Of a stretch of DNA of 64,000 nt, positions 1 through 64,000 are shown piece after piece. The DNA is from Schmidtea polychroa (taxonomy: Eukaryota). The translations under genes were made by a program, and so were the position numbers. The stretch spans positions 3,968,001 through 4,032,000 of the forward strand of contig CM097885.1 of assembly GCA_044892525.1 (NCBI GenBank). Direction: 5' to 3'. Each line of letters begins with the position of its first letter. Position 1 is the first letter of the stretch. The notes under the pieces were generated by a model. It was not told where the DNA came from. It made no database searches and saw only the letters and a list, made by a program, of their open reading frames with translations.

Positions 1-1148
1 TTCAGTTACTTAGTATTAAACTAAGGAAGCCGAAGACTAATAAATAGGAAATTTAAAAGATTCAATTACTAGACTTAAATTACTCTCTGGCAATCCGACA
101 ATCCATCTAACACAAAAATCGTGAAAATAAATACCAAAAAATAAGGAAGGTTCTTCTTTTATTGTTTCAATTTGAAAAATATTTATTTGTTATATTTTAT
201 TATCATTATGTTTAATTTATCTGTAGCTCACATTACACACATTCATCAGAGCTTTCCTGAAACATTTTATTTACTGGAGACTCGGCTGGGCTCTAGATCC
301 TTTCTTTTTTCCACGAAGCATGAAATGAAAACAACAAACTTCTTAAAATAATACACTCATAACAACAGGAACCTCCCAACAATTATAATCATTGCTATAA
401 CAATAATAAAGTGATAGTTACACTGGGTTTATCATAAAACGTAAAATTAAATACACATAAAAATTTACTGTCGGTTTTGTCCCAAGAAGTTCAGTAGATC
501 AATAAAATACGGTTTGAATTAGCTATCAAATTGGATTTCTAAATGAAATTCGAATTATTCCTCAGGAGGTTCTAATTGGATTTATTGAAAGGTGTTTGAA
601 GTCTAAATGGGTGTTTTGAAAGGTAAAGTGTCCACTGAGACAGTCCTTTATATAGATTTGTTAATGTAAACCGAACCAACCAGGATCAAGCCAGTGTGTA
701 TTTTTGATCAATTTTTTATGAGTTTTTACCTTCTAAATTCCAATCATTTTTATTGGATTCTTTTATTTTTTGTTTTAATTTATTAATTTATTTTTAAATT
801 ACACTCTTTTTGATTCTGATTGTTTGGTAAATCGCTTTCTTACACCATCTTTATCGCATGGATTCGGAGCTGTTTTCTGCATCTTAGTCTCTTTTGTCAA
901 CGATTATTTCTTTGTTTTTATGTGCGACGTTTTGCATTTAACAGTTTTTATTATTTTTGTTATTTTATTACATCTTGTAATGTTTTTATTTCTGTTTACT
1001 TGATGTTTTGATTTCTTTTAAATAAACTTTATTCTTTTTCTATGTTGTGTTGGTGTCTCAGTTGACTCTTTACCTTCAATATTTTATTAATTAATACAAG
1101 AAAAGCTTATTTGGAAAATATTTTATTTTATTTCTTTTCAGCTCAACA
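1..1148 (-). mobile_element. Partial LTR-like element of the TGTTG(G/A)GCTGA family
   Basis: The minus strand starts TGTTGAGCTGAAAA at 1148. An A-rich tract and a GTTGGTTCG...TATATAAG promoter-like motif follow (~700-645), in the same order as in elements 3125-5685 and 17576-21577. The far end is not identified. Confidence 0.4.
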
Positions 1149-3432
1149 AATCTATTGTTGGGCGTTCATGCGAAAACAAACCGGCAATTACTCACAACTT
1201 ATCATTGCGTAGGTCTATGGCTGAAGGTTGACTAAAGTGAAAACGATGGAAGATTTATGCGGAGAACATGAGGCAGGTGAGCCCCTACGTTAGGACAACT
1301 CCACCATGCTCTTCCTAGCGGGTGCTCGTTAGAAGGTGTCGAAGTTTACGAGAGTATATGCGCATAACTAATAGTTGAAAGCGGGTATTGAATGCGAGTA
1401 CCTAATTATATATATGTATTATATTTGTATTTGTAGATGCGTGTGTGTTAAGGAGATTTGCAGAGCCCAGTCGAGTCTCCAGTAAATAAACTGTCTTGGG
1501 ACAGCTGGGGTGAATGTGTGTATGTGAATCAAAAATAATGACAAAAACTAAAGAATAACAAATAATAACTAATTTTTTAACTCTAAACTTATATATGAGA
1601 ATGTGATTAAGATCTCCAATCCAGCATATTTGCGATGAACGATTAGAACGTCACCTTCAGAATGATTGATAAGGAAACATCATTTTATGCCATATCATAC
1701 TCGGATTCCAAAGGGCATGGTCGCTAGGTAAATTAATTTATTCGATATATATTGCTAGAAGTAACACGATTTGTAATATTTTATGTTTCATAACATTTTT
1801 ACAATTATCATTTATGAAAGAACTCTGGTGGATCTGTCTATCATGACTGTCTAGAGACGGTCGGTAGTAATTTAGTGGTGTCGAGGTGAGTCATGGTAAG
1901 TAGAGAAGCTTCTATTAGGAAATTTATTTGAGTGAATTGAGTTAAAGGCAGTTGGGAGTTCCCTTCGAGTGGCAAGAGAATATAGTTTCGTGAAACGTAA
2001 ACATCCAAGAAACATCTTTAAATCTCGTAGTAGTTCCAAATCTTTTCGATAATCAAATCCTATAAGAAAATGTAGGAAATTTCCATCTGAGAAAATAACG
2101 TCGAAACGACCATTTAGATTAGTTCCCTCACACGTTCATTGAGAATTCTTCTTACAGAGTTTCTTTAACTCAAAGATCGGCTGTAATTTAGAAATCGAGA
2201 CGAGTCCATGATCATAATTGTCCATCTGAATTTGCAGAAATCAGCTATAGGATATTCCGTGTAGAAATACATATTTCAATTAGCATCATTGGCGTATCTC
2301 GATTTTCGATGAAGTTTTATCATCACGACCAACATGCGGCATTTGTTGGCCATTGATTAAGGCCATTGATGGGCATATAATAAGCATCCGCTTAATGTTA
2401 GGAGATTTAACGTAAATGCAATAATAGACGGCATAAAGAATTGCAAAGGCCCGAGAAATGGATTTAATCAAATAGACAAAGCTGTTTATCAGATCTACTT
2501 GACTCGATATGGGTGTTGATAATAAATTGAATTAATGTAAATTCACCCCGGAAACCGAGGAAAGCTTTAGGTCAATAAACAGCGAATATACAGAGATTGT
2601 TTATCCCCATAGCCGATCTACAGCTAGGACCGAACACCCGATATGACAAGAATATGATAAACAAAATAAAAAATAAATTTTCTCGAATAACTAATATCCA
2701 ATTAAGCCCTTTTAATAAATTATCTGTCGGAAAAGTATTATTCTTAATCATTCTCATCTGAAGTCTCATAGTTCCTAAAGTTAAGCAATAAAAATCTTTC
2801 ATCGACTCTAACCAAATCATATTTTCCCAAACTTATAGTACTTAATCATTAATAAATGATGATTTAAATTCAATACAAAGGCAAAATTGATCAAATCTTG
2901 CCCTGACAAAGACACTATTCTAAGGATGAAATTATTGAATGTTGAGTGTAATATTATGACCGTGGGTAAGAAAAGTAATGAGGATAAAAAATACTCGAAT
3001 TTTTACGGCATGTTTTTCACGATGCCAGGATAAATTATCTTGATAAGCTTCCTTTTTCTAGAATGTGCGAGTCAAGTTTACTGCCAAAAGGCCCTTAACC
3101 GTGCTTCTTCTGCGCGGATTAAAATGTTGGGCTGAGTCGAAAACATAAATTTGGAAATTAAGACAAGCAGGACATTAAATAAAATAAAAATAAGACGAAC
3201 AAAGTTAAAAAATAAATCGAAATACAAAAGAAACAAATAAATTTGGATATAAGAATTAAAACAAAAAATAAAAATAAGAAAATTAAAATAGGAAAATAAA
3301 ATGACGAATAAAATAACGTAAAATTCAATAAATAATGAGGAAATTAAAGAAACAAATAAAAAATATAATAGAAATAAGAAAAATTAAGAAAAATAACCAA
3401 AAACAGAAAAAGTAATTTAAATTAGAACAAAT

Positions 3433-3485
3433 AAGCGGTACTCAATTCTGATTGGTCCGCATAAATGAAAAATCTGTATATAAGC
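3433..3485 (+). promoter_or_regulatory. CCAAT-box (ATTGG) plus TATA promoter-like motif
   Basis: TAAGCGGTACTCAATTCTGATTGGTCCGCA...TATATAAG, conserved at 17899-17952 although the surrounding sequence has diverged. Confidence 0.55.
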
Positions 3486-3882
3486 AAACATTAAAATCAG
3501 TACACTTACCGTTAAATTTAAAACTTCTTAGGTAAAACGACCATCAGTGACATTCAGAAACTATACTACGAAAGAATCATCAGCGACAAATACAGATATC
3601 ATTCAACAGCGAGATCCATTAAATTTTCGACTCAGCCTTTCAATATCTACAGAATAATTCGGTAAGAATGTTGTTTAATAAAACTAGTATATATGCCGTA
3701 ATGATTGAATGTTTAGTATATTAAATTAAATTCTAAGTATCTTTATCTTTTCTTTTCATTTGATCCGTTTTTAGTAATTGTAACGAAGTCAGTAATGCAA
3801 TTGATAACAATAAATGTATTATTCAGAAATTTTTGAGCTATTTTATGATCGAATATTTATAAATTTTTATGTTATGAGAAAC

Positions 3883-4010
3883 GTGGAGTTGAGACGTTTC
3901 ATACCATAGTGTGAGGGGCCTTCGAGTGCTCAACCGGTGGGTATGAAACGCTTCAATCACGCAGCTGATTCGGGCCGAAATGTGGGGGCTTCCTCACGGG
4001 TCCGTCACTG
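3883..4010 (+). ncRNA. Candidate structured RNA (long stem plus pseudoknot)
   Basis: A 17-bp stem (16 of 17 positions pair) shows compensatory changes versus 18418-18550. The loop GTGAGG can pair with downstream CCTCAC. The strand is assumed from the promoter. Confidence 0.55.
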
Positions 4011-7000
4011 AAGATGCGACTAAAATTTACGAGCGGTATTCTGGAAAATAATGTCTATTTAGAGTTTAAAAAGAGTCACGCTAATAGTATGAAATGAAGA
4101 AAAATCTTTGGAGAGTTCGCGCAGTGATTGGGGATGTCACACAAATCGACACGTAGTATCACCTTTACTAAACTTAGATCATCTCTAGCATCGGGGAAAT
4201 CCATACAAAATTCTATTAATTCGTTCTGATCATTATTATCATCATATTGAACATATTAATCGAGTTCGTAATCCAACTCAAAGTTGTTCTTATAACCTTC
4301 AGTCCACTTAACTTCGTAAATTCTATTTCACCTCCTATGCCCCTCGTGTATACTCAACTTAGATCCATTTGTCACGAAGTCTTACATTATGGCTAAATCC
4401 GAAAAAGAATTATTTACCTTGTAGATAGTTTTTAAAAAAAAAAATTAACTATAAAGTACTATGGAATCAAACCGAATTCACAAGACAATGTAACACAGTG
4501 AAATTTATTTTTTTTTAAAAACGATCCAGCACGATATCTACTTAGAACACCGAACACATAATGTCTGAGGTAAATTGTGAGAGACCAAGATGAGATTTCA
4601 TCAATACGATATTCCATCCAAGTTCGAAAAATCCGATTTTTGATGCAGTTTAGAGAACAGTAAAATGTCAGCAGTTGTCGAATTGTTTTCCACGATCGTT
4701 GAGGCACTAGCGCAAATTTCCAATAGATAGTGATAATTTCCATGAACTAACAGCAGAAGATTTCCACGATGAGAGCTTACAGCAGCATAGACGATAATAT
4801 ATTTTAAATAAGCATCCAGTGAGAACTACGAGACATGTGGTATGACCAAATATCTGTGAAACTAGCATATACTAATTCAATTAGATGAAATAACAACATC
4901 CAGATCCGATAATGGGACGACAGCATGAGAATTCACATCAAAGTAGGACAAATGAAAACACCCACAGCACTAGAGTATAAACTCATACACTAGATAAGTT
5001 TCTCCGCAACCGCCACACGCACACACACCGAATGGTAGAGAGATAACCAGCATGCGAGTATACCAGTGGCCGTGACAAGGCATCCATGAGTTGTTTAACA
5101 GATGAATTTATACACGTCGTGGGTATAGCGACCGTTATCAGTGTAATCAAGTCACTGAATTTTCTTCATCCTCAATTTACGTCACATTAAGTAGGTCAAC
5201 CCAAGCGTGAGTGAGAATGACTTTAACAGATTTAGGTGGTGAAACTCTGATCTCACTCGCTAATCGAATAATTTTAGTTAATCAAATGTTTATGCCTCTA
5301 ACCGATTGAATCATTTTATGTACCACATCTGGTTAATTTAATAATGATAGTAAGATTTCTCCCCCCGACATTCAGGCACATCGATAATCCGTTTTGGTAG
5401 CTTATTTCAATGACAATGGATGTAATACCACGGGGTTTTACCATCCACTTTTCTTTTATGAACTCCGATAAGGTAGAGAAGGTTAGCCGTCTGAAGGGGT
5501 TTCTCTTGTCAGCATGATGTCACCTTTCTTTATTGTCGCGAGGTGTGCAGGCGGATTGTAAAAACTATAAAACCACAAATGACTGTCTGTCCTGTAATAA
5601 CGATTTGGGAATCGTAGTGAATTGCGATAATTATCTTCATTTTAAAGGTTAAATTCGTTGGAGTCAACCGAGTAGTGCCCCAGCAAAAATACGGATATCC
5701 GAAAATTAAACAAATATGTTGGGCAATTGAAAAAGCGAATAGAAAATAACGAGTGCACGTGGTTCTCCACACCACAAATGAAGGAGGAGAAGACCAAGGT
5801 ATTACGGCTGAAGCACTGTAGGGATAGTCTCCTAAAAGAAAGCCGGTACCAACGTTTAACAATCAAGGCCTAGTCGGAAGCCTTGTATAAAGTATATTCA
5901 AAGGCCGAAATCCAACGAAGTATTCGGGAATACCCTATAAAAGACGGAACAAACGTGTTTCCGTTGCACTATCAAGAGAATTAACCACAGTTGCCAAGAA
6001 CCAGTTGTGTTGAGCAAGGATGCCATTTCCTACCTCTGACGGATCCCGTTCTCTCCGGATCATCTAAACCCAATCGTGTATCTACGGAAACCACAGAAAT
6101 TTTTTTTTTTTTTACTGCGTCGATACCTTTTTCTGATAATAAGGATCTCGCCTCATCCGCTAAGAAACGGAAAAGCCCGTGTTGGGCCGAGAAAAATCAA
6201 AAGCCACGAGATACTATTGCTACTCTAGAAGCATCCCTGTTCGCTGTTCAATCTTCTAAAGAGCAATTTCCCAAGATTGATAGGTCCATTTTGAGAGAAG
6301 ATTTCCGGATAGTTTCCACCGAGATATTCCACCTACGAGAAGACGCAAGGCTACAGGTGGGCATAGACGCCCTGTTAGCTGAGGGCGAAATGTTTTCACC
6401 TGCTCAAATGACCCGTATCCCGAATGAAGTGTGAAATTGTATCATGTCCTTTAACCTTCGTTGTAGAACTCATTTGTAATTACCATGTGTTTTCACGTTG
6501 TGCATTTAAATTTGTTAGTGTTGAATTTGATATGGTCAACTTCGTTGTTTTAATTTTGTGTTTGGAATTCATGGACAGTTATGTAATAGAGAGGTTTAAT
6601 CATAGAAAGACGTCCCTTGGACCAGGATGTCGGTTTGTGTAAATGAGACGAGCTAAGACCTTCTACGGCACTTTAGAATCCAAACTGTGAACTTTACCAG
6701 GAATAGTTCTACCATGGGAGGTCACCTACCGGTAGATTCCAACCTATGTGCGCAGTAGCAACGTGTTACATCACCACGGGCACACATAAGGGAGATGATT
6801 CACAAACCATGAAGGTTACTTGGGTGATTCTATCTGAGTATATAAATAGTTTCTTTTCCCCCTAAGTAACCAACAATTTTATTTATTTTTCATTGCGATA
6901 ATTTACTTTTGTAAATTATCGCTATATTGTTTGGTTACACTTTTTATTGATTCAACCACACTTGATACAACCCTTTTTGCTCTGCACTTTTCAATACCAG

Positions 7001-7859
7001 TGTAAATCTTATATAGGGATAAATCTTCTAACGGGAGATGCTGCTTTCTGGTGAGCTCGATTTTATAATCTGCAGTTTACACTAAGTTCAAAGTTTTCTT
7101 TATTACTCTCACTAAATCTTTAGTTTAATTTTCTTCCATCAACTAGCAATTCTGTTTTCTAGCCGGTCACTTTTATACCTCTCTCGTAATTTGAATCGCT
7201 GTGTAAAATTAGTTCGAATCCAATTTCGCCCCGGGTTTCCTCTTGTCGCTTTAAAGAATTTCTCCTTTGACGACTTACCTTAATTTGATTTTGAGGTTCT
7301 CTCACATCGCTCGGGTTTTCCATTTGTCGGGTTTTCCAGTGTCTCTAATTCTCCATTAGTTAATTAATTTTTAATAAATTTTAGTTTTTTATAATTAATG
7401 ACCCCCACTGATTTTATTTTATTATATTTGAACTCGTCTCATTACTCGGCTGATTCATAGCGGCATTTAAAAGTAAAGTTTTCATGAATGCCTTTAAGTA
7501 AATCTATCAGCGACACTAGGACATTTAAACAACACAACGAACGAATTTCAGGTTCCAAAATATTTTCTTATAGCTTTTATATTTAAAATCCAGCTCGTTG
7601 TCTAATTTCTAATTTTTTTTAAATCTTAAGGATTTCAAGATAAATTTTGTAAGTAAAATTCTTTTATCAAATTTATGAAATTTGTGAATTTAAATATTAA
7701 TTAAATATTAATTATTAATTTACATGAAATCATTTCTGATTTAATAATATTATATTTGAACACTTATCGAATGAAAAAGTGAATAAATTTATGAAATGTT
7801 ACATTGTTTAATATTAAATCATTTCATTAGCTGTTAAGAAGATCTCATTAAAAGAATGC

Positions 7860-8330
7860 GTAACAGAATTTGATAAAGTATAGAAAGCACCGATTGTCCT
7901 CATCGCATCGACAGCTCTCATTTTGGTAAACTTACCCAAACTGATGTGAAAGCAATTTGGAACATTTTATCAGTATTGTTGTTGCGGATTGCGCTGAAAT
8001 GCCTCACAAATAGCTGGCGGAGGTGAAATGTTAAGGCATTAATCAATTTGATATAAGGCAATTTTAGTATTGCATTTAGGTGCATTTTACTGCCATTCAA
8101 TACAGCAATAATTTCTCCACAACTCATATAACATCAGCAGCAGTAGCGATGGCGGTTTTCTCGTCGGTTCCATTCGTCATAGGAGCGCTTGATTTGTTGA
8201 GGCGATTTGTCAGCGCTTATATTCGGGTGGATTTTGATTGGATTATTTCTTTCACATTAATTATTAATTTAATTATAATAAATATAATGATAATATCGGA
8301 TGGAAGGCGCGGGGGGGGGGAGAATGACAA
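7860..8330 (-). repeat. Dispersed unidentified gene-like fragment (GEIIAVLNGSKMHLNAILKLPYIKL...)
   Basis: Near-identical copies at about 21900-22203, 33460-33960, 39278-39560, 49980-50430 and 58807-59100. Confidence 0.8.
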
Positions 8331-8445
8331 TGATTATCTTAATAATTATCTCATATAATAAATCAATAATAATAATAAGGCAAATAATAAATCAGATCAA
8401 AAGCCAAAATAAATCAATTTTTTGTTGAAATGTTTTTCTAATTTT

Positions 8446-9870
8446 TCATAATTTTTCAATTCTGCACCTGAGCAGCAATTTATCACTTTTGGCTGCTAAT
8501 TTATAGGCTGAGCGATCATAATAAATGCAAACTGGATAATTTCTGTCATCTGACGGTTTCCCCCATCCGGCATCATCAGGGCGATCTGAATATATCAGTG
8601 ACTCGCTCATATAAATGTTGCCATTTGCTGGATCGATCACATCGATTGTCACCGATTGATTGAACGGCCAGTCCAATTGCTCATCATTTGCCCCACGCAT
8701 CACACAGAAACCAACATCAACCCAATCATAATCATCCCCAATCTCCACCGTCAAGCACATTTTGTAACCGATTGGCCCGGAATAAAATGCCTTGCTGTAA
8801 ATCAATTCATTTCTCTTTTGTTGTGAAAATTTATCGATTTGCCATTCAAAAAATCCATAATTTATATATTTTTCACTTCCTAATTTTGTTTCAATCTGCC
8901 GAATTTCATTGGCGCATTTTGCCATTTCAAATTGCAACTGAATCTCAAATTCAAACATTTCAATAAATCAATAAATCACCTTTTCATTCTCCCGTTGCAG
9001 TCGCTGCTCGCATTTCTCTTTCATCTCATCAATTTGCTGTTGACAGTTTGCTTCAATCACCTCAATTTGCTCTTTGACCTGCTTTGCATCAATAACAAAT
9101 TAATAACAAATCAAATCAATAATCAAACTTGATTGATTGATCCAATATTTGTTTCCATCTCCATTCTCAATGAGCGATTCTCATTCTTCAATGCCACCAT
9201 TTCCTCATTCAATTCTTCTATTTCTGCTCTGTTCTCCGCCTCTTTCCTTTCAACATTGCACAATTTCACCTAAAATCACAAATATCAATTAAATTAATTA
9301 CAAATAAAATTTTACATTGATATTAATAATTTCCTCACGCAATTTGACATTCTCCTCTCTCATTGCCTGCATCTCATTGCACAAATTGCTGGTCTGATCA
9401 ATCAGTAATTTGCTATGGTCTTCATTGTTCTCATTGAGATGTATTTTCATTTCGTCCTTCTCTACTCCAATCATTTCGCATCCAATTCTATTGAACGGGC
9501 ATCTAATTGGTTGCTTGTTACATGTTCTCATGTGACTCTCCATCATGCACAACTCGGTTTTGAATACACAATTTTGCATTGGGCATTTTACAGTGACTTC
9601 AGATATCCTTAAATTGACTGGGTGATCCACAGAAACATCCTTATTGAAAAGAATAGTTTGAACTTCACAATATTTTGCTGCTCCTGGACAGAATTTATCT
9701 TTTCCATCCAAATAATGCTCAATGCAATCAGAACAAAAGCGACAACCGCAAGGAGCATTGCAAGCATTTATCATTAAACATTTGCAAATTCTGCATATCA
9801 ATTCACTGCTGATTTCATTATCAAATTCAAATTTATTTCTCTTCATCATTTCCCATACGCTTGCAAACAT
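8446..9870 (-). CDS. TRAF-like protein, copy 1 (about 430 aa; RING variant, TRAF zinc finger, coiled coil, MATH)
   Basis: Exons 9870-9316, 9269-9129, 9078-8980 and 8943-8446 are joined by phase-0 GT-AG introns of 46, 50 and 36 nt, and the spliced frame is open. RING CRIC...CGCRFCSDC...CP; MATH FYSGPIGYKMCL...MRGANDEQLDWPF. Confidence 0.9.
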
Positions 9871-10334
9871 TTTATCTAAAATTAATAAAATTATCAAAAT
9901 ATTTCAACATTTTACAACATAAATCATAAATCATACTTATTATATTGATTATTTCCTCTGACGTTTACAATTTCAATATTTATAATTTGTATTTTGATGT
10001 AGATAAACAAACATTTTATAAATATTGTATTTTAGCTTTGAGCGCAATTCGAAATATTATTAATGTTAATTTTCAGCGTTTTTCTCATTTATTTTAAATC
10101 TTACAAAATTATTTAAATTATAATTTGATAATAAAAAGTAAAATTTTAATGGAAAGTTAAATAAATCCAAATTAAAAATAGATCAAAATATAAAAATAAA
10201 TATTTTTCATAAAATATTAAAATAAAAAAAGTAATTATTTAAAGAAATTTATCTGAAATTAGAATTTATTTGAACAGATTAAAAAGAAATTCAAAATCAT
10301 CATAGCAAAAATAGAAATATAAATAAAATCAATA

Positions 10335-10715
10335 TAAACATTACAAGCTTTGTGATACCCAGTGCAAATCCCAATAGTAGACTAGTTTCGAGCTTTTGGT
10401 TCTCATCAGGATTATGCAGGAGACGCGAAGATTATTCTTCGCGCCAGTTAACTATATAATATTGCTGATTCAACTCGATTGCATACTTTCCCTGGTACAC
10501 TGGAAATCGCATCACTTGCAAATTAGCTAATTCACATAAGAAATATCTGCAAACTTGTAAAAATGGCGAATGAAAAATCATATTCACCTCTGGAGAACAA
10601 AATAGTTTAGACACAGAAACTTTTCACAAGTGCATCCGTAAACCTTTAGCTAAGCTCAAACTTCTCTACTATTGGGATTTGCACTGGTTATCACAAAGCT
10701 TGTAATGTTTATATT
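10335..10715. mobile_element. Penelope-like inverted pseudo-LTR pair
   Basis: Inverted repeat of about 45 bp (ACATTACAAGCTTTGTGATA.CCAGTGCAAATCCCAATAGTAG) at ~10335-10380 and ~10666-10712, adjoining an intact and a degenerate hammerhead. Confidence 0.6.
10374..10416 (-). ncRNA. Minimal type I hammerhead ribozyme
   Basis: The minus strand reads AUAAUC-CUGAUGA-G..C-GAAAC-UA-GUC-UACUAU: complete core, palindromic ACUAGU helix III, and helix I with one A-C mismatch. Confidence 0.75.
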
Positions 10716-10974
10716 ATTCAAATGTTAGACATCCATTACACCATTAAAATTCAATATTTTTTCTTGAAATAATTTTTAACAAAATAACAAAAAATTTTCA
10801 TTAAATTTTTAAAGAAAAATTGTTTAGGATTTGAATATAATTTAACTGGGTAACGCTAAACGGGTTATTAATGTATTCTGGAATTGTGAGGTTTTGGCCA
10901 TTGATCTAATGATCTCGTTATGGTTAGTAATGTTTGGAATGATCCACAATTAGATAAGAATGAATAAATGTTAA

Positions 10975-11163
10975 TTGACTGATATGTCGAATGATGAAGT
11001 GAATATTAGCATTGATACTAACAAACAAGATGAGCCAAAATATACGATGGTATTGCCGTATTCGGAAGGATATAAAGATTTCAAAAGAAAGATATGTGAA
11101 CAACTAGCTAGACAAAGATTTGTCTATAATAAAAATAATTGTGAATCAAGTGAATTTGATTAA
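10975..11163 (+). pseudogene. Possible Penelope-like element ORF remnant
   Basis: VLPYSEGYKDFKRKICEQL resembles the LPY motif between RT and GIY-YIG in PLEs, and it lies next to the hammerhead repeats. Confidence 0.35.
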
Positions 11164-11986
11164 TAATGGATAATTAAAATAAAAATACTGAAGAACAATC
11201 AACACAATAATGAATCCAATAGATAAATAACTGAAAAAAAACAAATGCAAACATTTTGCCTAAAATGATCAAATAAAATTTCCAAAAATCCCAAAGACTT
11301 TCTCTAGTCAAGTTTTTCACTTTGAAAAATTTTAATTTTCGCAAGAGAAATTTTGTTGTCAACAAATATATTGGTGATGTCGTCCTCTATATTTTTGCCG
11401 AAATAATTTTTTGAAAATCTCAAAGCCCCACGCTACGGCGAGATAAAGCTTAAAAGTTAACCTTAAAATCAATATTTGCAGTTTTTAATCAATAATTACA
11501 CATTTAAATCAATACTTGAATTTCTTTTTAAAAATCGTTTAAAATCAATAAATACACTTTAAAATCAATAAAAAATATTTTTAAATCAATAATCACTACT
11601 TGACCTTGAAAGGGCCCCATGTGGATAACCAGAGTGCGATAATTAATGGTGGTTTGTCACTTGTATGCCTCTCTACTATGCCGAGAGCGGAAATTTCGGC
11701 AAATATAAAAGCATATCACACGTTTCCATGAAATCTCTATAAATTCCCATTATAAAAAGGAAATGGGTTGGGATAATTTCATATCATTTCATGCATCATC
11801 ACAAACATTCCGCATGATTGCCTATTCTAAATTCGATTTCTGTTCCAATGCATTTGTATTTATTAATTACAAATAGCTCTGAAATGCATTAAAATCTTCA
11901 TTTAATTTTTATTTAAAGATTTAACCAAAAAAAATAATTAGATTGATTTTCCTTAAGGGCTGCCAAGCAATTTGTCTTTGGGTAGG

Positions 11987-12142
11987 NNNNNNNNNNNNNN
12001 NNNNNNNNNNNNNNNNNNNNNNNNNNNNNNNNNNNNNNNNNNNNNNNNNNNNNNNNNNNNNNNNNNNNNNNNNNNNNNNNNNNNNNNNNNNNNNNNNNNN
12101 NNNNNNNNNNNNNNNNNNNNNNNNNNNNNNNNNNNNNNNNNN
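11987..12142. other. Assembly gap or masked run (156 N)
   Basis: Run of N. Confidence 0.98.
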
Positions 12143-12239
12143 ATTTCTTTATTATTATAATAAAATGTTAAATGAACCCGCCAAATTCAGACCGAACCTA
12201 AAATGCCTTTCCCAAGAATTATGAGTTATCGTATCAGCT

Positions 12240-12813
12240 CAGATGTCGTTTTGGATTCTTTGATTTCCATTTACCGGGCAATTGAAAGGGCTGAATTCAA
12301 CGCTAACAATCTAATTGAACTCCAGGAAGCCATTCGGCACTAAATGGGCATCAAATCGAGCAGTGAAATCATGAAACGATCTCAGAATGGCGACCAAATA
12401 ACCGAAGAGATGCAAGCAGCGAATGAACACAACTAATTGAATGCGCTAACATCAGAGAAATATCCGAGGAATCCAATCGAATTGACAATTGCATTGAGAC
12501 CGAGCATGGAAAGCATTCACAATTGGCAGTGCAATCAGCCAGGGGGAATCCTCAGGTACGTGATGAACCATTTATAGGAAATCCTCCACAAGCTGCAAAT
12601 TATATGCCGCTTTGTCTCTCCGTGTCGGTTGTATTTGCTTGATATCCATCTCGCCGCACTTTGGGCGCTGTCGTGGCGCTCCTTTCATCAATGCTATTAT
12701 ACACCTTTGCACATTCGGCATGCGCGCTCTCTCTGTCGCGGTTTTCGTAATAGCTTATAACAGCATATTCCACATGATAATCGCTCCTGGATGCGCATTG
12801 GCGGTGCTCGATT

Positions 12814-12864
<51 letters not shown>

Positions 12865-13515
12865 AATTTTATTTTAACTAAATGTCTAGGGCCACCTGGC
12901 CAGGAAGGGGAGATCGATTCTCACCCTTATGTAGTCTGCTGCTTTTATTCAATACTCTGTGGATGTTAGAGTGCTCGATTCATAATTTCTGATTAGTGCT
13001 GCTCATCCCTACAAATATATACATAGAGGTTTTGTTGTCATGGCTTTCCATTTGTCTATTTGCATTCCATACTTGAATTTCCCCTTTATTTCACGCACAG
13101 GAACAATCGGCCTCGTATCCGTTTCCTTGCCTCCTTATTAACCAGTCTGACCAATCTGCAATTGCCTCAGCTATCCCCGCTAATTCCTATCCTTGCATCT
13201 GCCTTAACTGCGCCGTAACCGTTCAATCTATAACTGCTACATTAATGATATATATAAATGCTGCCGTTGGCCCCCGATTATTATTATTACGCAATCAAAT
13301 CCTATATTTAACCTATCAGTTAGATGTAATAGTTTCTTGACCTTGCACAAGTGAAAATGCGCTTGTGCTGATATTGCATTGCCCATTGCTGCTCCCACAT
13401 TCCCACCGCTGTCCTGTTATCATTTACAAACACCTTTTATGGTTCCTCCTGCTATCAGCATTGCCATTATACCAATTATTACATCATTATCCACGCTTCC
13501 TTGCTTTGCTTTCTG
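12240..13515 (-). mobile_element. Degenerate 3' part of the gag-env retroelement
   Basis: The duplicate at 55790-56937 is contiguous with the env-like region 56937-57400. GC-richer decayed coding sequence. Confidence 0.4.
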
Positions 13516-13518
13516 GCT

Positions 13519-13665
13519 GGTTTCTGTGTGATGCGTGGGGCAAATGATGAGCAATTGGATTGGCCGTTCAATCAATCGGTGGCAGTCGATGTGATCGATC
13601 CAGCAAATGGCAGCATTTATATGAGCAAGTCAATGAAATATTCAGATCGCCCTCGTCATGCCGGA
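13519..13665 (+). pseudogene. Orphan TRAF MATH-domain fragment
   Basis: GFCVMRGANDEQLDWPFNQSVAVDVIDPANGSIYMSKSMKYSDRPRHAG, in the opposite orientation to the full genes. Confidence 0.88.
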
Positions 13666-16472
13666 CGAGTTCAAATATAATAAAATAAATTCATTGGGGG
13701 TCATTAATTATAAAAAACTAAAATTTATTAAAATTTAATTAACTAATGGAGAATCAGAGACACTGGTGTAGTAGAATTTTACATTTTTTAATTATAATTA
13801 CGAACCAAAACAGAACCTCAATTAGGTTTTATTTTTACTTCTGTTTTGGCGTTCTCGACTTCCTGGAACTAAAATTATTAAAAAAACTATATAGCGATAA
13901 TTTGCTATAGTAAAAATTGACAAAATAAAAAAATCGAATTAGAAATTTAGATAACTAAGAAAACAGAAAGTTATATAGAAGATTAATCTTAAGATACTCA
14001 AGAATAAAGTTCCGAAAAAGATAAAAAAGAAAATTATAAAACCTAAACAATTCGAGATTAAAGTTCTGAAAAATATTAAAAGGAATATTATCAAACATTA
14101 ACAATTCAAGAATAAAATCCCGAAAAAGATAAAAAAAGAAAATTATAAAGACTTGTCCAATTTCTATGAGCCGAGGTTTCAGGTCGATTATTTTATATAT
14201 ATTATTTCTTTAATAAAAATTGTTATCGTTTACAACTGTTATTGTTAATTTTTTTATACATTTTATTTGGGGTGTCATAAGCACGCAGATACACACGCAC
14301 CCCGATTGTCCCGCCACAAGTTTTAACGGAGACTCTTTCGAGCTCATCAAATTTCTTAAATAATCTATACAAATTAGATACAAGCTAAGAGTAAACTTTT
14401 AACATAACAACTGGAAAACCCGGGACAATGGAAAACCCGAGCTATGTGAGAGAACCTCAAAATCAAATTAAGGTAAGTCGTCAAAGGAGAAATTCTTCAA
14501 AGCGACAAGAGGATGCCCGGGGTAAAATTGGATCCGAACTAATTTTACACAGCGAAATCAAATTACGAGAGAGGTATAAAAGTGACCGGCGAGAAAACAG
14601 AATTGCCAATTGATGGAAGAAAATTAAACGAAAGATTTAGTGAGAGTAATAAAGAAAACTTTGAACTTAGTGTAAATTATCGCTATGTAAAAATAAATAA
14701 ATTTGTTGGTTACTTAGCGGGAAAAAGAAACTATTTATATGTTCAGATGGAATAACCCAAGTAATCTTCATGGTTTGTGAATCATCTCCCTTATGTGCGC
14801 CCGTAGTGATGTAACACGTTGGTACTGCGTACATAGGTCGGAATCTACAGGCAGGTGAGCTCCCATGGGAGAACTATTCCTGGTAAATTTCACAGTTCGG
14901 GTTCTAGAGTGCCGTTGAAGGTCTTACCTCGTCTGATTTACACAAACCGACATCCTGGTCCCAGGGACGTCTTTCTATGATTAAACCTCTAGATTACATA
15001 ACTGTCCATGAATTACAAACACAAAATTAAAACAACGAAGTTGACCATATCAAATTCAACACTAATAAATTTTATTGCACAACGTGAAAACACAAATGAA
15101 TTCTACACCGAATGTCAAAGGACATGATACAATTTCACACTTCATTCGGGATACGGGTCATTTGAGCAGGTTAAAACATTTCGCCCTCAGCTAACAGGGC
15201 GTCTATGTCAACCTGTAGCCTTGCTTCTTCTCGTAGATGCGATATCTCGGTGGAAACTATCCGGAAATATCGATCTTGGGAACTTTCTCTTTAGAAGATT
15301 GAGCAGTGAACAGGGTCACTTCTAGAGCAGCAATAGTATGTCGTCGCTTTTGATTCTTCTCGGCCCGACATGGCCGTTTCCGTTTCTTCGCAGATGAGGC
15401 GAGATACTTATTATCAGGAAGAGGTATCGACGCTGTAGTGATTTCTGTGGTTTCCGTAGATACACGATTGGGTTTAGATGATCCGGAGAGAACGTGATCC
15501 ATCAGAGGTAGGAAATGGCATCCTTGCTCAACACAACTGGTCCTTGGCAACTGTAGTTGATTCTCTTGTTGGTGCAACGGAAACATGTTTTTCCCGTCTT
15601 TTATCGGGTATTTCCGAACTATCCCTACAGTGCACCAGCCGTAATACCTTGGCCTTCTGCTCTTATTGATGAATTTTACCTTTGTATTGAATTTAAATCA
15701 TCATTTATTAATGATTAAGTACTATAAGTTTGGGAAAATATGATTTGGTTAGAGTCGATGAAAGATTTTTATTGCTTAACTTTAGGAACTATGAGACTTC
15801 AGATGAGAATGATTAAGAATAATACTTTTCCGACAGATGATTTATTAAAAGGGCTTAATTGGATATTAGTTATTCGAGAAAATTTTATTTTGTTTATCAT
15901 ATTCTTGTCATATCGGGTGTTCGGTCCTAGCTGTAGATCGGCTATGGGGATAAACTATCTCTTTATATTCGTTATTTATTGACCTAAAGCTTTCCTCGGT
16001 TTCCGGGGTGAATTTACATTAATTCAATTTATTATCAACACCCATATCGAGTCAAGTAGATCTGATAAACAACTTTGTCTATTTGATTAAATCCATTTCT
16101 CGGGCCTTTGCAATTCTTTATGCCGTCTATTATTGCATTTACGTTAAATCTCCTAACATTAAGCGGATGCTTATTATATGCCCATCAATGGCCTTAATCA
16201 ATGGCCAACAAATGCCTTATGTTGGTCGTGATGATAAAACTTCATCGAAAATCGAGATACGCCGATGGATGTTGATGCTAATTGAAATATGTATTTCTAT
16301 ACGGAATATCCTATAGCTGATTTCTGCAAATTCAGATGGACAATTATGATCATGGACTCGTCTCGACTTCTAAATTATAGCCGATCTTTGAGTTAAAGAA
16401 ACTCTGTAAGAAGAATTCTCAATGAACGTGTGAGGGAACTAATCTAAATTGTCGTTTTGACGATATTTTCTC
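13663..16472 (-). mobile_element. Inverted, rearranged copy of the element at ~2090-2870 plus ~5940-7438
   Basis: ORFs 15257-15586, 15740-15982 and 16083-16316 mirror 5991-6434, 2572-2820 and 2286-2471. Confidence 0.8.
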
Positions 16473-16815
16473 TATTGGTTACTTAATTGGTTATTTACCC
16501 ACTATTATACTGTGAGCTTACCGTGCCAATATTACCGTGTCCCTTGTATGTATTACACAATTATCGGGTAGCTGATGGTGACGTAATCATACACATTGTT
16601 ATGTAACCGCTGGGATTTACATAAACCATGTGATCATCATATGTAAACATCTAGTTTGGTTTGACAGTTTTAATGAACTCTTGTCGGGATGTTAACTTTA
16701 TGCTCAAACTTTGCTATTTCTGTGATAGACAGCCATCAAATATTTATTTGTCTCCTTCAGTTCGACTTGGCGATGACAAAAGAAACCAAGATCCATATAG
16801 AATACACCAGATGTA

Positions 16816-17450
16816 ATGACCCACCTTAATCAACCTTTCTCATCTGCAATCATCTTATCCTTCATAAATACCTTAACTACACAACTAAACACAAACAAAA
16901 TTGATACTCAATTTGCCCTAAATGAATTGGAAAGGATAAATGGAAACATTAATCCACAAAGATATAATTTCCCTAAAATGCCTGATGTAATTCATAAAAA
17001 ATTAAAATCTGACTGTGAACTTTTATCTGTTAAAAGATTTAAATTTAAAATTAAACCTAAGGAGGAGATTTTGAAACTATTAAGGGATCACTTGGCTATG
17101 CAAAGACCGACCGTGGATATTTCAGACGCCTTCGGGTCCATCAAACATTACCTCATATGGCACAATTTAACAGAAATGGGTCTTATCGACAAAACCGTAA
17201 ATCTAATTAAAGATATGTATAATGGTGTAAAAACCTTCTTTGAATGTGAAGGAGAAAAATCATCTTCAGTACCTTTTATAAAGGGGGTTAAACAAGGTTG
17301 CTCAATATCTATGACTTATTTTTGGTTAGCAATTGATTTTATACTAAATAAATCCTAGTAGATCATCCTTTTCTTTTCCATGGACATAATATCAGCATAT
17401 TAGCTAAGGCAGGCGATATCGTACTAGCATCTCTCTCTTAAATATCAATT
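16816..17450 (+). mobile_element. Non-LTR retrotransposon RT fragment
   Basis: DISDAFGSIKH...GVKQGCSISMTYFWLAIDF, followed by a degenerate YADD-like AGDIVLAS. Confidence 0.85.
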
Positions 17451-17898
17451 AAAAAAGCACTGACAGAAACAGTTAACCTTGCACAAAAGTAAATTTTAAT
17501 TTAAACCATCAAAATCAGGATATTTCTCACTCAATAAAAACGAATGCCCTACGGAACTATACAATGAAAAACTACTGTTGGGCTGAATTGAAATAAAAAA
17601 TAAGAAAATAGCATTAAGAAATAAGACAAACATGATAAACAAATGAGTAAAAATAAACAAAAAATTAAAAATAAAATAAGACACATAATAAAGAAGAAAT
17701 AATAAATTAGGCAATGAAAACTAAAACAAAAAATTAAAATTAAAAATTAAGATAAGAAAACAGCAATAATAAGGAAAATAACACAAAAATCAAGTAGTTA
17801 ATAAGAAAATTAAGAAAATAAATAAAAAATATAATAAAAATAAAGAAAAAATAAGAAAATTAGCAAAGAAACATAAAAATTAAATTAAAATAAATAAT

Positions 17899-17952
17899 TA
17901 AGCGGCACTCAATTTTGATTGGTCCGCACATACGCAAAAATTAGTATATAAG
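17899..17952 (+). promoter_or_regulatory. CCAAT-box plus TATA promoter-like motif
   Basis: TAAGCGGCACTCAATTTTGATTGGTCCGCA...TATATAAG, matching 3433-3485. Confidence 0.55.
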
Positions 17953-18417
17953 GTAAGCACTGAAACAAAAATTTCATTGTTAACAAATTAACCATTTAGG
18001 TAAGAAGACTTTTAATTACATGCAGTGTTAACAAATTAACCATTTAGCGTTCAACAGTTATATAGATCAATCATCAGGACAACCTAGGAGAAATTGAAAA
18101 CAAAACCATCGATTCAGCCCACAAATCAGTCGAGTTATTACTTCAACAAAACTTTAGAATTAAATCTTACCTATTTCGAACGGATACTTTGGAAAATTTT
18201 AGTTTTGCATTAATATGTAATCTGATTAAGTAATTTATTATTTGTAATATCTGAATGTAAAATTAAAGGACTTTTAAAGAACACTTCTCTTTTCACTCGA
18301 TATCATTAAATAATTAATTTTATGGTATAATTAGTAGCAACTATTATTTTTTTTTTGCGAGTTTTATATGTTTTATGTTTTATTTTTTTATGATTTATTA
18401 AAAATTCAATGAGTAAC

Positions 18418-18550
18418 GTGGAGCTGAAATGTTTCTTACCATGGTGTGAGGGGCCTTCGGGTGCTCAGCAGGTGGGTACGGAGCATTTCAGTCACGCAGC
18501 TGACTCAGGCCGAAATGTGGGGGCTTCCTCACAGGTCCGTCGCTGAAGAT
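18418..18550 (+). ncRNA. Candidate structured RNA (paralogue of 3883-4010)
   Basis: CTGAAATGTTTCTTACC pairs with GGTACGGAGCATTTCAG (16 of 17). TGTGAGG/CCTCACA forms a second helix, and there is a C(UUCG)G tetraloop. Confidence 0.55.
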
Positions 18551-20325
18551 GTGCCTAATCTAGTGGGAAATGCTAGGGTGAAGATAAAATTTATGCAGAG
18601 TATTGGAAGAGAATTCGTATTATAAAAATTTAGATGGCAGGGAGTGTCAGGAGCAGGTCTACACAGTGATTGAGGGTGTCGCACATTTGGCATAGTTAGC
18701 AATTTCTTTACATTCGGAAAATTCGCACAAAATTCGTCACTTCACCTTAATCATCCCATCACACAAGTAAAAGTATAAGAGCTCAGCTATGATAAATCCT
18801 ATTTTAGACCCACTCATTACTCCGAAAAATAAATCTCGTCGAGACGATATTTGAATTAAGATATTCTCAGAAGCGAAAACACCTTGTGAATCTCATCAAT
18901 TTTTCTATCACTCACACTAGTATCACCTCTCGAACACCAAATCTATTTCCAATTTTTTCCCTTTTAATTATCTGTTCCTCAAAACGCCATAAAATCTGTC
19001 TCACCATCTCCATTCGTCTCGTATAATCTAAATCAGTATAGGTCCATTTGTCATCATCTCCTTACCCTATAGGTATTTGAAAAATAAACGCGAAAAACAA
19101 TTAAATACATTTTATTTTGCACAACAAAACGAAAAATTGAGGTTTACTTTCGAAAATGATCCATCGCCGTGCCTGTTTGCAATACTGAGCATATCGTAAG
19201 CCCGATCTGATCTGCGAATAGCCAGCATGAGACTCCACGAGGAATGAATTTCCTTCTAAATAATTCCAATCAAACTCGACGCACGCACGGAGAACAGTAG
19301 GCTGCTAAAATTCATCGAACCATCTTCTAATAACCCTAGAACAGTTGCAAACTCACGATAGACACCGTTAATTTCCACGATTTGATGATAATTAAGCATT
19401 CCGCTACGAAAATTGCAAAATTAGCCGATGAGAAAATACTCCATAAGCAACGCATGTAGAATGAGTAAAAGTACATGTGGCATGACAAAAGTTTGATAAA
19501 AATACACCACTTAGTCTACCGGATGAGATAATACCACTTATGCCGTCTGAGGAATTTTGAATAACATAAGAGATCCGTGAGAGTTCACACACGGAAATGA
19601 CGAGATAAGTGCATTCACAGATTTTCCGCGTATACATAAATCCAAACATCGAGATAATATCATCCAGCAGTATTCTGAAAAAAACTACATCGTTATCAAC
19701 TGACTAGCCAAATGTTAGTTTTCCATCCAATGTGAATTTTTCTTGAATACCACCTGCACGTCACCAAATGACATAATCTACATTAAGAGCATGTATAACC
19801 AACAGCTGTACGTCATTGCGGGTACACGAATTGTTATCTGAATTAACGTATCGACTAAAATCCGTCCGAGACATAAATAATTTAAGTACCTCGATAAGAA
19901 TAACCAATTTAACATTTTTTTTGGATTAAAATTGAGGTTTCTGTTATCTAATGACCCGAAGTGAAAATAAATAAGGATTAATTTGATTTTTATTCTACGC
20001 ATCTTATTCTGTTATTTAATCAATTTTAATATGTATCCATTCCCACTCGGATGGCCATGAGAATATTTCCCACAAACATTCGGGCGTATTTATCAATTTT
20101 CTCGTAAAGAATTTCGACGACTATGGGGGTGATGCCATGGGGTTTTGCCTTTTAAATTTCTTTTATAGAACTATGCTAGTGCAGTAATGATCGATCGTAT
20201 TGGAGGTGAGTTTTCTCTTGTCGGTATAAGACCGCAAATGTTTATTTTTATGTACCATTGGTCTACGGATGAAGTGAATTATTGATAATTACTCTAAATT
20301 TTCTTTCCTTTTATAGCCTACGATT

Positions 20326-21031
20326 ATGAATCCAGTCGCCAAAAATGTTCTCAAACCTTGTTACTCGTGCGCAGATAAGAACGTAACCATCAAGGAACTG
20401 CAGGCACAAATCGGCTACTCAAACGCAAGATTGATGAATTGGAAGGCACATGGTTTAGCCCAGTGCAAATGAAGGAAGTGAGAAAGAAATTGTATAGAAG
20501 CGAACACTGCCAAGATAGCCTGATCGCAGAAAATAGATCTCAGTGTATGCTCATTAAGGAACAATCTAAAGCCCTTCATAAGGTTTACTTACAAGCTGCA
20601 ACAACGCGAAAGATCGTAAGCATTCCGATCAACGAAGAGGACAATGTGTTCCCCACGCATCACGATCAGCCTCTCGACAGGTCGGCACATCGAAGAAATC
20701 ATGCCAAGGGTGTGTGGAGACGGAGCTCTCGTCCAAATCTAATGACGTAATCATCACAGCACCCCCTACTGTCAGTCCTTCTTCCAAGCCCAAACGGCGG
20801 CAACTATCTCGGGCCGAACGAAAGCGAAACCAGAGGGAGAGAGGTGCAGAAAGAGAAAAGAAGCAAGTATCAGCTAATGCATCAACAGAAGGTAGTGTTG
20901 CTCCTATAACTAGTATAAACACTGGAATCCCAGGGCGCATTATCTCCGCAGCTGGCGTCACATGGAAGGAGAATGCATCCGAATTTTTCAACCTAGAAGA
21001 GCTATTAGCAGAAACTGAATGGGAGAAGTGA
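20326..21031 (+). pseudogene. Unknown CxxC/coiled-coil/basic protein ORF (two frameshifts)
   Basis: After a TTTTATAG acceptor: MNPVAKNVLKPCYSCADKNVTIKELQ..LKRKIDELEGTWFSPVQMKE...; basic KRRQLSRAERKRNQRER; acidic tail FFNLEELLAETEWEK. Confidence 0.7.
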
Positions 21032-22203
21032 CCCAGTTTTGCGAGCAAACCGAAGTTCCAGTCGTAACTCTTGTGATTTTCAATGTGATGCTCTGTGTCT
21101 TCTTGTATTGTCTGTGTTTTTCTCTTGTACATCGATAATTTAATAAATCAGTTTTGTTTAAGTCATTGCGTTTTGCTTTATGTATCGGTAAACTTTACTT
21201 TTCCTTTTCTCTACGAGATAATTTGGTTGGCTGACACCTTTGAATAGTGTATGATTTGCAACAAACTCAGAAAACGATGGAATGTCGAGTGCAGAGGTAG
21301 AGTAGGAAGACGTAAGACCTTCTATCGGCAGTCAGGAAAAGGGAAGTCGAGGCCTCGGAAAAGAGTAGTCCTAAGGCAGGGGCTCAACTGTTTTCTGGTG
21401 TCTCGCCGGCATAATACAGGACCAACATGAAGCAATTCATGGGTATTATGTTGGAATGCAGATCGTGTGGAGTTCTACTCAAGATTGACAGAAATATGAA
21501 CTATGTTAATGTAATGGGCTATCATCCTCTAGACGGGACTTAAAAGGCGTATGAGTCAACCGAGTAGCACCTCAGCACTACCTATTATAAACGACTCGAA
21601 TATTTATATATATTTAGGAGTCGATTTATCTTATAAACATAGACATAATATAGACGGAAGCCTAGAACAAGCACTCATAGACAATATAAACGCCTTCTAA
21701 TTACACCTACACCCAGCACAGGAAATCTCAGACAATAAAATCTTTATACACTCACGTCTAATGTTCACCTTGCGCAATTGTGAAATAAATCACATGATAC
21801 TCGATTCAAAGAGAAAGGAAGGAGTAATGGGTAATAATATTTTAGCAAATCCGACACGAGACCTTTAAGAGATCCAAATTTCATAAAGATGCAAAGCAAA
21901 AATTAAATAAAGTAATTCATTTAATGATTAAAAGAATGCGTAACAGAATTTGATAGAGTTTAGAAAGCACCGAGTTCACTCATCGCATCGACAGCTCTCA
22001 TTTTGGTAAACTTACCCAAACTGATGTGAAAGCAATTTGGAACATTTTATCAGTATTGTTGTTGCGGATTGCGTTGAAATGCCTCACAAATAGCTGGCGG
22101 AGGTGAAATGTTAAGGCATTATTCAATTTGATATAAGGCAATTTTGGTATTGCATTTAGGTGCATTTTACTGCCATTCAATACATCAATAATTTCTCCAC
22201 AAC

Positions 22204-22300
22204 TAGGGATTGCAAAAACAAACAAGAAAAAAGAATACCGGTATTTCAGTATTGACATTTATTGGTACCTGGGTCCCGGTATCAATACCGGTATTCCAAA
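22204..22300 (+). mobile_element. hAT-type terminal inverted repeat end
   Basis: TAGGGATTGCA terminus with repeated palindromic ATACCGGTAT. The same end occurs at ~39190-39277, attached to a hAT transposase fragment, and at ~58715-58806. Confidence 0.65.
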
Positions 22301-22329
22301 TAATAATAATTTTTTATGTAATTATGTAA

Positions 22330-22610
22330 TGTAACGATTGCCACTATTTCTGTGCGATAATGCACTAGAAGAGCGGAAATTCGACTTAAATAAATGGGAA
22401 GCAATCCAATGTTTTTTGAAATCAACATTTGAGGCCAGCAAACAATCAATCAAGCGCTAAGCAAACTGGCAGCAAGGAAGCAGAGACCAAATGAATCATT
22501 GACGATATTTGCAAGTGAATTAAGGAGATTAGCAAAGAAAGCTATGAACGGAAAATTACAGGAGGAAAATTTAATCGGGTATTTAGTTGAAGGATTGCGA
22601 AGGGAAAAAA
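22330..22610 (+). mobile_element. Gypsy-type gag fragment
   Basis: FASELRRLAKKAMNGKLQEENLIGYLVEGLRRE, the same as 58401-58690. Confidence 0.65.
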
Positions 22611-22612
22611 TC

Positions 22613-23422
22613 ACCTCAATTTGCTCTCTGATCTGATTGCATCAATAACAAATCAATAATAAATCAAATCAATAATCAAACTTGATTGATTGATCCAATA
22701 TTTGTTTCCATCTCCATTCTCAATGAGCGATTCTCATTCTTCACTGTCGCCATTTCCTCATTCAATTCTTCTATTTCTGCTCTGTTCTCCGCCTCTTTCC
22801 TTTCAATATTGCTCAATTTCACCTACAATCACAAATATTAATAAATTAATTGCAAATAAAATTTTACATTGATATTGATAATTTCCTCACGCAATTTGAC
22901 ATTCTTCTCTCTCATTTCCCGCATCTCATTGCACAAATTGCTGATCTGATCAATCATTAATTTGCTATGACCTTCATTGTTCTCATTGAGATGGAATCTC
23001 ATTTCGTCCTTCTCTACTTCGTTCATTTCGCATCCAATTCTATTGAACGGGCATTTTATTGGCTGCTTGTTACATGTTTTCATGTGGCTCTCCATCACCT
23101 CTAATTCATCTTTGAATTGACAATTTTGCATAGGGCATTTCACTATCACTCCTGAAATTCGACTGTTAGCATTATTGTCTACTACAATATCATTTGCAAA
23201 ATTTATCATTTTCTTTCCGCAATGTTTTGCTGCTCCTGGACAGAATTTATCTTTTCCATCCAAATAATGCTCAATGCAATCAGAACAAAAGCGACAACCG
23301 CAAGGAGCATTGCAAGCATTTATCATTAAACATTTGCAAATTCTGCATATCAATTCACTGCTGATTTCATTATCAAATTCAAATTTATTTCTCTTCATCA
23401 TTTCCCATACGCTTGCAAACAT
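22613..23422 (-). pseudogene. TRAF-like copy 2, 3'-truncated (no MATH)
   Basis: The RING/zinc-finger exon and exon 2 are intact. The gene is cut a few codons into exon 3 by the gag fragment. Confidence 0.88.
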
Positions 23423-23879
23423 TTTATCTAAAATTAACAAAATTATCAAAATATTTCAACATTTTACAACATAAATCATACTTATTATATTGATTATTTC
23501 CTCTGACGTTTACAATTTCAATATTTATAATTTATATTTTGATGTAGATAAACAAACATTTTATAAATATCGTATTTTAGCTTTGAGCGCAATTCGGAAA
23601 ATTATTAATGTTAATTTTCAGCATTTTTCTCATTTGTTTTAAATATTACAAAATTATTTAAATTATAATTTGATAACAAAAAGTAAATTTTAATGGAAAG
23701 TTAAATAAATCCAAATTAAAAATAAATCAAAATATAAAAATAAATATTTTTTATATAATAAAATAAACAAAGTAATTATTCAAAGAAATTTATCGGTAAT
23801 TAGAATTTATTTGAACAGATTAAAAAGAAATTCAAAATCATCATAGCAAAAATAGAAATATAAATAAAATCAATATAAA

Positions 23880-23945
23880 CAACAAGCTTTGCGATACCCA
23901 GTGCAAATCCCAATAGTAGACGAGTTTCGAGCTTTTGGCTCGAAA
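23880..23945 (-). pseudogene. Truncated hammerhead/pseudo-LTR remnant
   Basis: The same repeat as 10335-10400 but lacking CUGAUGA. Confidence 0.6.
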
Positions 23946-24606
23946 TATTATTAAATTATAATTTGATAACAAAAAGTAAAATTTTAATGGAAAGTTAAAT
24001 AAATCCAAATTAAAAATAGATCAAAATATAATAGAAATAACTTTATTTATCTATCCTCATCACTTATAGTCGCCGATTCTCGATTTTCCACTAATTATTA
24101 TCACTTATATCCTCCCCATAAATATTTTTTAAATTGCATTAAATATATTTTATTATTGTGATCATTTTTATGAATTTTTATGAAATTTATGAATTTATGA
24201 AATGATTTTAAATAAATACAATTAATATATATCCATGCCACTTCTCAGTATATTTTCATTGACCTTCCATAATCCAATAATGAATAATTCTAACACTTAT
24301 TTTAACCTTTTTGAATTTCATTAATCATTTATCACAGAATAATAAATAATTTCCTCACTTTAATGAAGATTCCTACCACCTGAGAATAATATTGTTAATT
24401 TTATCTCTGTGTTATTAAAATTATCTTTCGACTTTACACTTCTTTCCATTTTAGAATAAGATTTTTTATCAAAACCTTTGATAATTTGACTGATTCAATT
24501 TGATGGAATTATTGTTAATTTTATTTTGCATTTTTCTAATTATGAAATATATAAAATTGCCAAGAATAGAGCATATACACGATATAAAAATTATTTATAT
24601 GATTAG

Positions 24607-25330
24607 TAGGGTTGCCAGGTGAAACCTTAAAGAACACCGGACAAAATTTTAATATAAACCTTAGGCTATGCTGCAATGTAGCTTTTAGGTGTTTTTTTAT
24701 TTTTAGAAAATATTTCTTTGACATTTTGTCATGTATAAGTGATATGAAAGCAGATACAAAGTTCGCTTTTTACTAAATTCAACGACATCCGATTACGTTC
24801 TTTAGTCCATAGATTGCCCATCACACTAAAAATTCTTTCAACTGTCGCATTCGAAACGGAATCGAATAGAGAAACTGAGCTATTTTCAATAAATTTGGTG
24901 CTGACTCTTTGAATGAAATAGTTCCCCTTTTCAAGTTAAGATGTTCTTTCAAGCGTCTCCATTAGTTTGGTGGAACTTCATCCTTCAATGGCGACAACAT
25001 CCAAAATTTCATCCAGGCTTACAGAAATGTTACCGTCTGCAAGGCTCAGCTTGAAGGTGCATATTAGGAGAATTCTGGAAATAAACTCGTCTTTATAAAT
25101 GTTTCAATGCTCTTGCTTCTTTATTAAATTTATTCACCTGACAGGGATCTAAATAGTTTTTATCATGGCAAATTTTACTTCCATGCCACAAATTCGGTGT
25201 CCATGTTATTTTTCATTGATTCTCGAAATTTGACCGTTATTAAATAAAGATCACATGCCAGAGTTGTACGAGTTTCTTGAATAAGTAGAGCTTCTTTGAA
25301 AAGAAGACATAAATTTCCTTGACCAGATAT
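24607..25330 (-). mobile_element. hAT (Blackjack-like) transposase C-terminal remnant with TIR
   Basis: TAGGGTTGCCAG terminus at 24607. The minus strand gives PNLLKIAQFLYSIP.SNATVERIFSVMGNLWTKERNRMSLNLVKSEL (hAT dimerisation motif, frameshifted). Confidence 0.8.
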
Positions 25331-26612
25331 CATTGTCCATATTGGTCCTGGACATTCATCTTCGCCTAGAGCTGAAATGTAATAATCAGCAATGACACAA
25401 ATATAATTGCATATTACTTATTCCGTAGGCTAGAAACGTTAATATTAGGAAAGGGAGAATATTTAGCTAAGCATTACCTATGGTGTTACCCTGTGAATGA
25501 ATATGAATTAATAACGAGTTGAGGGGATTTGATTTTATTCTTTCTAGCTTCTCAATGTGAAGGTGCGGAAACCTGTACACAGACAACATCCTACACTGAC
25601 ATATCGGATGGCATGCATGAAAGGAGCTGTACAACACGGCTGTTTACTCAGAACGGATAGCGAGAAATGCGTCCCAGACTGAGGGCATTTGTGTAATGTT
25701 TATGAGGGCAATGGAGGCGATTAGATTGGCTTTTCCGCAACCAGCATGAGCATTGGCACGCGGTCTGACCAAGCTTTCAATGGCTCCTCTACATGGCTGA
25801 GATGGATCTGTAAAGCATTAGATACGCCAATGGCATAATGGTAAATTATTATTCATTCCCATTGGTGAGTGAAGGAATAAATAAGTTCCTTCCTATGGTA
25901 AGGACATCAGAATAATCAATAGTGGCCATCAAAGTAATTTCGTCACCTCTCAGGCAGCTGACACGTTTCATCCATATAAAATATCACCTTTGTCAGTGGA
26001 TTAATCGAGGTTCCCTTCATTGAGATTGCGCACTTCCTGCACCGGTTTGCAGGTCCCATAATTGGTTCTGGCGTTCCATTTGCTGATAACTGCAATATCA
26101 TATTGGTATTAGCACTCTATAATTATTGATTTATTTGGTTAATGTCTCAAATTATATAACAAATTAAACTAAAAATGTTTCTGAAGGTGAGAGAAAAATA
26201 ATTGAACACACCAACACAAAACACATAATGAAAAATGCATGCAAATTTATTATAACCTTTTTTGTTCCGAAATAAATAACCGTTAACATATTGTTAACAT
26301 ATTGTTAAAATATAATTATTTCGAAATTATTAAATCATTTTGTAGGAAAATAGTTTTAATTTAGAATCCGACAGCTCTACCTTGAGCTTCAGAGAAAAAG
26401 AAGAAAATACATCGTAAAATTCAATTATAAAATTGATTAGAATATAAACTCTTTAGATTTACAGATATTTCTCAGGATACATTGCCTTTTCGCGGAGGTG
26501 GAAATCTGACAATTTAAGATTTATTCATTAAATTACAAAATATATATTTAATTTAATTATTAAAGGTGCTAGAAGGGTACGTAAGAGACCTTCAACAATA
26601 CTTGCCTCTCAG

Positions 26613-27440
26613 ATGCAAAAGCGATTCAAATCCAAAGCCGTATCTAATGAACGGGTGCAAGTTCCCGTCAATGTGTCAGAAGGATCGATGTCCCAGCTGT
26701 GTCCTCCTCAGCAACTCTCGTTGGTATCTTCATTTAATGAAGCCGCTACTCACCTTGACAAAATGCGACCAGTGGAAGTTAGTGAACTGGTTACTAAAAT
26801 TAATTCAGATTCTAATGCCAACTTGGGAACTATCACAAATGATTGCAACTCTAACATTTTCCACAAAAGATATTACATCTGGAGTTTCAATATCGGCGTA
26901 TCATACTTTAGAGATCATGAGTCAACACTTAGAGGACTATGGGAAGATACAAAGAGTACAAAATTCTTTATCTGCCAGGAGGAACTGGGTGAAAATGTCT
27001 TGAGACATCTTCAGTGCATGCTCCAGACATGCAGAAATAACACGATCTCGGCAATCAGATCAGCATACAAAATACCTTTCGTTAAAGGGCATTCGGCTGG
27101 CAAGAGGAATACCGTACTCGCTTATGCCACGAAATTGGAGACGAGGATCCCCGGATGAATTCAGATCAGCTATGGAACTCCGAGTACGAAATATGATGAA
27201 AATCATTTTAAAACTGCTCTAAATTCACAAAATTTAAATGATCAACATAAATAATTAAAGAGGAAGAGCCATTCCATTTTTTAACCAAACGCAAAGTTAT
27301 CATTGAAAGTTTGATGTCCGAATTTGGTAAAAATACTGATGCCAATATTACAGAATTTATTATTCCAAAAGTAATAAACGTGAATGAAATGCGTAGTCAT
27401 ATATTTCTGGGTCCAACAGGCATTGGAAATACTTGGATCC
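26613..27440 (+). pseudogene. Endogenous CRESS-DNA-virus-type Rep (HUH endonuclease plus SF3 helicase Walker A)
   Basis: Motif I-like WSFN, motif II EELGENVLRHLQCM and motif III AYATKLETRIPG. After a TGA and a frameshift comes HIFLGPTGIGNTW (Walker A with K changed to N). Confidence 0.75.
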
Positions 27441-28560
27441 GTTCAGTTTTTCGAAATGTTTTTCGAATGTTCCTTCATGTTTCCTCGGCTCGATTGAATA
27501 ACCCTCGATATCTTCCACGAAATTAACTAGATCTTTCCCTAGAATTTTCTTTCGACCTTCACAAGTTCCATCGGGTCCAATAGTTCCCCTTCGAGTAATA
27601 GGTACTCCTACGGTCTTGCCAACTTGGCTTTAAGTGATGCTTCATTATCAATTCGTAAGGTTCTTGGTCGGAACGCATCCTGGATATCCTCGTGTTGTAT
27701 CGGTATAGGCCGCCTGGATATTAATGTGGCTGACAGAAAGCTGAATAGCGGTGATTTCCACAATAATACTCAAACGCAGTTCTCTGCACTCTGCATTACT
27801 TTAAAGTGGTTCTATAAAATTCACTTTCTTGGTAGACATAATAGATAGCATTTTCTCCTAAATGTACACTCTCTGGATACGCTTCCTTGCACTCAATTGC
27901 ATCAACTGATGAGCATATTCGAGTTACCTTTTGGGTCATGACAATCAAACGCTGTCAATGAGCCAGTTTGTGTAAATATCCCCATCATTACTAGGAACAT
28001 TAGGATTATGCTTGTCATATTTCTCGTTCCTGCATTTCCGATATTCAATACCTTCCACGAATTCATAACGCGGTTTTGGATGAATTACATAATCCCAAAA
28101 CTTATTTTCCGTCATCCAGACCTCGAGGTAACAGTCCACTAATTCGACCATTTGATCTATTTCTCGATTGGTGAGCCTTTAATCATCTTCGTCTCGGGCT
28201 AAGGCATTTAGAATCATCATCGATACTGATGTCAATACCTACCCTTTTGTTAATCCTTGCTGCACGAATGCCTCTATCGCATCTTGAATTTTTGCGGCTG
28301 GAGTATTTTTTGGTAATTTATCCATTCTTTTTCTGATTGATGCGGATATTTTATGAACTGCAATTTCCTTTATCTTCGGGATTTTCCATTCCGGCTTAAT
28401 GTTTCCGATTATTTGCTGTAACATATTGCCATAACAACAACATAAAATTTTTCTGCTACCGTTTCATCCCTTGCCTGCTGATCTACCTCTTATCTATCCC
28501 TGTTAAGGTTTTCATTTGATCTTTTCTGGGACGCCTCGCCAACCTTTCTTTGGTTTCACG
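27440..28560 (-). mobile_element. Degenerate non-LTR retrotransposon segment
   Basis: Paralogous to 40370-41220, which runs directly into the RT motifs. Confidence 0.7.
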
Positions 28561-29640
28561 GGAGGTTTTACTGGCCCCGGGTTTTTATTGCTTGTGACGC
28601 GGTTGGGCAAATTGATATAAACCGAAGTTATTCAGTTGATAGAAAAGTGATATAAAATTGTTGGAATTCGAGAATTGAATGGCTGTCAAGGATTTGAATG
28701 AAACTGAGAGGATTTGCCTGACATTGCAGGAGGAATCTGCGGAACATTGTAAAGCAATTCAGAATTTAACGGATCAAGTTGGTCATGATCGCGATGTCAA
28801 TGATTACATGGATCAGAAACTCATCGAGATAAAGGCAGGGTATAAGAATCAATAAATCCTGAAGGTGTGGAGATTTAGAAGCGATTTGAGGAAGCAAGTC
28901 AATTCTATGAAGCTGATATTGATTGGAAGCAAGATTGTGCTGACATTCGGCTGCACAGCTTCCAGGAAAGTCATGATTTTAGAGAATCAGTAATGAAAAG
29001 GGAAAAGCGGCATTCTGTGAAGGAGAAAAAGAAAATAGTAAACCATTTGAAGCTGGCCTAGAAAAGCGCAAGAGAGAACTGATGAAACATTTTACCAAAG
29101 AACTTGCAGTGATCGATGAAAACTTTAAATTTTGATTGTGTTATTGATGTTACTTTGTTAATCATTAATTCATGTTTTTATTTTTGTTGTTTTATCATTT
29201 GCTGAAGCCTTTTTTTATTTTATTCACTCAGATTTATTTACAATCTTTTTAATTAGAAATTGTATATAAAATGTTTATTTAGGGGGTTAATAGCGAGTAA
29301 TTTAATGAGATCATGATGTAAATGGTTTAGAAACAAAAACGTGCTGCTATCTAATCATAATTTCTAGTCAAAGTTTGTATAAAAGAAAAGCTGGTAAACA
29401 AACAAATATATTAATAGTTTTATATATAAAATTCTTAATTTTTGATTTTAAATATATCATTAATAAACTACTGATAAATTGTCAATATTATATCTTGATT
29501 TTATTATATAAGATTTTATATTGGCAAATAAGCATTAAGAGTTAGGAATGAGAGACGTACACAACAACAATAAGATAACGATTGAATATCGTAATTATAA
29601 ATACAAAGTTATAAGTAGTAATTTAACACCGCACTACAGT
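28560..29640 (+). repeat. Duplicated segment with a decayed coiled-coil-like ORF (other copy 41220-42295)
   Basis: Near-identical sequence; LQEESAEHCKAIQ.LTDQVGHDRDVN.YMDQKLIEIKAG...FEAGLEKRKRELMKHFTKELAVIDENFKF with stops. Confidence 0.75.
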
Positions 29641-29774
29641 GATATTTGATTTCAGAGAGTTAAATTTACTCTAGAAACGCTCTAAAAGTAACATTGCTAC
29701 CATTTTGTTGTGTTGTGTAATAATAAAAATAATAATAATAATTATATCAGATGAAAGAGGAGAATGGTAATAAT

Positions 29775-31090
29775 TATTACTATTACAGGTTTATTCATTT
29801 TTATAATTACTTTATTCATTTTTATATCGATATTTATTAATTTTCATATCAGCATAAATAAATTTATTAACAACAAAAGCAATTTTATAATACTTTTAAT
29901 TCTAAAATGTCCCACAAGTTTCAAACATTTAAATAGAGTTTAACACGATAAAACACTTGATTTAAATCAGCAAACTCAAAATCTTTACATTCAAAACAGC
30001 AAATATATTAAATAAATGGCTGTTTTTGCCTAGCTAGCTCCAACCATCTTTTCATGTTACGAAAAATTCCTAGACATTTTAGAAAAACCCCATTTTCTCC
30101 TTGCATAACATCATTAATCAATTGGCTAACACTCGCATCAGAATTTAGCAATATTAAGCTTTTAAACCTTGCAATTACCATCGAAAAAAACTCTTCAATC
30201 GGGTTTATTTCAGGTGAATATGGCACTAAATATTTGTATCTGATTTCGTTAAGATTTCTGAAGTTTTATGAAATCTTGCATTGTTCATTATTAAAACATT
30301 GTTTGGATTACGAGTGAAATATGGAACAAGATCATTTAAAATAAATTCTTTAAATGAGGTAGAATTATACGCGCCCACCTTAGATTCGTAACATATTAAA
30401 CCATCAATTCGAATTGCACAAATTATACTATTGTTTATTCCCTTATTTGCTGGTATGCTGATATAAGGTTTCTGATTTACTGGTGAATATCCATACCTTC
30501 TTTGAGTGTGTAAACTAAATCTAGTTTCATCAAGGAAAATCATATTGCCATCAGAAATTCTGGAAACTTCGTTTGCATATATTGCTCTTGCATTAATATT
30601 AGCTAAAGAGTTACGTTCAATCGGAATTAGGAGAAGCCTTTTTCTTGTTCATGATTGTTTTTTAAGTTTTCTAGACACTCTAGACTTAGAAATTTGAATG
30701 CTACAATTTTCATTGACTGCTTGTATTTATTCTCGTTGGTTAATTGCATTGTTACATGATATTTTATTAAATATAACGTGCTCAATTTCAGTATTTATAG
30801 AATTACGAATCCTACATGAGTTCTTTCTTTTTTCTCCAACCTCTTCAAATTTTACTCCGTTTTCCTTGCTTATTAATATTTTGTGTAACTGCAATATTTC
30901 AGAAAATGTTTTTATTGTACAATTTTTATCTTCGGCCATTTTTAACACAATTTTGTAAATTTCTCTTGTAATGTTTTTTTTCTCTTTGCGAGAGATTTAA
31001 AAATATATTTCAATATAAAAATTAATAAATGTCGATATAAAATGAATAGATGTAAATATAAAAATCAATAACCATGTAATCTAATATAAT
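29775..31090 (-). mobile_element. Tc1/IS630-like DNA transposon (frameshifted)
   Basis: IFLDET, LIM(D>N)NARFHK and PYSPEINPIEEFFS. AT-rich inverted repeats at ~29775-29855 and ~31012-31090. Confidence 0.85.
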
Positions 31091-32359
31091 AAAACAATAA
31101 TAAGGCTAGTTTCGGGTGCAAATTTTACAGATCAGACGTTAATCGGTTCAGTCGTATTTTATATACAGATAACCGACCATAGTTAAATAAATACATGACT
31201 CAAAGGCAGAACTGAGCCAGGGGGCCACCTTGCAGTTTGCAGAGCATCCGTGGCTCATTTTAATGAGATTCATGGCTGGTCTGATCAAAATTCGGAGTTA
31301 ATTACTAGGTAGAATGGATCTATAGAATTGGAGGCGTTTCAGTAGGCCATGCTTGTTATGACAAATCAAGATGAAAAGGCTAAAAGAGACGTCCAAATTT
31401 ATTACTGGGTTAGATAAGTGGTGAAAACTGAGCCCGAAATGACATAATCATGAGATATAGGAAAAACATCTAGGTTGCCTTGAAAAATGGAAAACATTGG
31501 CAGCAAAACTTAGATGACACAAAACTATTGATGGTGAAAGTATTGCTATTATGGTCAGGGAGAAGAAAAAGTGGAGGGATATCTTGCACAGATCACATTG
31601 TTATTTGCAAAGCAAAATGTGATCCTAGTGAAAATATGAAAAAAATCGTGTATGTTTATTATAAGAGAAATTCTTAGAGCCCAGCAGAGTCTCCCTTAAA
31701 ACTTGTTTTGGCACTGATGACTATATGTTACGTGTATTACTGTAGTAGCAAGCAAATGTGTAAATTGTTTAAATAAACAAAGAATTAAATATTATGAAAT
31801 TTATTTACACAACAATAATAATACCAACCTTGAGTTTCTGGGGATTTCCTTTTTAAATTGAATTGTAATAATTTTTTTACTAAAAGGAAATCTAGATAAT
31901 TACGCGACCAAATTAAAATAATATTTTTTGATTGTGATAATGAAAGATATTAGATATCGGATGGCATATTTTTTGTACAAATGTATATTATAATTATTGT
32001 TCGATATTATACGGAATGATTTGTTGAGTAATAAAGGATAATTTAATTTATAGTGGGGTAGGGTCCGAGATGGAACTTCTTTCTGCTATCACTTATAATT
32101 GATATACGATCAGGAACAGTTTATATTATTATAGAATAGAATTGAAACTGAATCTGTTTTCCTTTTATAATAACCGAATATATTATTTTCCAAAAGTTTC
32201 TAGTCTTAAATTTTTGAAATGATTTTTTAAATTTGTAATTTTTCTATAGTGATAATTTACTATAATAGATTATCACTATATAGTTTTGTTATTTATTAAA
32301 TATATTGTACAGAGAAAATCAACAATATAGTAAGGATCTTTATTACAATTTCGATTAAA

Positions 32360-32400
32360 AAAATAATATAACGTTGTACTACATAACTTCCCCCTTCAAA
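32360..32400 (-). mobile_element. Possible polypurine tract / 3' LTR junction
   Basis: The minus strand has GAAGGGGGAAG followed within 3 nt by TGTAGTACAAC. The other LTR end was not found. Confidence 0.35.
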
Positions 32401-34066
32401 ACCGAAGGTTAACAATTGAACCAAAATTTACAAATTTAGTGATAATTGCTGTTGGTGATCTCATCGGTCTCCAGTTTTTCATCTTGATGATATTTTTCCT
32501 ATCTATATCTTCTGGATCTTCCACATATATTTCACCTTTTACTTCATAAAATATCGCGCTGTATTAAAGTTGCAATCTACATTTTTGCATTTCTCCTCAT
32601 ATATAATAGTGGACTGTTTTGTTCGAGATACTTTATTGGTGGCTTTGAAATACGATTTGGTTTTCATTTGATAATTTGCTGCGTCGAATTTTGCTTCGTA
32701 TTCTTTTATCTCTACTGAATAGGTGTCGATAACTATTACTCTGGATACGGAGTCTTCTCGTAGGGGGTAGGTTCCTCCTTGACATGCTTTTTTTGCTGAG
32801 TTAATTCTTCTACAGTTCGTTTGTTATCATTTGCAAAAAAAACATAGATTTTTCTCCCAACTCGCAACTTACCTTTAGAAATGGAGCTTACTTGCTTATT
32901 GATTTTCAAAGACTGTGCACATTCCCAACAAGGAGGTTGGCATGGGTATATTGATGGTAAAAAAATCAAATTTTCATAAATGCCTTTAAGTAAATCTATC
33001 AGCGACACTAGGACATTTTAACAACACAACGAACGAATCTGAGGTTCCAAAAAAATTTCTTATAACTTATATTTAAGATCCTGGTTGTCTTATTTTCTAT
33101 TTTTTTTAAAGCTTAAGGATATCAAGATAAATTTGGTAAGTAAAATTCATTCATTAAATTTATCAAATTTGTGAATTTAATTATTAATTAAATATTAATT
33201 ATTAATTTACATGAAATGTTTTTTGTTTTAATAATATTGTATTTGAACATTTAGCTAATGAAAAAGTGAATAAATTTATGAAATGTTACATTATTTAATG
33301 TGAAATCATTTCATTAGCTGTTAAAAAGATCTCATTACAAATGCAAATATTATTATCATTATTATATTAGCAATAATATTATTAGCAAATCGGACACGAG
33401 ACCTTTAATTGATCCAAATTTCATGAAAGATGCAAAGCAAAAATTAATTAAAGCAAATCATTTATTGATTAAAAGAATGCGTAACAGAATTTGATAGAGT
33501 TTAGAAAGCACCGATTGCCCTCATCGCATCGACAGATCTCATTTTGGTAAACTTACCCAAACTGATGTGAAAGCAATTTGGACCATTTTATCAGTATTGT
33601 TGTTGCGGATTGCATTGAAATGCCTCACAAATAGCCGGCGGAAGTGAAATGTTAAGGCATTAATATTTTTGATTTAAGGCAATTTTAGTATTGCATTTAG
33701 GTGCATTTTACTGCCATTCAATACAGCAATAATTTCTCCACAACTCATATAACATCAGCAGCAGCGATGTCGTTTTTCTCGTCGGTTCCATTCGTCATAG
33801 GAGCGCTTGATTTGTTGAGGCGATTTGTCAGCGCTTATATTCGGGTGGATTTTGATTGGATTATTTCTTTCACATTAATTATTAATTTAATTATAATAAA
33901 TATAATGATAATATCGGATGGAAGGCGCGGGGGGGAGAATGACAATGATTATCTTAATAATTATCTCATATAATAAATCAATAATAATAATAAGGCAAAT
34001 AATAAATCAGATCAAAAGCCAAAATAAATCAATTTTTTATTGCAATGTTTTTTAAATTTATAAGAA

Positions 34067-35515
34067 TTATGCAATTCTGCACCTGAGCAGCAATTTATCA
34101 TATTTGGCTGCTAATTGACGGATTGAGCGATCATTATCATAAATGCAAATCAGATTTATCGGACCCTCATCATAAATGCGAATTGGATCATTTCTGCTCT
34201 TTGACGGTTTCCTCCATCCGGCTGCATCAGGGCAATCTGAATATTTCATTGACTTGCTCCTATAAATGCTGCCATTTGCTGGATCGATCACATCGATTGT
34301 CACCGATTGATTGAACGGCCAATCCAATTGCTCATCATTTGCCCCACGCATCACACAGAAACCAACCTCAACCCCAAGACCCCCAATCTCCACCGCCAAA
34401 CACATTTTGTAACCGATTTGCCCGGAATAAAATGCCTCGCTGTAAATCCATTCATTTCTCTTTTGCTGTGAAAATTTATCGATTTCCCATTCAAAATATC
34501 CATAATTTATATATTTTTCACTTCCTAATTTTGTTTCAATCAGCCGGATTTCCTTGGCGCATTTCGCCATTTCAAGCTGCAACTGAATCTCAAATTCAAA
34601 TATTTCAATAAATCAATAAATCACTTTTTCATTCTCCCGTTGCAGCCGCTGCTCGCATTTCTCGTTAATCTCATCAATTTGCTGTTGACATTTTGATTCA
34701 ATCACCTCAATTTGCTCTCTGATCTGCTTTGCATCAATAACAAATCAATAACAAATCAAATCAATAATCAAACTTGATTGATTGATCCAATATTTGTCTC
34801 CATCTCCATTCTCAATGAGCGATTCTCATTCTTCACTGCCACCATTTCCTCATTCAATGCTTCTATTTCTGCTCTGTTCTCCGCCTCTTTCCTTTCAATA
34901 TTGCCCAGTTTCACCTACAATCACAAATATCAATTAAATTAATTACAAATAAAATTTTACATTGATATTAATAATTTCCTCACGCAATTTGGCATTCTCC
35001 TCTCTCATTGCCTGCATCTCATTGCACAAATTGCTGATCTGATCAATCAGTAATTTGCTATGACCTTCATTGTTCTCATTGAGATGTATTTTCATTTTGT
35101 CCTTCTCTACTTCATTCATTTCGCATCCAATTCTATTGAACGGGCATCTAATTGGCTGCTTGTTGCATGCCCTCATGTGGCTCTCCATCACCTCTAATTC
35201 ATCTTTGAATTGACAATTTTTCATTGGGCATTTCACTATCACTTCTGAAATCCGTAAATTGATCGCCTGATCTTCATAAACATCTTTAATAAAATTTATC
35301 ATTTTCTTTCCACAATGCTTTGCTGCTCCTGGACAGAATTTATCGTTTCCAACCAAATAATGCTCAATGCAATCAGAACAAAAGCGACAACCGCAAGGAG
35401 CATTGCAAGCCTTTATCATTAAACATTTGCAAATTCTGCATATCAATTCACTGCTGATTTCATTATCAAATTCAAATTTATTTCTCTTCATCATTTCCCA
35501 TACGCTTGCAAACAT
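34067..35515 (-). CDS. TRAF-like protein, copy 3
   Basis: Same four-exon structure with splice sites conserved. The MATH has a short internal duplication-like insertion (IRIYDEGPINLICIYD). Confidence 0.88.
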
Positions 35516-35689
35516 TTTATCTAAAATTAACAAAATTATCAAAATATTTCAACATTTTACAACATAAATCATAAATCATACTTATTATATTGATTATTTC
35601 CTCTGACGTTTACAATTTCAATATTTATAATTTGTATTTTGATGTAGATAAACAAAGATTTTATAAATATTCGGAATATTATTAATGTT

Positions 35690-38600
35690 AATTATCAGTG
35701 TTTTTCTCATTTATTTATAAAATTATATTATAACAATCTTTCATTAGCTTTGATTCAAATGATTTAACTCTGTCACAGTTTATTATCCTTGGTGCTCCAA
35801 ACTTCATTATCCACTCTTCTTTCAGTAATCTTACCACTGTTTTTTCATCTTGCGATTTCACTGCATATAAAGAAATAAACTTACTATGATGATCTATAAT
35901 CCCAAGAATATATCTTTCTCCTTTCATTTCAAGTTTAATTGGATTCAAAAATCTATATAGATTGTTTCAAATAGTTTCGAGTCACTTTTGCAAATTATTT
36001 CTTTTTTTGTTTTAGTTGTATCAACCTTTCTTTTCTGACAGTTTTCACAGGATTGTACAACATTACGAATAGATTGCTCCAAATCTTTCATATCAAAATT
36101 GTTTGATACATACATTTTTACTTTATTAGTACCCGCGTGACAGAGCTTTTTATGATATTCTATGATGAATTCAGACTTGTTTTCTTCTGGAATCCAAATT
36201 TTATTATTATTTGTCATAATCACTCCGTTGAAATATTTAAAAAAATGTTTTATCTGGCATCAAATTATTATTTTCTTTTATATTTTTTATTTCTTTCGAG
36301 TTCTTTTGTCATATATTTTCAATATTATCAGTCATCAGTGTCAAAAATCTTGTTTCTAATTTACCCATTTTAGAATTTTCATGAATCATTTGCAATTGAA
36401 CACATGTTTCACATTCTTTTCTAGATTAAGCGTCGGCATTATTGTGGTTATCACCTTTTCTGTATTGAATCTCCATGTCCAGACCATTAAGATGGTTTAT
36501 CCAAGTTTGAAATTATGGGGTAATAGCTTTCTTTGTCTTCATCATAAATGTAATGGCTTTGTGATCCGTCCTCAAAATAAACTTTTTACCATATAGATAA
36601 TGCTTAAAATCACCAGTAAAATAAAATATAGATAGTAATTCCTTTCTTGTTATACAATAACCCAACTCATGTTTATTCATAGCTTGGCATCTATATGCGA
36701 TTACTCTTTCTTTACTTCCATCTTTTTGAGACAGAACAGCACCAATGCGGTCAAAACTTGCATCTGTATCTCAAATGAATGGCTTCGAAAATTCTGGGAA
36801 CTTCAATACAGGTGTAGATGTCAATTTCAGTTTTAAATTTTGAAATGAAGCTTCACACTCATCATTCCACATCAGCTTCTTTTGTTTACTTCCACATAAC
36901 GCTTCTAATACTTTGAAATCTTTGGTGTAATTTTCTATAAATCTGCGATAGTAATTTGCCAAGCCTAAAAATCCTCTCAAACTTCTTACGCATTTAGGTC
37001 TTTCAAAATGTTTAATAGTTTCAATCTTGCTTTCATCCGTACGTATTTGATCTTCACCAATGATATGACCCAAAAATTTTACTTCTTTCCTTTTGAATTG
37101 ACATTTTTCTGGACTTATTTTAAGATTTGCTAATTTAATCTTTTGAAAAACCTTTTCAATGGTACTATAATGTTCATTCAATGTCTTTGAAAATATAAGG
37201 ATATCATCCAGATATACAATTGTTCCATTCCAATTTTATTCTCCAAGAACCAAATTCATAAGTCTTTGAAATGTTGCTGGTGCAGCTGCTATTCAAATGG
37301 AATTCTGTTAAAGTAATATTGCTTGCTTTTTGTCGAAAATGCTGTTTTCAATTTTGATGCATCATCGAGTTCTACTTGATAATAAGCATTGCCTAAATCA
37401 ATTGTCGTGAAAATCTTTGCTCCGTCAAGAATATCTAATAATTCATCAGTATTTGGAATGGGAAAAATCGGTCTTTCGGTTATATTATTTAAAGCATGGT
37501 AGTCCAAGCATATTCTTATATCACTACTGTTTTTCTTTTTAACACATACTAATAGAGAATTCCAAGGAGATGTACATTCTGATATAATGCCATATTTCAA
37601 CATTTCTTGAATATTTTCTTCAATTTTTTCTATTAAATGTATAGGTTGTGGCCTTGGGTTTATTACAATCGGACTACCTTTAGTAAGTATTTCATGCTTT
37701 AATAGTTCGGTTTTCCCAACATCCCATTTATGTTTCATAAAAATACCGTCAAACGTGGAAATTAAATTATTTATTATCTTATCTTCACTTATGTGGTTAT
37801 TAAATATATTTTCCATAATTGCATTTATTTTGTTTGTACGGTTTTCTATTTGCAATTGCATTCCAAATCTTTCGAGAAAATCTATACCTCCTATTAACTT
37901 TGGGTTTATATTTTTGGCTACAACGAATTATACTTTTTTAATACCAGAAATTTTATCAACTTTTACATTTAATAAAGTTTTACCGCAAATTGCAATCGGG
38001 CTATCATTCGCATTTTTTTTTAAATTACTTGTAGTCATATTCAAATTTCCAAGTTTTTTAAAAATATTATAATCAATCACACTTATTTTACCTCCAGTAT
38101 CTAATAGGCATACTAATTTTACATTATTAATCATCACGGTAACACTGGGCCCTCTCTGCATTTTATCATATACTATTATATCATTCCGTTTATCACGATT
38201 AAGAACATTTATTTCATTAGAAGTTAGAGGTGGGTCTTTAAAAACTTCATCCATACAAAATTTATTAATGTATATATAAATATAATTTCTATAATCAAAA
38301 ACACCATCACAACAGTTATCATCCAAACTATCACAATCATTCAAAATCATAGAAGCCTTACTCATATCATTAATTACCTTTAATTTATTGCTCCGATCGC
38401 CTCCTCGTGTGGTGAAGCATTCCCATTTGGGTACTCAAAATCAGCCTCTGGATCTTCGTCACCGAATGCAGCCACTGATTTATGGAATTTTCGACATCTG
38501 TCTGGAAATAACTAATGGCACTGATGTTTGAAATGTCCAGATCTTTTACAATGGGCACATTGAATATTGGGGCATTCAGATCTTCTATGACCTTCTTCGT

Positions 38601-38880
38601 GGCACGCCCAACATCGCAAAATTTGATTTGTTCGGACATGATCTCTCGAATGAAATTCCCTGGTATTATAAGGCTTACTTCTATTCATAGTTTTCCATCC
38701 ATTTGAAATAGCATATCGATGTTTTCTGGTAAGATCGCCATTGAATCTTGGATTATGTTGAGGTTCTCTTGTATATTCATCTTTAAATCTGTGATTAGCT
38801 TCTCGTTCTCGATTTGATCTGTTATCATAACTATATCTTGATGAAAGCTTCAGCTTAACATTTGATGAGTGGGCGTCCAT
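35690..38880 (-). mobile_element. Decayed Ty3/Gypsy gag-pol
   Basis: CCHC knuckles (CWACHEEGHRRSEC), protease LLDTG, RT (IDLGNAYYQV, YLDDILI), RNase H region, and integrase HHCC plus core, in Gypsy order. Many stops and frameshifts. Confidence 0.92.
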
Positions 38881-38899
38881 AAAAAACAGAAGATATATA

Positions 38900-39277
38900 A
38901 ATATAAATGTTCATTCTGCTTGCAAAATATTTTGGAACCTCGGACTGACTCCTATACATGGCTCACTACCAGCTGAAAAGTGTGTTGAACTTGTAGATAA
39001 AAAGCTAGTAGATAATGGCCTTTCTTTAAATGAAAACATTGTTTGTATAACGACAGATGGAGCGTCAGTTATGACTAAAGTAGGAAGATTAATAAATGCA
39101 AAACAGCAACTTTGTTTCGCACATGGCATACAATTAGCCGTCATCAAAGTACTTTATCAATTTATTTTGAGATTTATTATTTTTTGAAATACCGGTATTG
39201 ATACTGGGATCCAGGTACCAATAAATGTCAATACCGAAATACCGGTATTGTTTTTTTTTGTTTTTTTGCAATCCCTA
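38900..39277 (+). mobile_element. hAT transposase fragment plus TIR
   Basis: ITTDGASVM...QQLCFAHGIQLAV, then ATACCGGTAT repeats and a TGCAATCCCTA end. Confidence 0.8.
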
Positions 39278-39989
39278 GTTGTGGAGAAATTAATGCTGTA
39301 TTGAATGGCAGTAAAATGCACCTAAATGCAATACTAAAATTGCCTTATATCAAATTGAATAATGCCTTAACATTTCACCTCCGCCAGCTATTTGTGAGGC
39401 ATTTCAACGCAATCCACAACAACAATACTGATAAAATGTTCCAAAATTGCTTTCATATCAGTTTGGGTAAGTTTACCAAAATGAGAGCTGTCGATGCGAT
39501 GAGGGCAATCGGTGTTTTCTAAACTCTATCAAATTCTGTTACGCATTCATTTAATCATTAAATGAATCACTTTAATTAATTTTTGCTTTGAATCTTTCAT
39601 GAAATTTGGATCTCTTAAAGGTCTCCTGTCGGATTTACTAATAATATTATTACCCATTACTCCTTCCTTTCTCTTTGAATCTAGTATCATGTGATTTATT
39701 TCACAATTGCGCAAGGTGAACATTAGACGTGAGTGTATAAAGATTTTATAGGCTGAGATTTCTTTTGCTGGGTGTAGGTGTGATTAGAAGACCTTTATAG
39801 TGTCTATGAGTGCTTGTTCTAGGCTTCCGTCTATATTATGTCTATGTTTATAAGATAAACCGACTCCTCAATATATATAAATATTCGAGCCGTTTATAAT
39901 CGGTAGTTTTTCATTGTATAGTTCCGTAGGGCATTCGTTTTCATTGAGTGAGAAATATCCTGATTTTGATGGTTTAAAATTAACATTTA

Positions 39990-41220
39990 CTTTTGTGCAA
40001 GGTTAACTGTTTCTGTCAGTGCTTTTTAATTGATATTTAAGAGAGAGATGCTGGTACGATATCGCCTGCCTTAGCTAATATGCTGATTTTATGTCCATGG
40101 AAAAGAAAAGGATGATCTCCTAGGATTTATTTAGTATAAAATCAATTGCTAACCAAAAATAAGTCATAGATATTGGGCAACCTTGTTTAACCCCCTTTAT
40201 AAAAGGTACTGGAGATGATTTTTCTCCTTCACATTCAAAGAAGGTTTTTACGCCATTATACATATCTTTAGTTAGATTTACGGTTTTGTCGATAAGACCC
40301 ATTTCTGTTAAATTGTGCCATATGAGGTCATGTTTGATGGACCCGAAGGCGTCTGAAATATCCAAATACGGTCTTGCCAACTTTCGCTGTAAGTGATGCT
40401 TCATTATCAATTCATAAGGTTCCTGATCGGAACGCATCCTGGTAATCCTCGTGCTGTATCGGTACAGGCCGCCTGGGCATTGATGTGGCTGACAGAAAGC
40501 TGAATAGCGGTGATTTCCACAATAATACTCAAACGCAGTTCTCTGCACTTTGCATTCCTTTATTGTTGTTCAATAAAATTCACTTTCTTAGTAGACATAA
40601 AAGATAGCATTTTCTGCTAAATGTATGCTCGCTGGATACGCTTCCTTGCACTCAATTGCATCAACTGATGAGCATATTCGAGTTACCTTTGTGTCATGAC
40701 AGTCAAACGCTGTCAATATGCCCATCATTACTAGGAACATTAGCATCATGCTTGTCATATTTCTCGTTCCTGCATTTCCGAATACTTTCTACGAATTCAT
40801 AACTTCGGTTCTGGGTGAATTACATCATCCCAAAACTTATTTGCCGTCATCCTCGAGGTAACAGACCACTATTTCCACCTTTTGATCTATTTTTCGATTT
40901 ATGAGTTTAGTATCATTATTGATACTGATGTCAATACCTTCCCTCTTGTTAATCCTTGCTGCACGAATGCCTTTATTACATTTTGAATTGCTCCCACTGG
41001 AGTATTTTTTGGTAATTTATCCATTCTCTTTCTGATTGATGCGGTTATTTTATGAACTGCAATTTCCTTTTTCATCGTCATTGCCATAACAACAACATAA
41101 CATTTTTCTGCTACCGTTTCCTCCCTTGCCTGCTCGTCTACCTCTTGGCTATCTCTGCTAAGGTTTTCATTTGATCTTTTCTGGGACGCCTCGCTAAACT
41201 TTCTTTGGTTTCATGGGAGG
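39990..41220 (-). mobile_element. Non-LTR retrotransposon RT remnant
   Basis: YLDISDAFGSIKH...GVKQGCPISM. Confidence 0.85.
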
Positions 41221-42299
41221 TTTTACTGGATCCGGGTTTCTAGTGCTTGTGATGCGGTTGGGCAAATTGATATAAACCGAAGCTATTTAGTTGATAGAAA
41301 AGTGATATAAAATTGTTGGAATTCAAAAATCGAATGGCTGTGAAGGATTTGCCTGACATTGCAGGAGGAATCTGCGGAACATTGTAAAGCCATTCAGTAT
41401 CTAACGGATCAAGTTGGTCATGATCGCGATGTCAATGAATACATGGATCAGAAACTCATCGAGATAAAGGCAGGCTTCAAGAATCAATAAGTCCCAAAGG
41501 TGTGGAAGCGATTTGAGGAAAAGAAAAGCACATTTGAGGAGACAAGTCAATTCTATGAAGCTGATATTGATTGGAAGCAAGATTGTGCTGACATTCAGCT
41601 GCAAAACCTCCAGGAAAGTCATGATTTTAAAGAATCAGTAATTAAAGGGGGAAAAGCGGCATTCTGTGAAGGAGAAAAAGAAAATAGTAAACCATTTGAA
41701 GCTGGCCTAGAAAAGCGCAAGAGAGAATTGATGAAACATTTTACCAAAGAACTTGCAGTAATCGATGAAAACTTTAAATTTTGATTTTGTTATTGATGTT
41801 ACTTTGTTATAATCATTAATTCATGTTTTTATTTTTGGTGTTTTATCCTTTGCTGAAGCCTTTTTTTATTTTATTCACTCAGATTTATTTACAATCTTTT
41901 TAATTAGAAATTGTATATAAAATGTTTATTTAGGGGGTTAATAGCGAGTAATTTAATGAGATCATGATGTAAATGGTTTAGAAACAAAAACGTGCTGCTA
42001 TCTAATCATAATTTCTAGTCAAAGTTTGTATAAAAGAAAAGCTGGTAAACAAACAAATATATTAATAGTTTTATATATAAAATTCTTAATTTTTGATTTT
42101 AAATATATCATTAATAAACTACTGATAAATTGTCAATATTATATATTGATTTTATTATATAATATTTTATATTGGCAAATAAGCATTAAGAGTTAGGAAA
42201 GAGAGACGTACACAACAACAATAAGATAACGATTGAATATCGTAATTATAAATACAAAGTTAAAAGTAGTAATTTAACACCGCACTACAGTGATATTTG

Positions 42300-44471
42300 C
42301 TTTCTGGGTTCCCAATTTCCATTGGTGTTAGCCATTGCTGTTTGCCGGTTTCTAGATTAACTTATATATTCTCCATTATGTTTCGTATTCTTTCTACTTG
42401 CTCTTTGTTAGCTAATTGTTCTTGTTGACTTTCTTGTCTGTTGTCCTCTCCTTTCTGTCGTTTTTTATTAGAATTTTCTATAGCTTTGTCCTTGTCGTCT
42501 CGATTTCCTTTCCTTGCTTCTGCATTGGGATATCTGTGGCCCTCTGGCTTGGCCTTTCTCCATATGCATGCTATGCACCTTGGTTGCGGTTTATATGGCT
42601 GAAAAATGCGGTAATCACAACATTGATCTTCTGTAAAATCTGGTGCGGTGCTCGATATCTTTATCATCCCGGTTTGTCCTTGGACTATTACTCCGCCATT
42701 CATCCTCAATTCTCCCGATCTAAAGAATTCGTTGCAGCCTTCTCCCGAAGCGTTAATTATTTCTCGTGCGATGTGTGGGAATGAGCTACACAATGGTATG
42801 CTAAATTCCGTTTGGTTATCATGCATTCCCTGGCTTGTGCTCGTTTTATATCGGATTCCACTTGGTATATGTAATACGTTTTCTTGCACTCCATTAGTCC
42901 CAGTTTGCTTGGTGTGGCTTGTTTGCATTTCTCGATATCTCTCAACTCTCAATTGAACATCTTTTCCGCATGGCTGATTTATCACAATGGAATGCTAGAA
43001 ATGCCGATGCTCCGTTGGAACATAGCATCCATATCATCATGGTCATCATTAATGAGTTGATCGCCGCTTTCACACTTCCCACGTCTTTTGTTGGTAACTC
43101 GAATTCTAATTGATTTAGCAGCTTCCTCTAATCTCATTTATCTTGGCCACCTTTCTCTGGTGCTGTATAAATCGTTTTCATCCTCCGGTACGCATAATGT
43201 CGGGTTCAATTTTCATTGCGATGATGGCGGCTGTCATTTGCAATTGGTTTATAAATTGTTTGTTGGGTATTTGAGGGCTGATAATCCCATCAGCTTATTC
43301 ATTAAGGAGGGTTATTGCTACCAAGCAATGTTCGCCGTTGTCATCTAGCCCTAGTGGTGCTATTACTCGTTTTGTGGTTTTATTTCTCTCTTTTATCAAT
43401 TTTAGGATTATTACTGATACCGTGTTCCATAACTGTTTGGTGTCGTTACTTGCTTGTTTTCGCTGCGCAATCTTCGTAATTGTGAGTTTGTTATTATAAT
43501 GATATCCATCAACAACTCCCGTAGCCATCTGGTCCCTTGTGCTGGTTTTATCTCATAGGATATTTCTCCCAGCTTTTCTAATCTTATTTTCCATTGCTCT
43601 AGTTTTAACTGGTCTCTTGTTTTGGTTTCGGGCTTTTCTCCTTGATATATGTTCTCGGTGTGACCTCTCCGTCCACATCTGTTACTAGCTACATATCGGA
43701 AGCAGTCTCTATCCCAATGGCAGGCTTTTCCACATGTTCTGCATTGCTTATTGTTGTTCATTCCGTTACAATTCGAAGAATTATTTCTTGTTTCCGTTTA
43801 TATTATTATTATTAGTATTGTTATTATTGTTCATCTCGGGTCTTCTTTATTGCGCCTTAAATATTTGATGCGCTCCAGGTATGAATTGTTTCCCTTTGAG
43901 GCCATTATTGTTGTTCTTATTGTCATGCTTTGTTGTCACCGTGGCTATCATTCCTTCCTCTTGCATCACATTCATTTTTGCAGCGGAATGTAGCTCGCAT
44001 ATGACTGGCCTCTTCTAATGTTTTATACATTTGGCATCTCACTGATGCTCGTATTTCTTCCCTTCACAAAAAAATTACAATAAATATCCGATTAAATTTT
44101 CCTCCTGTAATTTTCCATCCAAAGCTTTCTTTGCTAATCTCCTTAATTCACTTGCAAATAACGTCAATGATTCATTCGGTCTCTGCTTCCTTGCTGACAG
44201 TTCGCTTAACGCTTGGTTGATTAGTTTGCTGGCCTCAAAAGTTGATTTCCCATTTATTTAAGTCGAATTTCCGCTCTTCTAGTGCACTATTGCACAGAAA
44301 TAGTGGCAATCGTTACATGGTGGCTTCCGATGTCCCTCCGCATACCGTGATATGCACTTCATAATTTCTCAGGGAAATAGCGAGCTTATTCGCACTTCCA
44401 ATAATTTGTTCGCCTCGAAATTTCTATTTATACTTTTCACATCGGTTCGCTGGTACATTTGTGTCGGCCAT
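42300..44471 (-). mobile_element. Pol-deleted gag-env retroelement, copy 1
   Basis: Gag from the ATG at 44471 with CCHC knuckles, a short integrase C-terminal-like remnant (LEKLGEISYEI), then a signal-peptide-led Cys-rich env-like frame starting at about 43049. Confidence 0.7.
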
Positions 44472-45328
44472 GGTTGTTTTTTTTTATTTTTACTAATTCT
44501 ATATCTGTTATTAGCACCGTCCGTAAATATATTCGTGTTTTTATTATAGTGTTTAAAAATTAATATTTCTAGTTATAATTGTAGTGAGGCGTTACACGGC
44601 CTTAACAATATCTATATACCTATTATACTATATCATATTATATTATATTATATCTATAAATGCGCGGTGACCAGCGAATAAGGACCAAGCAGAACACAAT
44701 TACAGTCAATCAAAATTCGTGCGATCAGCAAATACTTCTACTTATCAATCAGGCTCTATTAATCAATCTCAGGCGAGTAAAGCAAATTCGATGCCATGTT
44801 ATCATTATCAAGATAAACTGTATTCGGCTCCCAATAGTTTTAGTGTTGGCTCTCATAGACCAACACCCTCATCCATTACAATTCGCGAAATACGTAACAA
44901 ATCCTAACAATAATATGAACCCGAATAGATCTTTTTATCAAACCACCACACGTCTTTACAAATTCTGATCAATGTGATTATGCAAAAAAAGGACCAGAAC
45001 GGCAAAGGATATACATTTCCTCAAATATTGTATGCGAATGACAATGGTCAAATTGGTTCATGGACAAATCGGCAGGCTGTAAAATCTTTAGAAATAATCG
45101 GACTATATGAAATTATTATTTTTAGTTAACATTTTGTAAATGAGAAATGGCTGTTGAATATGTTTATCTGGTCTGATTATATTTACATTTTTTATGTAGT
45201 TTCTATTATATATTTTTGTTTTACTTATATATGAAAACTTTGTAATTCAAATTAAAAATTTTGGTAATTTAAATAAAAACTGACATTAACTCTTTATGAT
45301 TTATTTTATAAGTTTTCAATTTTATCAG

Positions 45329-45532
45329 CCAATTTGTAGAAAAATGAGACCATTATATACATATAAGGAATTAATTAATTGGAAGCCAGTTAATACTAGC
45401 AACAAATGTATATTTGATTACCAGAAACCAATATTCCAAGAAATGAATGGAATGAAAGTTGTCGAAAATCATAATTCGCAACGCAATAAAGTTCTCTTAT
45501 GTCATGATATGAAAGGCGGTTATCTAGACGAT
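45329..45532 (+). pseudogene. ENGASE: Endo-beta-N-acetylglucosaminidase (GH85) N-terminal fragment
   Basis: ELINWKP...KVLLCHDMKGGYLDD matches the GH85 LxCHDMxGGYxxD motif. No downstream catalytic exons are visible. Confidence 0.75.
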
Positions 45533-46539
45533 GCTCTTACTGAAAATTCTATTGCCAAATTACCAAATCGGATTGCCCCAACCACAACAATAATAAATGA
45601 CGCTTTTATTGTTTTTAAAAAATGAATGGTAAATGAAAATAATTGTCAACTGAAACTCTTTAAAATAATAAAACACCATATTGAAATAAAAATTAAGTAA
45701 AAATTTGAAAAATTTGAAATTACAACGAAAGACACAAAATATAGAATTCTAATTTTTATTCACAAAAGATCTGCTTAGAATTCATAACTAACACCAAGCA
45801 AATAACTAGATACCAAACAACTAGATACTAACAACCAAGTATATACAACTAGCCACTAACATCTAGAAACTGTCTACATAGTACAAGATATCCACAACAA
45901 CAACAACCGGATACCTAGAACTAGTTACCAACAACCTGTTACCAACTAGGTACTACAAATAGCTACCAAGTACCAACCTCAATTAAATACTTGAAGAATC
46001 ATCGGGTTTTGAGAATTGAAATTTTAAATGAAAAATTTTAAAAGAAATAAATTTTAAAGATGATTTTAAATGAAAATATTTCTTCAAAAATTAATTTTAA
46101 TTTTTTTTAATTTTAAACCGCTGGAACAAAAATAGATGTCTTTGTTACTAAAAATAGAACTACCTTGGCGAGTCATCGGATCAATGATCGGATCAAAAAT
46201 GTTACTAAAAATACATTCAAAATGTTACTAAAAATAGATGTCTTTGTTACTAAAAATAGAACGACCTTGATGACTCAGCGGCTGATAATTAAAACTTGAT
46301 GATGATAATAATAATAATAATAATAATAATAATATTAATAATAAATTTTGAAAATATCTTCGAAAATAATAATAATACTATTGATAATAATAAATAATAT
46401 TGAAATTAATAATAATAAATAATAATAATACTATTGATAGTAATAAATAATAAATCCCATGGGCGCGTCATTGTCTTTGTTCAAAAAATAAATGAGTCAT
46501 CGATGAGTACTTTTGTATTGCCGTTTGTTTGATATGTAT

Positions 46540-46946
46540 ATTATAAGGTTTGAAAAATTTAAACCTTGGATCCTTAGACTCTTTGACCTTCAAATTTGGA
46601 CCATGATACTTACATCTCAAATACCTTTTGTTTGATATGTATATTATAAGGTTTTAAAATTTTTGAACCTTGGACCCTTTCGGTGGTATGACCTTTGAGG
46701 GTATGACCATCATACTCATCTTTGTATTACCTTTTATTTGACATGAATATATCTATATGTATAATTTTTAAAGGTTTGTACCCTTTGAAGGTTTGAAGGT
46801 TCAGGACCATTCATAAACCTTTGAAAGTATGACCATGATACTTACATCTCAAATACCTTTAGTTTGATATGTATATTATAAGGTTTTAAAATTTTTGAAC
46901 CGTGGACCCTTGGACCTTCGAACTCACCATCAAAAGTCCTTTTGAA

Positions 46947-47025
<79 letters not shown>

Positions 47026-47083
47026 AAAAATATTTAATTTTGGATACCCTTTGAAGATTATTGACCCACCATATACCTTCGAG

Positions 47084-47159
<76 letters not shown>

Positions 47160-47500
47160 TGAAAAATTCGAAGGTTTTTGACCCTTTGAAGGTTATTGAC
47201 CAACCATACACCTTCGAGGATATGACCATCTTACTTACCTCTCAAATACCTTTCGAATGATTTGGTCAAGGTTTGACCTTAAAATATGACCTTGACCTTA
47301 AAGTATGACCTTAACCTTAAAATATGACCTTGACCTTAAAATATGACCTTGGCCTTAGAAAATGACTTTGCCCTTAAAATATGACCTTGATGAGTCATCC
47401 CATGGCCTTTTTGAGTCTTGGTCTTTGTTTCAATGTCCTTGATGAGTCATCGGGTGTTCCTCTGTTTCAATGACCTTGATGAGTCATATGTCTTTGTTTA
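46540..47500. repeat. Degenerate tandem array with (TA)n tracts and TGACCTT repeats
   Basis: Recurring TTTGATATGTATATTATAAGGTTT units, (TA)n at ~46949-47021 and ~47087-47156, and TGACCTTGACCTTAAAATA repeats at 47270-47390. Confidence 0.85.
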
Positions 47501-48371
47501 AAATTTGACCTTGAAAAAAATTTTTTACCCACCGCCGGGGGGTGTGCCAGAGGTGACATGTGCAAGTGGTGACACATCCTACTACTTTGAGATGATCGCA
47601 ATGATGACTGTTGCAACGGAAATTGTGATTATGATTGGCAGGACAACATCGACGATGGCCATTTTCACACGCTTTCAGAAATGATGTTTATATCATTGAT
47701 GATCTAGTGAAAACATTGTTTGTGAGTAAAATAAGACCCTCCTGTGGCCCTTTAATCAATCTCTATCGCTATTAATATCAACCATTATCACTCGCGCTTT
47801 GTACAAAAACAAAGTTTTAACGGTCCTCATTCTAAATTACAGTGGAAACTTCAATGGAGAAGTCTCGCCAGACCTGGTTCGAATCACGGCTGAGGCAACA
47901 TAGCAGGTGAACAGAGATAAAGCGTTGGTGCTCGATCAAAGTTGGATGGAATTTTTATTGTAACTTGCGGATTACGTCATAACGTTACACTGGAAGATCG
48001 AATCAATACAGAACTGTGAGAGGAGAACCATTGAGTGATGCAATAACTAAATATTACCATACAAGAGCAAGTCCAATGGCAATTCGTCATGAGAGCAGGC
48101 ATTCATGTGAATATTGGCGTTACACCTATTCAGAGATGGAACTGTTTCCCGTTATTTCCTGTGGCATCACGAGGCTACTCAATCGACAGCATTGATTTCC
48201 TCACCTGAAAAAAGAAAGACAGCAAAGCCTTAACCCGGAAAGTGAAAAAGGACCCGGAAGCTGAAATCTGCGCGAACTAGCCTACCCGATTGGAAACCCG
48301 ATTGGAATTGGAAAGCAATCATTTTGAATGATAATAAATTTTATATATTAAATCATAAATGGAAATTAGTC

Positions 48372-48753
48372 ACTGAGGAAGCCACTGATAGGGACCCAAT
48401 GATAGGAAGCCACTGATAGGAAACCACTTATAGGGAGCCAATGATAGGAAGCCACTGATAGGAAGCCACTGATAGGAAGCCACTGATAGGAAGCCACTGA
48501 TAGGAAGCCACTGATAGGAAGCCACTGATAGGAAGCCACTGATATGAAGCCACTGATAGGAAGCCACTGATAGGAAGCCACTGATAGGAAGCCACTGATA
48601 GGAAGCCATTGATAGGAAGCCCCTGATAGGAAGCCGCTGATAGGAAGCCACTGATAGGAAGCCACTGATAGGAAGCCACTGATAGGAAGCCACTGATAGG
48701 AAGCCACTGATAGGAAGCCACTGATAGGAAGCCACTGATAGGAAGCCACTGAT
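48372..48753. repeat. 14-bp minisatellite (GCCACTGATAGGAA)n
   Basis: About 27 head-to-tail units with no spacers. Confidence 0.95.
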
Positions 48754-50820
48754 AGTTTAAGCTTACGTTTTCAAATTCAGATCTCTATTTATTTAAGTAA
48801 AAATCCAAATTCAGGAATTTGAAGTGTCAAGAAACGACAAATAGAAAGGTCAAGTGAATATAATGATGATAGGGACATATGAAATAGGATACTGCATCTT
48901 CTATGATATTTCTGGGAACCTAGAGACACGTCAGGACATTAGCAGACCTTGTGAGAAGCTAACCTTTAAATTATGGCTACTATTATGTTGCTATGGTTGA
49001 TTTTAGTAAAAGAATTTTAATCCTGCGATCTTCGAACCCACCTTTAGAAATTGAGTTCACATGCTGAATGATTTTCAACGGCTGTGTACATTCCAAACAT
49101 AGTGGTTGGCATGGGTATATTGATGGTAAAATGTAAAATATTCATAGAGGCGTTTAAGTAAGAGTTAATGACAAATCTATCAGCAAGTCTAGGACGTTAA
49201 AATAACACTCGCCAGATTCTGTGTTATTTGCTAACCGAACCTCTAATAATATCTTAACTAGTGACTTGGCCAAGAATTTATAGTGGGGGGGGGGGTTGAG
49301 TTGAGAAATATTTATTAATATTATGGTCAATCATTTGAAGCGTGGACGAATGAGGGTGCCAAAGGCGCGAAGCACTCATGATAAAGATGCCGTAATAATG
49401 ACGTCATTCGTTGACTCAATAATATATCAGCGACTCTAGCACAATACAACACACTGGCCAGATTCTGAGTTATATGCCAACCGAAACTCTATTGATATCT
49501 CAACAACTGCAAGTTTGATTTTAAGAACCTTTTACTTCAGATGTACCTAACGAATTTTAGGTTCCTAAATATTTTCTTGTACACTTTCGAGTTAAGATCC
49601 TTTAGGTCGCCTTATTATATTTAATTTTTTATATTTTCAGGATTTTAAAGATAAATTTCTTTGTTTATTAATTAGTAAAATTAATTCATAAAATTTATCA
49701 AATTTCTGAATTTAAATATTAATTAAATATTAATTATTAATTTACATGAAATCATTTTTGTTTTAATAATATTGTATTTGAACATTTAGCTAATGAAAAA
49801 GTGAATAAATTTATGAAATGTTACATTATTTAATATTAAATCATTTCATTAGCTGTTATAAAGATCTCATTACAAATGCAAATATGATTATCATTACATT
49901 ATCAATAATATGATTAGCAAATCCGACACGAGACCTTTAAGAGATCCAAATTTCATAAAGATGCAAAGCAAAAATTAAATAAAGTAATTCATTTAATGAT
50001 TAAAAGAATGCGTAACAGAATTTGATAGAGTTTAGAAAGCACCGATTGCCCTCATCGCATCGACAGCTCTCATTTTGGTAAACTTACCTAAACTGATGTG
50101 AAAGCAATTTGGAACATTTTATCAGTATTGTTGTTGCGGATTGCGTTGAAATGCCTCACAAATAGCTGGCGGAGGTGAAATGTTAAGGCATTAATCAATT
50201 TGATATAAGGCAATTTTGGTATTGCATTTAGGTGCATTTTACTGCCATTCAATACAGCAATAATTTCTCCACAACTCATATAACATCAGCAGCAGCAGCG
50301 ATGGCGGGTTTCTCGTCGGTTCCATTCGTCATAGGAGCGCTTGATTTGTTGAGGCGATTTGACAGCGCTTATATTCGGGTGGATTTTAATTGGATTATTT
50401 CTTTCACATTAATTATTAATTTAATTATAATAATTATTCAAATTAATTGATTATATTAATTGATATTAAATGTTTTTGATTTAATTAATTGCTTTTATTT
50501 GATGATATAATTGATATTGATATTGCAATTGGCCATTTGCTGTGAGCGCCCCCACTCCTCCGCCACATAGAACATTTGCAAATGCAAATCAAGCACTCAG
50601 CAGCTATCACCTCACCTATCACTGGATAGAATCAATCAGCCATCTCAGCCAGTGCGGAATGGATTGCGAGCTTGCAACGGTAGCTGATGCTCATTCATAA
50701 CCCCTCTCGATCACTCCTGCCACTGCATTATTAATTTAATTATAATAAATATTGGATTACATGACTGGGGTTAGGGGTGCTTTATTCGAGGGTCCACCGA
50801 TTATCGATCCATATTTTCAG

Positions 50821-51210
50821 GGTTCTCTGCGAGACTTTTTGACAGAGAACGGCCCTCAAAAAGAATATCTAATATCATTCGATTTGCTTAGCGGATTCTA
50901 GAGGGAATCGATTATCTCCACGGACAAAATATAATCCATCGATACTTGACAGGTTTGTCACCGAAACCGGTCGATTTGTGTTTTAGGAGCAAAAGGTCTA
51001 TTGGATGAGAGTTTGAATGTGAGATTGCGCGGTTCTTCGAAGTGTTTCAGCGATATCTCCAGTGAGAATTTCTGAGTTGCCGCAGGCGATTCCAGTTTCG
51101 GAACTTACAATTGGACCGCACCGGAAGTGATGACCACTGAAGGTTACGGCAGCATTGCTGATATTTGGTCATTTGGTGCAATTATGATTGAATTGATCAC
51201 CGGTGAAATT
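50821..51210 (+). pseudogene. Ser/Thr protein kinase remnant (MAP3K/STE11-like)
   Basis: GSLRDFLTENGP, ILEGIDYLHGQNIIHRYL (HRD lost) and GTYNWTAPEV...YGSIADIWSFGAIMIELITG. Confidence 0.8.
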
Positions 51211-51995
51211 GATTTTATCTCCCAATGGCAAATCTGAGTAATTATTGATTCAGGCAATTATTGATCCCTATCACGTTTTGACACCCTTTCAAGCAATTTT
51301 TTGAATTGGTACGACGAAGAAAAGCATGTTTCCCTCTCAGGTGCCCCCGTAAGCAATACTAGATTAATCACATCTCATAGGTCCACCAGGAAATCAATAA
51401 TCAATAATCACCTCATAGGGCAGCATTGAACCATTCTGACAGCTGTTGATGCTCACTGCGGTTTCCTTTCAGCACTGTTTCTTGTTACACGCCATCATCG
51501 GTTATTGTTTGGTGCTGATCTGGTGCGCATTTGCACATATCCACGCCAACTGAACGCGATTCCTCACAGCAAGTTGATAAGCTTTCCAATTGAGCGCTTT
51601 AGGATTTCTATCTGAGGGTGAGAATTGTAAATGTGCTGCAAATATATATTAATGGGTAAATGGGACAATAACAGATATTCTTATGGAAGTTTTTGATTGT
51701 AGTTGTGGAAATTTAGAACTGTTAGTTAGTGGACGTCTGAAACGATTAAAAAATGACAGTGGACTAGTCGTGTTAGTCGCTATTATATTATATCTGCCTT
51801 ATATCAATTTGTTGCTGCTGATGCTGATAATATCGGATGGAAGGCGCACAAGGGGGGGGGGGGGAGAATGACAATGATTATCACAATAATTATCTCATAA
51901 TAAATCAATAATAATAATAATAATAAGGCAAATAATAAATTAGATCAAAAGCCAAAATAAATCAATTTTTTATTGAAATGTTTTTTTTGAATTTG

Positions 51996-53417
51996 TCATA
52001 ACTTTTCAATTCTGCACCTGAGCAGCAATTTATCACTTTTGGCTGCGAATTTATAAATTGAGCGATCATTATTATAAATGCGAATTGGATCATTTCTGTC
52101 ATCTGATGGTTTCCCCCATCCGGAATGATAAGGCCAATCTGAATATTTCATTGACTGGCTCCTATAAATGTTGCCATTTGCTGGATCGATCATATCGATT
52201 GTCACCAATTGATTGAAAGGCCAATCCAATTGCTCATCATTTTCCCCACGCATCAAACAGAAATCGATATCAACCCAAATAGTCTGAGAACCCCTAATCT
52301 CCACTGCCAAGCAAATTTTGTAACCGATTGGCCCGGAATAAAATGCGTCGCTGTAAATCAACTCTTGTTTTGAAAATTTATCGATTTGCCATTCAAAAAA
52401 TCCATAATTTATATATTTTTCACTTCCTAATTTTGTTTCAATCTGCCGAATTTCATTGGCGCATTTTGCCATTTCAAATTGCAACTGAATCTCAAATTCA
52501 AACATTTCAATAAATCAATAAATCACCTTTTCATTCTCCCGTTGCAGTCGCTGCTCGCATTTCTCTTTCATCTCATCAATTTGCTGTTGACAGTTTGCTA
52601 CAATCACCTCAATTTGCTCTCTGATCTGCTTTGCATCAATAACAAATCAATAACAAATCAAATCAATAATCAAACTTGATTGATTGATCCAATATTTGTT
52701 TCCATCTCCATTCTCAATGAGCGATTCTCATTCTTCACAGCCGCCATTTCCTCATTCAATTCTTCTATTTCTGCTCTGTTCTCCGCCTCTTTCCTTTCAA
52801 TATTGCTCAATTTCACCTAAAATCACAAATATCAATTAAATTAATTACAAATAAAATTTTACATTGATATTAATAATTTCCTCACGCAATTTGACATTCT
52901 CCTCTCTCATTGCCTGCATCTCATTGCACAAATTGCTGGTCTGATCAATCAGTAATTTGCTATGGCCTTCATTGTTCTCATTGAGATGTATTTTCATTTC
53001 GTCCTTCTCAACTCCAATCATTTCGCATCCAATTCTATTGAACGGGCATCTAATTGGTTGCTTGTTACATGTTCTCATGTGACTCTCCATCATGCACAAC
53101 TCGGTTTTGAATACACAATTTTGCATTGGGCATTTTACAGTGACTTCAGATATCCTTAAATTGACTGGGTGATCCACAGAAACATCCTTATTGAAAAGAA
53201 TAGTTTGAACTTCACAATATTTTGCTGCTCCTGGACAGAATTTATCTTTTCCATCCAAATATTGCTCAATGCAATCAGAACAAAAGCGACAACCGCAAGG
53301 AGCATTGCAAGCCTTTATCATTAAACATTTGCAAATTCTGCATATCAATTCACTGCTGATTTCATTATCAAATTCAAATTTATTTCTCTTCATCATTTCC
53401 CATACGCTTGCAAACAT
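51996..53417 (-). CDS. TRAF-like protein, copy 4
   Basis: Four exons with an open spliced frame. The N-terminal exon is almost identical to copy 1 and the MATH exon is divergent. Confidence 0.9.
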
Positions 53418-53920
53418 TTTATCTAAAATTAATAAAATTATCAAAATATTTCAACATTTTACAACATAAATCATAAATCATACTTATTATATTGATTATT
53501 TCCTCTGACGTTTACAATTTCAATATTTATAATTTGTATTTTGATGTAGATAAACAAACATTTTATAAATATTGTATTTTAGCTTTGAGCGCAATTCGAA
53601 ATATTATTAATGTTAATTTTCAGCGTTTTTCTCATTTATTTTAAATCTTACAAAATTATTTAAATTATAATTTGATAATAAAAAGTAAAATTTTAATGGA
53701 AAGTTAAATAAATCCAAATTAAAAATAGATCAAAATATAAAAATAAATATTTTTCATAAAATATTAAAATAAAAAAAGTAATTATTTAAAGAAATTTATC
53801 TGAAATTAGAATTTATTTGAACAGATTAAAAAGAAATTCAAAATCATCATAGCAAAAATAGAAATATAAATAAAATCAATATAAACATTACAAGCTTTGC
53901 GATACCCAGTGCAAATCCCA

Positions 53921-53963
53921 ATAGTAGACTAGTTTCGAGCTTTTGGTTCTCATCAGGACTATG
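53921..53963 (-). ncRNA. Minimal type I hammerhead ribozyme, copy 2
   Basis: AUAGUC-CUGAUGA-G..C-GAAAC-UA-GUC-UACUAU; helix I AUAGU/ACUAU is fully paired. Confidence 0.8.
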
Positions 53964-55532
53964 CAGGAGACGCGAAGATTATTCTTCGCGCCAGTTAACT
54001 ATATAATATTGCTGATTCAACTCTATTGCATACTTTCCCTGGTACACTGGAAATCGCATCACTTGCAAATTAGCTAATTCACAGAAAAAATATCTGCAAA
54101 CTTGTAAAAATGGCGAATGAAAAATCATATTCACCTCTGGAGAACAAAATAGTTTAGACACAGAAACTTTTCACAAGTGCATCCGTAAACCTTTAGCTAA
54201 GCTCAAACTTCTCTACCATTGGGATTTGCACTGGTTATCACAAAACTTGTAATGTTTATATTATTTAAATGTTAGACATCCATTACACCATTAAAATTCA
54301 ATATTGTTTCTTGAAATAATTTTTAACAAAATAACAAAAAATTTTCATTAAATTTTTAAAGAAAAATTGTTTAGGATTTGAATATAATTTAACTGGGTAA
54401 CGCTAAACGGGTTATTAATGTATTCTGGAATTGTGAGGTTTTGGCCATTGATCTAATGATCTCGTTATGGTTAGTAATGTTTGGAATGATCCACAATTAG
54501 ATAAGGATGAATAAATGTTAATTGACTGATATGTCGAATGATGTAGTGAATATTAGCATTGATACTAACAAACAAGATGAGCCAAAATATACGATGGTAT
54601 TGCCGTATTCGGAAGGATATAAAGATTTCAAAAGAAAGATATGTGAACAACTAGCTAGACAAAGATTTGTCTATAATAAAAATAATTGTGAATCAAGTGA
54701 ATTTGATTAATAATGGATAATTAAAATAAAAATACTGAAGAACAATCAACACAATAATGAATCCAATAGATAAATAACTGAAAAAAAACAAATGCAAACA
54801 TTTTGCCTAAAATGATCAAATAAAATTTCCAAAAATCCCAAAGACTTTCTCTAGTCAAGTTTTTCACTTTGAAAAATTTTAATTTTCGCAAGAGAAATTT
54901 TGTTGTCAACAAATATATTGGTGATGTCGTCCTCTATATTTTTGCCGAAATAATTTTTGAAAATCTCAAAGCCCCACGCTACGGCGAGATAAAGCTTAAA
55001 AGTTAACCTTAAAATCAATATTTGTAGTTTTTAATCAATAATTACACATTTAAATCAATACTTGAATTTCTTTTTAAAAATCGTTTAAAATCAATAAATA
55101 CACTTTAAAATCAATAAAAAATATTTTTAAATCAATAATCACTACTTGACCTTGAAAGGGCCCCATGTGGATAACCAGAGTGCGATAATTAATGGTGGTT
55201 TGTCATTTGTATGCCTCTCTACTATGCCGAGAGCGGAAATTTCGGCAAATATAAAAGCATATCACACGTTTCCATGAAATCTCTATAAATTCCCATTATA
55301 AAAAGGAAATGGGTTGGGATAATTTCATATCATTTCATGCATCATCACAAACATTCCGCATGATTGCCTATTCTAAATTCGATTTCTGTTCCAATCAAAT
55401 TGTATTTATTAATTACAAATAGCTCTGAAATGCATTTAAAATCTTCATTTAATTTTTATTTAAAGATTTAACCAAAAAAAATAATTAGATTGATTTTCCT
55501 TACAGGCTGCCAAGCAATTTGTCTTTGGGTAG

Positions 55533-55728
55533 NNNNNNNNNNNNNNNNNNNNNNNNNNNNNNNNNNNNNNNNNNNNNNNNNNNNNNNNNNNNNNNNNNNN
55601 NNNNNNNNNNNNNNNNNNNNNNNNNNNNNNNNNNNNNNNNNNNNNNNNNNNNNNNNNNNNNNNNNNNNNNNNNNNNNNNNNNNNNNNNNNNNNNNNNNNN
55701 NNNNNNNNNNNNNNNNNNNNNNNNNNNN
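55533..55728. other. Assembly gap or masked run (196 N)
   Basis: Run of N at the position homologous to 11987-12142. Confidence 0.98.
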
Positions 55729-55789
55729 ATTTCTTTATTATTATAATAAAAATGTTAAATGAACCCGCCAAAATCAGACCGAACCTAAA

Positions 55790-58690
55790 ATGCCTTTCCC
55801 AAGAATTATGAGTTATCGTATCAGCTCAGCGGTCGTTTTGGATTCTTTGATTTCCATTTACCGGGCAATTGAAAGGGCTGAATTCAACGCTAACAATCTA
55901 ATTGAACTCCAGGAAGCCATTCGGCACTAAATGGGCATCAAATCGAGCAGTGAAATCATGAAACGATCTCAGAATGGCGACCAAATAACCGAAGAGATGC
56001 AAGCAGCGAATGAACACAACTAATTGAATGCGCTAACATCAGAGAAATATCCGAGGAATCCAATCGAATTGACAATTGCATTGAGACCGAGCATGGAAAG
56101 CATTCACAATTGGCAGTGCAATCAGTCAGGTGGAATCCTCAGGTACGTGATGAACCATTTATAGGAAATCCTCCACAAGCTGCAAATTATATGCCGCTTT
56201 GTCTCTCCGTGTCGGTTGTATTTGCTTGATATCCATCTCGCCGCACTTTGGGCGCTGTCGTGGCGCTCCTTTCATCAATGCTATTATACACCTTTGCACA
56301 TTCGGCATGCGCGCTCTCTCTGTCGCGGTTTCCGTTATAGCTTATACCAGCATATTCCACATGATAATCGCTCCTGGATGCGCATTGGCGGTGCTCGATT
56401 CATAATTTCTGATTACTGCTGCTCATCCCTACAAATATATACATAGAGGTTTTGTTGTCATGGCTTTCCATTTGTCTATTTGCATTCCGTACTTGAATTT
56501 CCCCTTTATTTCACGCACAGGAACAATCGGCCTGGTATCCGTTTCCTTGCCTCCTTATTAACCAGTCTGACCAATCTGCAATTGCCTCAGCTATCCCCGC
56601 TAATTCCTATCCTTGCATCTGACTTAACTGCGCCGTAACCGTTCAATCTATAACTGCTACATTAATGATATATATAAATGCTGCCGTTGGCCCCCGATTA
56701 TTATTATTACGCAATCAAATCCTATATTTAACCTATCAGTTAGATGTAATAGTTTCTTGACCTTGCACAAGTGAAAATGCGCTTGTGCTGATATTGCATT
56801 GCCCATTGCTGCTCCCACATTCCCACCGTTGTCCTGTTATCATTTACAAACACATTTTATGGTTCCTCCTGCTATCAGCATTGCCATTATACCAATTATT
56901 ACGTCATTATCCACGCTTCCTTGCTTTGCTTTCTGGTTTCCCAATTTCCATTGCTGTTAGCCGTTGATGTTTATGCTGGTTTCTAGATTAACTTATATTT
57001 TCTCCTCCATTGTGTTTCGTATTCTTTCTGTTTGCCCTTCTGTTAGCTAATTGTTCTTGTTGACTTTCTTGTCTGTTGTCCTCTCCTTTCTGTCGTTCTC
57101 CTTTCGTTTCTTATTAGAATTTTCTATGGCTTTGACCTTGTTGTCTCGGATTCCTTTCCGTTTGGCGTCATGCATTACCTGGCTTGTGCTCGTATTATAT
57201 CGGATTCAACTTGGTATATGTAATTTTCTCCATTATTCCCAGTTTGCTTGGTGTGGCTTGTTTGCATTTCTCGTTATTTCTCAACTCTCAATTGGACATC
57301 TTTCCCGCGTGGCTGATTTATCACAATGGAATGCTAGAAATGCCGATGCTCCGTTGGAACATAGCATCCATATCATCATGGTCATCATTAATGAGTTGAT
57401 CGCCGCTTTCACACTGGCCGCGTCTTTCGTTGGTAACTCGAATTCTAATTGATTTAGCAGCTTCTTCTAATCTCATTTATCTTGGCCACCTTTTCGTGGT
57501 GTAGTATAAATCGTTTCCATCCTCCGGTACGCATAATGTCGGGTTCAATTTCCATTGCGATGATGGCGGCTGTCATTTGCACTTGGTTTATAAATTGTTT
57601 GTTGGGTATTTGCCGGCTGATAACCCCATCTGCTTATTCATTAAGGAGGGTTATTGCTACCAAGTAATGTTCGCCGTTGTCATCGGCATTTAGCAGTAGT
57701 TGTGCTACTACTCGTTTTGGTTTCGTCCCAGTCCCTTGGTTTTGTGGTTTTATTTCTCTCTTTTATCAATTTTGGGATTATTTCTGATACCGTGTTCCAT
57801 AACTGTTTGGTGTCGTTACTGGCTTGTTTTCGCTGCCACAATCTTCGTAATTGTGGGTTTGTTATTATCATAATATCCATCAGCAACTCCCGTAGCCATC
57901 TGGTCCCTTGTGCTGTTTTTATCTCATAGGATATTTCCCCCAGCTTTTCTAATCTTATTTTCCATTGCTCTAGTTTTAACTGGTCTCTTGTTTTGGTTTC
58001 GGGCTTTTCTCTTTGATATATGGCCAACTTGTCCACAATTGTAGCATCCCGTACTCCGCATATGTTCTCGGTGTGACCTCTCCGTCCACATCTGTTACTA
58101 GCTACATATCGGATGCAGTCTTTATCCCAATGGCCTGCTTTCCCACATGTTCTACATTGCTTATTATTGTTCATCTCGGGTCTTCTTTGTGGCGCCTTAA
58201 ATATTTGATGTGCCCCAGGTATGAATTGTTTCACTTTGAGGCCATTATTGTTGTCGTTATTCTCATTGTCATGCTTTGTTGCCACCGTGGCTATCATTCC
58301 TTCCTCTTGCATCACATTCATTTGTGCAGCGAGATGTAGCTCGCATATGATTGGCCTCTTCTAATGTTTTATACATTTGGCATCTCACTGATGCTCGTAT
58401 TTTTTCCCTTCGCAATCCTTCAACTAAATACCCGATTAAATTTTCCTCCTGTAATTTTCCGTTCATAGCTTTCTTTGCTAATCTCCTTAATTCACTTGCA
58501 AATATCGTCAATGATTCATTTGGTCTCTGCTTCCTTGCTGCCAGTTTGCTTAGCGCTTGATTGATTGTTTGCTGGCCTCAAATGTTGATTTCAAAAAACA
58601 TTGGATAGCTTCCCATTTATTTAAGTCGAATTTCCGCTCTTCTAGTGCATTATCGCACAGAAATAGTGACAATCGTTACATTACATAATT
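55790..58690 (-). mobile_element. Pol-deleted gag-env retroelement, copy 2
   Basis: CRTCGKAGHWDKDC and RCGRRGHTENIC knuckles, and the same env-like start (MMTMMIWMLCSNGASAFLAFHC) with an internal deletion. Confidence 0.7.
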
Positions 58691-59980
58691 ACATAAAAAA
58701 ATATTATTATTTGGAATACCGGTATTGATACCGGGACCCAGGTACCAATAAATGTCAATACTGAAATACCGGTATTCTTTTTTCTTGTTTGTTTTTGCAA
58801 TCCCTAGTTGTGGAGAAATTATTGATGTATTAAATGGCAGTAAAATGCACCTAAATGCAATACCAAAATTGCCTTATATCAAATTGATTAATGCCTTAAC
58901 ATTTCACCTCCGCCAACTATTTGTGAGGCATTTCAACGCAATCCGCAACAACAATACTGATAAAATGTTCCAAAATTGCTTTCATATCAGTTTGGGTAAG
59001 TTTACCAAAATGAGAGCTGTCGATGCGATGAGGGCAATCGGTGTTTTCTAAACTCTATCAAATTCTGTTACGCATTCATTTAATCATTAAATGAATCACT
59101 TTAATTAATTTTTGCTTTGAATCTTTCATGAAATTTGGATCTCTTAAAGGTCTCGTGTCGGATTTGCTAAAATATTATTACCCATTACTCCTTCCTTTCT
59201 CTTTGAATCGAGTATCATGTGATTTATTTCACAATTGCGCAAGGTGAACATTAGACGTGAGTGTATAAAGATTTTATTGTCTGAGATTTCCTGTGCTGGG
59301 TGTAGGTGTAATTAGAAGGCGTTTATATTGTCTATGAGTGCTTGTTCTAGGCTTCCGTCTATATTATGTCTATGTTTATAAGATAAATCGACTCCTAAAT
59401 ATATATAAATATTCGAGTCGTTTATAATAGGTAGTGCTGGGGTGCTACTCGGTTGACTCATACGCCTTTTAAGTCCCGTCTAGAGGATGATAGCCCATTA
59501 CATTAACATAGTTCATATTTCTGTCAACCTTGAGTAGAACTCCACACGATCTGCATTCCAACATAATACCCATGAATTGCTTCATGTTGGTCCTGTATTA
59601 TGCCGGCGAGACACCAGAAAACAGTTGAGCCCCTGCCTTAGGACTACTCTTTTCCGAGGCCTCGACTTCCCTTTTCCTGACTGCCGATAGAAGGTCTTAC
59701 GTCTTCCTACTCTACCTCTGCACTCGACATTCCATCGTTTTCTGAGTTTGTTGCAAATCATACACTATTCAAAGGTGTCAGCCAACCAAATTATCTCGTA
59801 GAGAAAAGGAAAAGTAAAGTTTACCGATACATAAAGCAAAATGCAATGACTTAAACAAAACTGATTTATTAAATTATCGATGTACAAGAGAAAAACACAG
59901 ACAATACAAGAAGACACAGAGCATCACATTGAAAATCACAAGAGTTACGACTGGAACTTCGGTTTGCTCGCAAAACTGGG

Positions 59981-60687
59981 TCACTTCTCCCATTCAGTTT
60001 CTGCTAATAGCTGTTCTAGGTTGAAAAATTCGGATGCATTCTCCTTCCATGTGACGCCAGCTGCGGAGATAATGCGCCCTGGGATTCCAGTGTTTATACT
60101 AGTTATAGGAGCAACACTACCTTCTGTTGATGCATTAGCTGATACTCGCTTCTTTTCTCTTTCTGCACCTCTCTCCCTCTGGTTTCGCTTTCGTTCGGCC
60201 CGAGATAGTTGCCGCCGTTTGGGCTTGGAAGAAGGACTGACAGTAGGGGGTGCTGTGATGATTACGTCATTAGATTTGGACGAGAGCTCCGTCTCCACAC
60301 ACCCTTGGCATGATTTCTTCGATGTGCACGACCTGTCGAGAGGCTGATCGTGATGCGTGGGGAACACATTGTCCTCTTCGTTGATCGGAATGCTTACGAT
60401 CTTTCGCGTTGTTGCAGCTTGTAAGTAAACCTTATGAAGGGCTTTAGATTGTTCCTTAATGAGCATACACTGAGATCTATTTTCTGCGATCAGGCTATCT
60501 TGGCAGTGTTCGCTTCTATACAATTTCTTTCTCACTTCCTTCATTTGCACTGGGCTAAACCATGTGCCTTCCAATTCATCAATCTTGCGTTTGAGTAGCC
60601 GATTTGTGCCTGCAGTTCCTTGATGGTTACGTTCTTATCTGCGCACGAGTAACAAGGTTTGAGAACATTTTTGGCGACTGGATTCAT
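59981..60687 (-). pseudogene. Unknown CxxC/coiled-coil/basic ORF (best-preserved copy, one frameshift)
   Basis: A 197-aa open frame at 60574-59981 plus the upstream MNPVAKNVLKPCYSC segment. Confidence 0.7.
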
Positions 60688-62460
60688 AATCGTAGGCTAT
60701 AAAAGGAAAGAAAATTTAGAGTAATTATCAATAATTCACTTCATCCGTAGACCAATGGTACATAAAAATAAACATTTGCGGTCTTATACCGACAAGAGAA
60801 AACTCACCTCCAATACGATCGATCATTACTGCACTAGCATAGTTCTATAAAAGAAATTTAAAAGGCAAAACCCCATGGCATCACCCCCATAGTCGTCGAA
60901 ATTCTTTACGAGAAAATTGATAAATACGCCCGAATGTTTGTGGGAAATATTCTCATGGCCATCCGAGTGGGAATGGATACATATTAAAATTGATTAAATA
61001 ACAGAATAAGATGCGTAGAATAAAAATCAAATTAATCCTTATTTATTTTCACTTCGGGTCATTAGATAACAGAAACCTCAATTTTAATCCAAAAAAAATG
61101 TTAAATTGGTTATTCTTATCGAGGTACTTAAATTATTTATGTCTCTGACGGATTTTAGTCGATACGTTAATTCAGATAACAATTCGTGTACCCGCAATGA
61201 CGTACAGCTGTTGGTTATACATGCTCTTAATGTAGATTATGTCATTTGGTGACGTGCAGGTGGTATTCAAGAAAAATTCACATTGGATGGAAAACTAACA
61301 TTTGGCTAGTCAGTTGATAACGATGTAGTTTTTTTCAGAATACTGCTGGATGATATTATCTCGATGTTTGGATTTATGTATACGCGGAAAATCTGTGAAT
61401 GCACTTATCTCGTCATTTCCGTGTGTGAACTCTCACGGATCTCTTATGTTATTCAAAATTCCTCAGACGGCATAAGTGGTATTATCTCATCCGGTAGACT
61501 AAGTGGTGTATTTTTATCAAACTTTTGTCATGCCACATGTACTTTTACTCATTCTACATGCGTTGCTTATGGAGTATTTTCTCATCGGCTAATTTTGCCA
61601 TTTTCGTAGCGGAATGCTTAATTATCATCAAATCGTGGAAATTAACGGTGTCTATCGTGAGTTTGCAACTGTTCTAGGGTTATTAGAAGATGGTTCGATG
61701 AATTTTAGCAGCCTACTGTTCTCCGTGCGTGCGTCGAGTTTGATTGGAATTATTTAGAAGGAAATTCATTCCTCGTGGAGTCTCATGCTGGCTATTCGCA
61801 GATCAGATCGGGCTTACGATATGCTCAGTATTGCAAACAGGCACGGCGATGGATCATTTTCGAAAGTAAACCTCAATTTTTCGTTTTGTTGTGCAAATGT
61901 ATTTAATTGTTTTTCGCGTTTATTTTTCAAATACCTATAGGGTAAGGAGATGATGACAAATGGACCTATACTGATTTAGATTATACGAGACGAATGGAGA
62001 TGGTGAGACAGATTTTATGGGGTTTTGAGGAACAGATAATTAAAAGGGAAAAAAATTGGAAATAGATTTGGTGTTCGAGTGGTGATACTAGTGTGAGTGA
62101 TAGAAAAATTGATGAGATTCACAAGGTGTTTTCGCTTCTGAGAATATCTTAATTCAAATATCGTCTCGACGAGATTTATTTTTCGGAGTAATGAGTGGGT
62201 CTAAAATAGGATTTATCATAGCTGAGCTCTTATACTTTTACTTGTGTGATGGGATGATTAAGGTGAAGTGACGAATTTTGTGCGAATTTTCCGAATGTAA
62301 AGAAATTGCTAACTATGCCAAATGTGCGACACCCTCAATCACTGTGTAGACCTGCTCCTGACACTCCCTGCCATCTAAATTTTTATAATACGAATTCTCT
62401 TCCAATACTCTGCATAAATTTTATCTTCACCCTAGCATTTCCCACTAGATTAGGCACATC

Positions 62461-62590
62461 TTCAGCGACGGACCTGTGAGGAAGCCCCCACATTTCGGCC
62501 TGAGTCAGCTGCGTGACTGAAATGCTCCGTACCCACCTGCTGAGCACCCGAAGGCCCCTCACACCATGGTAAGAAACATTTCAGCTCCAC
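62461..62590 (-). ncRNA. Candidate structured RNA, duplicate of 18418-18550
   Basis: Reverse-complement copy. Confidence 0.55.
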
Positions 62591-63499
62591 GTTACTCATT
62601 GAATTTTTAATAAATCATAAAAAAATAAAACATAAAACATATAAAACTCGCAAAAAAAAAATAATAGTTGCTACTAATTATACCATAAAATTAATTATTT
62701 AATGATATCGAGTGAAAAGAGAAGTGTCCTTTAAAAGTCCTTTAATTTTACATTCAGATATTACAAATAATAAATTACTTAATCAGATTACATATTAATG
62801 CAAAACTAAAATTTTCCAAAGTATCCGTTCGAAATAGGTAAGATTTAATTCTAAAGTTTTGTTGAAGTAATAACTCGACTGATTTGTGGGCTGAATCGAT
62901 GGTTTTGTTTTCAATTTCTCCTAGGTTGTCCTGATGATTGATCTATATAACTGTTGAACGCTAAATGGTTAATTTGTTAACACTGCATGTAATTAAAAGT
63001 CTTCTTACCTAAATGGTTAATTTGTTAACAATGAAATTTTTGTTTCAGTGCTTACCTTATATACTAATTTTTGCGTATGTGCGGACCAATCAAAATTGAG
63101 TGCCGCTTAATTATTTATTTTAATTTAATTTTTATGTTTTTTGATAATTTTCTTATTTTTTCTTTATTTTTATTATATTTTTTATTTATTTTCTTAATTT
63201 TCTTATTAACTACTTGATTTTTGTGTTATTTTCCTTATTATTGCAGTTTTTCTTATCTTAATTTTTAATTTTAATTTTTTGTTTTAGTTTTCATTGCCTA
63301 ATTTATTATTTCTTCTTTATTATGTGTCTTATTTTATTTTTAATTTTTTGTTTATTTTTACTCATTTGTTTATCATGTTTGTCTTAATGCTATTTTCTTA
63401 TTTTTTATTTCAATTCAGCCCAACAGTAGTTTTTCATTGTATAGTTCCGTAGGGCATTCGTTTTTATTGAGTGAGAAATATCCTGATTTTGATGGTTTA

Positions 63500-64000
63500 A
63501 ATTAAAATTTACTTTTGTGCAAGGTTAACTGTTTCTGTCAGTGCTTTCTAATTGATATTTAAGAGAGAGATGTTGGTATAATATCGCCTGCATTAGCTAA
63601 TATGCTGATATTATGTCCATGGAAAAGAAAAGGATGATCTACTAGGATTTATTTAGTATAAAATCAATTGCTAACCAAAAATAAGTCATAGATATTGAGC
63701 AACCTTGTTTAACCCCCTTTATAAAAGGTACTGAAGATGATTTTTCTCCTTCACATTCAAAGAAGGTTTCTACACCATTATACATATCTTTAATTAGATT
63801 TACGGTTTTGTCGATAAGACCCATTTCTGTTAAATTGTGCCATATGAGGTCATGTTTGATGGACCCGAAGGCGTCTGAAATATCCACGGTCGGTCTTTGC
63901 ATAGCCAAGTGATCCCTTAATAGTTTCAAAATCTCCTCCTTAGGTTTAATTTTAAATTTAAATCTTTTAACAGATAAAAGTTCACAGTCAGATTTTAATT
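63500..64000 (-). mobile_element. Non-LTR RT fragment (duplicate of 16998-17500)
   Basis: DISDAFGSIKH...GVKQGCSISM. Confidence 0.85.

What the first reader, a model, noticed from the sequence alone, without database searches (positions are those of the whole stretch)
8446..8943. TRAF paralogues with a hypervariable MATH exon inside a near-identical duplication
Seen: copies 1 (8446-9870) and 4 (51996-53417) lie in a ~5-kb duplication whose introns, intergenic DNA and RING exon are almost identical (only a handful of amino-acid differences in ~185). Their MATH exons differ at dozens of residues with indels, for example VEIGDDYDWVDVGF versus VEIRGSQTIWVDIDF, and MSESLIYSDRPDDAG versus RSQSMKYSDWPYHSG. 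Copy 3 is a third variant (VEIGGLGVEVGF). The core motifs stay fixed. Established: the TRAF MATH domain is the receptor-peptide-binding module. Inference: this is a diversifying recognition system, driven by positive selection or by patchy gene conversion among paralogues, possibly immune or host-interaction related.
Basis: partly seen in the sequence, partly recalled or inferred. Interest (0 to 1): 0.78.

Follow-up and report, generated by a model that had tools for sequence, protein, structure and literature searches.

The report
Mosaic planarian TRAF genes, diversifying MATH groove
Two TRAF signalling genes look alike except in their binding (MATH) exon because paralogues have exchanged DNA, not because that exon mutated fast, yet across this very large gene family the peptide-binding groove of the MATH domain shows strong diversifying selection.

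Summary
Copies 1 and 4 are intact four-exon TRAF genes (RING-like, TRAF zinc finger, coiled coil, MATH). They differ by about 1% over roughly 4.6 kb (upstream DNA, exons 1-3, introns). Their MATH exons differ by 9.7% plus indels.

The contrast is a mosaic, not in-place hypermutation:
- Synonymous divergence jumps together with non-synonymous divergence (dS 0.015 to 0.11).
- Copy 4's MATH exon and more than 1 kb of 3' flank are 97-99% identical to another paralogue 79 kb away.
- About 18 other paralogues are closer to copy 1's MATH exon than copy 4 is.
- The exon 1 and exon 4 trees conflict, each with 100% support.

The family-level idea is supported:
- The genome holds at least 150 MATH exons (1093 first-look candidates), mostly open.
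- Over 26 distinct paralogues, omega is 1.5 for the MATH exon and 0.35 for exon 1.
- M2a beats M1a by 2dlnL = 193, with 22% of codons at omega about 5.8. Exon 1 gives 0.7.
- Selected codons sit at the equivalents of the TRAF2 polar pocket and serine finger. The hydrophobic pocket is conserved.
- Two other pairs show divergence confined to the MATH exon, with both flanks near-identical.

The planarian TRAF expansion is published. I found no report of this selection pattern. An immune role is untested.

The parts
8446..8937 (-). c1 exon 4: end of the coiled coil plus the MATH (TRAF-C) domain and stop codon; this is the finding's interval
   Evidence: Translation and gene model. Pfam PF21355 E 2e-17. 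Human TRAF2 in PDB E 4e-13. AF2 model matches TRAF2/3 at TM 0.63-0.64.
8980..9081 (-). c1 exon 3 (coiled coil)
   Evidence: Gene model. A NAGNAG acceptor was seen in the c4 copy in spliced contigs.
9129..9269 (-). c1 exon 2 (coiled coil)
   Evidence: Gene model.
9316..9870 (-). c1 exon 1: RING-like finger plus TRAF-type zinc finger
   Evidence: Pfam zf-C3HC4 E 0.0016 and zf-TRAF E 3.5e-4, both below the curated cut-offs. Omega 0.35 across paralogues.
8710..8751 (-). c1 variable patch 1 (exon-4 codons 63-76; end of beta3, the loop, start of beta4). It matches TRAF2 R393-F410, the polar pocket.
   Evidence: Codons 63, 65, 67, 70, 71, 72, 74 and 75 have P(omega>1) above 0.95. Alignment to TRAF2; hot spots from PMC6125299.
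8560..8610 (-). c1 variable patch 2 (codons 110-126; beta6 and the beta6-beta7 loop). It matches TRAF2 441-457, including the serine finger.
   Evidence: Codons 112, 114, 119 and 122 have P above 0.95. W125 (TRAF2 F456) is invariant and D118 (F447) and G124 (S455) are nearly invariant.
8497..8550 (-). c1 variable patch 3 (codons 130-147; beta7 and the following helix; rich in indels)
   Evidence: Codons 130, 137, 140, 142, 145 and 147 have P above 0.95.
51996..52484 (-). c4 exon 4 (MATH), of the L032 type
   Evidence: 97% identical to G000:C1:3940554-3941051 but 89% to c1. Informative sites are 43 L032-type against 6 c1-type.
52527..53417 (-). c4 exons 1-3 with introns 1-2, 99% c1-type
52370..52406 (-). 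Switch interval in c4, from c1-like sites to L032-like sites, inside exon 4
   Evidence: Last c1-type site is 52406 and the first run of L032-type sites starts at 52370.
8893..13516 (.). Near-identical tract shared with 52440-56936 (about 99%; interrupted by an N run and one indel)
34067..35515 (-). c3, a third intact paralogue with its own MATH variant and a 12-codon insertion
22612..23422 (-). c2, a truncated paralogue (exons 1-2 and 12 nt of exon 3) with no MATH exon
13516..13665 (+). Inverted 50-codon MATH-exon fragment at the upstream end of the c1/c4 shared tract
   Evidence: tblastn E 2e-23; blastn self-hits.

Best explanation
The interval is the MATH-domain exon of one member of a very large, lineage-specific TRAF gene family (RING-like, TRAF zinc finger, coiled coil, MATH) in a planarian genome. 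Two processes shape it.

(1) Paralogues exchange DNA by non-allelic recombination, gene conversion or segmental duplication. A recent event made about 4.6 kb of c1 and c4 about 99% identical (upstream DNA, exons 1-3 and the first 45-100 nt of exon 4). Their MATH exons stayed at ordinary inter-paralogue distance. The c4 MATH exon and its 3' flank belong to the lineage of paralogue L032. The c1 MATH exon belongs to a different lineage. One of the two genes is therefore a chimera, most simply c1.

(2) Across the family, selection favours amino-acid change on the MATH face that binds peptides in human TRAF2. The polar-pocket and serine-finger positions and the neighbouring loops change. The hydrophobic pocket and the beta-sandwich core do not.

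The inferred result is a repertoire of E3 or adaptor proteins with a common signalling half and individually different peptide specificities.

Shown here: the mosaic, omega above 1, the site mapping by alignment, intact reading frames and spliced transcripts of the family. Inferred: the direction of the exchange, altered binding specificity, and any immune or anti-parasite role.
For: Mosaic:
- NG86 for c1 against c4 gives dN 0.015 and dS 0.015 in exons 1-3, and dN 0.094 and dS 0.113 in exon 4.
- The c4 exon is 97% identical to C1:3940554 and only 89% to c1. c4 ranks about 20th among hits to the c1 exon, whose best non-twin hit is 93%.
- In 150-nt windows c4 is c1-like down to about 52450, then 94-99% L032-like through the exon and about 700 nt of flank.
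- Informative sites (L032-type against c1-type) are 43:6 in the exon, 41:0 in the next 236 nt and 208:5 beyond.
- The trees conflict: exon 1 groups c1 with c4 at 100%, and exon 4 groups c4 with L032 at 100%.

Selection:
- 73% of 325 paralogue pairs have omega above 1 in exon 4, and none of 253 pairs in exon 1.
- IQ-TREE with GY+F3X4 gives omega 1.50 for exon 4 and 0.35 for exon 1.
- My own M0 fit reproduces the IQ-TREE likelihood. M0 against omega = 1 gives 2dlnL 10.3. M2a against M1a gives 193.3, with 22% of codons at omega 5.8. Exon 1 gives 0.67.
- The signal holds in three segments, each with its own tree (10.6, 69.6 and 50.4), and without two possibly dead copies (189.7).
- Selected codons are nine-fold enriched in segments chosen beforehand from TRAF2 hot spots (Fisher p 3.5e-5). 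R393, Y395 and S453 equivalents are selected. L432, F447, F456 and C469 equivalents are conserved.

Recurrence:
- L003/L006 have 0 differences over about 1.4 kb on the 5' side, 41 in the exon and 3 in the 3' flank. L012/L026 are similar.
- Their variable patches are identical to patches of other paralogues.

The genes are live:
- About 130 of 150 scored MATH exons are open.
- The splice acceptor is conserved in all sampled copies.
- Contigs of three runs carry joints at my introns 2 and 3.
Against: - No contig or read spans the c4 switch point, so the mosaic rests on the assembly.
- My PHI test for recombination within exon 4 was not significant (p 0.14).
- The run-length test was confounded by clustered rare variants.
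- Neither MATH type has a donor above 97% apart from L032 and c1's twin, so the direction and age of the exchange are uncertain.
- Recombination can inflate site-model tests. The pairwise omega values and the per-segment trees reduce this concern but do not remove it.
- The 26 paralogues were picked as the best matches to c1, not sampled at random from the family.
- Site mapping uses a sequence alignment to TRAF2 and a mediocre model (pLDDT 70), not a structure of a complex.
- No binding, expression-response or knock-down data bear on function.
Confidence: 0.7

Rival explanations
1. In-place rapid evolution. A recent 5-kb duplication produced c1 and c4. Their MATH exons then diverged quickly through positive selection or local hypermutation.
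For: The flanking DNA, introns and exons 1-3 are about 99% identical while the exon is 9.7% diverged. Family-wide omega is above 1.
Against: - Synonymous divergence in the exon is as high as non-synonymous divergence (dS 0.113).
- c4's exon and its variable loops are shared with L032 at 97%.
- About 18 paralogues are closer to c1's exon than c4 is.
- c4's 3' flank follows L032 for more than 1 kb.
Confidence: 0.04
2. Relaxed constraint. In a redundant family the MATH exons drift almost neutrally, and omega near 1 merely looks like selection.
For: - Whole-exon pairwise omega is about 0.8-1.3.
- Some copies are truncated or frameshifted, namely c2, L032 and L043.
- About 18 of 150 loci carry stop codons.
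Against: - M2a is far better than the nearly neutral M1a (2dlnL 193), with a class at omega 5.8.
- 65 alignment columns are invariant.
- Removing L032 and L043 changes nothing.
- Selected sites cluster on one functional face.
- Reading frames and splice sites are kept in all 26 sampled copies.
Confidence: 0.08
3. Assembly artefact. In this highly repetitive region the near-identity of c1 and c4, or the c4 junction, comes from collapsed or chimeric assembly or from uncollapsed haplotypes.
For: - N runs sit at equivalent places in both copies, at 11987-12142 and 55533-55728.
- c1 has a 100% identical twin 94 kb upstream.
- Public runs gave only contigs of 117 nt or less, none spanning the junction.
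Against: - A contig from an independent run matches c4's private 9-nt deletion allele exactly, at 52318-52398.
- All three genes keep full reading frames and splice sites across the joins.
- The same 5'-identical, MATH-different pattern recurs at other loci.
Confidence: 0.07

Closest known systems
Human TRAF2 and TRAF3 (TRAF-C/MATH domain bound to receptor peptides)
   Same: The domain order is the same. The MATH exon aligns to TRAF2 at E 4e-13 and the model matches TRAF2/3 at TM 0.63-0.64. Most equivalents of the hydrophobic pocket are conserved: L432, F456 and C469 map to I98, W125 and I138.
   Different: The polar-pocket (R393, Y395) and serine-finger (S453, S454) positions are conserved among TRAF1/2/3/5 (PMC6125299). 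Here they are the most variable, positively selected positions. F410 and F447 are replaced by Gly and Asp. The fourth RING ligand reads Cys where TRAF2 has His. The RING and zf-TRAF Pfam scores fall below the curated cut-offs.
Published TRAF/MATH expansion in Schmidtea mediterranea (Swapna et al. 2018, PMC6109357)
   Same: The same kind of gene is involved. That paper reports 121 MATH domains in 99 transcripts, mostly TRAF-like and well expressed.
   Different: The paper counts transcripts and does not analyse selection, binding-site variation or mosaicism. My searches of the paper library found no such analysis. The genome holds many more loci, at least 150 scored and 1093 candidates.
MATH-BTB (BATH) and F-box families of nematodes and plants
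   Same: These are lineage-specific, unstable, expanded families of ubiquitin-ligase recognition proteins, hypothesised to act in pathogen defence (PMC1866355). From my own knowledge, Thomas 2006 reports positive selection in the MATH substrate cleft. I did not read that paper here.
   Different: Those are cullin-3 adaptors with a BTB domain. The genes here have a RING, a TRAF zinc finger and a coiled coil, and no BTB.
TRIM5 and fish finTRIM B30.2 domains
   Same: In both, a RING and coiled-coil E3 scaffold is kept constant while the loops of a C-terminal recognition domain diversify in multigene arrays. This comparison rests on my own knowledge and is only an analogy.
   Different: The recognition fold differs (B30.2/SPRY rather than MATH). 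No viral target is known for the planarian genes.

Membership tests
TRAF family (TNF receptor-associated factors) | C-terminal TRAF-C/MATH domain | tested here: met
   PF21355 scores 64 bits against a cut-off of 27.4. TRAF2 in PDB gives E 4e-13. Foldseek matches TRAF2/3/6 and SPOP MATH domains.
TRAF family (TNF receptor-associated factors) | N-terminal RING finger | tested here: inconclusive
   zf-C3HC4 scores 18.7 bits, below the cut-off of 21. The Cys spacing is visible in the translation, with Cys in place of the usual His.
TRAF family (TNF receptor-associated factors) | TRAF-type zinc finger(s) | tested here: inconclusive
   zf-TRAF scores 21.6 bits, below the cut-off of 27, with E 3.5e-4. 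Only one finger is detected.
TRAF family (TNF receptor-associated factors) | Coiled coil (TRAF-N) before the MATH domain, giving trimers | not tested
   Exons 2-3 are rich in charged residues and Leu and look like heptad repeats. No coiled-coil or oligomer prediction was run.
TRAF1/2/3/5 binding mode, Px(Q/E)E | Conserved polar pocket (R393, Y395) and serine triad (S453-455) | tested here: not met
   The equivalents are T63, E65, D122, A123 and G124 in c1. Positions 63, 65 and 122 are hypervariable across paralogues.
Diversifying recognition-domain gene families (MATH-BTB or TRIM-B30.2 type) | Lineage-specific expansion in clustered arrays | tested here: met
   At least 150 loci are clustered on contig C1 at about 2-17 Mb and 257-268 Mb. 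The window holds three full copies, one truncated copy and one fragment.
Diversifying recognition-domain gene families (MATH-BTB or TRIM-B30.2 type) | Omega above 1 localised to the ligand-binding surface, with the scaffold under purifying selection | tested here: met
   The surface was assigned by alignment to TRAF2, not by a structure of a complex.
MATH-BTB (BATH) | BTB domain | tested here: not met
   There is no BTB hit, and the whole 429-aa product is accounted for by RING-like, zf-TRAF, coiled-coil and MATH parts.

The most novel reading that the evidence does not exclude
The planarian genome encodes hundreds of TRAF paralogues that act as a germline array of intracellular recognition proteins. 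They would share a constant RING, zinc-finger and coiled-coil signalling half. Each would carry a MATH groove whose polar and serine pockets are individually diversified by positive selection and by exchange of patches among paralogues. This is comparable to TRIM5/finTRIM or NLR arrays. The targets might be viruses, or the giant retroelements of this genome that themselves carry MATH domains according to an earlier scan note that I did not check.
Probability: 0.3. Interest if true: 0.75.

Novelty: new variant of a known kind. Interest (0 to 1): 0.5.

Why it matters
Planarians are a major regeneration model, and their innate immunity is poorly mapped. The TRAF expansion is known only as a count of transcripts. 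This analysis shows that the constant signalling half is under purifying selection. The residues that set peptide specificity in human TRAF2 change under strong positive selection. Together these turn a list of paralogues into a testable hypothesis: a diversified recognition repertoire. The selected positions give a short list of residues to swap in binding assays. The analysis also carries a methodological caution. A 'hypervariable exon in a young duplicate' can be produced simply by the end of a conversion or duplication tract. Synonymous sites, and a search for the nearest paralogue of each segment, distinguish the two cases.

Tried and rejected
I therefore did no ancestral reconstruction by any route. 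I used pairwise counts and site-class likelihoods instead.
I could not map the 200-kb neighbourhood or the block structure around c1, c4 and L032.
- The PHI test within exon 4 was not significant (p 0.14).
- A GENECONV-like longest-run permutation test flagged 163 of 325 pairs. It is confounded by spatial clustering of rare variants, so I do not use it as evidence.
- A four-gamete test on variable-patch 'alleles' found no quartets, because almost every gene has a private allele: 21, 15 and 19 alleles among 26 genes.
- Reads: only Logan contigs of 117 nt or less were available. None spans the c4 switch point. Depth cannot be assigned to single paralogues.
- The search for homologous proteins with the exon alone found nothing because of its length window. 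The spliced 429-aa protein has no reference, so I did not paste it.
- The representative search gave best full-length relatives at only 54-59% identity, without names or taxa.
- I considered, and set aside for lack of evidence, the idea that the whole gene is transposon cargo. It has introns and lies in segmental duplications, but repeats do flank it.

Full report
WHAT IS THERE

The window is G000:C1:3968001-4032000 of a 781-Mb genome. It has about 33% G+C and short GT-AG introns of 42-47 nt. An earlier follow-up note of this scan calls the genome planarian. I did not verify the species.

On the minus strand lie three complete four-exon genes, c1, c3 and c4. There is also one copy cut off inside exon 3 (c2) and one inverted 50-codon MATH fragment.

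Each complete gene encodes about 430 residues:
- Exon 1 has a RING-like finger and a TRAF-type zinc finger. Both Pfam hits are below the curated cut-offs.
- Exons 2-3 look like a coiled coil.
- Exon 4 is a MATH/TRAF-C domain (PF21355, E about 1e-17).

The nearest solved relative is human TRAF2 (E 4e-13). An AlphaFold model (pLDDT 70) matches TRAF2/3 at TM 0.63-0.64.

CHECKING THE OBSERVATION

The c1 and c4 regions align from about 8288 to 13516 and from 51825 to 56936.

Substitution rates between c1 and c4:
- upstream DNA: 0.9% (25/2722)
- exon 1: 0.7%, which is 3 amino-acid changes
- introns 1, 2 and 3: 0, 1 and 0 differences
- first 45 nt of exon 4: 0
- rest of exon 4: 9.7% (42/435) plus 15 gap columns
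- 156-nt 3' flank: 3.9% plus 17 gap columns

Homology ends after that flank. The contrast is real. However, the divergent exon sits at the end of the near-identical tract, not inside it.

WHY c1 AND c4 DIFFER THERE

If the exon had diverged in place after a recent duplication, its synonymous sites should be as similar as the flanks. They are not:
- Exons 1-3 have dN 0.015 and dS 0.015.
- Exon 4 has dN 0.094 and dS 0.113. Raw counts are 8.5 synonymous and 34.5 non-synonymous differences.

A search of the whole genome with each exon gives the following:
- c4's exon is 97% identical to a paralogue at C1:3940554-3941051 (L032, 79 kb upstream) but only 89% to c1.
- c1's exon, apart from a 100% twin 94 kb upstream, is closest to C1:4036552 (93%). 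About 18 paralogues rank ahead of c4.

In 150-nt windows c4 follows c1 from far upstream down to about 52450. It then follows L032 at 94-99% through the exon and about 700 nt of flank. After that it follows L032 more loosely for a further 600 nt.

Three-way informative sites (L032-type against c1-type) agree:
- exon: 43 against 6
- next 236 nt: 41 against 0
- beyond: 208 against 5

The switch lies between 52406 and 52370.

ML trees conflict with full support. Exon 1 puts c1 with c4 (100%). Exon 4 puts c4 with L032 (100%).

L032 has lost the 5' part of exon 1, upstream of c4 position 53102. A stretch that reads like a reverse-transcriptase fragment lies there instead. What remains of its exon 1 carries the motifs otherwise private to c1 and c4.

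The simplest reading follows. c4 and L032 form one lineage with its own exon-1 type and MATH type. c1 acquired that lineage's 5' half by conversion or recombination and kept a MATH exon of another lineage. The direction is an inference. That one of the two genes is a mosaic is shown, given the assembly.

THE FAMILY

The c1 MATH peptide finds 1093 first-look candidates in the genome. All 150 that were scored have E at or below 1e-44, and about 130 are free of stops. They cluster on contig C1 at roughly 2-17 Mb and 257-268 Mb.

From 43 fetched loci I obtained 26 distinct MATH exons. All have the same acceptor context. 23 of them have an intact exon 1.

Pairwise NG86 values:
- Exon 4 has mean dN 0.114 and dS 0.095, with omega above 1 in 73% of 325 pairs.
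- Exon 1 has mean dN 0.068 and dS 0.27, with no pair above 1.

The loci were chosen by similarity to c1's MATH protein. That choice lowers exon-4 distances but should not raise omega.

IQ-TREE with GY+F3X4 gives omega 1.50 for exon 4 and 0.35 for exon 1.

I wrote M0, M1a and M2a likelihoods. The M0 fit reproduces IQ-TREE's likelihood and omega exactly.
- M0 against omega = 1: 2dlnL 10.3 (p about 0.001).
- M2a against M1a: 2dlnL 193.3, with 22% of codons at omega 5.8.
- Exon 1 as control: 0.67.

Recombination can inflate such tests. I therefore repeated the test on three segments, each with its own tree. The values were 2dlnL 10.6, 69.6 and 50.4. Without the two possibly dead copies the value was 189.7.

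WHERE THE SELECTED SITES ARE

Twenty-four columns have posterior above 0.95.

I used the phmmer alignment to TRAF2 and the hot-spot list of Park 2018 (PMC6125299).
- Selected: the equivalents of R393 and Y395 (polar pocket), S453 (serine finger), R448 and G468.
- Also selected: most of the beta3-beta4 loop, two beta6 positions, and the stretch after beta7.
- Conserved (posterior about 0): the equivalents of the hydrophobic pocket, F410, L432, F447, F456 and C469.

Segments defined in advance from TRAF2 393-410, 447-456 and 465-470 hold 11 of 28 selected codons. Elsewhere the count is 9 of 135 (odds ratio 9, p 3.5e-5).

Most key sites lie in ungapped columns between invariant residues, so alignment error is unlikely there.

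The hot segments also have a longer tree (9.0 against 2.7 substitutions per codon). By my rough arithmetic this means about twice the synonymous divergence. That fits patches escaping homogenisation. It could also reflect multi-nucleotide changes.

Among the 26 genes there are 21, 15 and 19 distinct alleles of the three patches.

THE PATTERN RECURS

- L003 and L006 have no difference over about 1.4 kb (upstream DNA through exon 3), 41 differences in the MATH exon and 3 in 450 nt of 3' flank.
- L012 and L026 behave alike.

In L003/L006 the exon has 3 synonymous and 23 non-synonymous differences. Three synonymous changes in 94 sites is more than the flank rate predicts.

Their variable patches are identical to patches of other paralogues:
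- L006 matches L009, then c3, then L007.
- L003 matches L043, then L004.

This looks like exchange of short patches. My formal tests of it failed or were confounded.

EXPRESSION AND ASSEMBLY

Public runs hold only short contigs of this region.
- Three runs contain joints that remove exactly my introns 2 and 3. Two of them use an alternative acceptor 3 nt away.
- One contig matches c4's private 9-nt deletion allele without error.

The family is therefore transcribed and spliced as modelled. Nothing spans the c4 switch point, so the mosaic depends on the assembly.

COMPARISON WITH WHAT IS KNOWN

The TRAF/MATH expansion in Schmidtea mediterranea is published, with 121 MATH domains (PMC6109357). 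Two TRAF-like genes have been knocked down (PMC7586133).

My library searches found no analysis of selection, groove variation or mosaicism in these genes.

Conceptually the closest systems are these:
- the unstable MATH-BTB and F-box families of nematodes and plants (PMC1866355)
- TRIM-B30.2 arrays (from my own knowledge)

The genes here are canonical TRAF-type proteins, not BTB adaptors. They do not keep the Px(Q/E)E-binding residues of TRAF1/2/3/5.

VERDICT

- The in-place hypervariability reading is rejected.
- The 'diversifying recognition family with exchange among paralogues' reading is supported at family level.
- Function is inferred, not shown.

Noticed in passing
window 17000-22611 and 58399-64000: A 5.6-kb inverted repeat at 99.0% identity runs to the window's end. 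Its inner boundary at 22611 is exactly where paralogue c2 loses the rest of exon 3 and its MATH exon. An earlier scan note places a TG...CA mobile element inside it.
   Followed up: partly
window 13516-13665 (+): A 150-nt MATH-exon fragment in inverted orientation lies exactly at the upstream end of the c1/c4 shared tract. It is 93-95% identical to c1 and c3. The shared tract is therefore bounded at both ends by MATH sequence.
   Followed up: partly
window 9540-9666 (c1), 53087-53213 (c4), compared with c2 and c3: The linker between the RING and the TRAF zinc finger exists in two sharply different forms. One is shared by c1, c4 and L032 and the other by c2, c3 and the other paralogues, with many silent and replacement differences. 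In the exon-1 tree c1 and c4 sit on a branch of length 0.10.
   Followed up: partly
window 11987-12142 and 55533-55728: N runs lie at equivalent positions of the two near-identical copies.
   Followed up: no
G000:C1:3882311-3882802 and 3907684-3908196: c1 has a 100% identical twin 94.1 kb upstream, and c3 has an equal-scoring one at a similar offset (about 94.4 kb). This suggests a large tandem block duplication or uncollapsed haplotypes. c4 has no twin at that offset.
   Followed up: partly
L003/L006 (C1:4035055 and 3945725) and L012/L026 (C1:15769483 and 16025570): In these paralogue pairs divergence is confined to the MATH exon, with both flanks near-identical.
   Followed up: partly
L032 (C1:3939054-3942551): This paralogue has lost the 5' part of exon 1, including the RING-like finger. 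A stretch that translates like a reverse-transcriptase fragment (by eye) lies in its place. Its MATH exon is still open.
   Followed up: partly
window 52625/52628 (intron 2 acceptor of c4): This is a NAGNAG acceptor. Contigs of different runs use either AG, which adds or drops one Gln codon.
   Followed up: partly
window 48368-48755: A minisatellite of about 390 nt with a 14-nt period; self-matches occur at offsets that are multiples of 14.
   Followed up: no
window 37292-37927 (-): An open frame with a reverse-transcriptase domain (RVT_1, E 8e-8), probably a retroelement remnant between the TRAF copies.
   Followed up: partly
window 7847-8285 and at least five other places in the window: A repeated element of about 440 nt abuts the 3' end of c1's homology with c4. 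It is 96-100% identical to the flanks of several other TRAF loci.
   Followed up: no
public protein representatives P0001-P0003: The best-scoring public relatives of the MATH exon are giant proteins with 9-13 tandem MATH domains (1606-3052 aa, about 30-35% identity). Their origin is unknown.
   Followed up: no

Follow-up and report, generated by a model that had tools for sequence, protein, structure and literature searches.

A 4.0-kb putative solo LTR with a small gene and an RNA hairpin in Schmidtea polychroa

Introduction

How did a 4.0-kb segment of Schmidtea polychroa DNA, which begins with TG, ends with CA and specifies neither reverse transcriptase (RT) nor integrase, come to lie between two copies of CTAC? 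We addressed this question in a stretch of 64,000 nucleotides, hereafter the window. The original prediction described a mobile family devoid of both enzymes and offered two readings, an unusually large solo long terminal repeat (LTR) carrying its own gene or an element mobilized in trans. The enzymes are indeed absent, but this is no surprise, since solo LTRs lack them by origin, and the first reading is the better of the two. We consider it likely, with a probability of about 0.7, that the segment (element A) with its copy B, and a diverged relative (element C), represent two subfamilies of solo LTRs from a long-LTR clade of Ty3/gypsy (Metaviridae) elements with an accessory gene. Membership of that clade is unproven, because no pair of copies flanking gag-pol, as the original prediction proposed to seek, occurs within the 64-kb window.

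Results

Element A occupies positions 17576..21577 of the plus strand (4002 bp), has TG...CA ends, and is flanked by CTAC at 17572..17575 and 21578..21581. The predicted insertion of 4.0 kb between these copies was confirmed by an empty paralogous site with a single CTAC (39903..39906, minus strand), whose flanks are 94.6-96.6% identical to those of A. This site had been taken for the uninserted allele; it is not the orthologous site but another copy of a decayed RT-bearing host repeat. The insertion of A is real, and target DNA lies at both sides of the insertions, as for a solo LTR. A 4-bp target-site duplication (TSD) is present in both independent complete insertions (A and C), and for two 4-mers drawn at random from the window the probability of a match is 0.0066 (0.0018 for CTAC and 0.0156 for AAAA).

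The 5′ part of A (17576..17925, plus strand) starts with TGTTGGGCTGA; behind the short inverted repeat TGTTGGG comes an A-rich tract, and the whole is a putative U3. Its first 350 nt are 62% A, against a 99th percentile of 51% for the window. At the other end, a terminal motif with its short inverted repeat (21550..21577, plus strand) finishes in ...CAGCA. The ..CCCAGCA-type end thought to be common to all copies is found in B and C only, as CCCCAGCA, whereas A ends in CCTCAGCA. A 17-nt 3′ motif had four matches with at most 3 mismatches, versus 0.08 expected. A, B and C each agree with the LTR consensus TGTTRNR...YNYAACA (as given in PMC3601003) at 7/7 positions at the 5′ end and 6/7 at the 3′ end. 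Complementarity between the ends is limited to 7-10 bp, with 6-8 of the first 10 positions paired and then 6-8 of 30. No direct repeats were detected within A or C, including between their halves (best E value, 0.14), and TRIM or LARD elements, which need two LTRs, were discarded for that reason. Insertion of the integrase type, leaving a 4-bp TSD, is supported. The window is densely nested with decayed repeats and duplications, B is itself a duplication and AAAA is a common 4-mer, as one would expect of ordinary nested repeats with chance ends rather than one element. This explanation is very improbable, being largely refuted by the empty site, by a frame-based check of the C junctions (see below) and by terminal motifs far above chance.

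Copy B (59435..63425, minus strand, 3991 bp) is located within a larger inverted duplication that includes the flanks of A. The two arms, 17000-22611 and 64000-58399, are 99.0% identical over at least 5.6 kb among the matches listed. Between A and B, the flanks differ at 0 of 120 positions on the left and 0 of 300 on the right, and they differ from those of the empty copy at 2 of 119 and 15 of 299 positions, respectively. Listed earlier as a duplicate of A, B is therefore ruled out as an independent insertion and does not attest to independent mobility; because it shares A's flanks inside the inverted duplication, the number of independent insertions falls from three to two.

Element C (3125..5685, plus strand, 2561 bp) was correctly described as a diverged 2.56-kb relative with an AAAA TSD. 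AAAA is present at both sides, the first 11 nt are identical to those of A, and the GAGTCAACCGAGTAG motif is found. C has no ORF; it is colinear with A to approximately A 20320, beyond which only the terminal motif (last 30 bp) is shared. A/B and C are best read as two subfamilies, approximately 35-45% diverged. The insertion interrupts repeat D (3063..6434, plus strand), a homolog of A's ORF broken by C and by stops, of which a second, partly deleted copy lies at 15697-15136 (minus strand). C splits the D reading frame cleanly: the distance between two conserved landmarks is 74 nt in A and B and 79 nt over the two flanks of C, a spacing that amounts to whole codons only with 1, 4 or 7 nt duplicated, in agreement with the TSD. 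An nhmmer alignment suggested that C and its right flank form one full-length homolog of A. This was rejected, because the ORF starts to the left of C and continues to its right, and because the second copy of D joins both sides without C. D itself showed no ends compatible with a TSD. C sits within a homolog of the very ORF that it lacks, a circumstance overlooked by the original prediction and one that counts against the solo-LTR reading.

A block at the end of the A-rich tract (17916..17952, plus strand) contains TATATAAG and a reverse CCAAT box. It is conserved in C (3449-3483), and fragment E (682-648, minus strand; see below) probably has it too. The names CCAAT and TATA are those that we presume to fit these motifs in A and C. 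In both elements the block lies approximately 350 bp from the start; its conservation between A and C reaches z = 18, and the CCAAT-TATA pattern, drawn up after viewing the copies, has four matches versus 0.02 expected. We regard it as a putative internal Pol II promoter. A candidate splice donor, AG/GTAA, is located downstream (17998..18005, plus strand); it occurs in C (3531/3532) and is missing in E.

Further downstream, a predicted two-hairpin RNA element (18409..18558, plus strand) is 86% identical to positions 3874-4023 in C. The two copies fold with z = -2.65 and -2.64 (0/200 and 5/200 shuffles as good), better on the plus than on the minus strand. This is the strongest fold signal in 30 windows of A; a tiled scan of C gives only z = -1.6 at the same place. 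None of the 44 consensus pairs is lost in either copy, and 2 are maintained through double changes, although covariation in two sequences is not significant (126/500 shuffles equal it). Rfam returned nothing at gathering score over the whole window, nothing up to an E value of 5 over A's hairpin, and seven unrelated sub-threshold matches in C's hairpin region, giving no support for a known RNA or ribozyme. A coding origin was rejected as well: the 21 substitutions are distributed 5/9/7 by codon position, and every plus-strand frame of C has stops.

The noncoding middle of A (18560..20316, plus strand) extends to a candidate splice acceptor at 20316. In blocks without gaps it shares 54% of its positions with C, and it is clearly alignable (z = 28). 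We rejected the idea that it is decayed gag-pol, given its lack of codon periodicity (24 blocks, 1274 nt, P = 0.66), an indel spectrum in which only 10/35 are multiples of 3, and the absence of Pfam RT or integrase matches. Of the common layout that had been proposed, the promoter block and the structured RNA are shared by A and C; the middle can be aligned but is not shown to be a decayed gene. ATTAAA occurs near A 18262 and C 3720, ahead of a T-rich run. C has nothing equivalent to the AATAAA at A 21142, and neither AATAAA nor ATTAAA was found in it after 3809, leaving no clearly conserved poly(A) signal. No tRNA genes were found. The layout is odd for a solo LTR, with a U3 of 0.4 kb, R/U5 of 2.2-3.6 kb, and an ORF in R/U5.

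This ORF (20326..21031, plus strand) belongs to an unnamed family with a CxxC motif, a coiled coil and an Arg-rich tract. The original prediction listed an optional ORF; sequence of the family is present in A, but the ORF is no longer intact in either A or B: both have a frame break near 20415, and A alone has an extra one near 20684. Identity between A and D by codon position (0.59/0.68/0.29) shows the pattern left by selection at the protein level. In four distant relatives (E values, 3e-6 to 7e-5) the sequence is joined to an unrelated host domain, a different one each time, as would be expected for a dispersed repeat. The three longer proteins matching the ORF profile contain no RT or integrase, and protein P0006 matched the profile at an E value of 1.8e-19 but the query only at 0.036. 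Pfam assigned the ORF to no family and its relatives gave only weak coiled-coil matches; a word-indexed protein search yielded no match among 278 candidates, PDB nothing below an E value of 0.34, viral folds nothing below 0.078 (using a model of low confidence, pTM 0.32), and Atlas no usable match. None of 131 pattern matches in bacterial and archaeal genomes was confirmed. The protein, with its long N-terminal helix and basic tract, would most likely be an oligomerizing nucleic-acid-binding regulator of the element, as its predicted features weakly suggest.

The succession of promoter, donor, hairpin, acceptor, ORF and AATAAA resembles a retroviral genome minus gag-pol. A and C might then be deletion or recombination derivatives of a full gypsy element, retaining the 5′ promoter and leader, an accessory gene from the interior and the outermost part of the 3′ LTR. 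In that case the ORF would belong to the interior of the element and not to its LTR. Such an origin would agree with the finding of the ORF in D next to upstream DNA unrelated to A's middle (z = 1.9), and with the similarity between C and A ending at the acceptor and returning only at the last 30 bp. We nevertheless consider it unlikely, as no internal LTR end, polypurine tract or repeat was seen, the middle has no coding periodicity, and two subfamilies so diverged with the same layout would require parallel deletions or later mobility.

Two fragments near the left edge of the window, at 1148(-) and 1156(-), were overlooked by the original prediction. Fragment E (300..1148, minus strand), with a TGTTGAGCTGA start, an A-rich tract and the promoter block but no hairpin, is a probable distant member of the family; another small repeat starts next to it, near 294. 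Fragment F' (1156..1340, minus strand) contains a tail block akin to those of A and D and ends in GCCCAACA, 7 bp upstream of the start of E. Its profile match has an E value of 5.2e-5, against 0.069 for the best among 20 shuffled windows, its whole-tail alignment gives z ~0, and no TSD-compatible ends were found for it; pairwise, the tails of A and D are themselves not significantly similar (z 0.8-1.8). We tentatively assign F' to an A/D-type tail, a post hoc assignment.

The F' 3′ end and the E 5′ start, head to tail across a 7-bp spacer, resemble a circle or tandem junction. This arrangement, and the fact that every complete copy is a single unit with a TSD, would suit a complete nonautonomous element without LTR duplication, with the promoter, hairpin and ORF as cargo. 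Such an element would be excised or copied, and then integrated in trans, by a DDE enzyme of the Gypsy-type or Ginger/IS3-like kind for which the short ends suffice. Ginger ends also have TGTNR and 4-bp TSDs, but Ginger is described with terminal inverted repeats (TIRs) of 40-270 bp and CCGG/CCGT or RTATAY targets (PMC2836005), compared with 7-10 bp and CTAC/AAAA here. In addition, the conserved promoter and the strand-specific RNA fold suggest an RNA stage, the F' evidence is post hoc, with a whole-tail z of ~0, and two insertions are too few for the absence of full-length elements to count. We thus find this origin rather improbable. The same low likelihood applies to its elaboration, in which A and C would be whole mobile units instead of leftovers. 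Each would be an LTR-like cassette with integrase ends of only 7-10 bp, equipped with a promoter, a cis-acting RNA element and a regulatory gene expressed by splicing. It would borrow a gypsy integrase, and possibly RT, and spread without a second LTR, perhaps through intermediates, circular or joined head to tail, of the kind that the F'/E junction resembles. One step further on that path, the Arg-rich protein would bind the hairpin and serve as a Rev-like factor for export or packaging.

Discussion

Under the solo-LTR reading, a full element (LTR, gag-pol, LTR) would have been reverse transcribed and then integrated by a DDE integrase, which would read the 7-10-bp TG...CA ends and duplicate 4 bp of target; the ends and the TSD are observed. 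Recombination between the LTRs would then have deleted the coding region, leaving one LTR between the duplicated bases, and solo LTRs are described as arising through unequal recombination (PMC6696364). A segmental duplication or an uncollapsed haplotype would have copied A with its observed flanks to give B. Ty3-type machinery is present in this genome, as a gag-PR-RT-RH-IN fragment at 35718-38910 has its best match in Ty3 RT; this fragment lacks its two extremities, and nothing connects it with the ends of A and C. The LTR would comprise a short A-rich U3 of 350-500 bp, ending in a CCAAT/TATA promoter that fires on the plus strand, and a long transcribed remainder (R/U5) containing the hairpin, most likely a cis signal on genomic RNA for packaging, dimerization or poly(A) control. 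A's R/U5 would also contain the accessory gene, probably expressed from a spliced RNA, and C would be a form without the gene cassette.

That A and C are relics of a mostly expected kind is well supported; what is unusual in A is its size, its small gene of an unnamed family and its RNA hairpin. If the solo-LTR reading is correct, an animal gypsy lineage would have LTRs of 2.6-4 kb with such a gene 3′ of the promoter, an unusual layout, and repeat contamination would account for a set of chimeric gene models in protein collections. LTRs of this size would escape LTR finders at common limits, such as the 80-1500 bp stated for a mollusc survey (PMC6238403). The hairpin and ORF would offer a compact handle on poly(A) use or packaging control in very long LTRs. 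Movement in trans, if it were the true explanation, would represent a new route for a nonautonomous element to use a retroelement integrase. A narrow literature search for LTR-borne ORFs in long gypsy LTRs gave next to nothing, and such cases may still have been published.

Several known systems share one trait or another with A and C. Retrozyme-type elements carry a hammerhead ribozyme in their LTR; they were rejected, with no Rfam match at gathering score in the window. MMTV sag and HERV-K Rec/RcRE combine an LTR-borne or LTR-overlapping gene with structured RNA, spliced expression and an Arg-rich tract. Such ORFs are located in U3, upstream of the promoter, whereas that of A is downstream, and we found no sequence or fold similarity to retroviral LTR-borne accessory genes. 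Insect gypsy elements of the Woot/Osvaldo lineage have multi-kb LTRs and a 4-bp target duplication, and we know of no LTR-borne ORF among them; Tribolium Woot itself, a lead from GC content, was dropped as unsupported.

Ginger1 and Ginger2/Tdd are similar in their TGTNR ends, 4-bp TSDs and sizes of 2.6-7 kb, but are described as having long TIRs, specific targets and a transposase (PMC2836005), none of which A and C have. The Ginger integrase proposed as an alternative was therefore abandoned, and the suggested search for a Ginger-like transposase gave no rve or RT match in the scanned frames of A (all 42 of at least 40 amino acids) and C (15 frames). Long LTRs have precedents in the gypsy superfamily, and the proposed clade would stand beside Ogre and Burro in this respect. 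Ogre, of the plant Tat lineage of gypsy, has LTRs of 1.9-6.5 kb; it belongs to a plant clade, and its extra ORFs are described as internal, not in the LTR (PMC6431247). The giant planarian gypsy Burro/GYPSM1, compared by description, has a total length above 30 kb with an internal region of up to 25 kb, implying multi-kb LTRs, and it has accessory ORFs (PMC6431247); no Burro polyprotein, BIR, BCL2 or ankyrin domain was found in the scanned frames of A and C. The AT richness of the host DNA and its many TRAF-like genes would be in keeping with a planarian-like genome (PMC6109357). Animal Ty3/gypsy solo LTRs differ in size, A and C being 4-12 times longer than the mean LTRs (330-695 bp) of the animal gypsy training sets in three gypsy table rows of PMC3601003. 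They differ also in that A and C have a short U3, a very long R/U5 without a clearly conserved AATAAA, and, in A, an ORF inside. They resemble A and C in their ends of approximately 7 bp of the TGTTRNR...YNYAACA type and their 4-bp TSD (as described in PMC3601003 and PMC6696364), as well as in an internal TATA promoter, a stem-loop conserved in the transcribed part and the absence of enzyme genes.

Two complete insertions define the family

Element A, a 4002-bp insertion at 17576-21577, starts with TGTTGGGCTGA, ends with CCTCAGCA and carries CTAC on either side. The flanking DNA comes from a decayed repeat that encodes an RT domain (RVT_1, E 4.6e-8). This host repeat occurs again at 39174-40375 (minus strand), with 94.6-96.6% identity to the flanks of A and a single CTAC at the junction. 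The presence of CTAC on both sides of A and only once in the empty copy indicates that A was inserted with duplication of 4 bp, which bears out the original prediction of a 4.0-kb element with CTAC flanks and an empty site. The supposed uninserted allele at 39903-39906 does show the single CTAC, but the locus is another copy of the RT-bearing decayed repeat.

Element C, a diverged relative of 2561 bp at 3125-5685, has AAAA on both sides, and its 11-nt start and 3′ motif are those of A. The probability of agreement between two 4-mers of the window is 0.0066. C splits a reading frame homologous to the ORF of A, carried by repeat D (2089-7465; second copy at 16472-13646, minus strand), whose upstream DNA is unrelated. 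An acceptor-like tract, an ATG and a CxxCAD motif lie to the left of C, and the frame continues to its right with 48% identity over 84 aa (E 7e-21). Two conserved landmarks are separated by 74 nt in A and in its copy B and by 79 nt across the flanks of C; the spacing stays in whole codons only with a duplication of 1, 4 or 7 nt, consistent with the 4 observed. At 16472-14410 (minus strand), the second copy of D joins both sides without C, but a deletion spans the site. D also contains the 17-nt 3′ motif of A at 7443-7459, in reverse orientation. Directly after its tail block, an inverted-repeat fold-back is found at 6863-6945, one arm of which is deleted in the second copy.

Copy B (63425-59435) lies inside an inverted duplication that spans at least 5.6 kb at 99.0% identity and reaches the window edge. 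Across 4002 bp, 12 substitutions separate A from B. In the flanks adjoining the element they show 0/120 and 0/300 differences, versus 2/119 and 15/299 relative to the empty copy; in longer flanks the values are 8/472 and 12/731, versus 14-18 and 29-35. As the window holds further long near-identical pairs, two with an N gap at a matching place, B is either a duplicated segment or a haplotype left uncollapsed. Sharing its flanks with A within the inverted duplication, it does not count as a separate insertion. The evidence for mobility is the two complete insertions, A and C, and the insertion family is real. The N gaps at 11987-12142 and 55533-55728 occupy matching positions in a 97-99% duplicated segment (7847-13516 versus 49999-56936), possibly representing uncollapsed haplotypes.

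Putative promoter block, predicted hairpin and middle region

Adenine makes up 59-62% of the first 350 nt. They are followed at +340 to +375 by a reverse CCAAT box and then TATATAAG, conserved between A and C (z = 18). The two elements align colinearly to approximately position 20320 of A, with 65% identity over the first 1.1 kb and 57-64% in later blocks, beyond which C skips directly to the final 30 bp. Their best blastn block, 18409-18558 (86%), is predicted to fold in both (z = -2.65 in A, -2.64 in C), and in A the plus strand folds much better than the minus strand (-59.5 versus -37.4 kcal/mol). All 44 of 44 consensus pairs are kept, 2 via double and 7 via single changes, a covariation that with two sequences is not significant (126/500 shuffles). 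A tiled fold scan gave a clear signal for A (z -4.6) but not for C (z -1.6), whose copy of the block is divided between tiles. The hairpin block had no Rfam match, and the middle region showed no codon periodicity (p = 0.66).

The ORF of element A

A frame break near 20415 interrupts the ORF (20326-21031) in both A and B; a further one, near 20684, is confined to A. Its identity to the ORF of D by codon position (0.59, 0.68 and 0.29) indicates that it evolved as a protein. An exhaustive protein search yielded four matches (E 3e-6 to 7e-5). In each of them the related segment is joined to an unrelated domain that differs from protein to protein (SNF transporter, glycine cleavage P, ribosomal L21 and CRAL-TRIO); we read them as gene models that took in a dispersed repeat. 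Of 8000 longer proteins scored with a profile, 3 matched, and none of these had an RT or integrase. In the structure model (pTM 0.32), positions 18-70 form a confident helix and positions 135-158 a basic one, the remainder being disordered; the protein gave no fold or sequence match. A donor-like AG|GTAA 55 nt past the TATA box in A and C, together with an acceptor-like tract ahead of the ATG in A and D, suggests that the ORF may be expressed via splicing. Such an element could also be a deletion derivative whose gene was an internal one, an origin that we consider unlikely.

Candidate fragments of the family

Probable fragment E begins at 1148 (minus strand) with TGTTGAGCTGA, is 52% A and has the promoter block 494 nt in. 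The promoter-block pattern, written after E was seen, has 4 matches versus 0.02 expected; the E promoter alone aligns weakly (z 2.7 to C, -0.2 to A). Tentative fragment F′ ends with GCCCAACA, 7 bases upstream of E. It was found at E 5.2e-5 by a tail-block profile derived from A plus both copies of D, versus 0.069 for the best of 20 shuffled windows, the block having been chosen after a weak first match; the whole-tail alignment was not significant. The 7-bp spacer (1149-1155) separates the 3′-type end of F′ from the 5′-type end of E, head to tail. A short dispersed repeat with a AGAGCCCAG..GAGTCTCC motif (216-297, 1458-1586, 14272-14359 and 31664-31849) appears to truncate E.

Genomic context

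The window has a GC content of 33.6% and contains four TRAF-like RING exons and three MATH exons (one pair domain-scanned). This cluster (RING, zf-TRAF and MATH exons) occupies duplicated segments at 8446-9903, 22838-23455, 34067-35548 and 51996-53450 (minus strand); one MATH exon is absent, and a MATH fragment lies at 13518-13665. A 208-aa stop-to-stop frame at 26532-27158 (plus strand) had no Pfam match; the motif pattern of its C-terminal part may resemble that of Rep-type HUH endonucleases. Other features are a DDE_3 transposase fragment (30226-30648, minus strand; Pfam E 2e-12), two related gag-like fragments (42362-43797 and 57051-58360, minus strand), one with a weak zinc-knuckle match, and a 14-bp minisatellite (48376-48755; 27 copies, 94% matches). 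A broken Ty3/gypsy internal region of gag-PR-RT-RH-IN type at 35718-38910 (minus strand) encodes a zinc knuckle, protease, RT (best match Ty3), RNase H and integrase; both ends are cut, with no LTR attached and no link to the family termini. For planarians, an expansion of TRAF genes, a low GC content and an LTR complement dominated by gypsy are described in PMC6109357, PMC11410931 and bioRxiv 10.64898/2025.12.11.693146, and giant Burro elements in PMC6431247.

Origin of the insertions and comparison with known systems

No RT or integrase was detected by Pfam in the 55 frames scanned (40 from A, 15 from C) of at least 92 listed, nor in two A frames of a separate scan. The simplest account, to which we assign a probability of about 0.7, is that a full gypsy element integrated and its interior would then have been lost through LTR-LTR recombination. 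Such loss would make the missing enzymes, pointed out in the original prediction, unremarkable: their absence from the scanned frames stands, but not as a surprise. Mobilisation in trans of an LTR-less unit seems unlikely. Neither A nor C contains an internal direct repeat, which rules out TRIM- or LARD-like two-LTR units. Under LTR-LTR recombination, what is unusual is the layout: a short U3, a 2.2-3.6 kb transcribed LTR with a structured RNA, and a gene in one subfamily.

Complementarity between the 5′ and 3′ ends covers 6-8 of the first 10 positions and 6-8 of the 30 that follow. Ginger elements, as described in PMC2836005, have TIRs of 40-270 bp and target CCGG/CCGT or RTATAY; they were rejected, as the family ends carry no TIR of that length. 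The family behaves like a Ty3/gypsy LTR, to which group it likely belongs, and its short inverted repeat is of the LTR type, for which PMC3601003 gives the consensus TGTTRNR...YNYAACA, approximately 7 bp long.

Follow-up and report, generated by a model that had tools for sequence, protein, structure and literature searches.

Positions 26613-27433 on the forward strand of the window (the whole 64-kb stretch of DNA that was analysed) hold a decayed rep gene of the CRESS type, in which an open HUH nuclease domain is closed by a stop and, beyond a break in the frame, an oligomerisation region leads up to a damaged Walker A motif. Very probably, the locus is an endogenous, now defunct piece of a replicon of the circular, Rep-encoding ssDNA kind in the germline of an animal, and the replicon was most likely a virus from an unclassified lineage of Cressdnaviricota. 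An earlier account of this DNA, made from the letters alone (the sequence-only reading), had proposed a fossil of a ssDNA virus or plasmid-like replicon. That proposal is supported by the order of the domains, the fold, the lesions, the relatives and the continuity with host repeats; that the donor was a virus, we infer. The parts of the locus are as follows.

26565-27433, forward strand: putative inserted viral DNA, approximate extent, from a GC change point (5') to the end of homology to relatives (3')
26613-27158, forward strand: 5' part of rep, open, 181 codons plus stop, comprising an 84-residue extension and a complete HUH nuclease domain (from the ORF, the relatives and the model)
26880-26897, forward strand: equivalent of RCR motif I, WSFNIG, without the usual Thr (aligned to WVFTIN of duck circovirus Rep, 7kii)
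27003-27020, forward strand: RCR motif II, RHLQCM, His and Gln metal ligands kept (His invariant in 5/5 aligned sequences)
27123-27146, forward strand: RCR motif III, YATKLETR, catalytic Tyr and Lys kept (Tyr, Lys, Thr and Arg invariant in 5/5; matches nanovirus YSMKEDTR)
27156-27158, forward strand: premature stop TGA at the end of the nuclease domain (homology goes on past it, with IQISYG next in frame)
27159-27254, forward strand: linker in the first frame, to the frame break at about 27240-27254 (the frame closes at 27252-27254)
27251-27433, forward strand: oligomerisation region and Walker A in the second frame (45% identity over 62 aa to P0005, 41% over 61 aa to P0006)

The motifs quoted in the sequence-only reading (RHLQCM, YATKLETR..IQISYG and GPTGIGNT) are all present in order on the forward strand, as are the stop and the frameshift that it described, the second frame opening at 27251 just before the first one closes. 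The motif I equivalent, WSFNIG, had been left unmentioned; the relatives have FSFSFP, FRFSLP and FALTVN at this position. A counterpoint to the interpretation as a CRESS Rep is that this motif lacks the Thr described for viral Reps, in which it is conserved (PMC8780604).

Around 26565, GC rises abruptly from 24% to 42%, so the 5' edge of the insert likely lies there; the insert thus appears to begin only about 50 bases upstream of the rep ATG and is a fragment. Given that ATGs at 26688 and 26763 are in frame with that at 26613, any of the three could be the true start. The length of the ORF is beyond chance, with none of 2000 base shuffles of 26532-27158 yielding an ORF of 181 codons. A code that reads TGA as Trp is not indicated, as none of the four relatives has Trp at the column of the stop. 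The distance separating the motif III Tyr and the conserved helix that follows differs by at most one codon from that in the relative P0003, so the frame break is best explained by a small indel. In the Walker A motif (GPTGIGNT, 27410-27433), Asn takes the place of Lys. Homology to the relatives ends at 27433; the window has no Walker B or motif C, which can be read from the relatives only. The stop, the frame break and the Walker A change argue against a live contaminant, and because the helicase has been lost, the locus cannot replicate now. No second Rep fragment was found anywhere in the 64-kb window, where the element is single-copy, and no long terminal inverted repeat was found around it.

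With the 5' piece as query and its stop read as X, an exhaustive phmmer search of 1.84 billion proteins returned three matches (E 6.8e-6, 2.0e-4 and 2.6e-4), all of them unnamed singletons from single-contig records; the relatives align to residues 83-204 of the piece. One of the three, P0004, carries Viral_Rep and RNA_helicase domains. Searching with P0005 added one further relative, P0006, among 968 candidates (besides P0005 itself). The 3' piece, which had not been used in finding P0005, matches both P0005 and P0006 at the identities listed above, and on a profile of these two proteins it scores 45.6 bits, whereas none of 500 shuffles exceeds 7.0 bits. This test is independent, neither relative having been selected with the 3' piece. 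P0003 and P0004 match that piece poorly (E 0.2 and 0.045, respectively). Furthermore, both pieces of rep match P0005 in the right order (tblastn sum E 5e-17). The nuclease part scores 66.4 bits on its own profile, a value that is not independent, given that three of the four profile members were found with the query.

Comparison with known structures places the nuclease next to those of nanoviruses and circoviruses. When the five-sequence nuclease profile was compared with the PDB, the best 8 of 12 matches were nanovirus and circovirus Reps (E 6e-8 to 1e-4), and geminivirus Rep structures followed at E 0.2-0.74. The nanovirus Rep is the best profile match (E 6e-8), with circovirus Reps close (4e-7) and ahead by Z score. 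A model of residues 80-181 (pLDDT 76.7) adopts the HUH fold; it matches a nanovirus Rep in Foldseek (6h8o, E 5e-4) and superimposes on a circovirus Rep (7kij) with a Z score of 9.7 and an rmsd of 2.5 over 88 aligned residues, the top seven rows of this comparison all being CRESS Reps. In BFVD, 95 matches reached E <= 0.001, and among the best 50, which are 15-29% identical to the query, all 16 named proteins are viral Reps. The seven Atlas matches listed are all mostly viral clusters, with Cressdnaviricota as the commonest phylum (scores 0.91-0.93). The model of full-length P0005 (pLDDT 41.5) was set aside. In sum, the Rep nucleases of nanoviruses and circoviruses head the profile and fold searches, in which no Helitron signal was seen; this upholds the CRESS-type assignment of the sequence-only reading; that account was to be given up if the best matches were Helitrons or other non-viral HUH proteins, or if there was no HUH match, and neither outcome was observed.

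Searches with less sensitive tools or in other collections returned little. The nuclease piece alone matches no Pfam family at E <= 1, nothing meaningful in PHROGs or NCBIfam, and a single PDB entry (E 0.67); the fossil is undetectable by Pfam alone. None of 43 candidates from a word-index search with P0001 matched. Relatives were found neither in phages by tblastn nor in 72,556 plasmids, and Rfam gave no match. In GTDB genomes, a scan with the alignment of P0005 and P0006 yielded none of 263 stretches. One GTDB stretch of 72 (L001) did match, by chance, through the peptide HLQCMLQT, which is read in a shadow frame spanning the point where two other long ORFs meet.

The mechanism by which Reps start rolling-circle replication is established for circovirus and geminivirus Reps, and we carry it over to the fossil by homology. 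In the living replicon, the Rep would start rolling-circle replication, with the His and Gln of motif II holding a metal ion and the Tyr of motif III nicking the origin hairpin and staying attached to the 5' end, while the central domain would assemble a hexamer and an SF3 ATPase would unwind the DNA. Solved Reps coordinate the metal through the motif II His and Gln and a Glu, use the motif III Tyr as nucleophile, and continue into a hexamer-forming domain and an SF3 ATPase (PMC8780604). About 0.9 kb would have integrated, either by the nick-joining activity of Rep or by repair of a host break, two routes that are indistinguishable here; the stop, the small indel and the change in Walker A would have come after integration. 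A deletion would have joined rep, tail to tail and mid-gene, to a glycoprotein-bearing repeat, removing the rest of the helicase. The two features on the far side of this junction are the following.

27423-28050, reverse strand: decayed chuvirus-like (Monjiviricetes) glycoprotein gene, the 3' neighbour of rep, cut mid-ORF at the junction (PF24664, E 0.012)
27609-29653, no strand assigned: 2-kb repeat carrying the glycoprotein relic (87.5% identical to 40367-42304; boundary seen at 27609)

The copy of the glycoprotein gene near 40.4-41.0 kb (40350-41000, reverse strand) matches PF24664 at E 2.5e-5, and both copies score under the curated cut-off of the family. The stretch nearest to rep, 27423-27563, has a paralogous counterpart at 32644-32784 (30% over 47 aa). 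The glycoprotein frame reaches the junction and overlaps the last rep-like codons, and the last two residues of Walker A may belong to either side. The truncation after Walker A described in the sequence-only reading is real, homology ending at 27433, but its attribution to a retrotransposon, though plausible, calls for qualification: the neighbour is a repeat with a glycoprotein-like gene, itself cut mid-ORF, and no reverse transcriptase or LTR end was found at the junction. Because the two genes are both cut mid-ORF and stand tail to tail, a deletion that fused two older relics appears to fit better than a clean retrotransposon insertion. The glycoprotein-bearing repeat may well derive from an LTR element. 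Further possible glycoprotein-like sites, by resemblance only and with no Pfam match, occur at 32640-32900 and 42500-43050 (reverse strand), and the copy at 40-42 kb adjoins a region with a zinc-knuckle ORF. The glycoprotein repeats could represent an env-bearing LTR element; in the screen reported in PMC10084718, glycoprotein capture was found only in mosquito Pao elements.

No capsid gene was recognised in the flanks of rep. None of the eight nonamer-like sites in 24000-27700 forms part of a stable hairpin (-0.2 to -3.2 kcal/mol), and for the flanks and this interval, respectively, the outcome is the same as in the sequence-only reading, which had found no capsid ORF and no nonanucleotide stem-loop. 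The core ANTATTAC occurs 26 times in the window, against 16 expected, at scattered sites; only one of these falls in the element, within rep and not in a hairpin. A unique stretch with a GC content of up to 50% (25480-26100), immediately upstream of the element, looks like a decayed gene. Tested as a candidate divergent capsid, it gave no match in Pfam, NCBIfam or the PDB.

The missing capsid and origin bear on the nature of the donor. That neither was found nearby speaks for a capsid-less replicon, such as a satellite or a eukaryotic plasmid, or for a Rep-bearing repeat multiplying in the genome, and Rep-derived repeats are known in fungi and animals (PMC3198968). We nevertheless consider such a donor unlikely: the element is single-copy in 64 kb and has no long terminal inverted repeat, the contigs of the relatives (2.4-4.3 kb) offer space for a second gene, and the plasmid and GTDB searches described above gave no true match. 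An assembly error that placed viral or other foreign DNA in the scaffold, at a repeat, is a still less probable explanation. The assembly is gapped and rich in repeats (runs of N at 11987 and 55533), and the 3' junction lies inside a repeat, but both junctions are free of gaps, the nearest of which are 14 kb and 28 kb away, and the three lesions of the gene are unexpected in a replicating virus.

The distribution of those lesions could also be taken as a sign that the open 181-codon nuclease ORF now serves the host as a co-opted, functional gene, as the frame stops at the boundary of the nuclease domain, the catalytic His, Gln, Tyr and Lys are intact, and all lesions lie 3' of it. However, chance alone would place two frame-breaking lesions in the last third with p of about 0.11, and an overlapping +1 frame (see below) is equally unbroken, which fits a recent insertion; we regard co-option as highly improbable. 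The reading with the least in its favour, and hardly credible in our view, is a remnant of a Helitron, of a parvovirus-like element (PIVE or PEVE type) or of another non-CRESS HUH protein. Such elements likewise have an HUH nuclease fused with a P-loop helicase, a Parvo_NS1 cluster stands at rank 11 among the Atlas matches of P0005, and parvovirus-like repeats have been described in planarians (PMC3198968). Against this, no Helitron, PIF1 or Parvo_NS1 family is detectable at E <= 1 in the six frames of 23900-30700, so that the succession of a Rep domain and a PIF1/SF1 helicase typical of Helitrons is not seen. The AAV2 origin-binding domain ranks 28th in the fold search (TM 0.33), behind the CRESS Reps; motif III is of the single-Tyr YxxK form, and the helicase of the relatives has SF3-type spacing. 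The profile and fold searches, headed by nanovirus and circovirus Reps, largely refute this alternative. The planarian PEVE was dropped as a candidate source, PEVE and PIVE being parvovirus-like (PMC3198968).

In addition to the decayed rep frame, the locus carries a second open frame, which covers the extension as well as the first half of the nuclease.

26557-27003, forward strand: overlapping +1 frame, 148 stop-free codons (118 aa from the ATG at 26647), candidate overprinted accessory gene (codon permutation)

In 20,000 codon permutations of the rep ORF, a +1 frame of this length arose with p 1e-4 and one in any frame with p 0.008; counted from the rep ATG, the values are 0.002 and 0.02, respectively. 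Among 13 control ORFs of the window, the lowest p is 0.059. These p values come from a post hoc test. The product of the +1 frame matches no family or PDB entry, and no homology to C4 was detected. We see an even chance that the frame is an overprinted accessory gene and that the 5' half of rep was dual-coding in the virus. Such dual coding would account for the N-terminal extension of rep. This extension of about 80 residues had been called unusual in the sequence-only reading, a judgement that does not hold within the lineage, in which 16, 33 and 222 residues precede the motif I region of the relatives, compared to 84 in the fossil. In geminiviruses, rep carries C4 as an overprinted gene in its +1 frame (PMC8160170), the same relative frame as here. 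The ORF described here differs from C4 in being longer (118 aa from its ATG, compared to 85-100), in starting inside the extension and in having no Gly-2 myristoylation start. The unbroken +1 frame points to a separate origin of overprinting on rep beyond the geminiviruses.

The locus is surrounded by an AT-rich, repeat-dense eukaryotic scaffold, on which four intron-split TRAF genes in tandem, pol of the Gypsy type and relics of DNA transposons occur; these genes and relics indicate that the host is an animal. The other features of the window are listed below.

8449-9870, 22685-23422, 34073-35515 and 51999-53417, reverse strand, and 13522-13662, forward strand: local TRAF expansion (four RING/zinc-finger exons, three MATH exons, one fragment)
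35800-38910, reverse strand: decayed Gypsy-type element (zinc knuckle, protease, reverse transcriptase, RNase H, integrase)
17000-22611 and 58399-64000: inverted duplication, 5.6 kb, 99% identity
30229-30648, reverse strand: Tc1/IS630-like transposase relic (DDE_3, E 2e-12)
24750-24860, reverse strand: weak hAT dimerisation relic (E 0.028)
48376-48755: 14-bp tandem repeat, 27 copies, 94% matches
16801-17355, forward strand, and 40123-40375, reverse strand: fragments of reverse transcriptase from a repeat that occurs at three sites

The nearest relatives of the TRAF proteins are five unnamed proteins (52-64% identity), and TRAF genes are greatly expanded in planarians (PMC6109357), so that a planarian host is a fair guess, at about even odds. 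The inverted duplication may be either a recent copy of an element or a duplication in the assembly.

A decayed Rep in an animal genome is a well-documented phenomenon and by itself unsurprising to the specialist; the present case draws its interest from the divergence of the gene, the candidate overprinted gene and a prospective link to a host. Table 1 of PMC3198968 gives 305 endogenous matches to circular ssDNA viruses in 35 eukaryote species, 302 of them to Rep. The present fossil resembles known endogenous Reps in being Rep-only, degraded and of low copy number. It differs from them in lying below Pfam detection, being too divergent for Pfam-level screens, and, should the host be a flatworm, in its host group, as that Table 1 holds no flatworm; sequences derived from CRESS capsids have been reported in flukes (PMC10269781). 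In a literature consisting mostly of open-access papers, we found no report on the lineage of P0003, P0005 and P0006 or on CRESS Rep fossils in planarians, although the survey by Zhao, Lavington and Duffy (2021) may already cover the locus or the host group. Endogenous copies are direct evidence, and the standard route, for assigning hosts to cressdnaviruses, most lineages of which have no known host (PMC9615429). Grouped by sequence similarity with three unnamed proteins (P0003, P0005 and P0006), the fossil could tie that divergent lineage to a host. We tentatively suggest, as a possibility we do not rate highly, that it is the first host-anchored trace of a deep-branching unclassified cressdnavirus lineage that includes these three proteins and combines a nanovirus- or circovirus-like nuclease, a geminivirus-type central region and helicase, and a +1 accessory gene independent of C4, in an animal host, possibly free-living flatworms.

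Within this set, which shares the non-canonical motif I of the fossil, P0003 and P0005 are about 30% identical to its nuclease and 41% identical to one another over 112 aa. P0005, P0006 and P0003 are longer than the fossil and lie on Logan contigs of 4342, 3170 and 3516 bases in the order P0006, P0003 and P0005. P0005 and P0006 keep the whole helicase, whereas P0003 stops before Walker A. The helicase of the relatives runs from Walker A through DD to N with a spacing of the SF3 type. What characterises a CRESS-type Rep is to be seen in the locus, namely, an HUH nuclease with motifs I-III (motif I without Thr) and the HUH fold; the oligomerisation domain and the SF3 helicase follow in the correct order as far as Walker A in the window, and the rest is present in the relatives only. 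The bacterial pCRESS elements are a poor fit, considering the YxxK form of motif III, the eukaryotic context, and the lack of a plasmid match or a true GTDB match; in pCRESS4-8, motif III is YLxH (PMC8780604).

With the nanovirus master Rep (FBNYV, 2hwt/6h8o) and circovirus Reps (7kii/7kij, PCV2), the fossil has in common the nuclease fold, motifs II and III and the YxxKxxTR..G run, but it is only 17-22% identical to them and differs in motif I. The likeness does not extend to the 3' half: the profile of the relatives covers only the N-terminal part (residues 39-134) of full-length PCV2 Rep (7lar), no RNA_helicase match is seen in P0005 or P0006 at E <= 10, and the helicase of the relatives scores -1.1 bits against that of P0004. 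Judged by sequence, the helicase half is not circovirus-like, as it would be in Circoviridae. The central region instead resembles Gemini_AL1_M (E 0.035 in the window and 3.4e-4 in P0006, both below the cut-off), and in the Atlas, Gemini_AL1 and AL1_M clusters come top for P0005 (0.98), with many other Rep clusters at 0.97. The likeness to geminivirus and genomovirus Reps is confined to this weak central match; the nuclease is not geminivirus-like, with no match to the Gemini_AL1-type nuclease of Geminiviridae and Genomoviridae (PF00799) at E <= 1. A placement in Circoviridae or Nanoviridae cannot be made for the fossil, since the 3' half looks like a central domain of another kind, weakly similar to that of geminiviruses. 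The combination of a nanovirus- or circovirus-like nuclease with a weakly geminivirus-like central region suggests a chimeric Rep. The chimeras described so far combine their parts otherwise, CRESS-Rec1 being smaco/circo and CRESS-Rec2 gemini-like/circo (PMC5923481). CHIV14 was considered as a case of the same domain mix and rejected, being gemini/nano, the reverse (PMC4419787). Cruciviruses have a tombus-like capsid, and none accompanies the fossil. In the chimeric Reps of cruciviruses and of unclassified CRESS viruses, the nuclease and the 3' half likewise point to different families, and about 71% of unclassified CRESS Reps are chimeric (PMC5923481).
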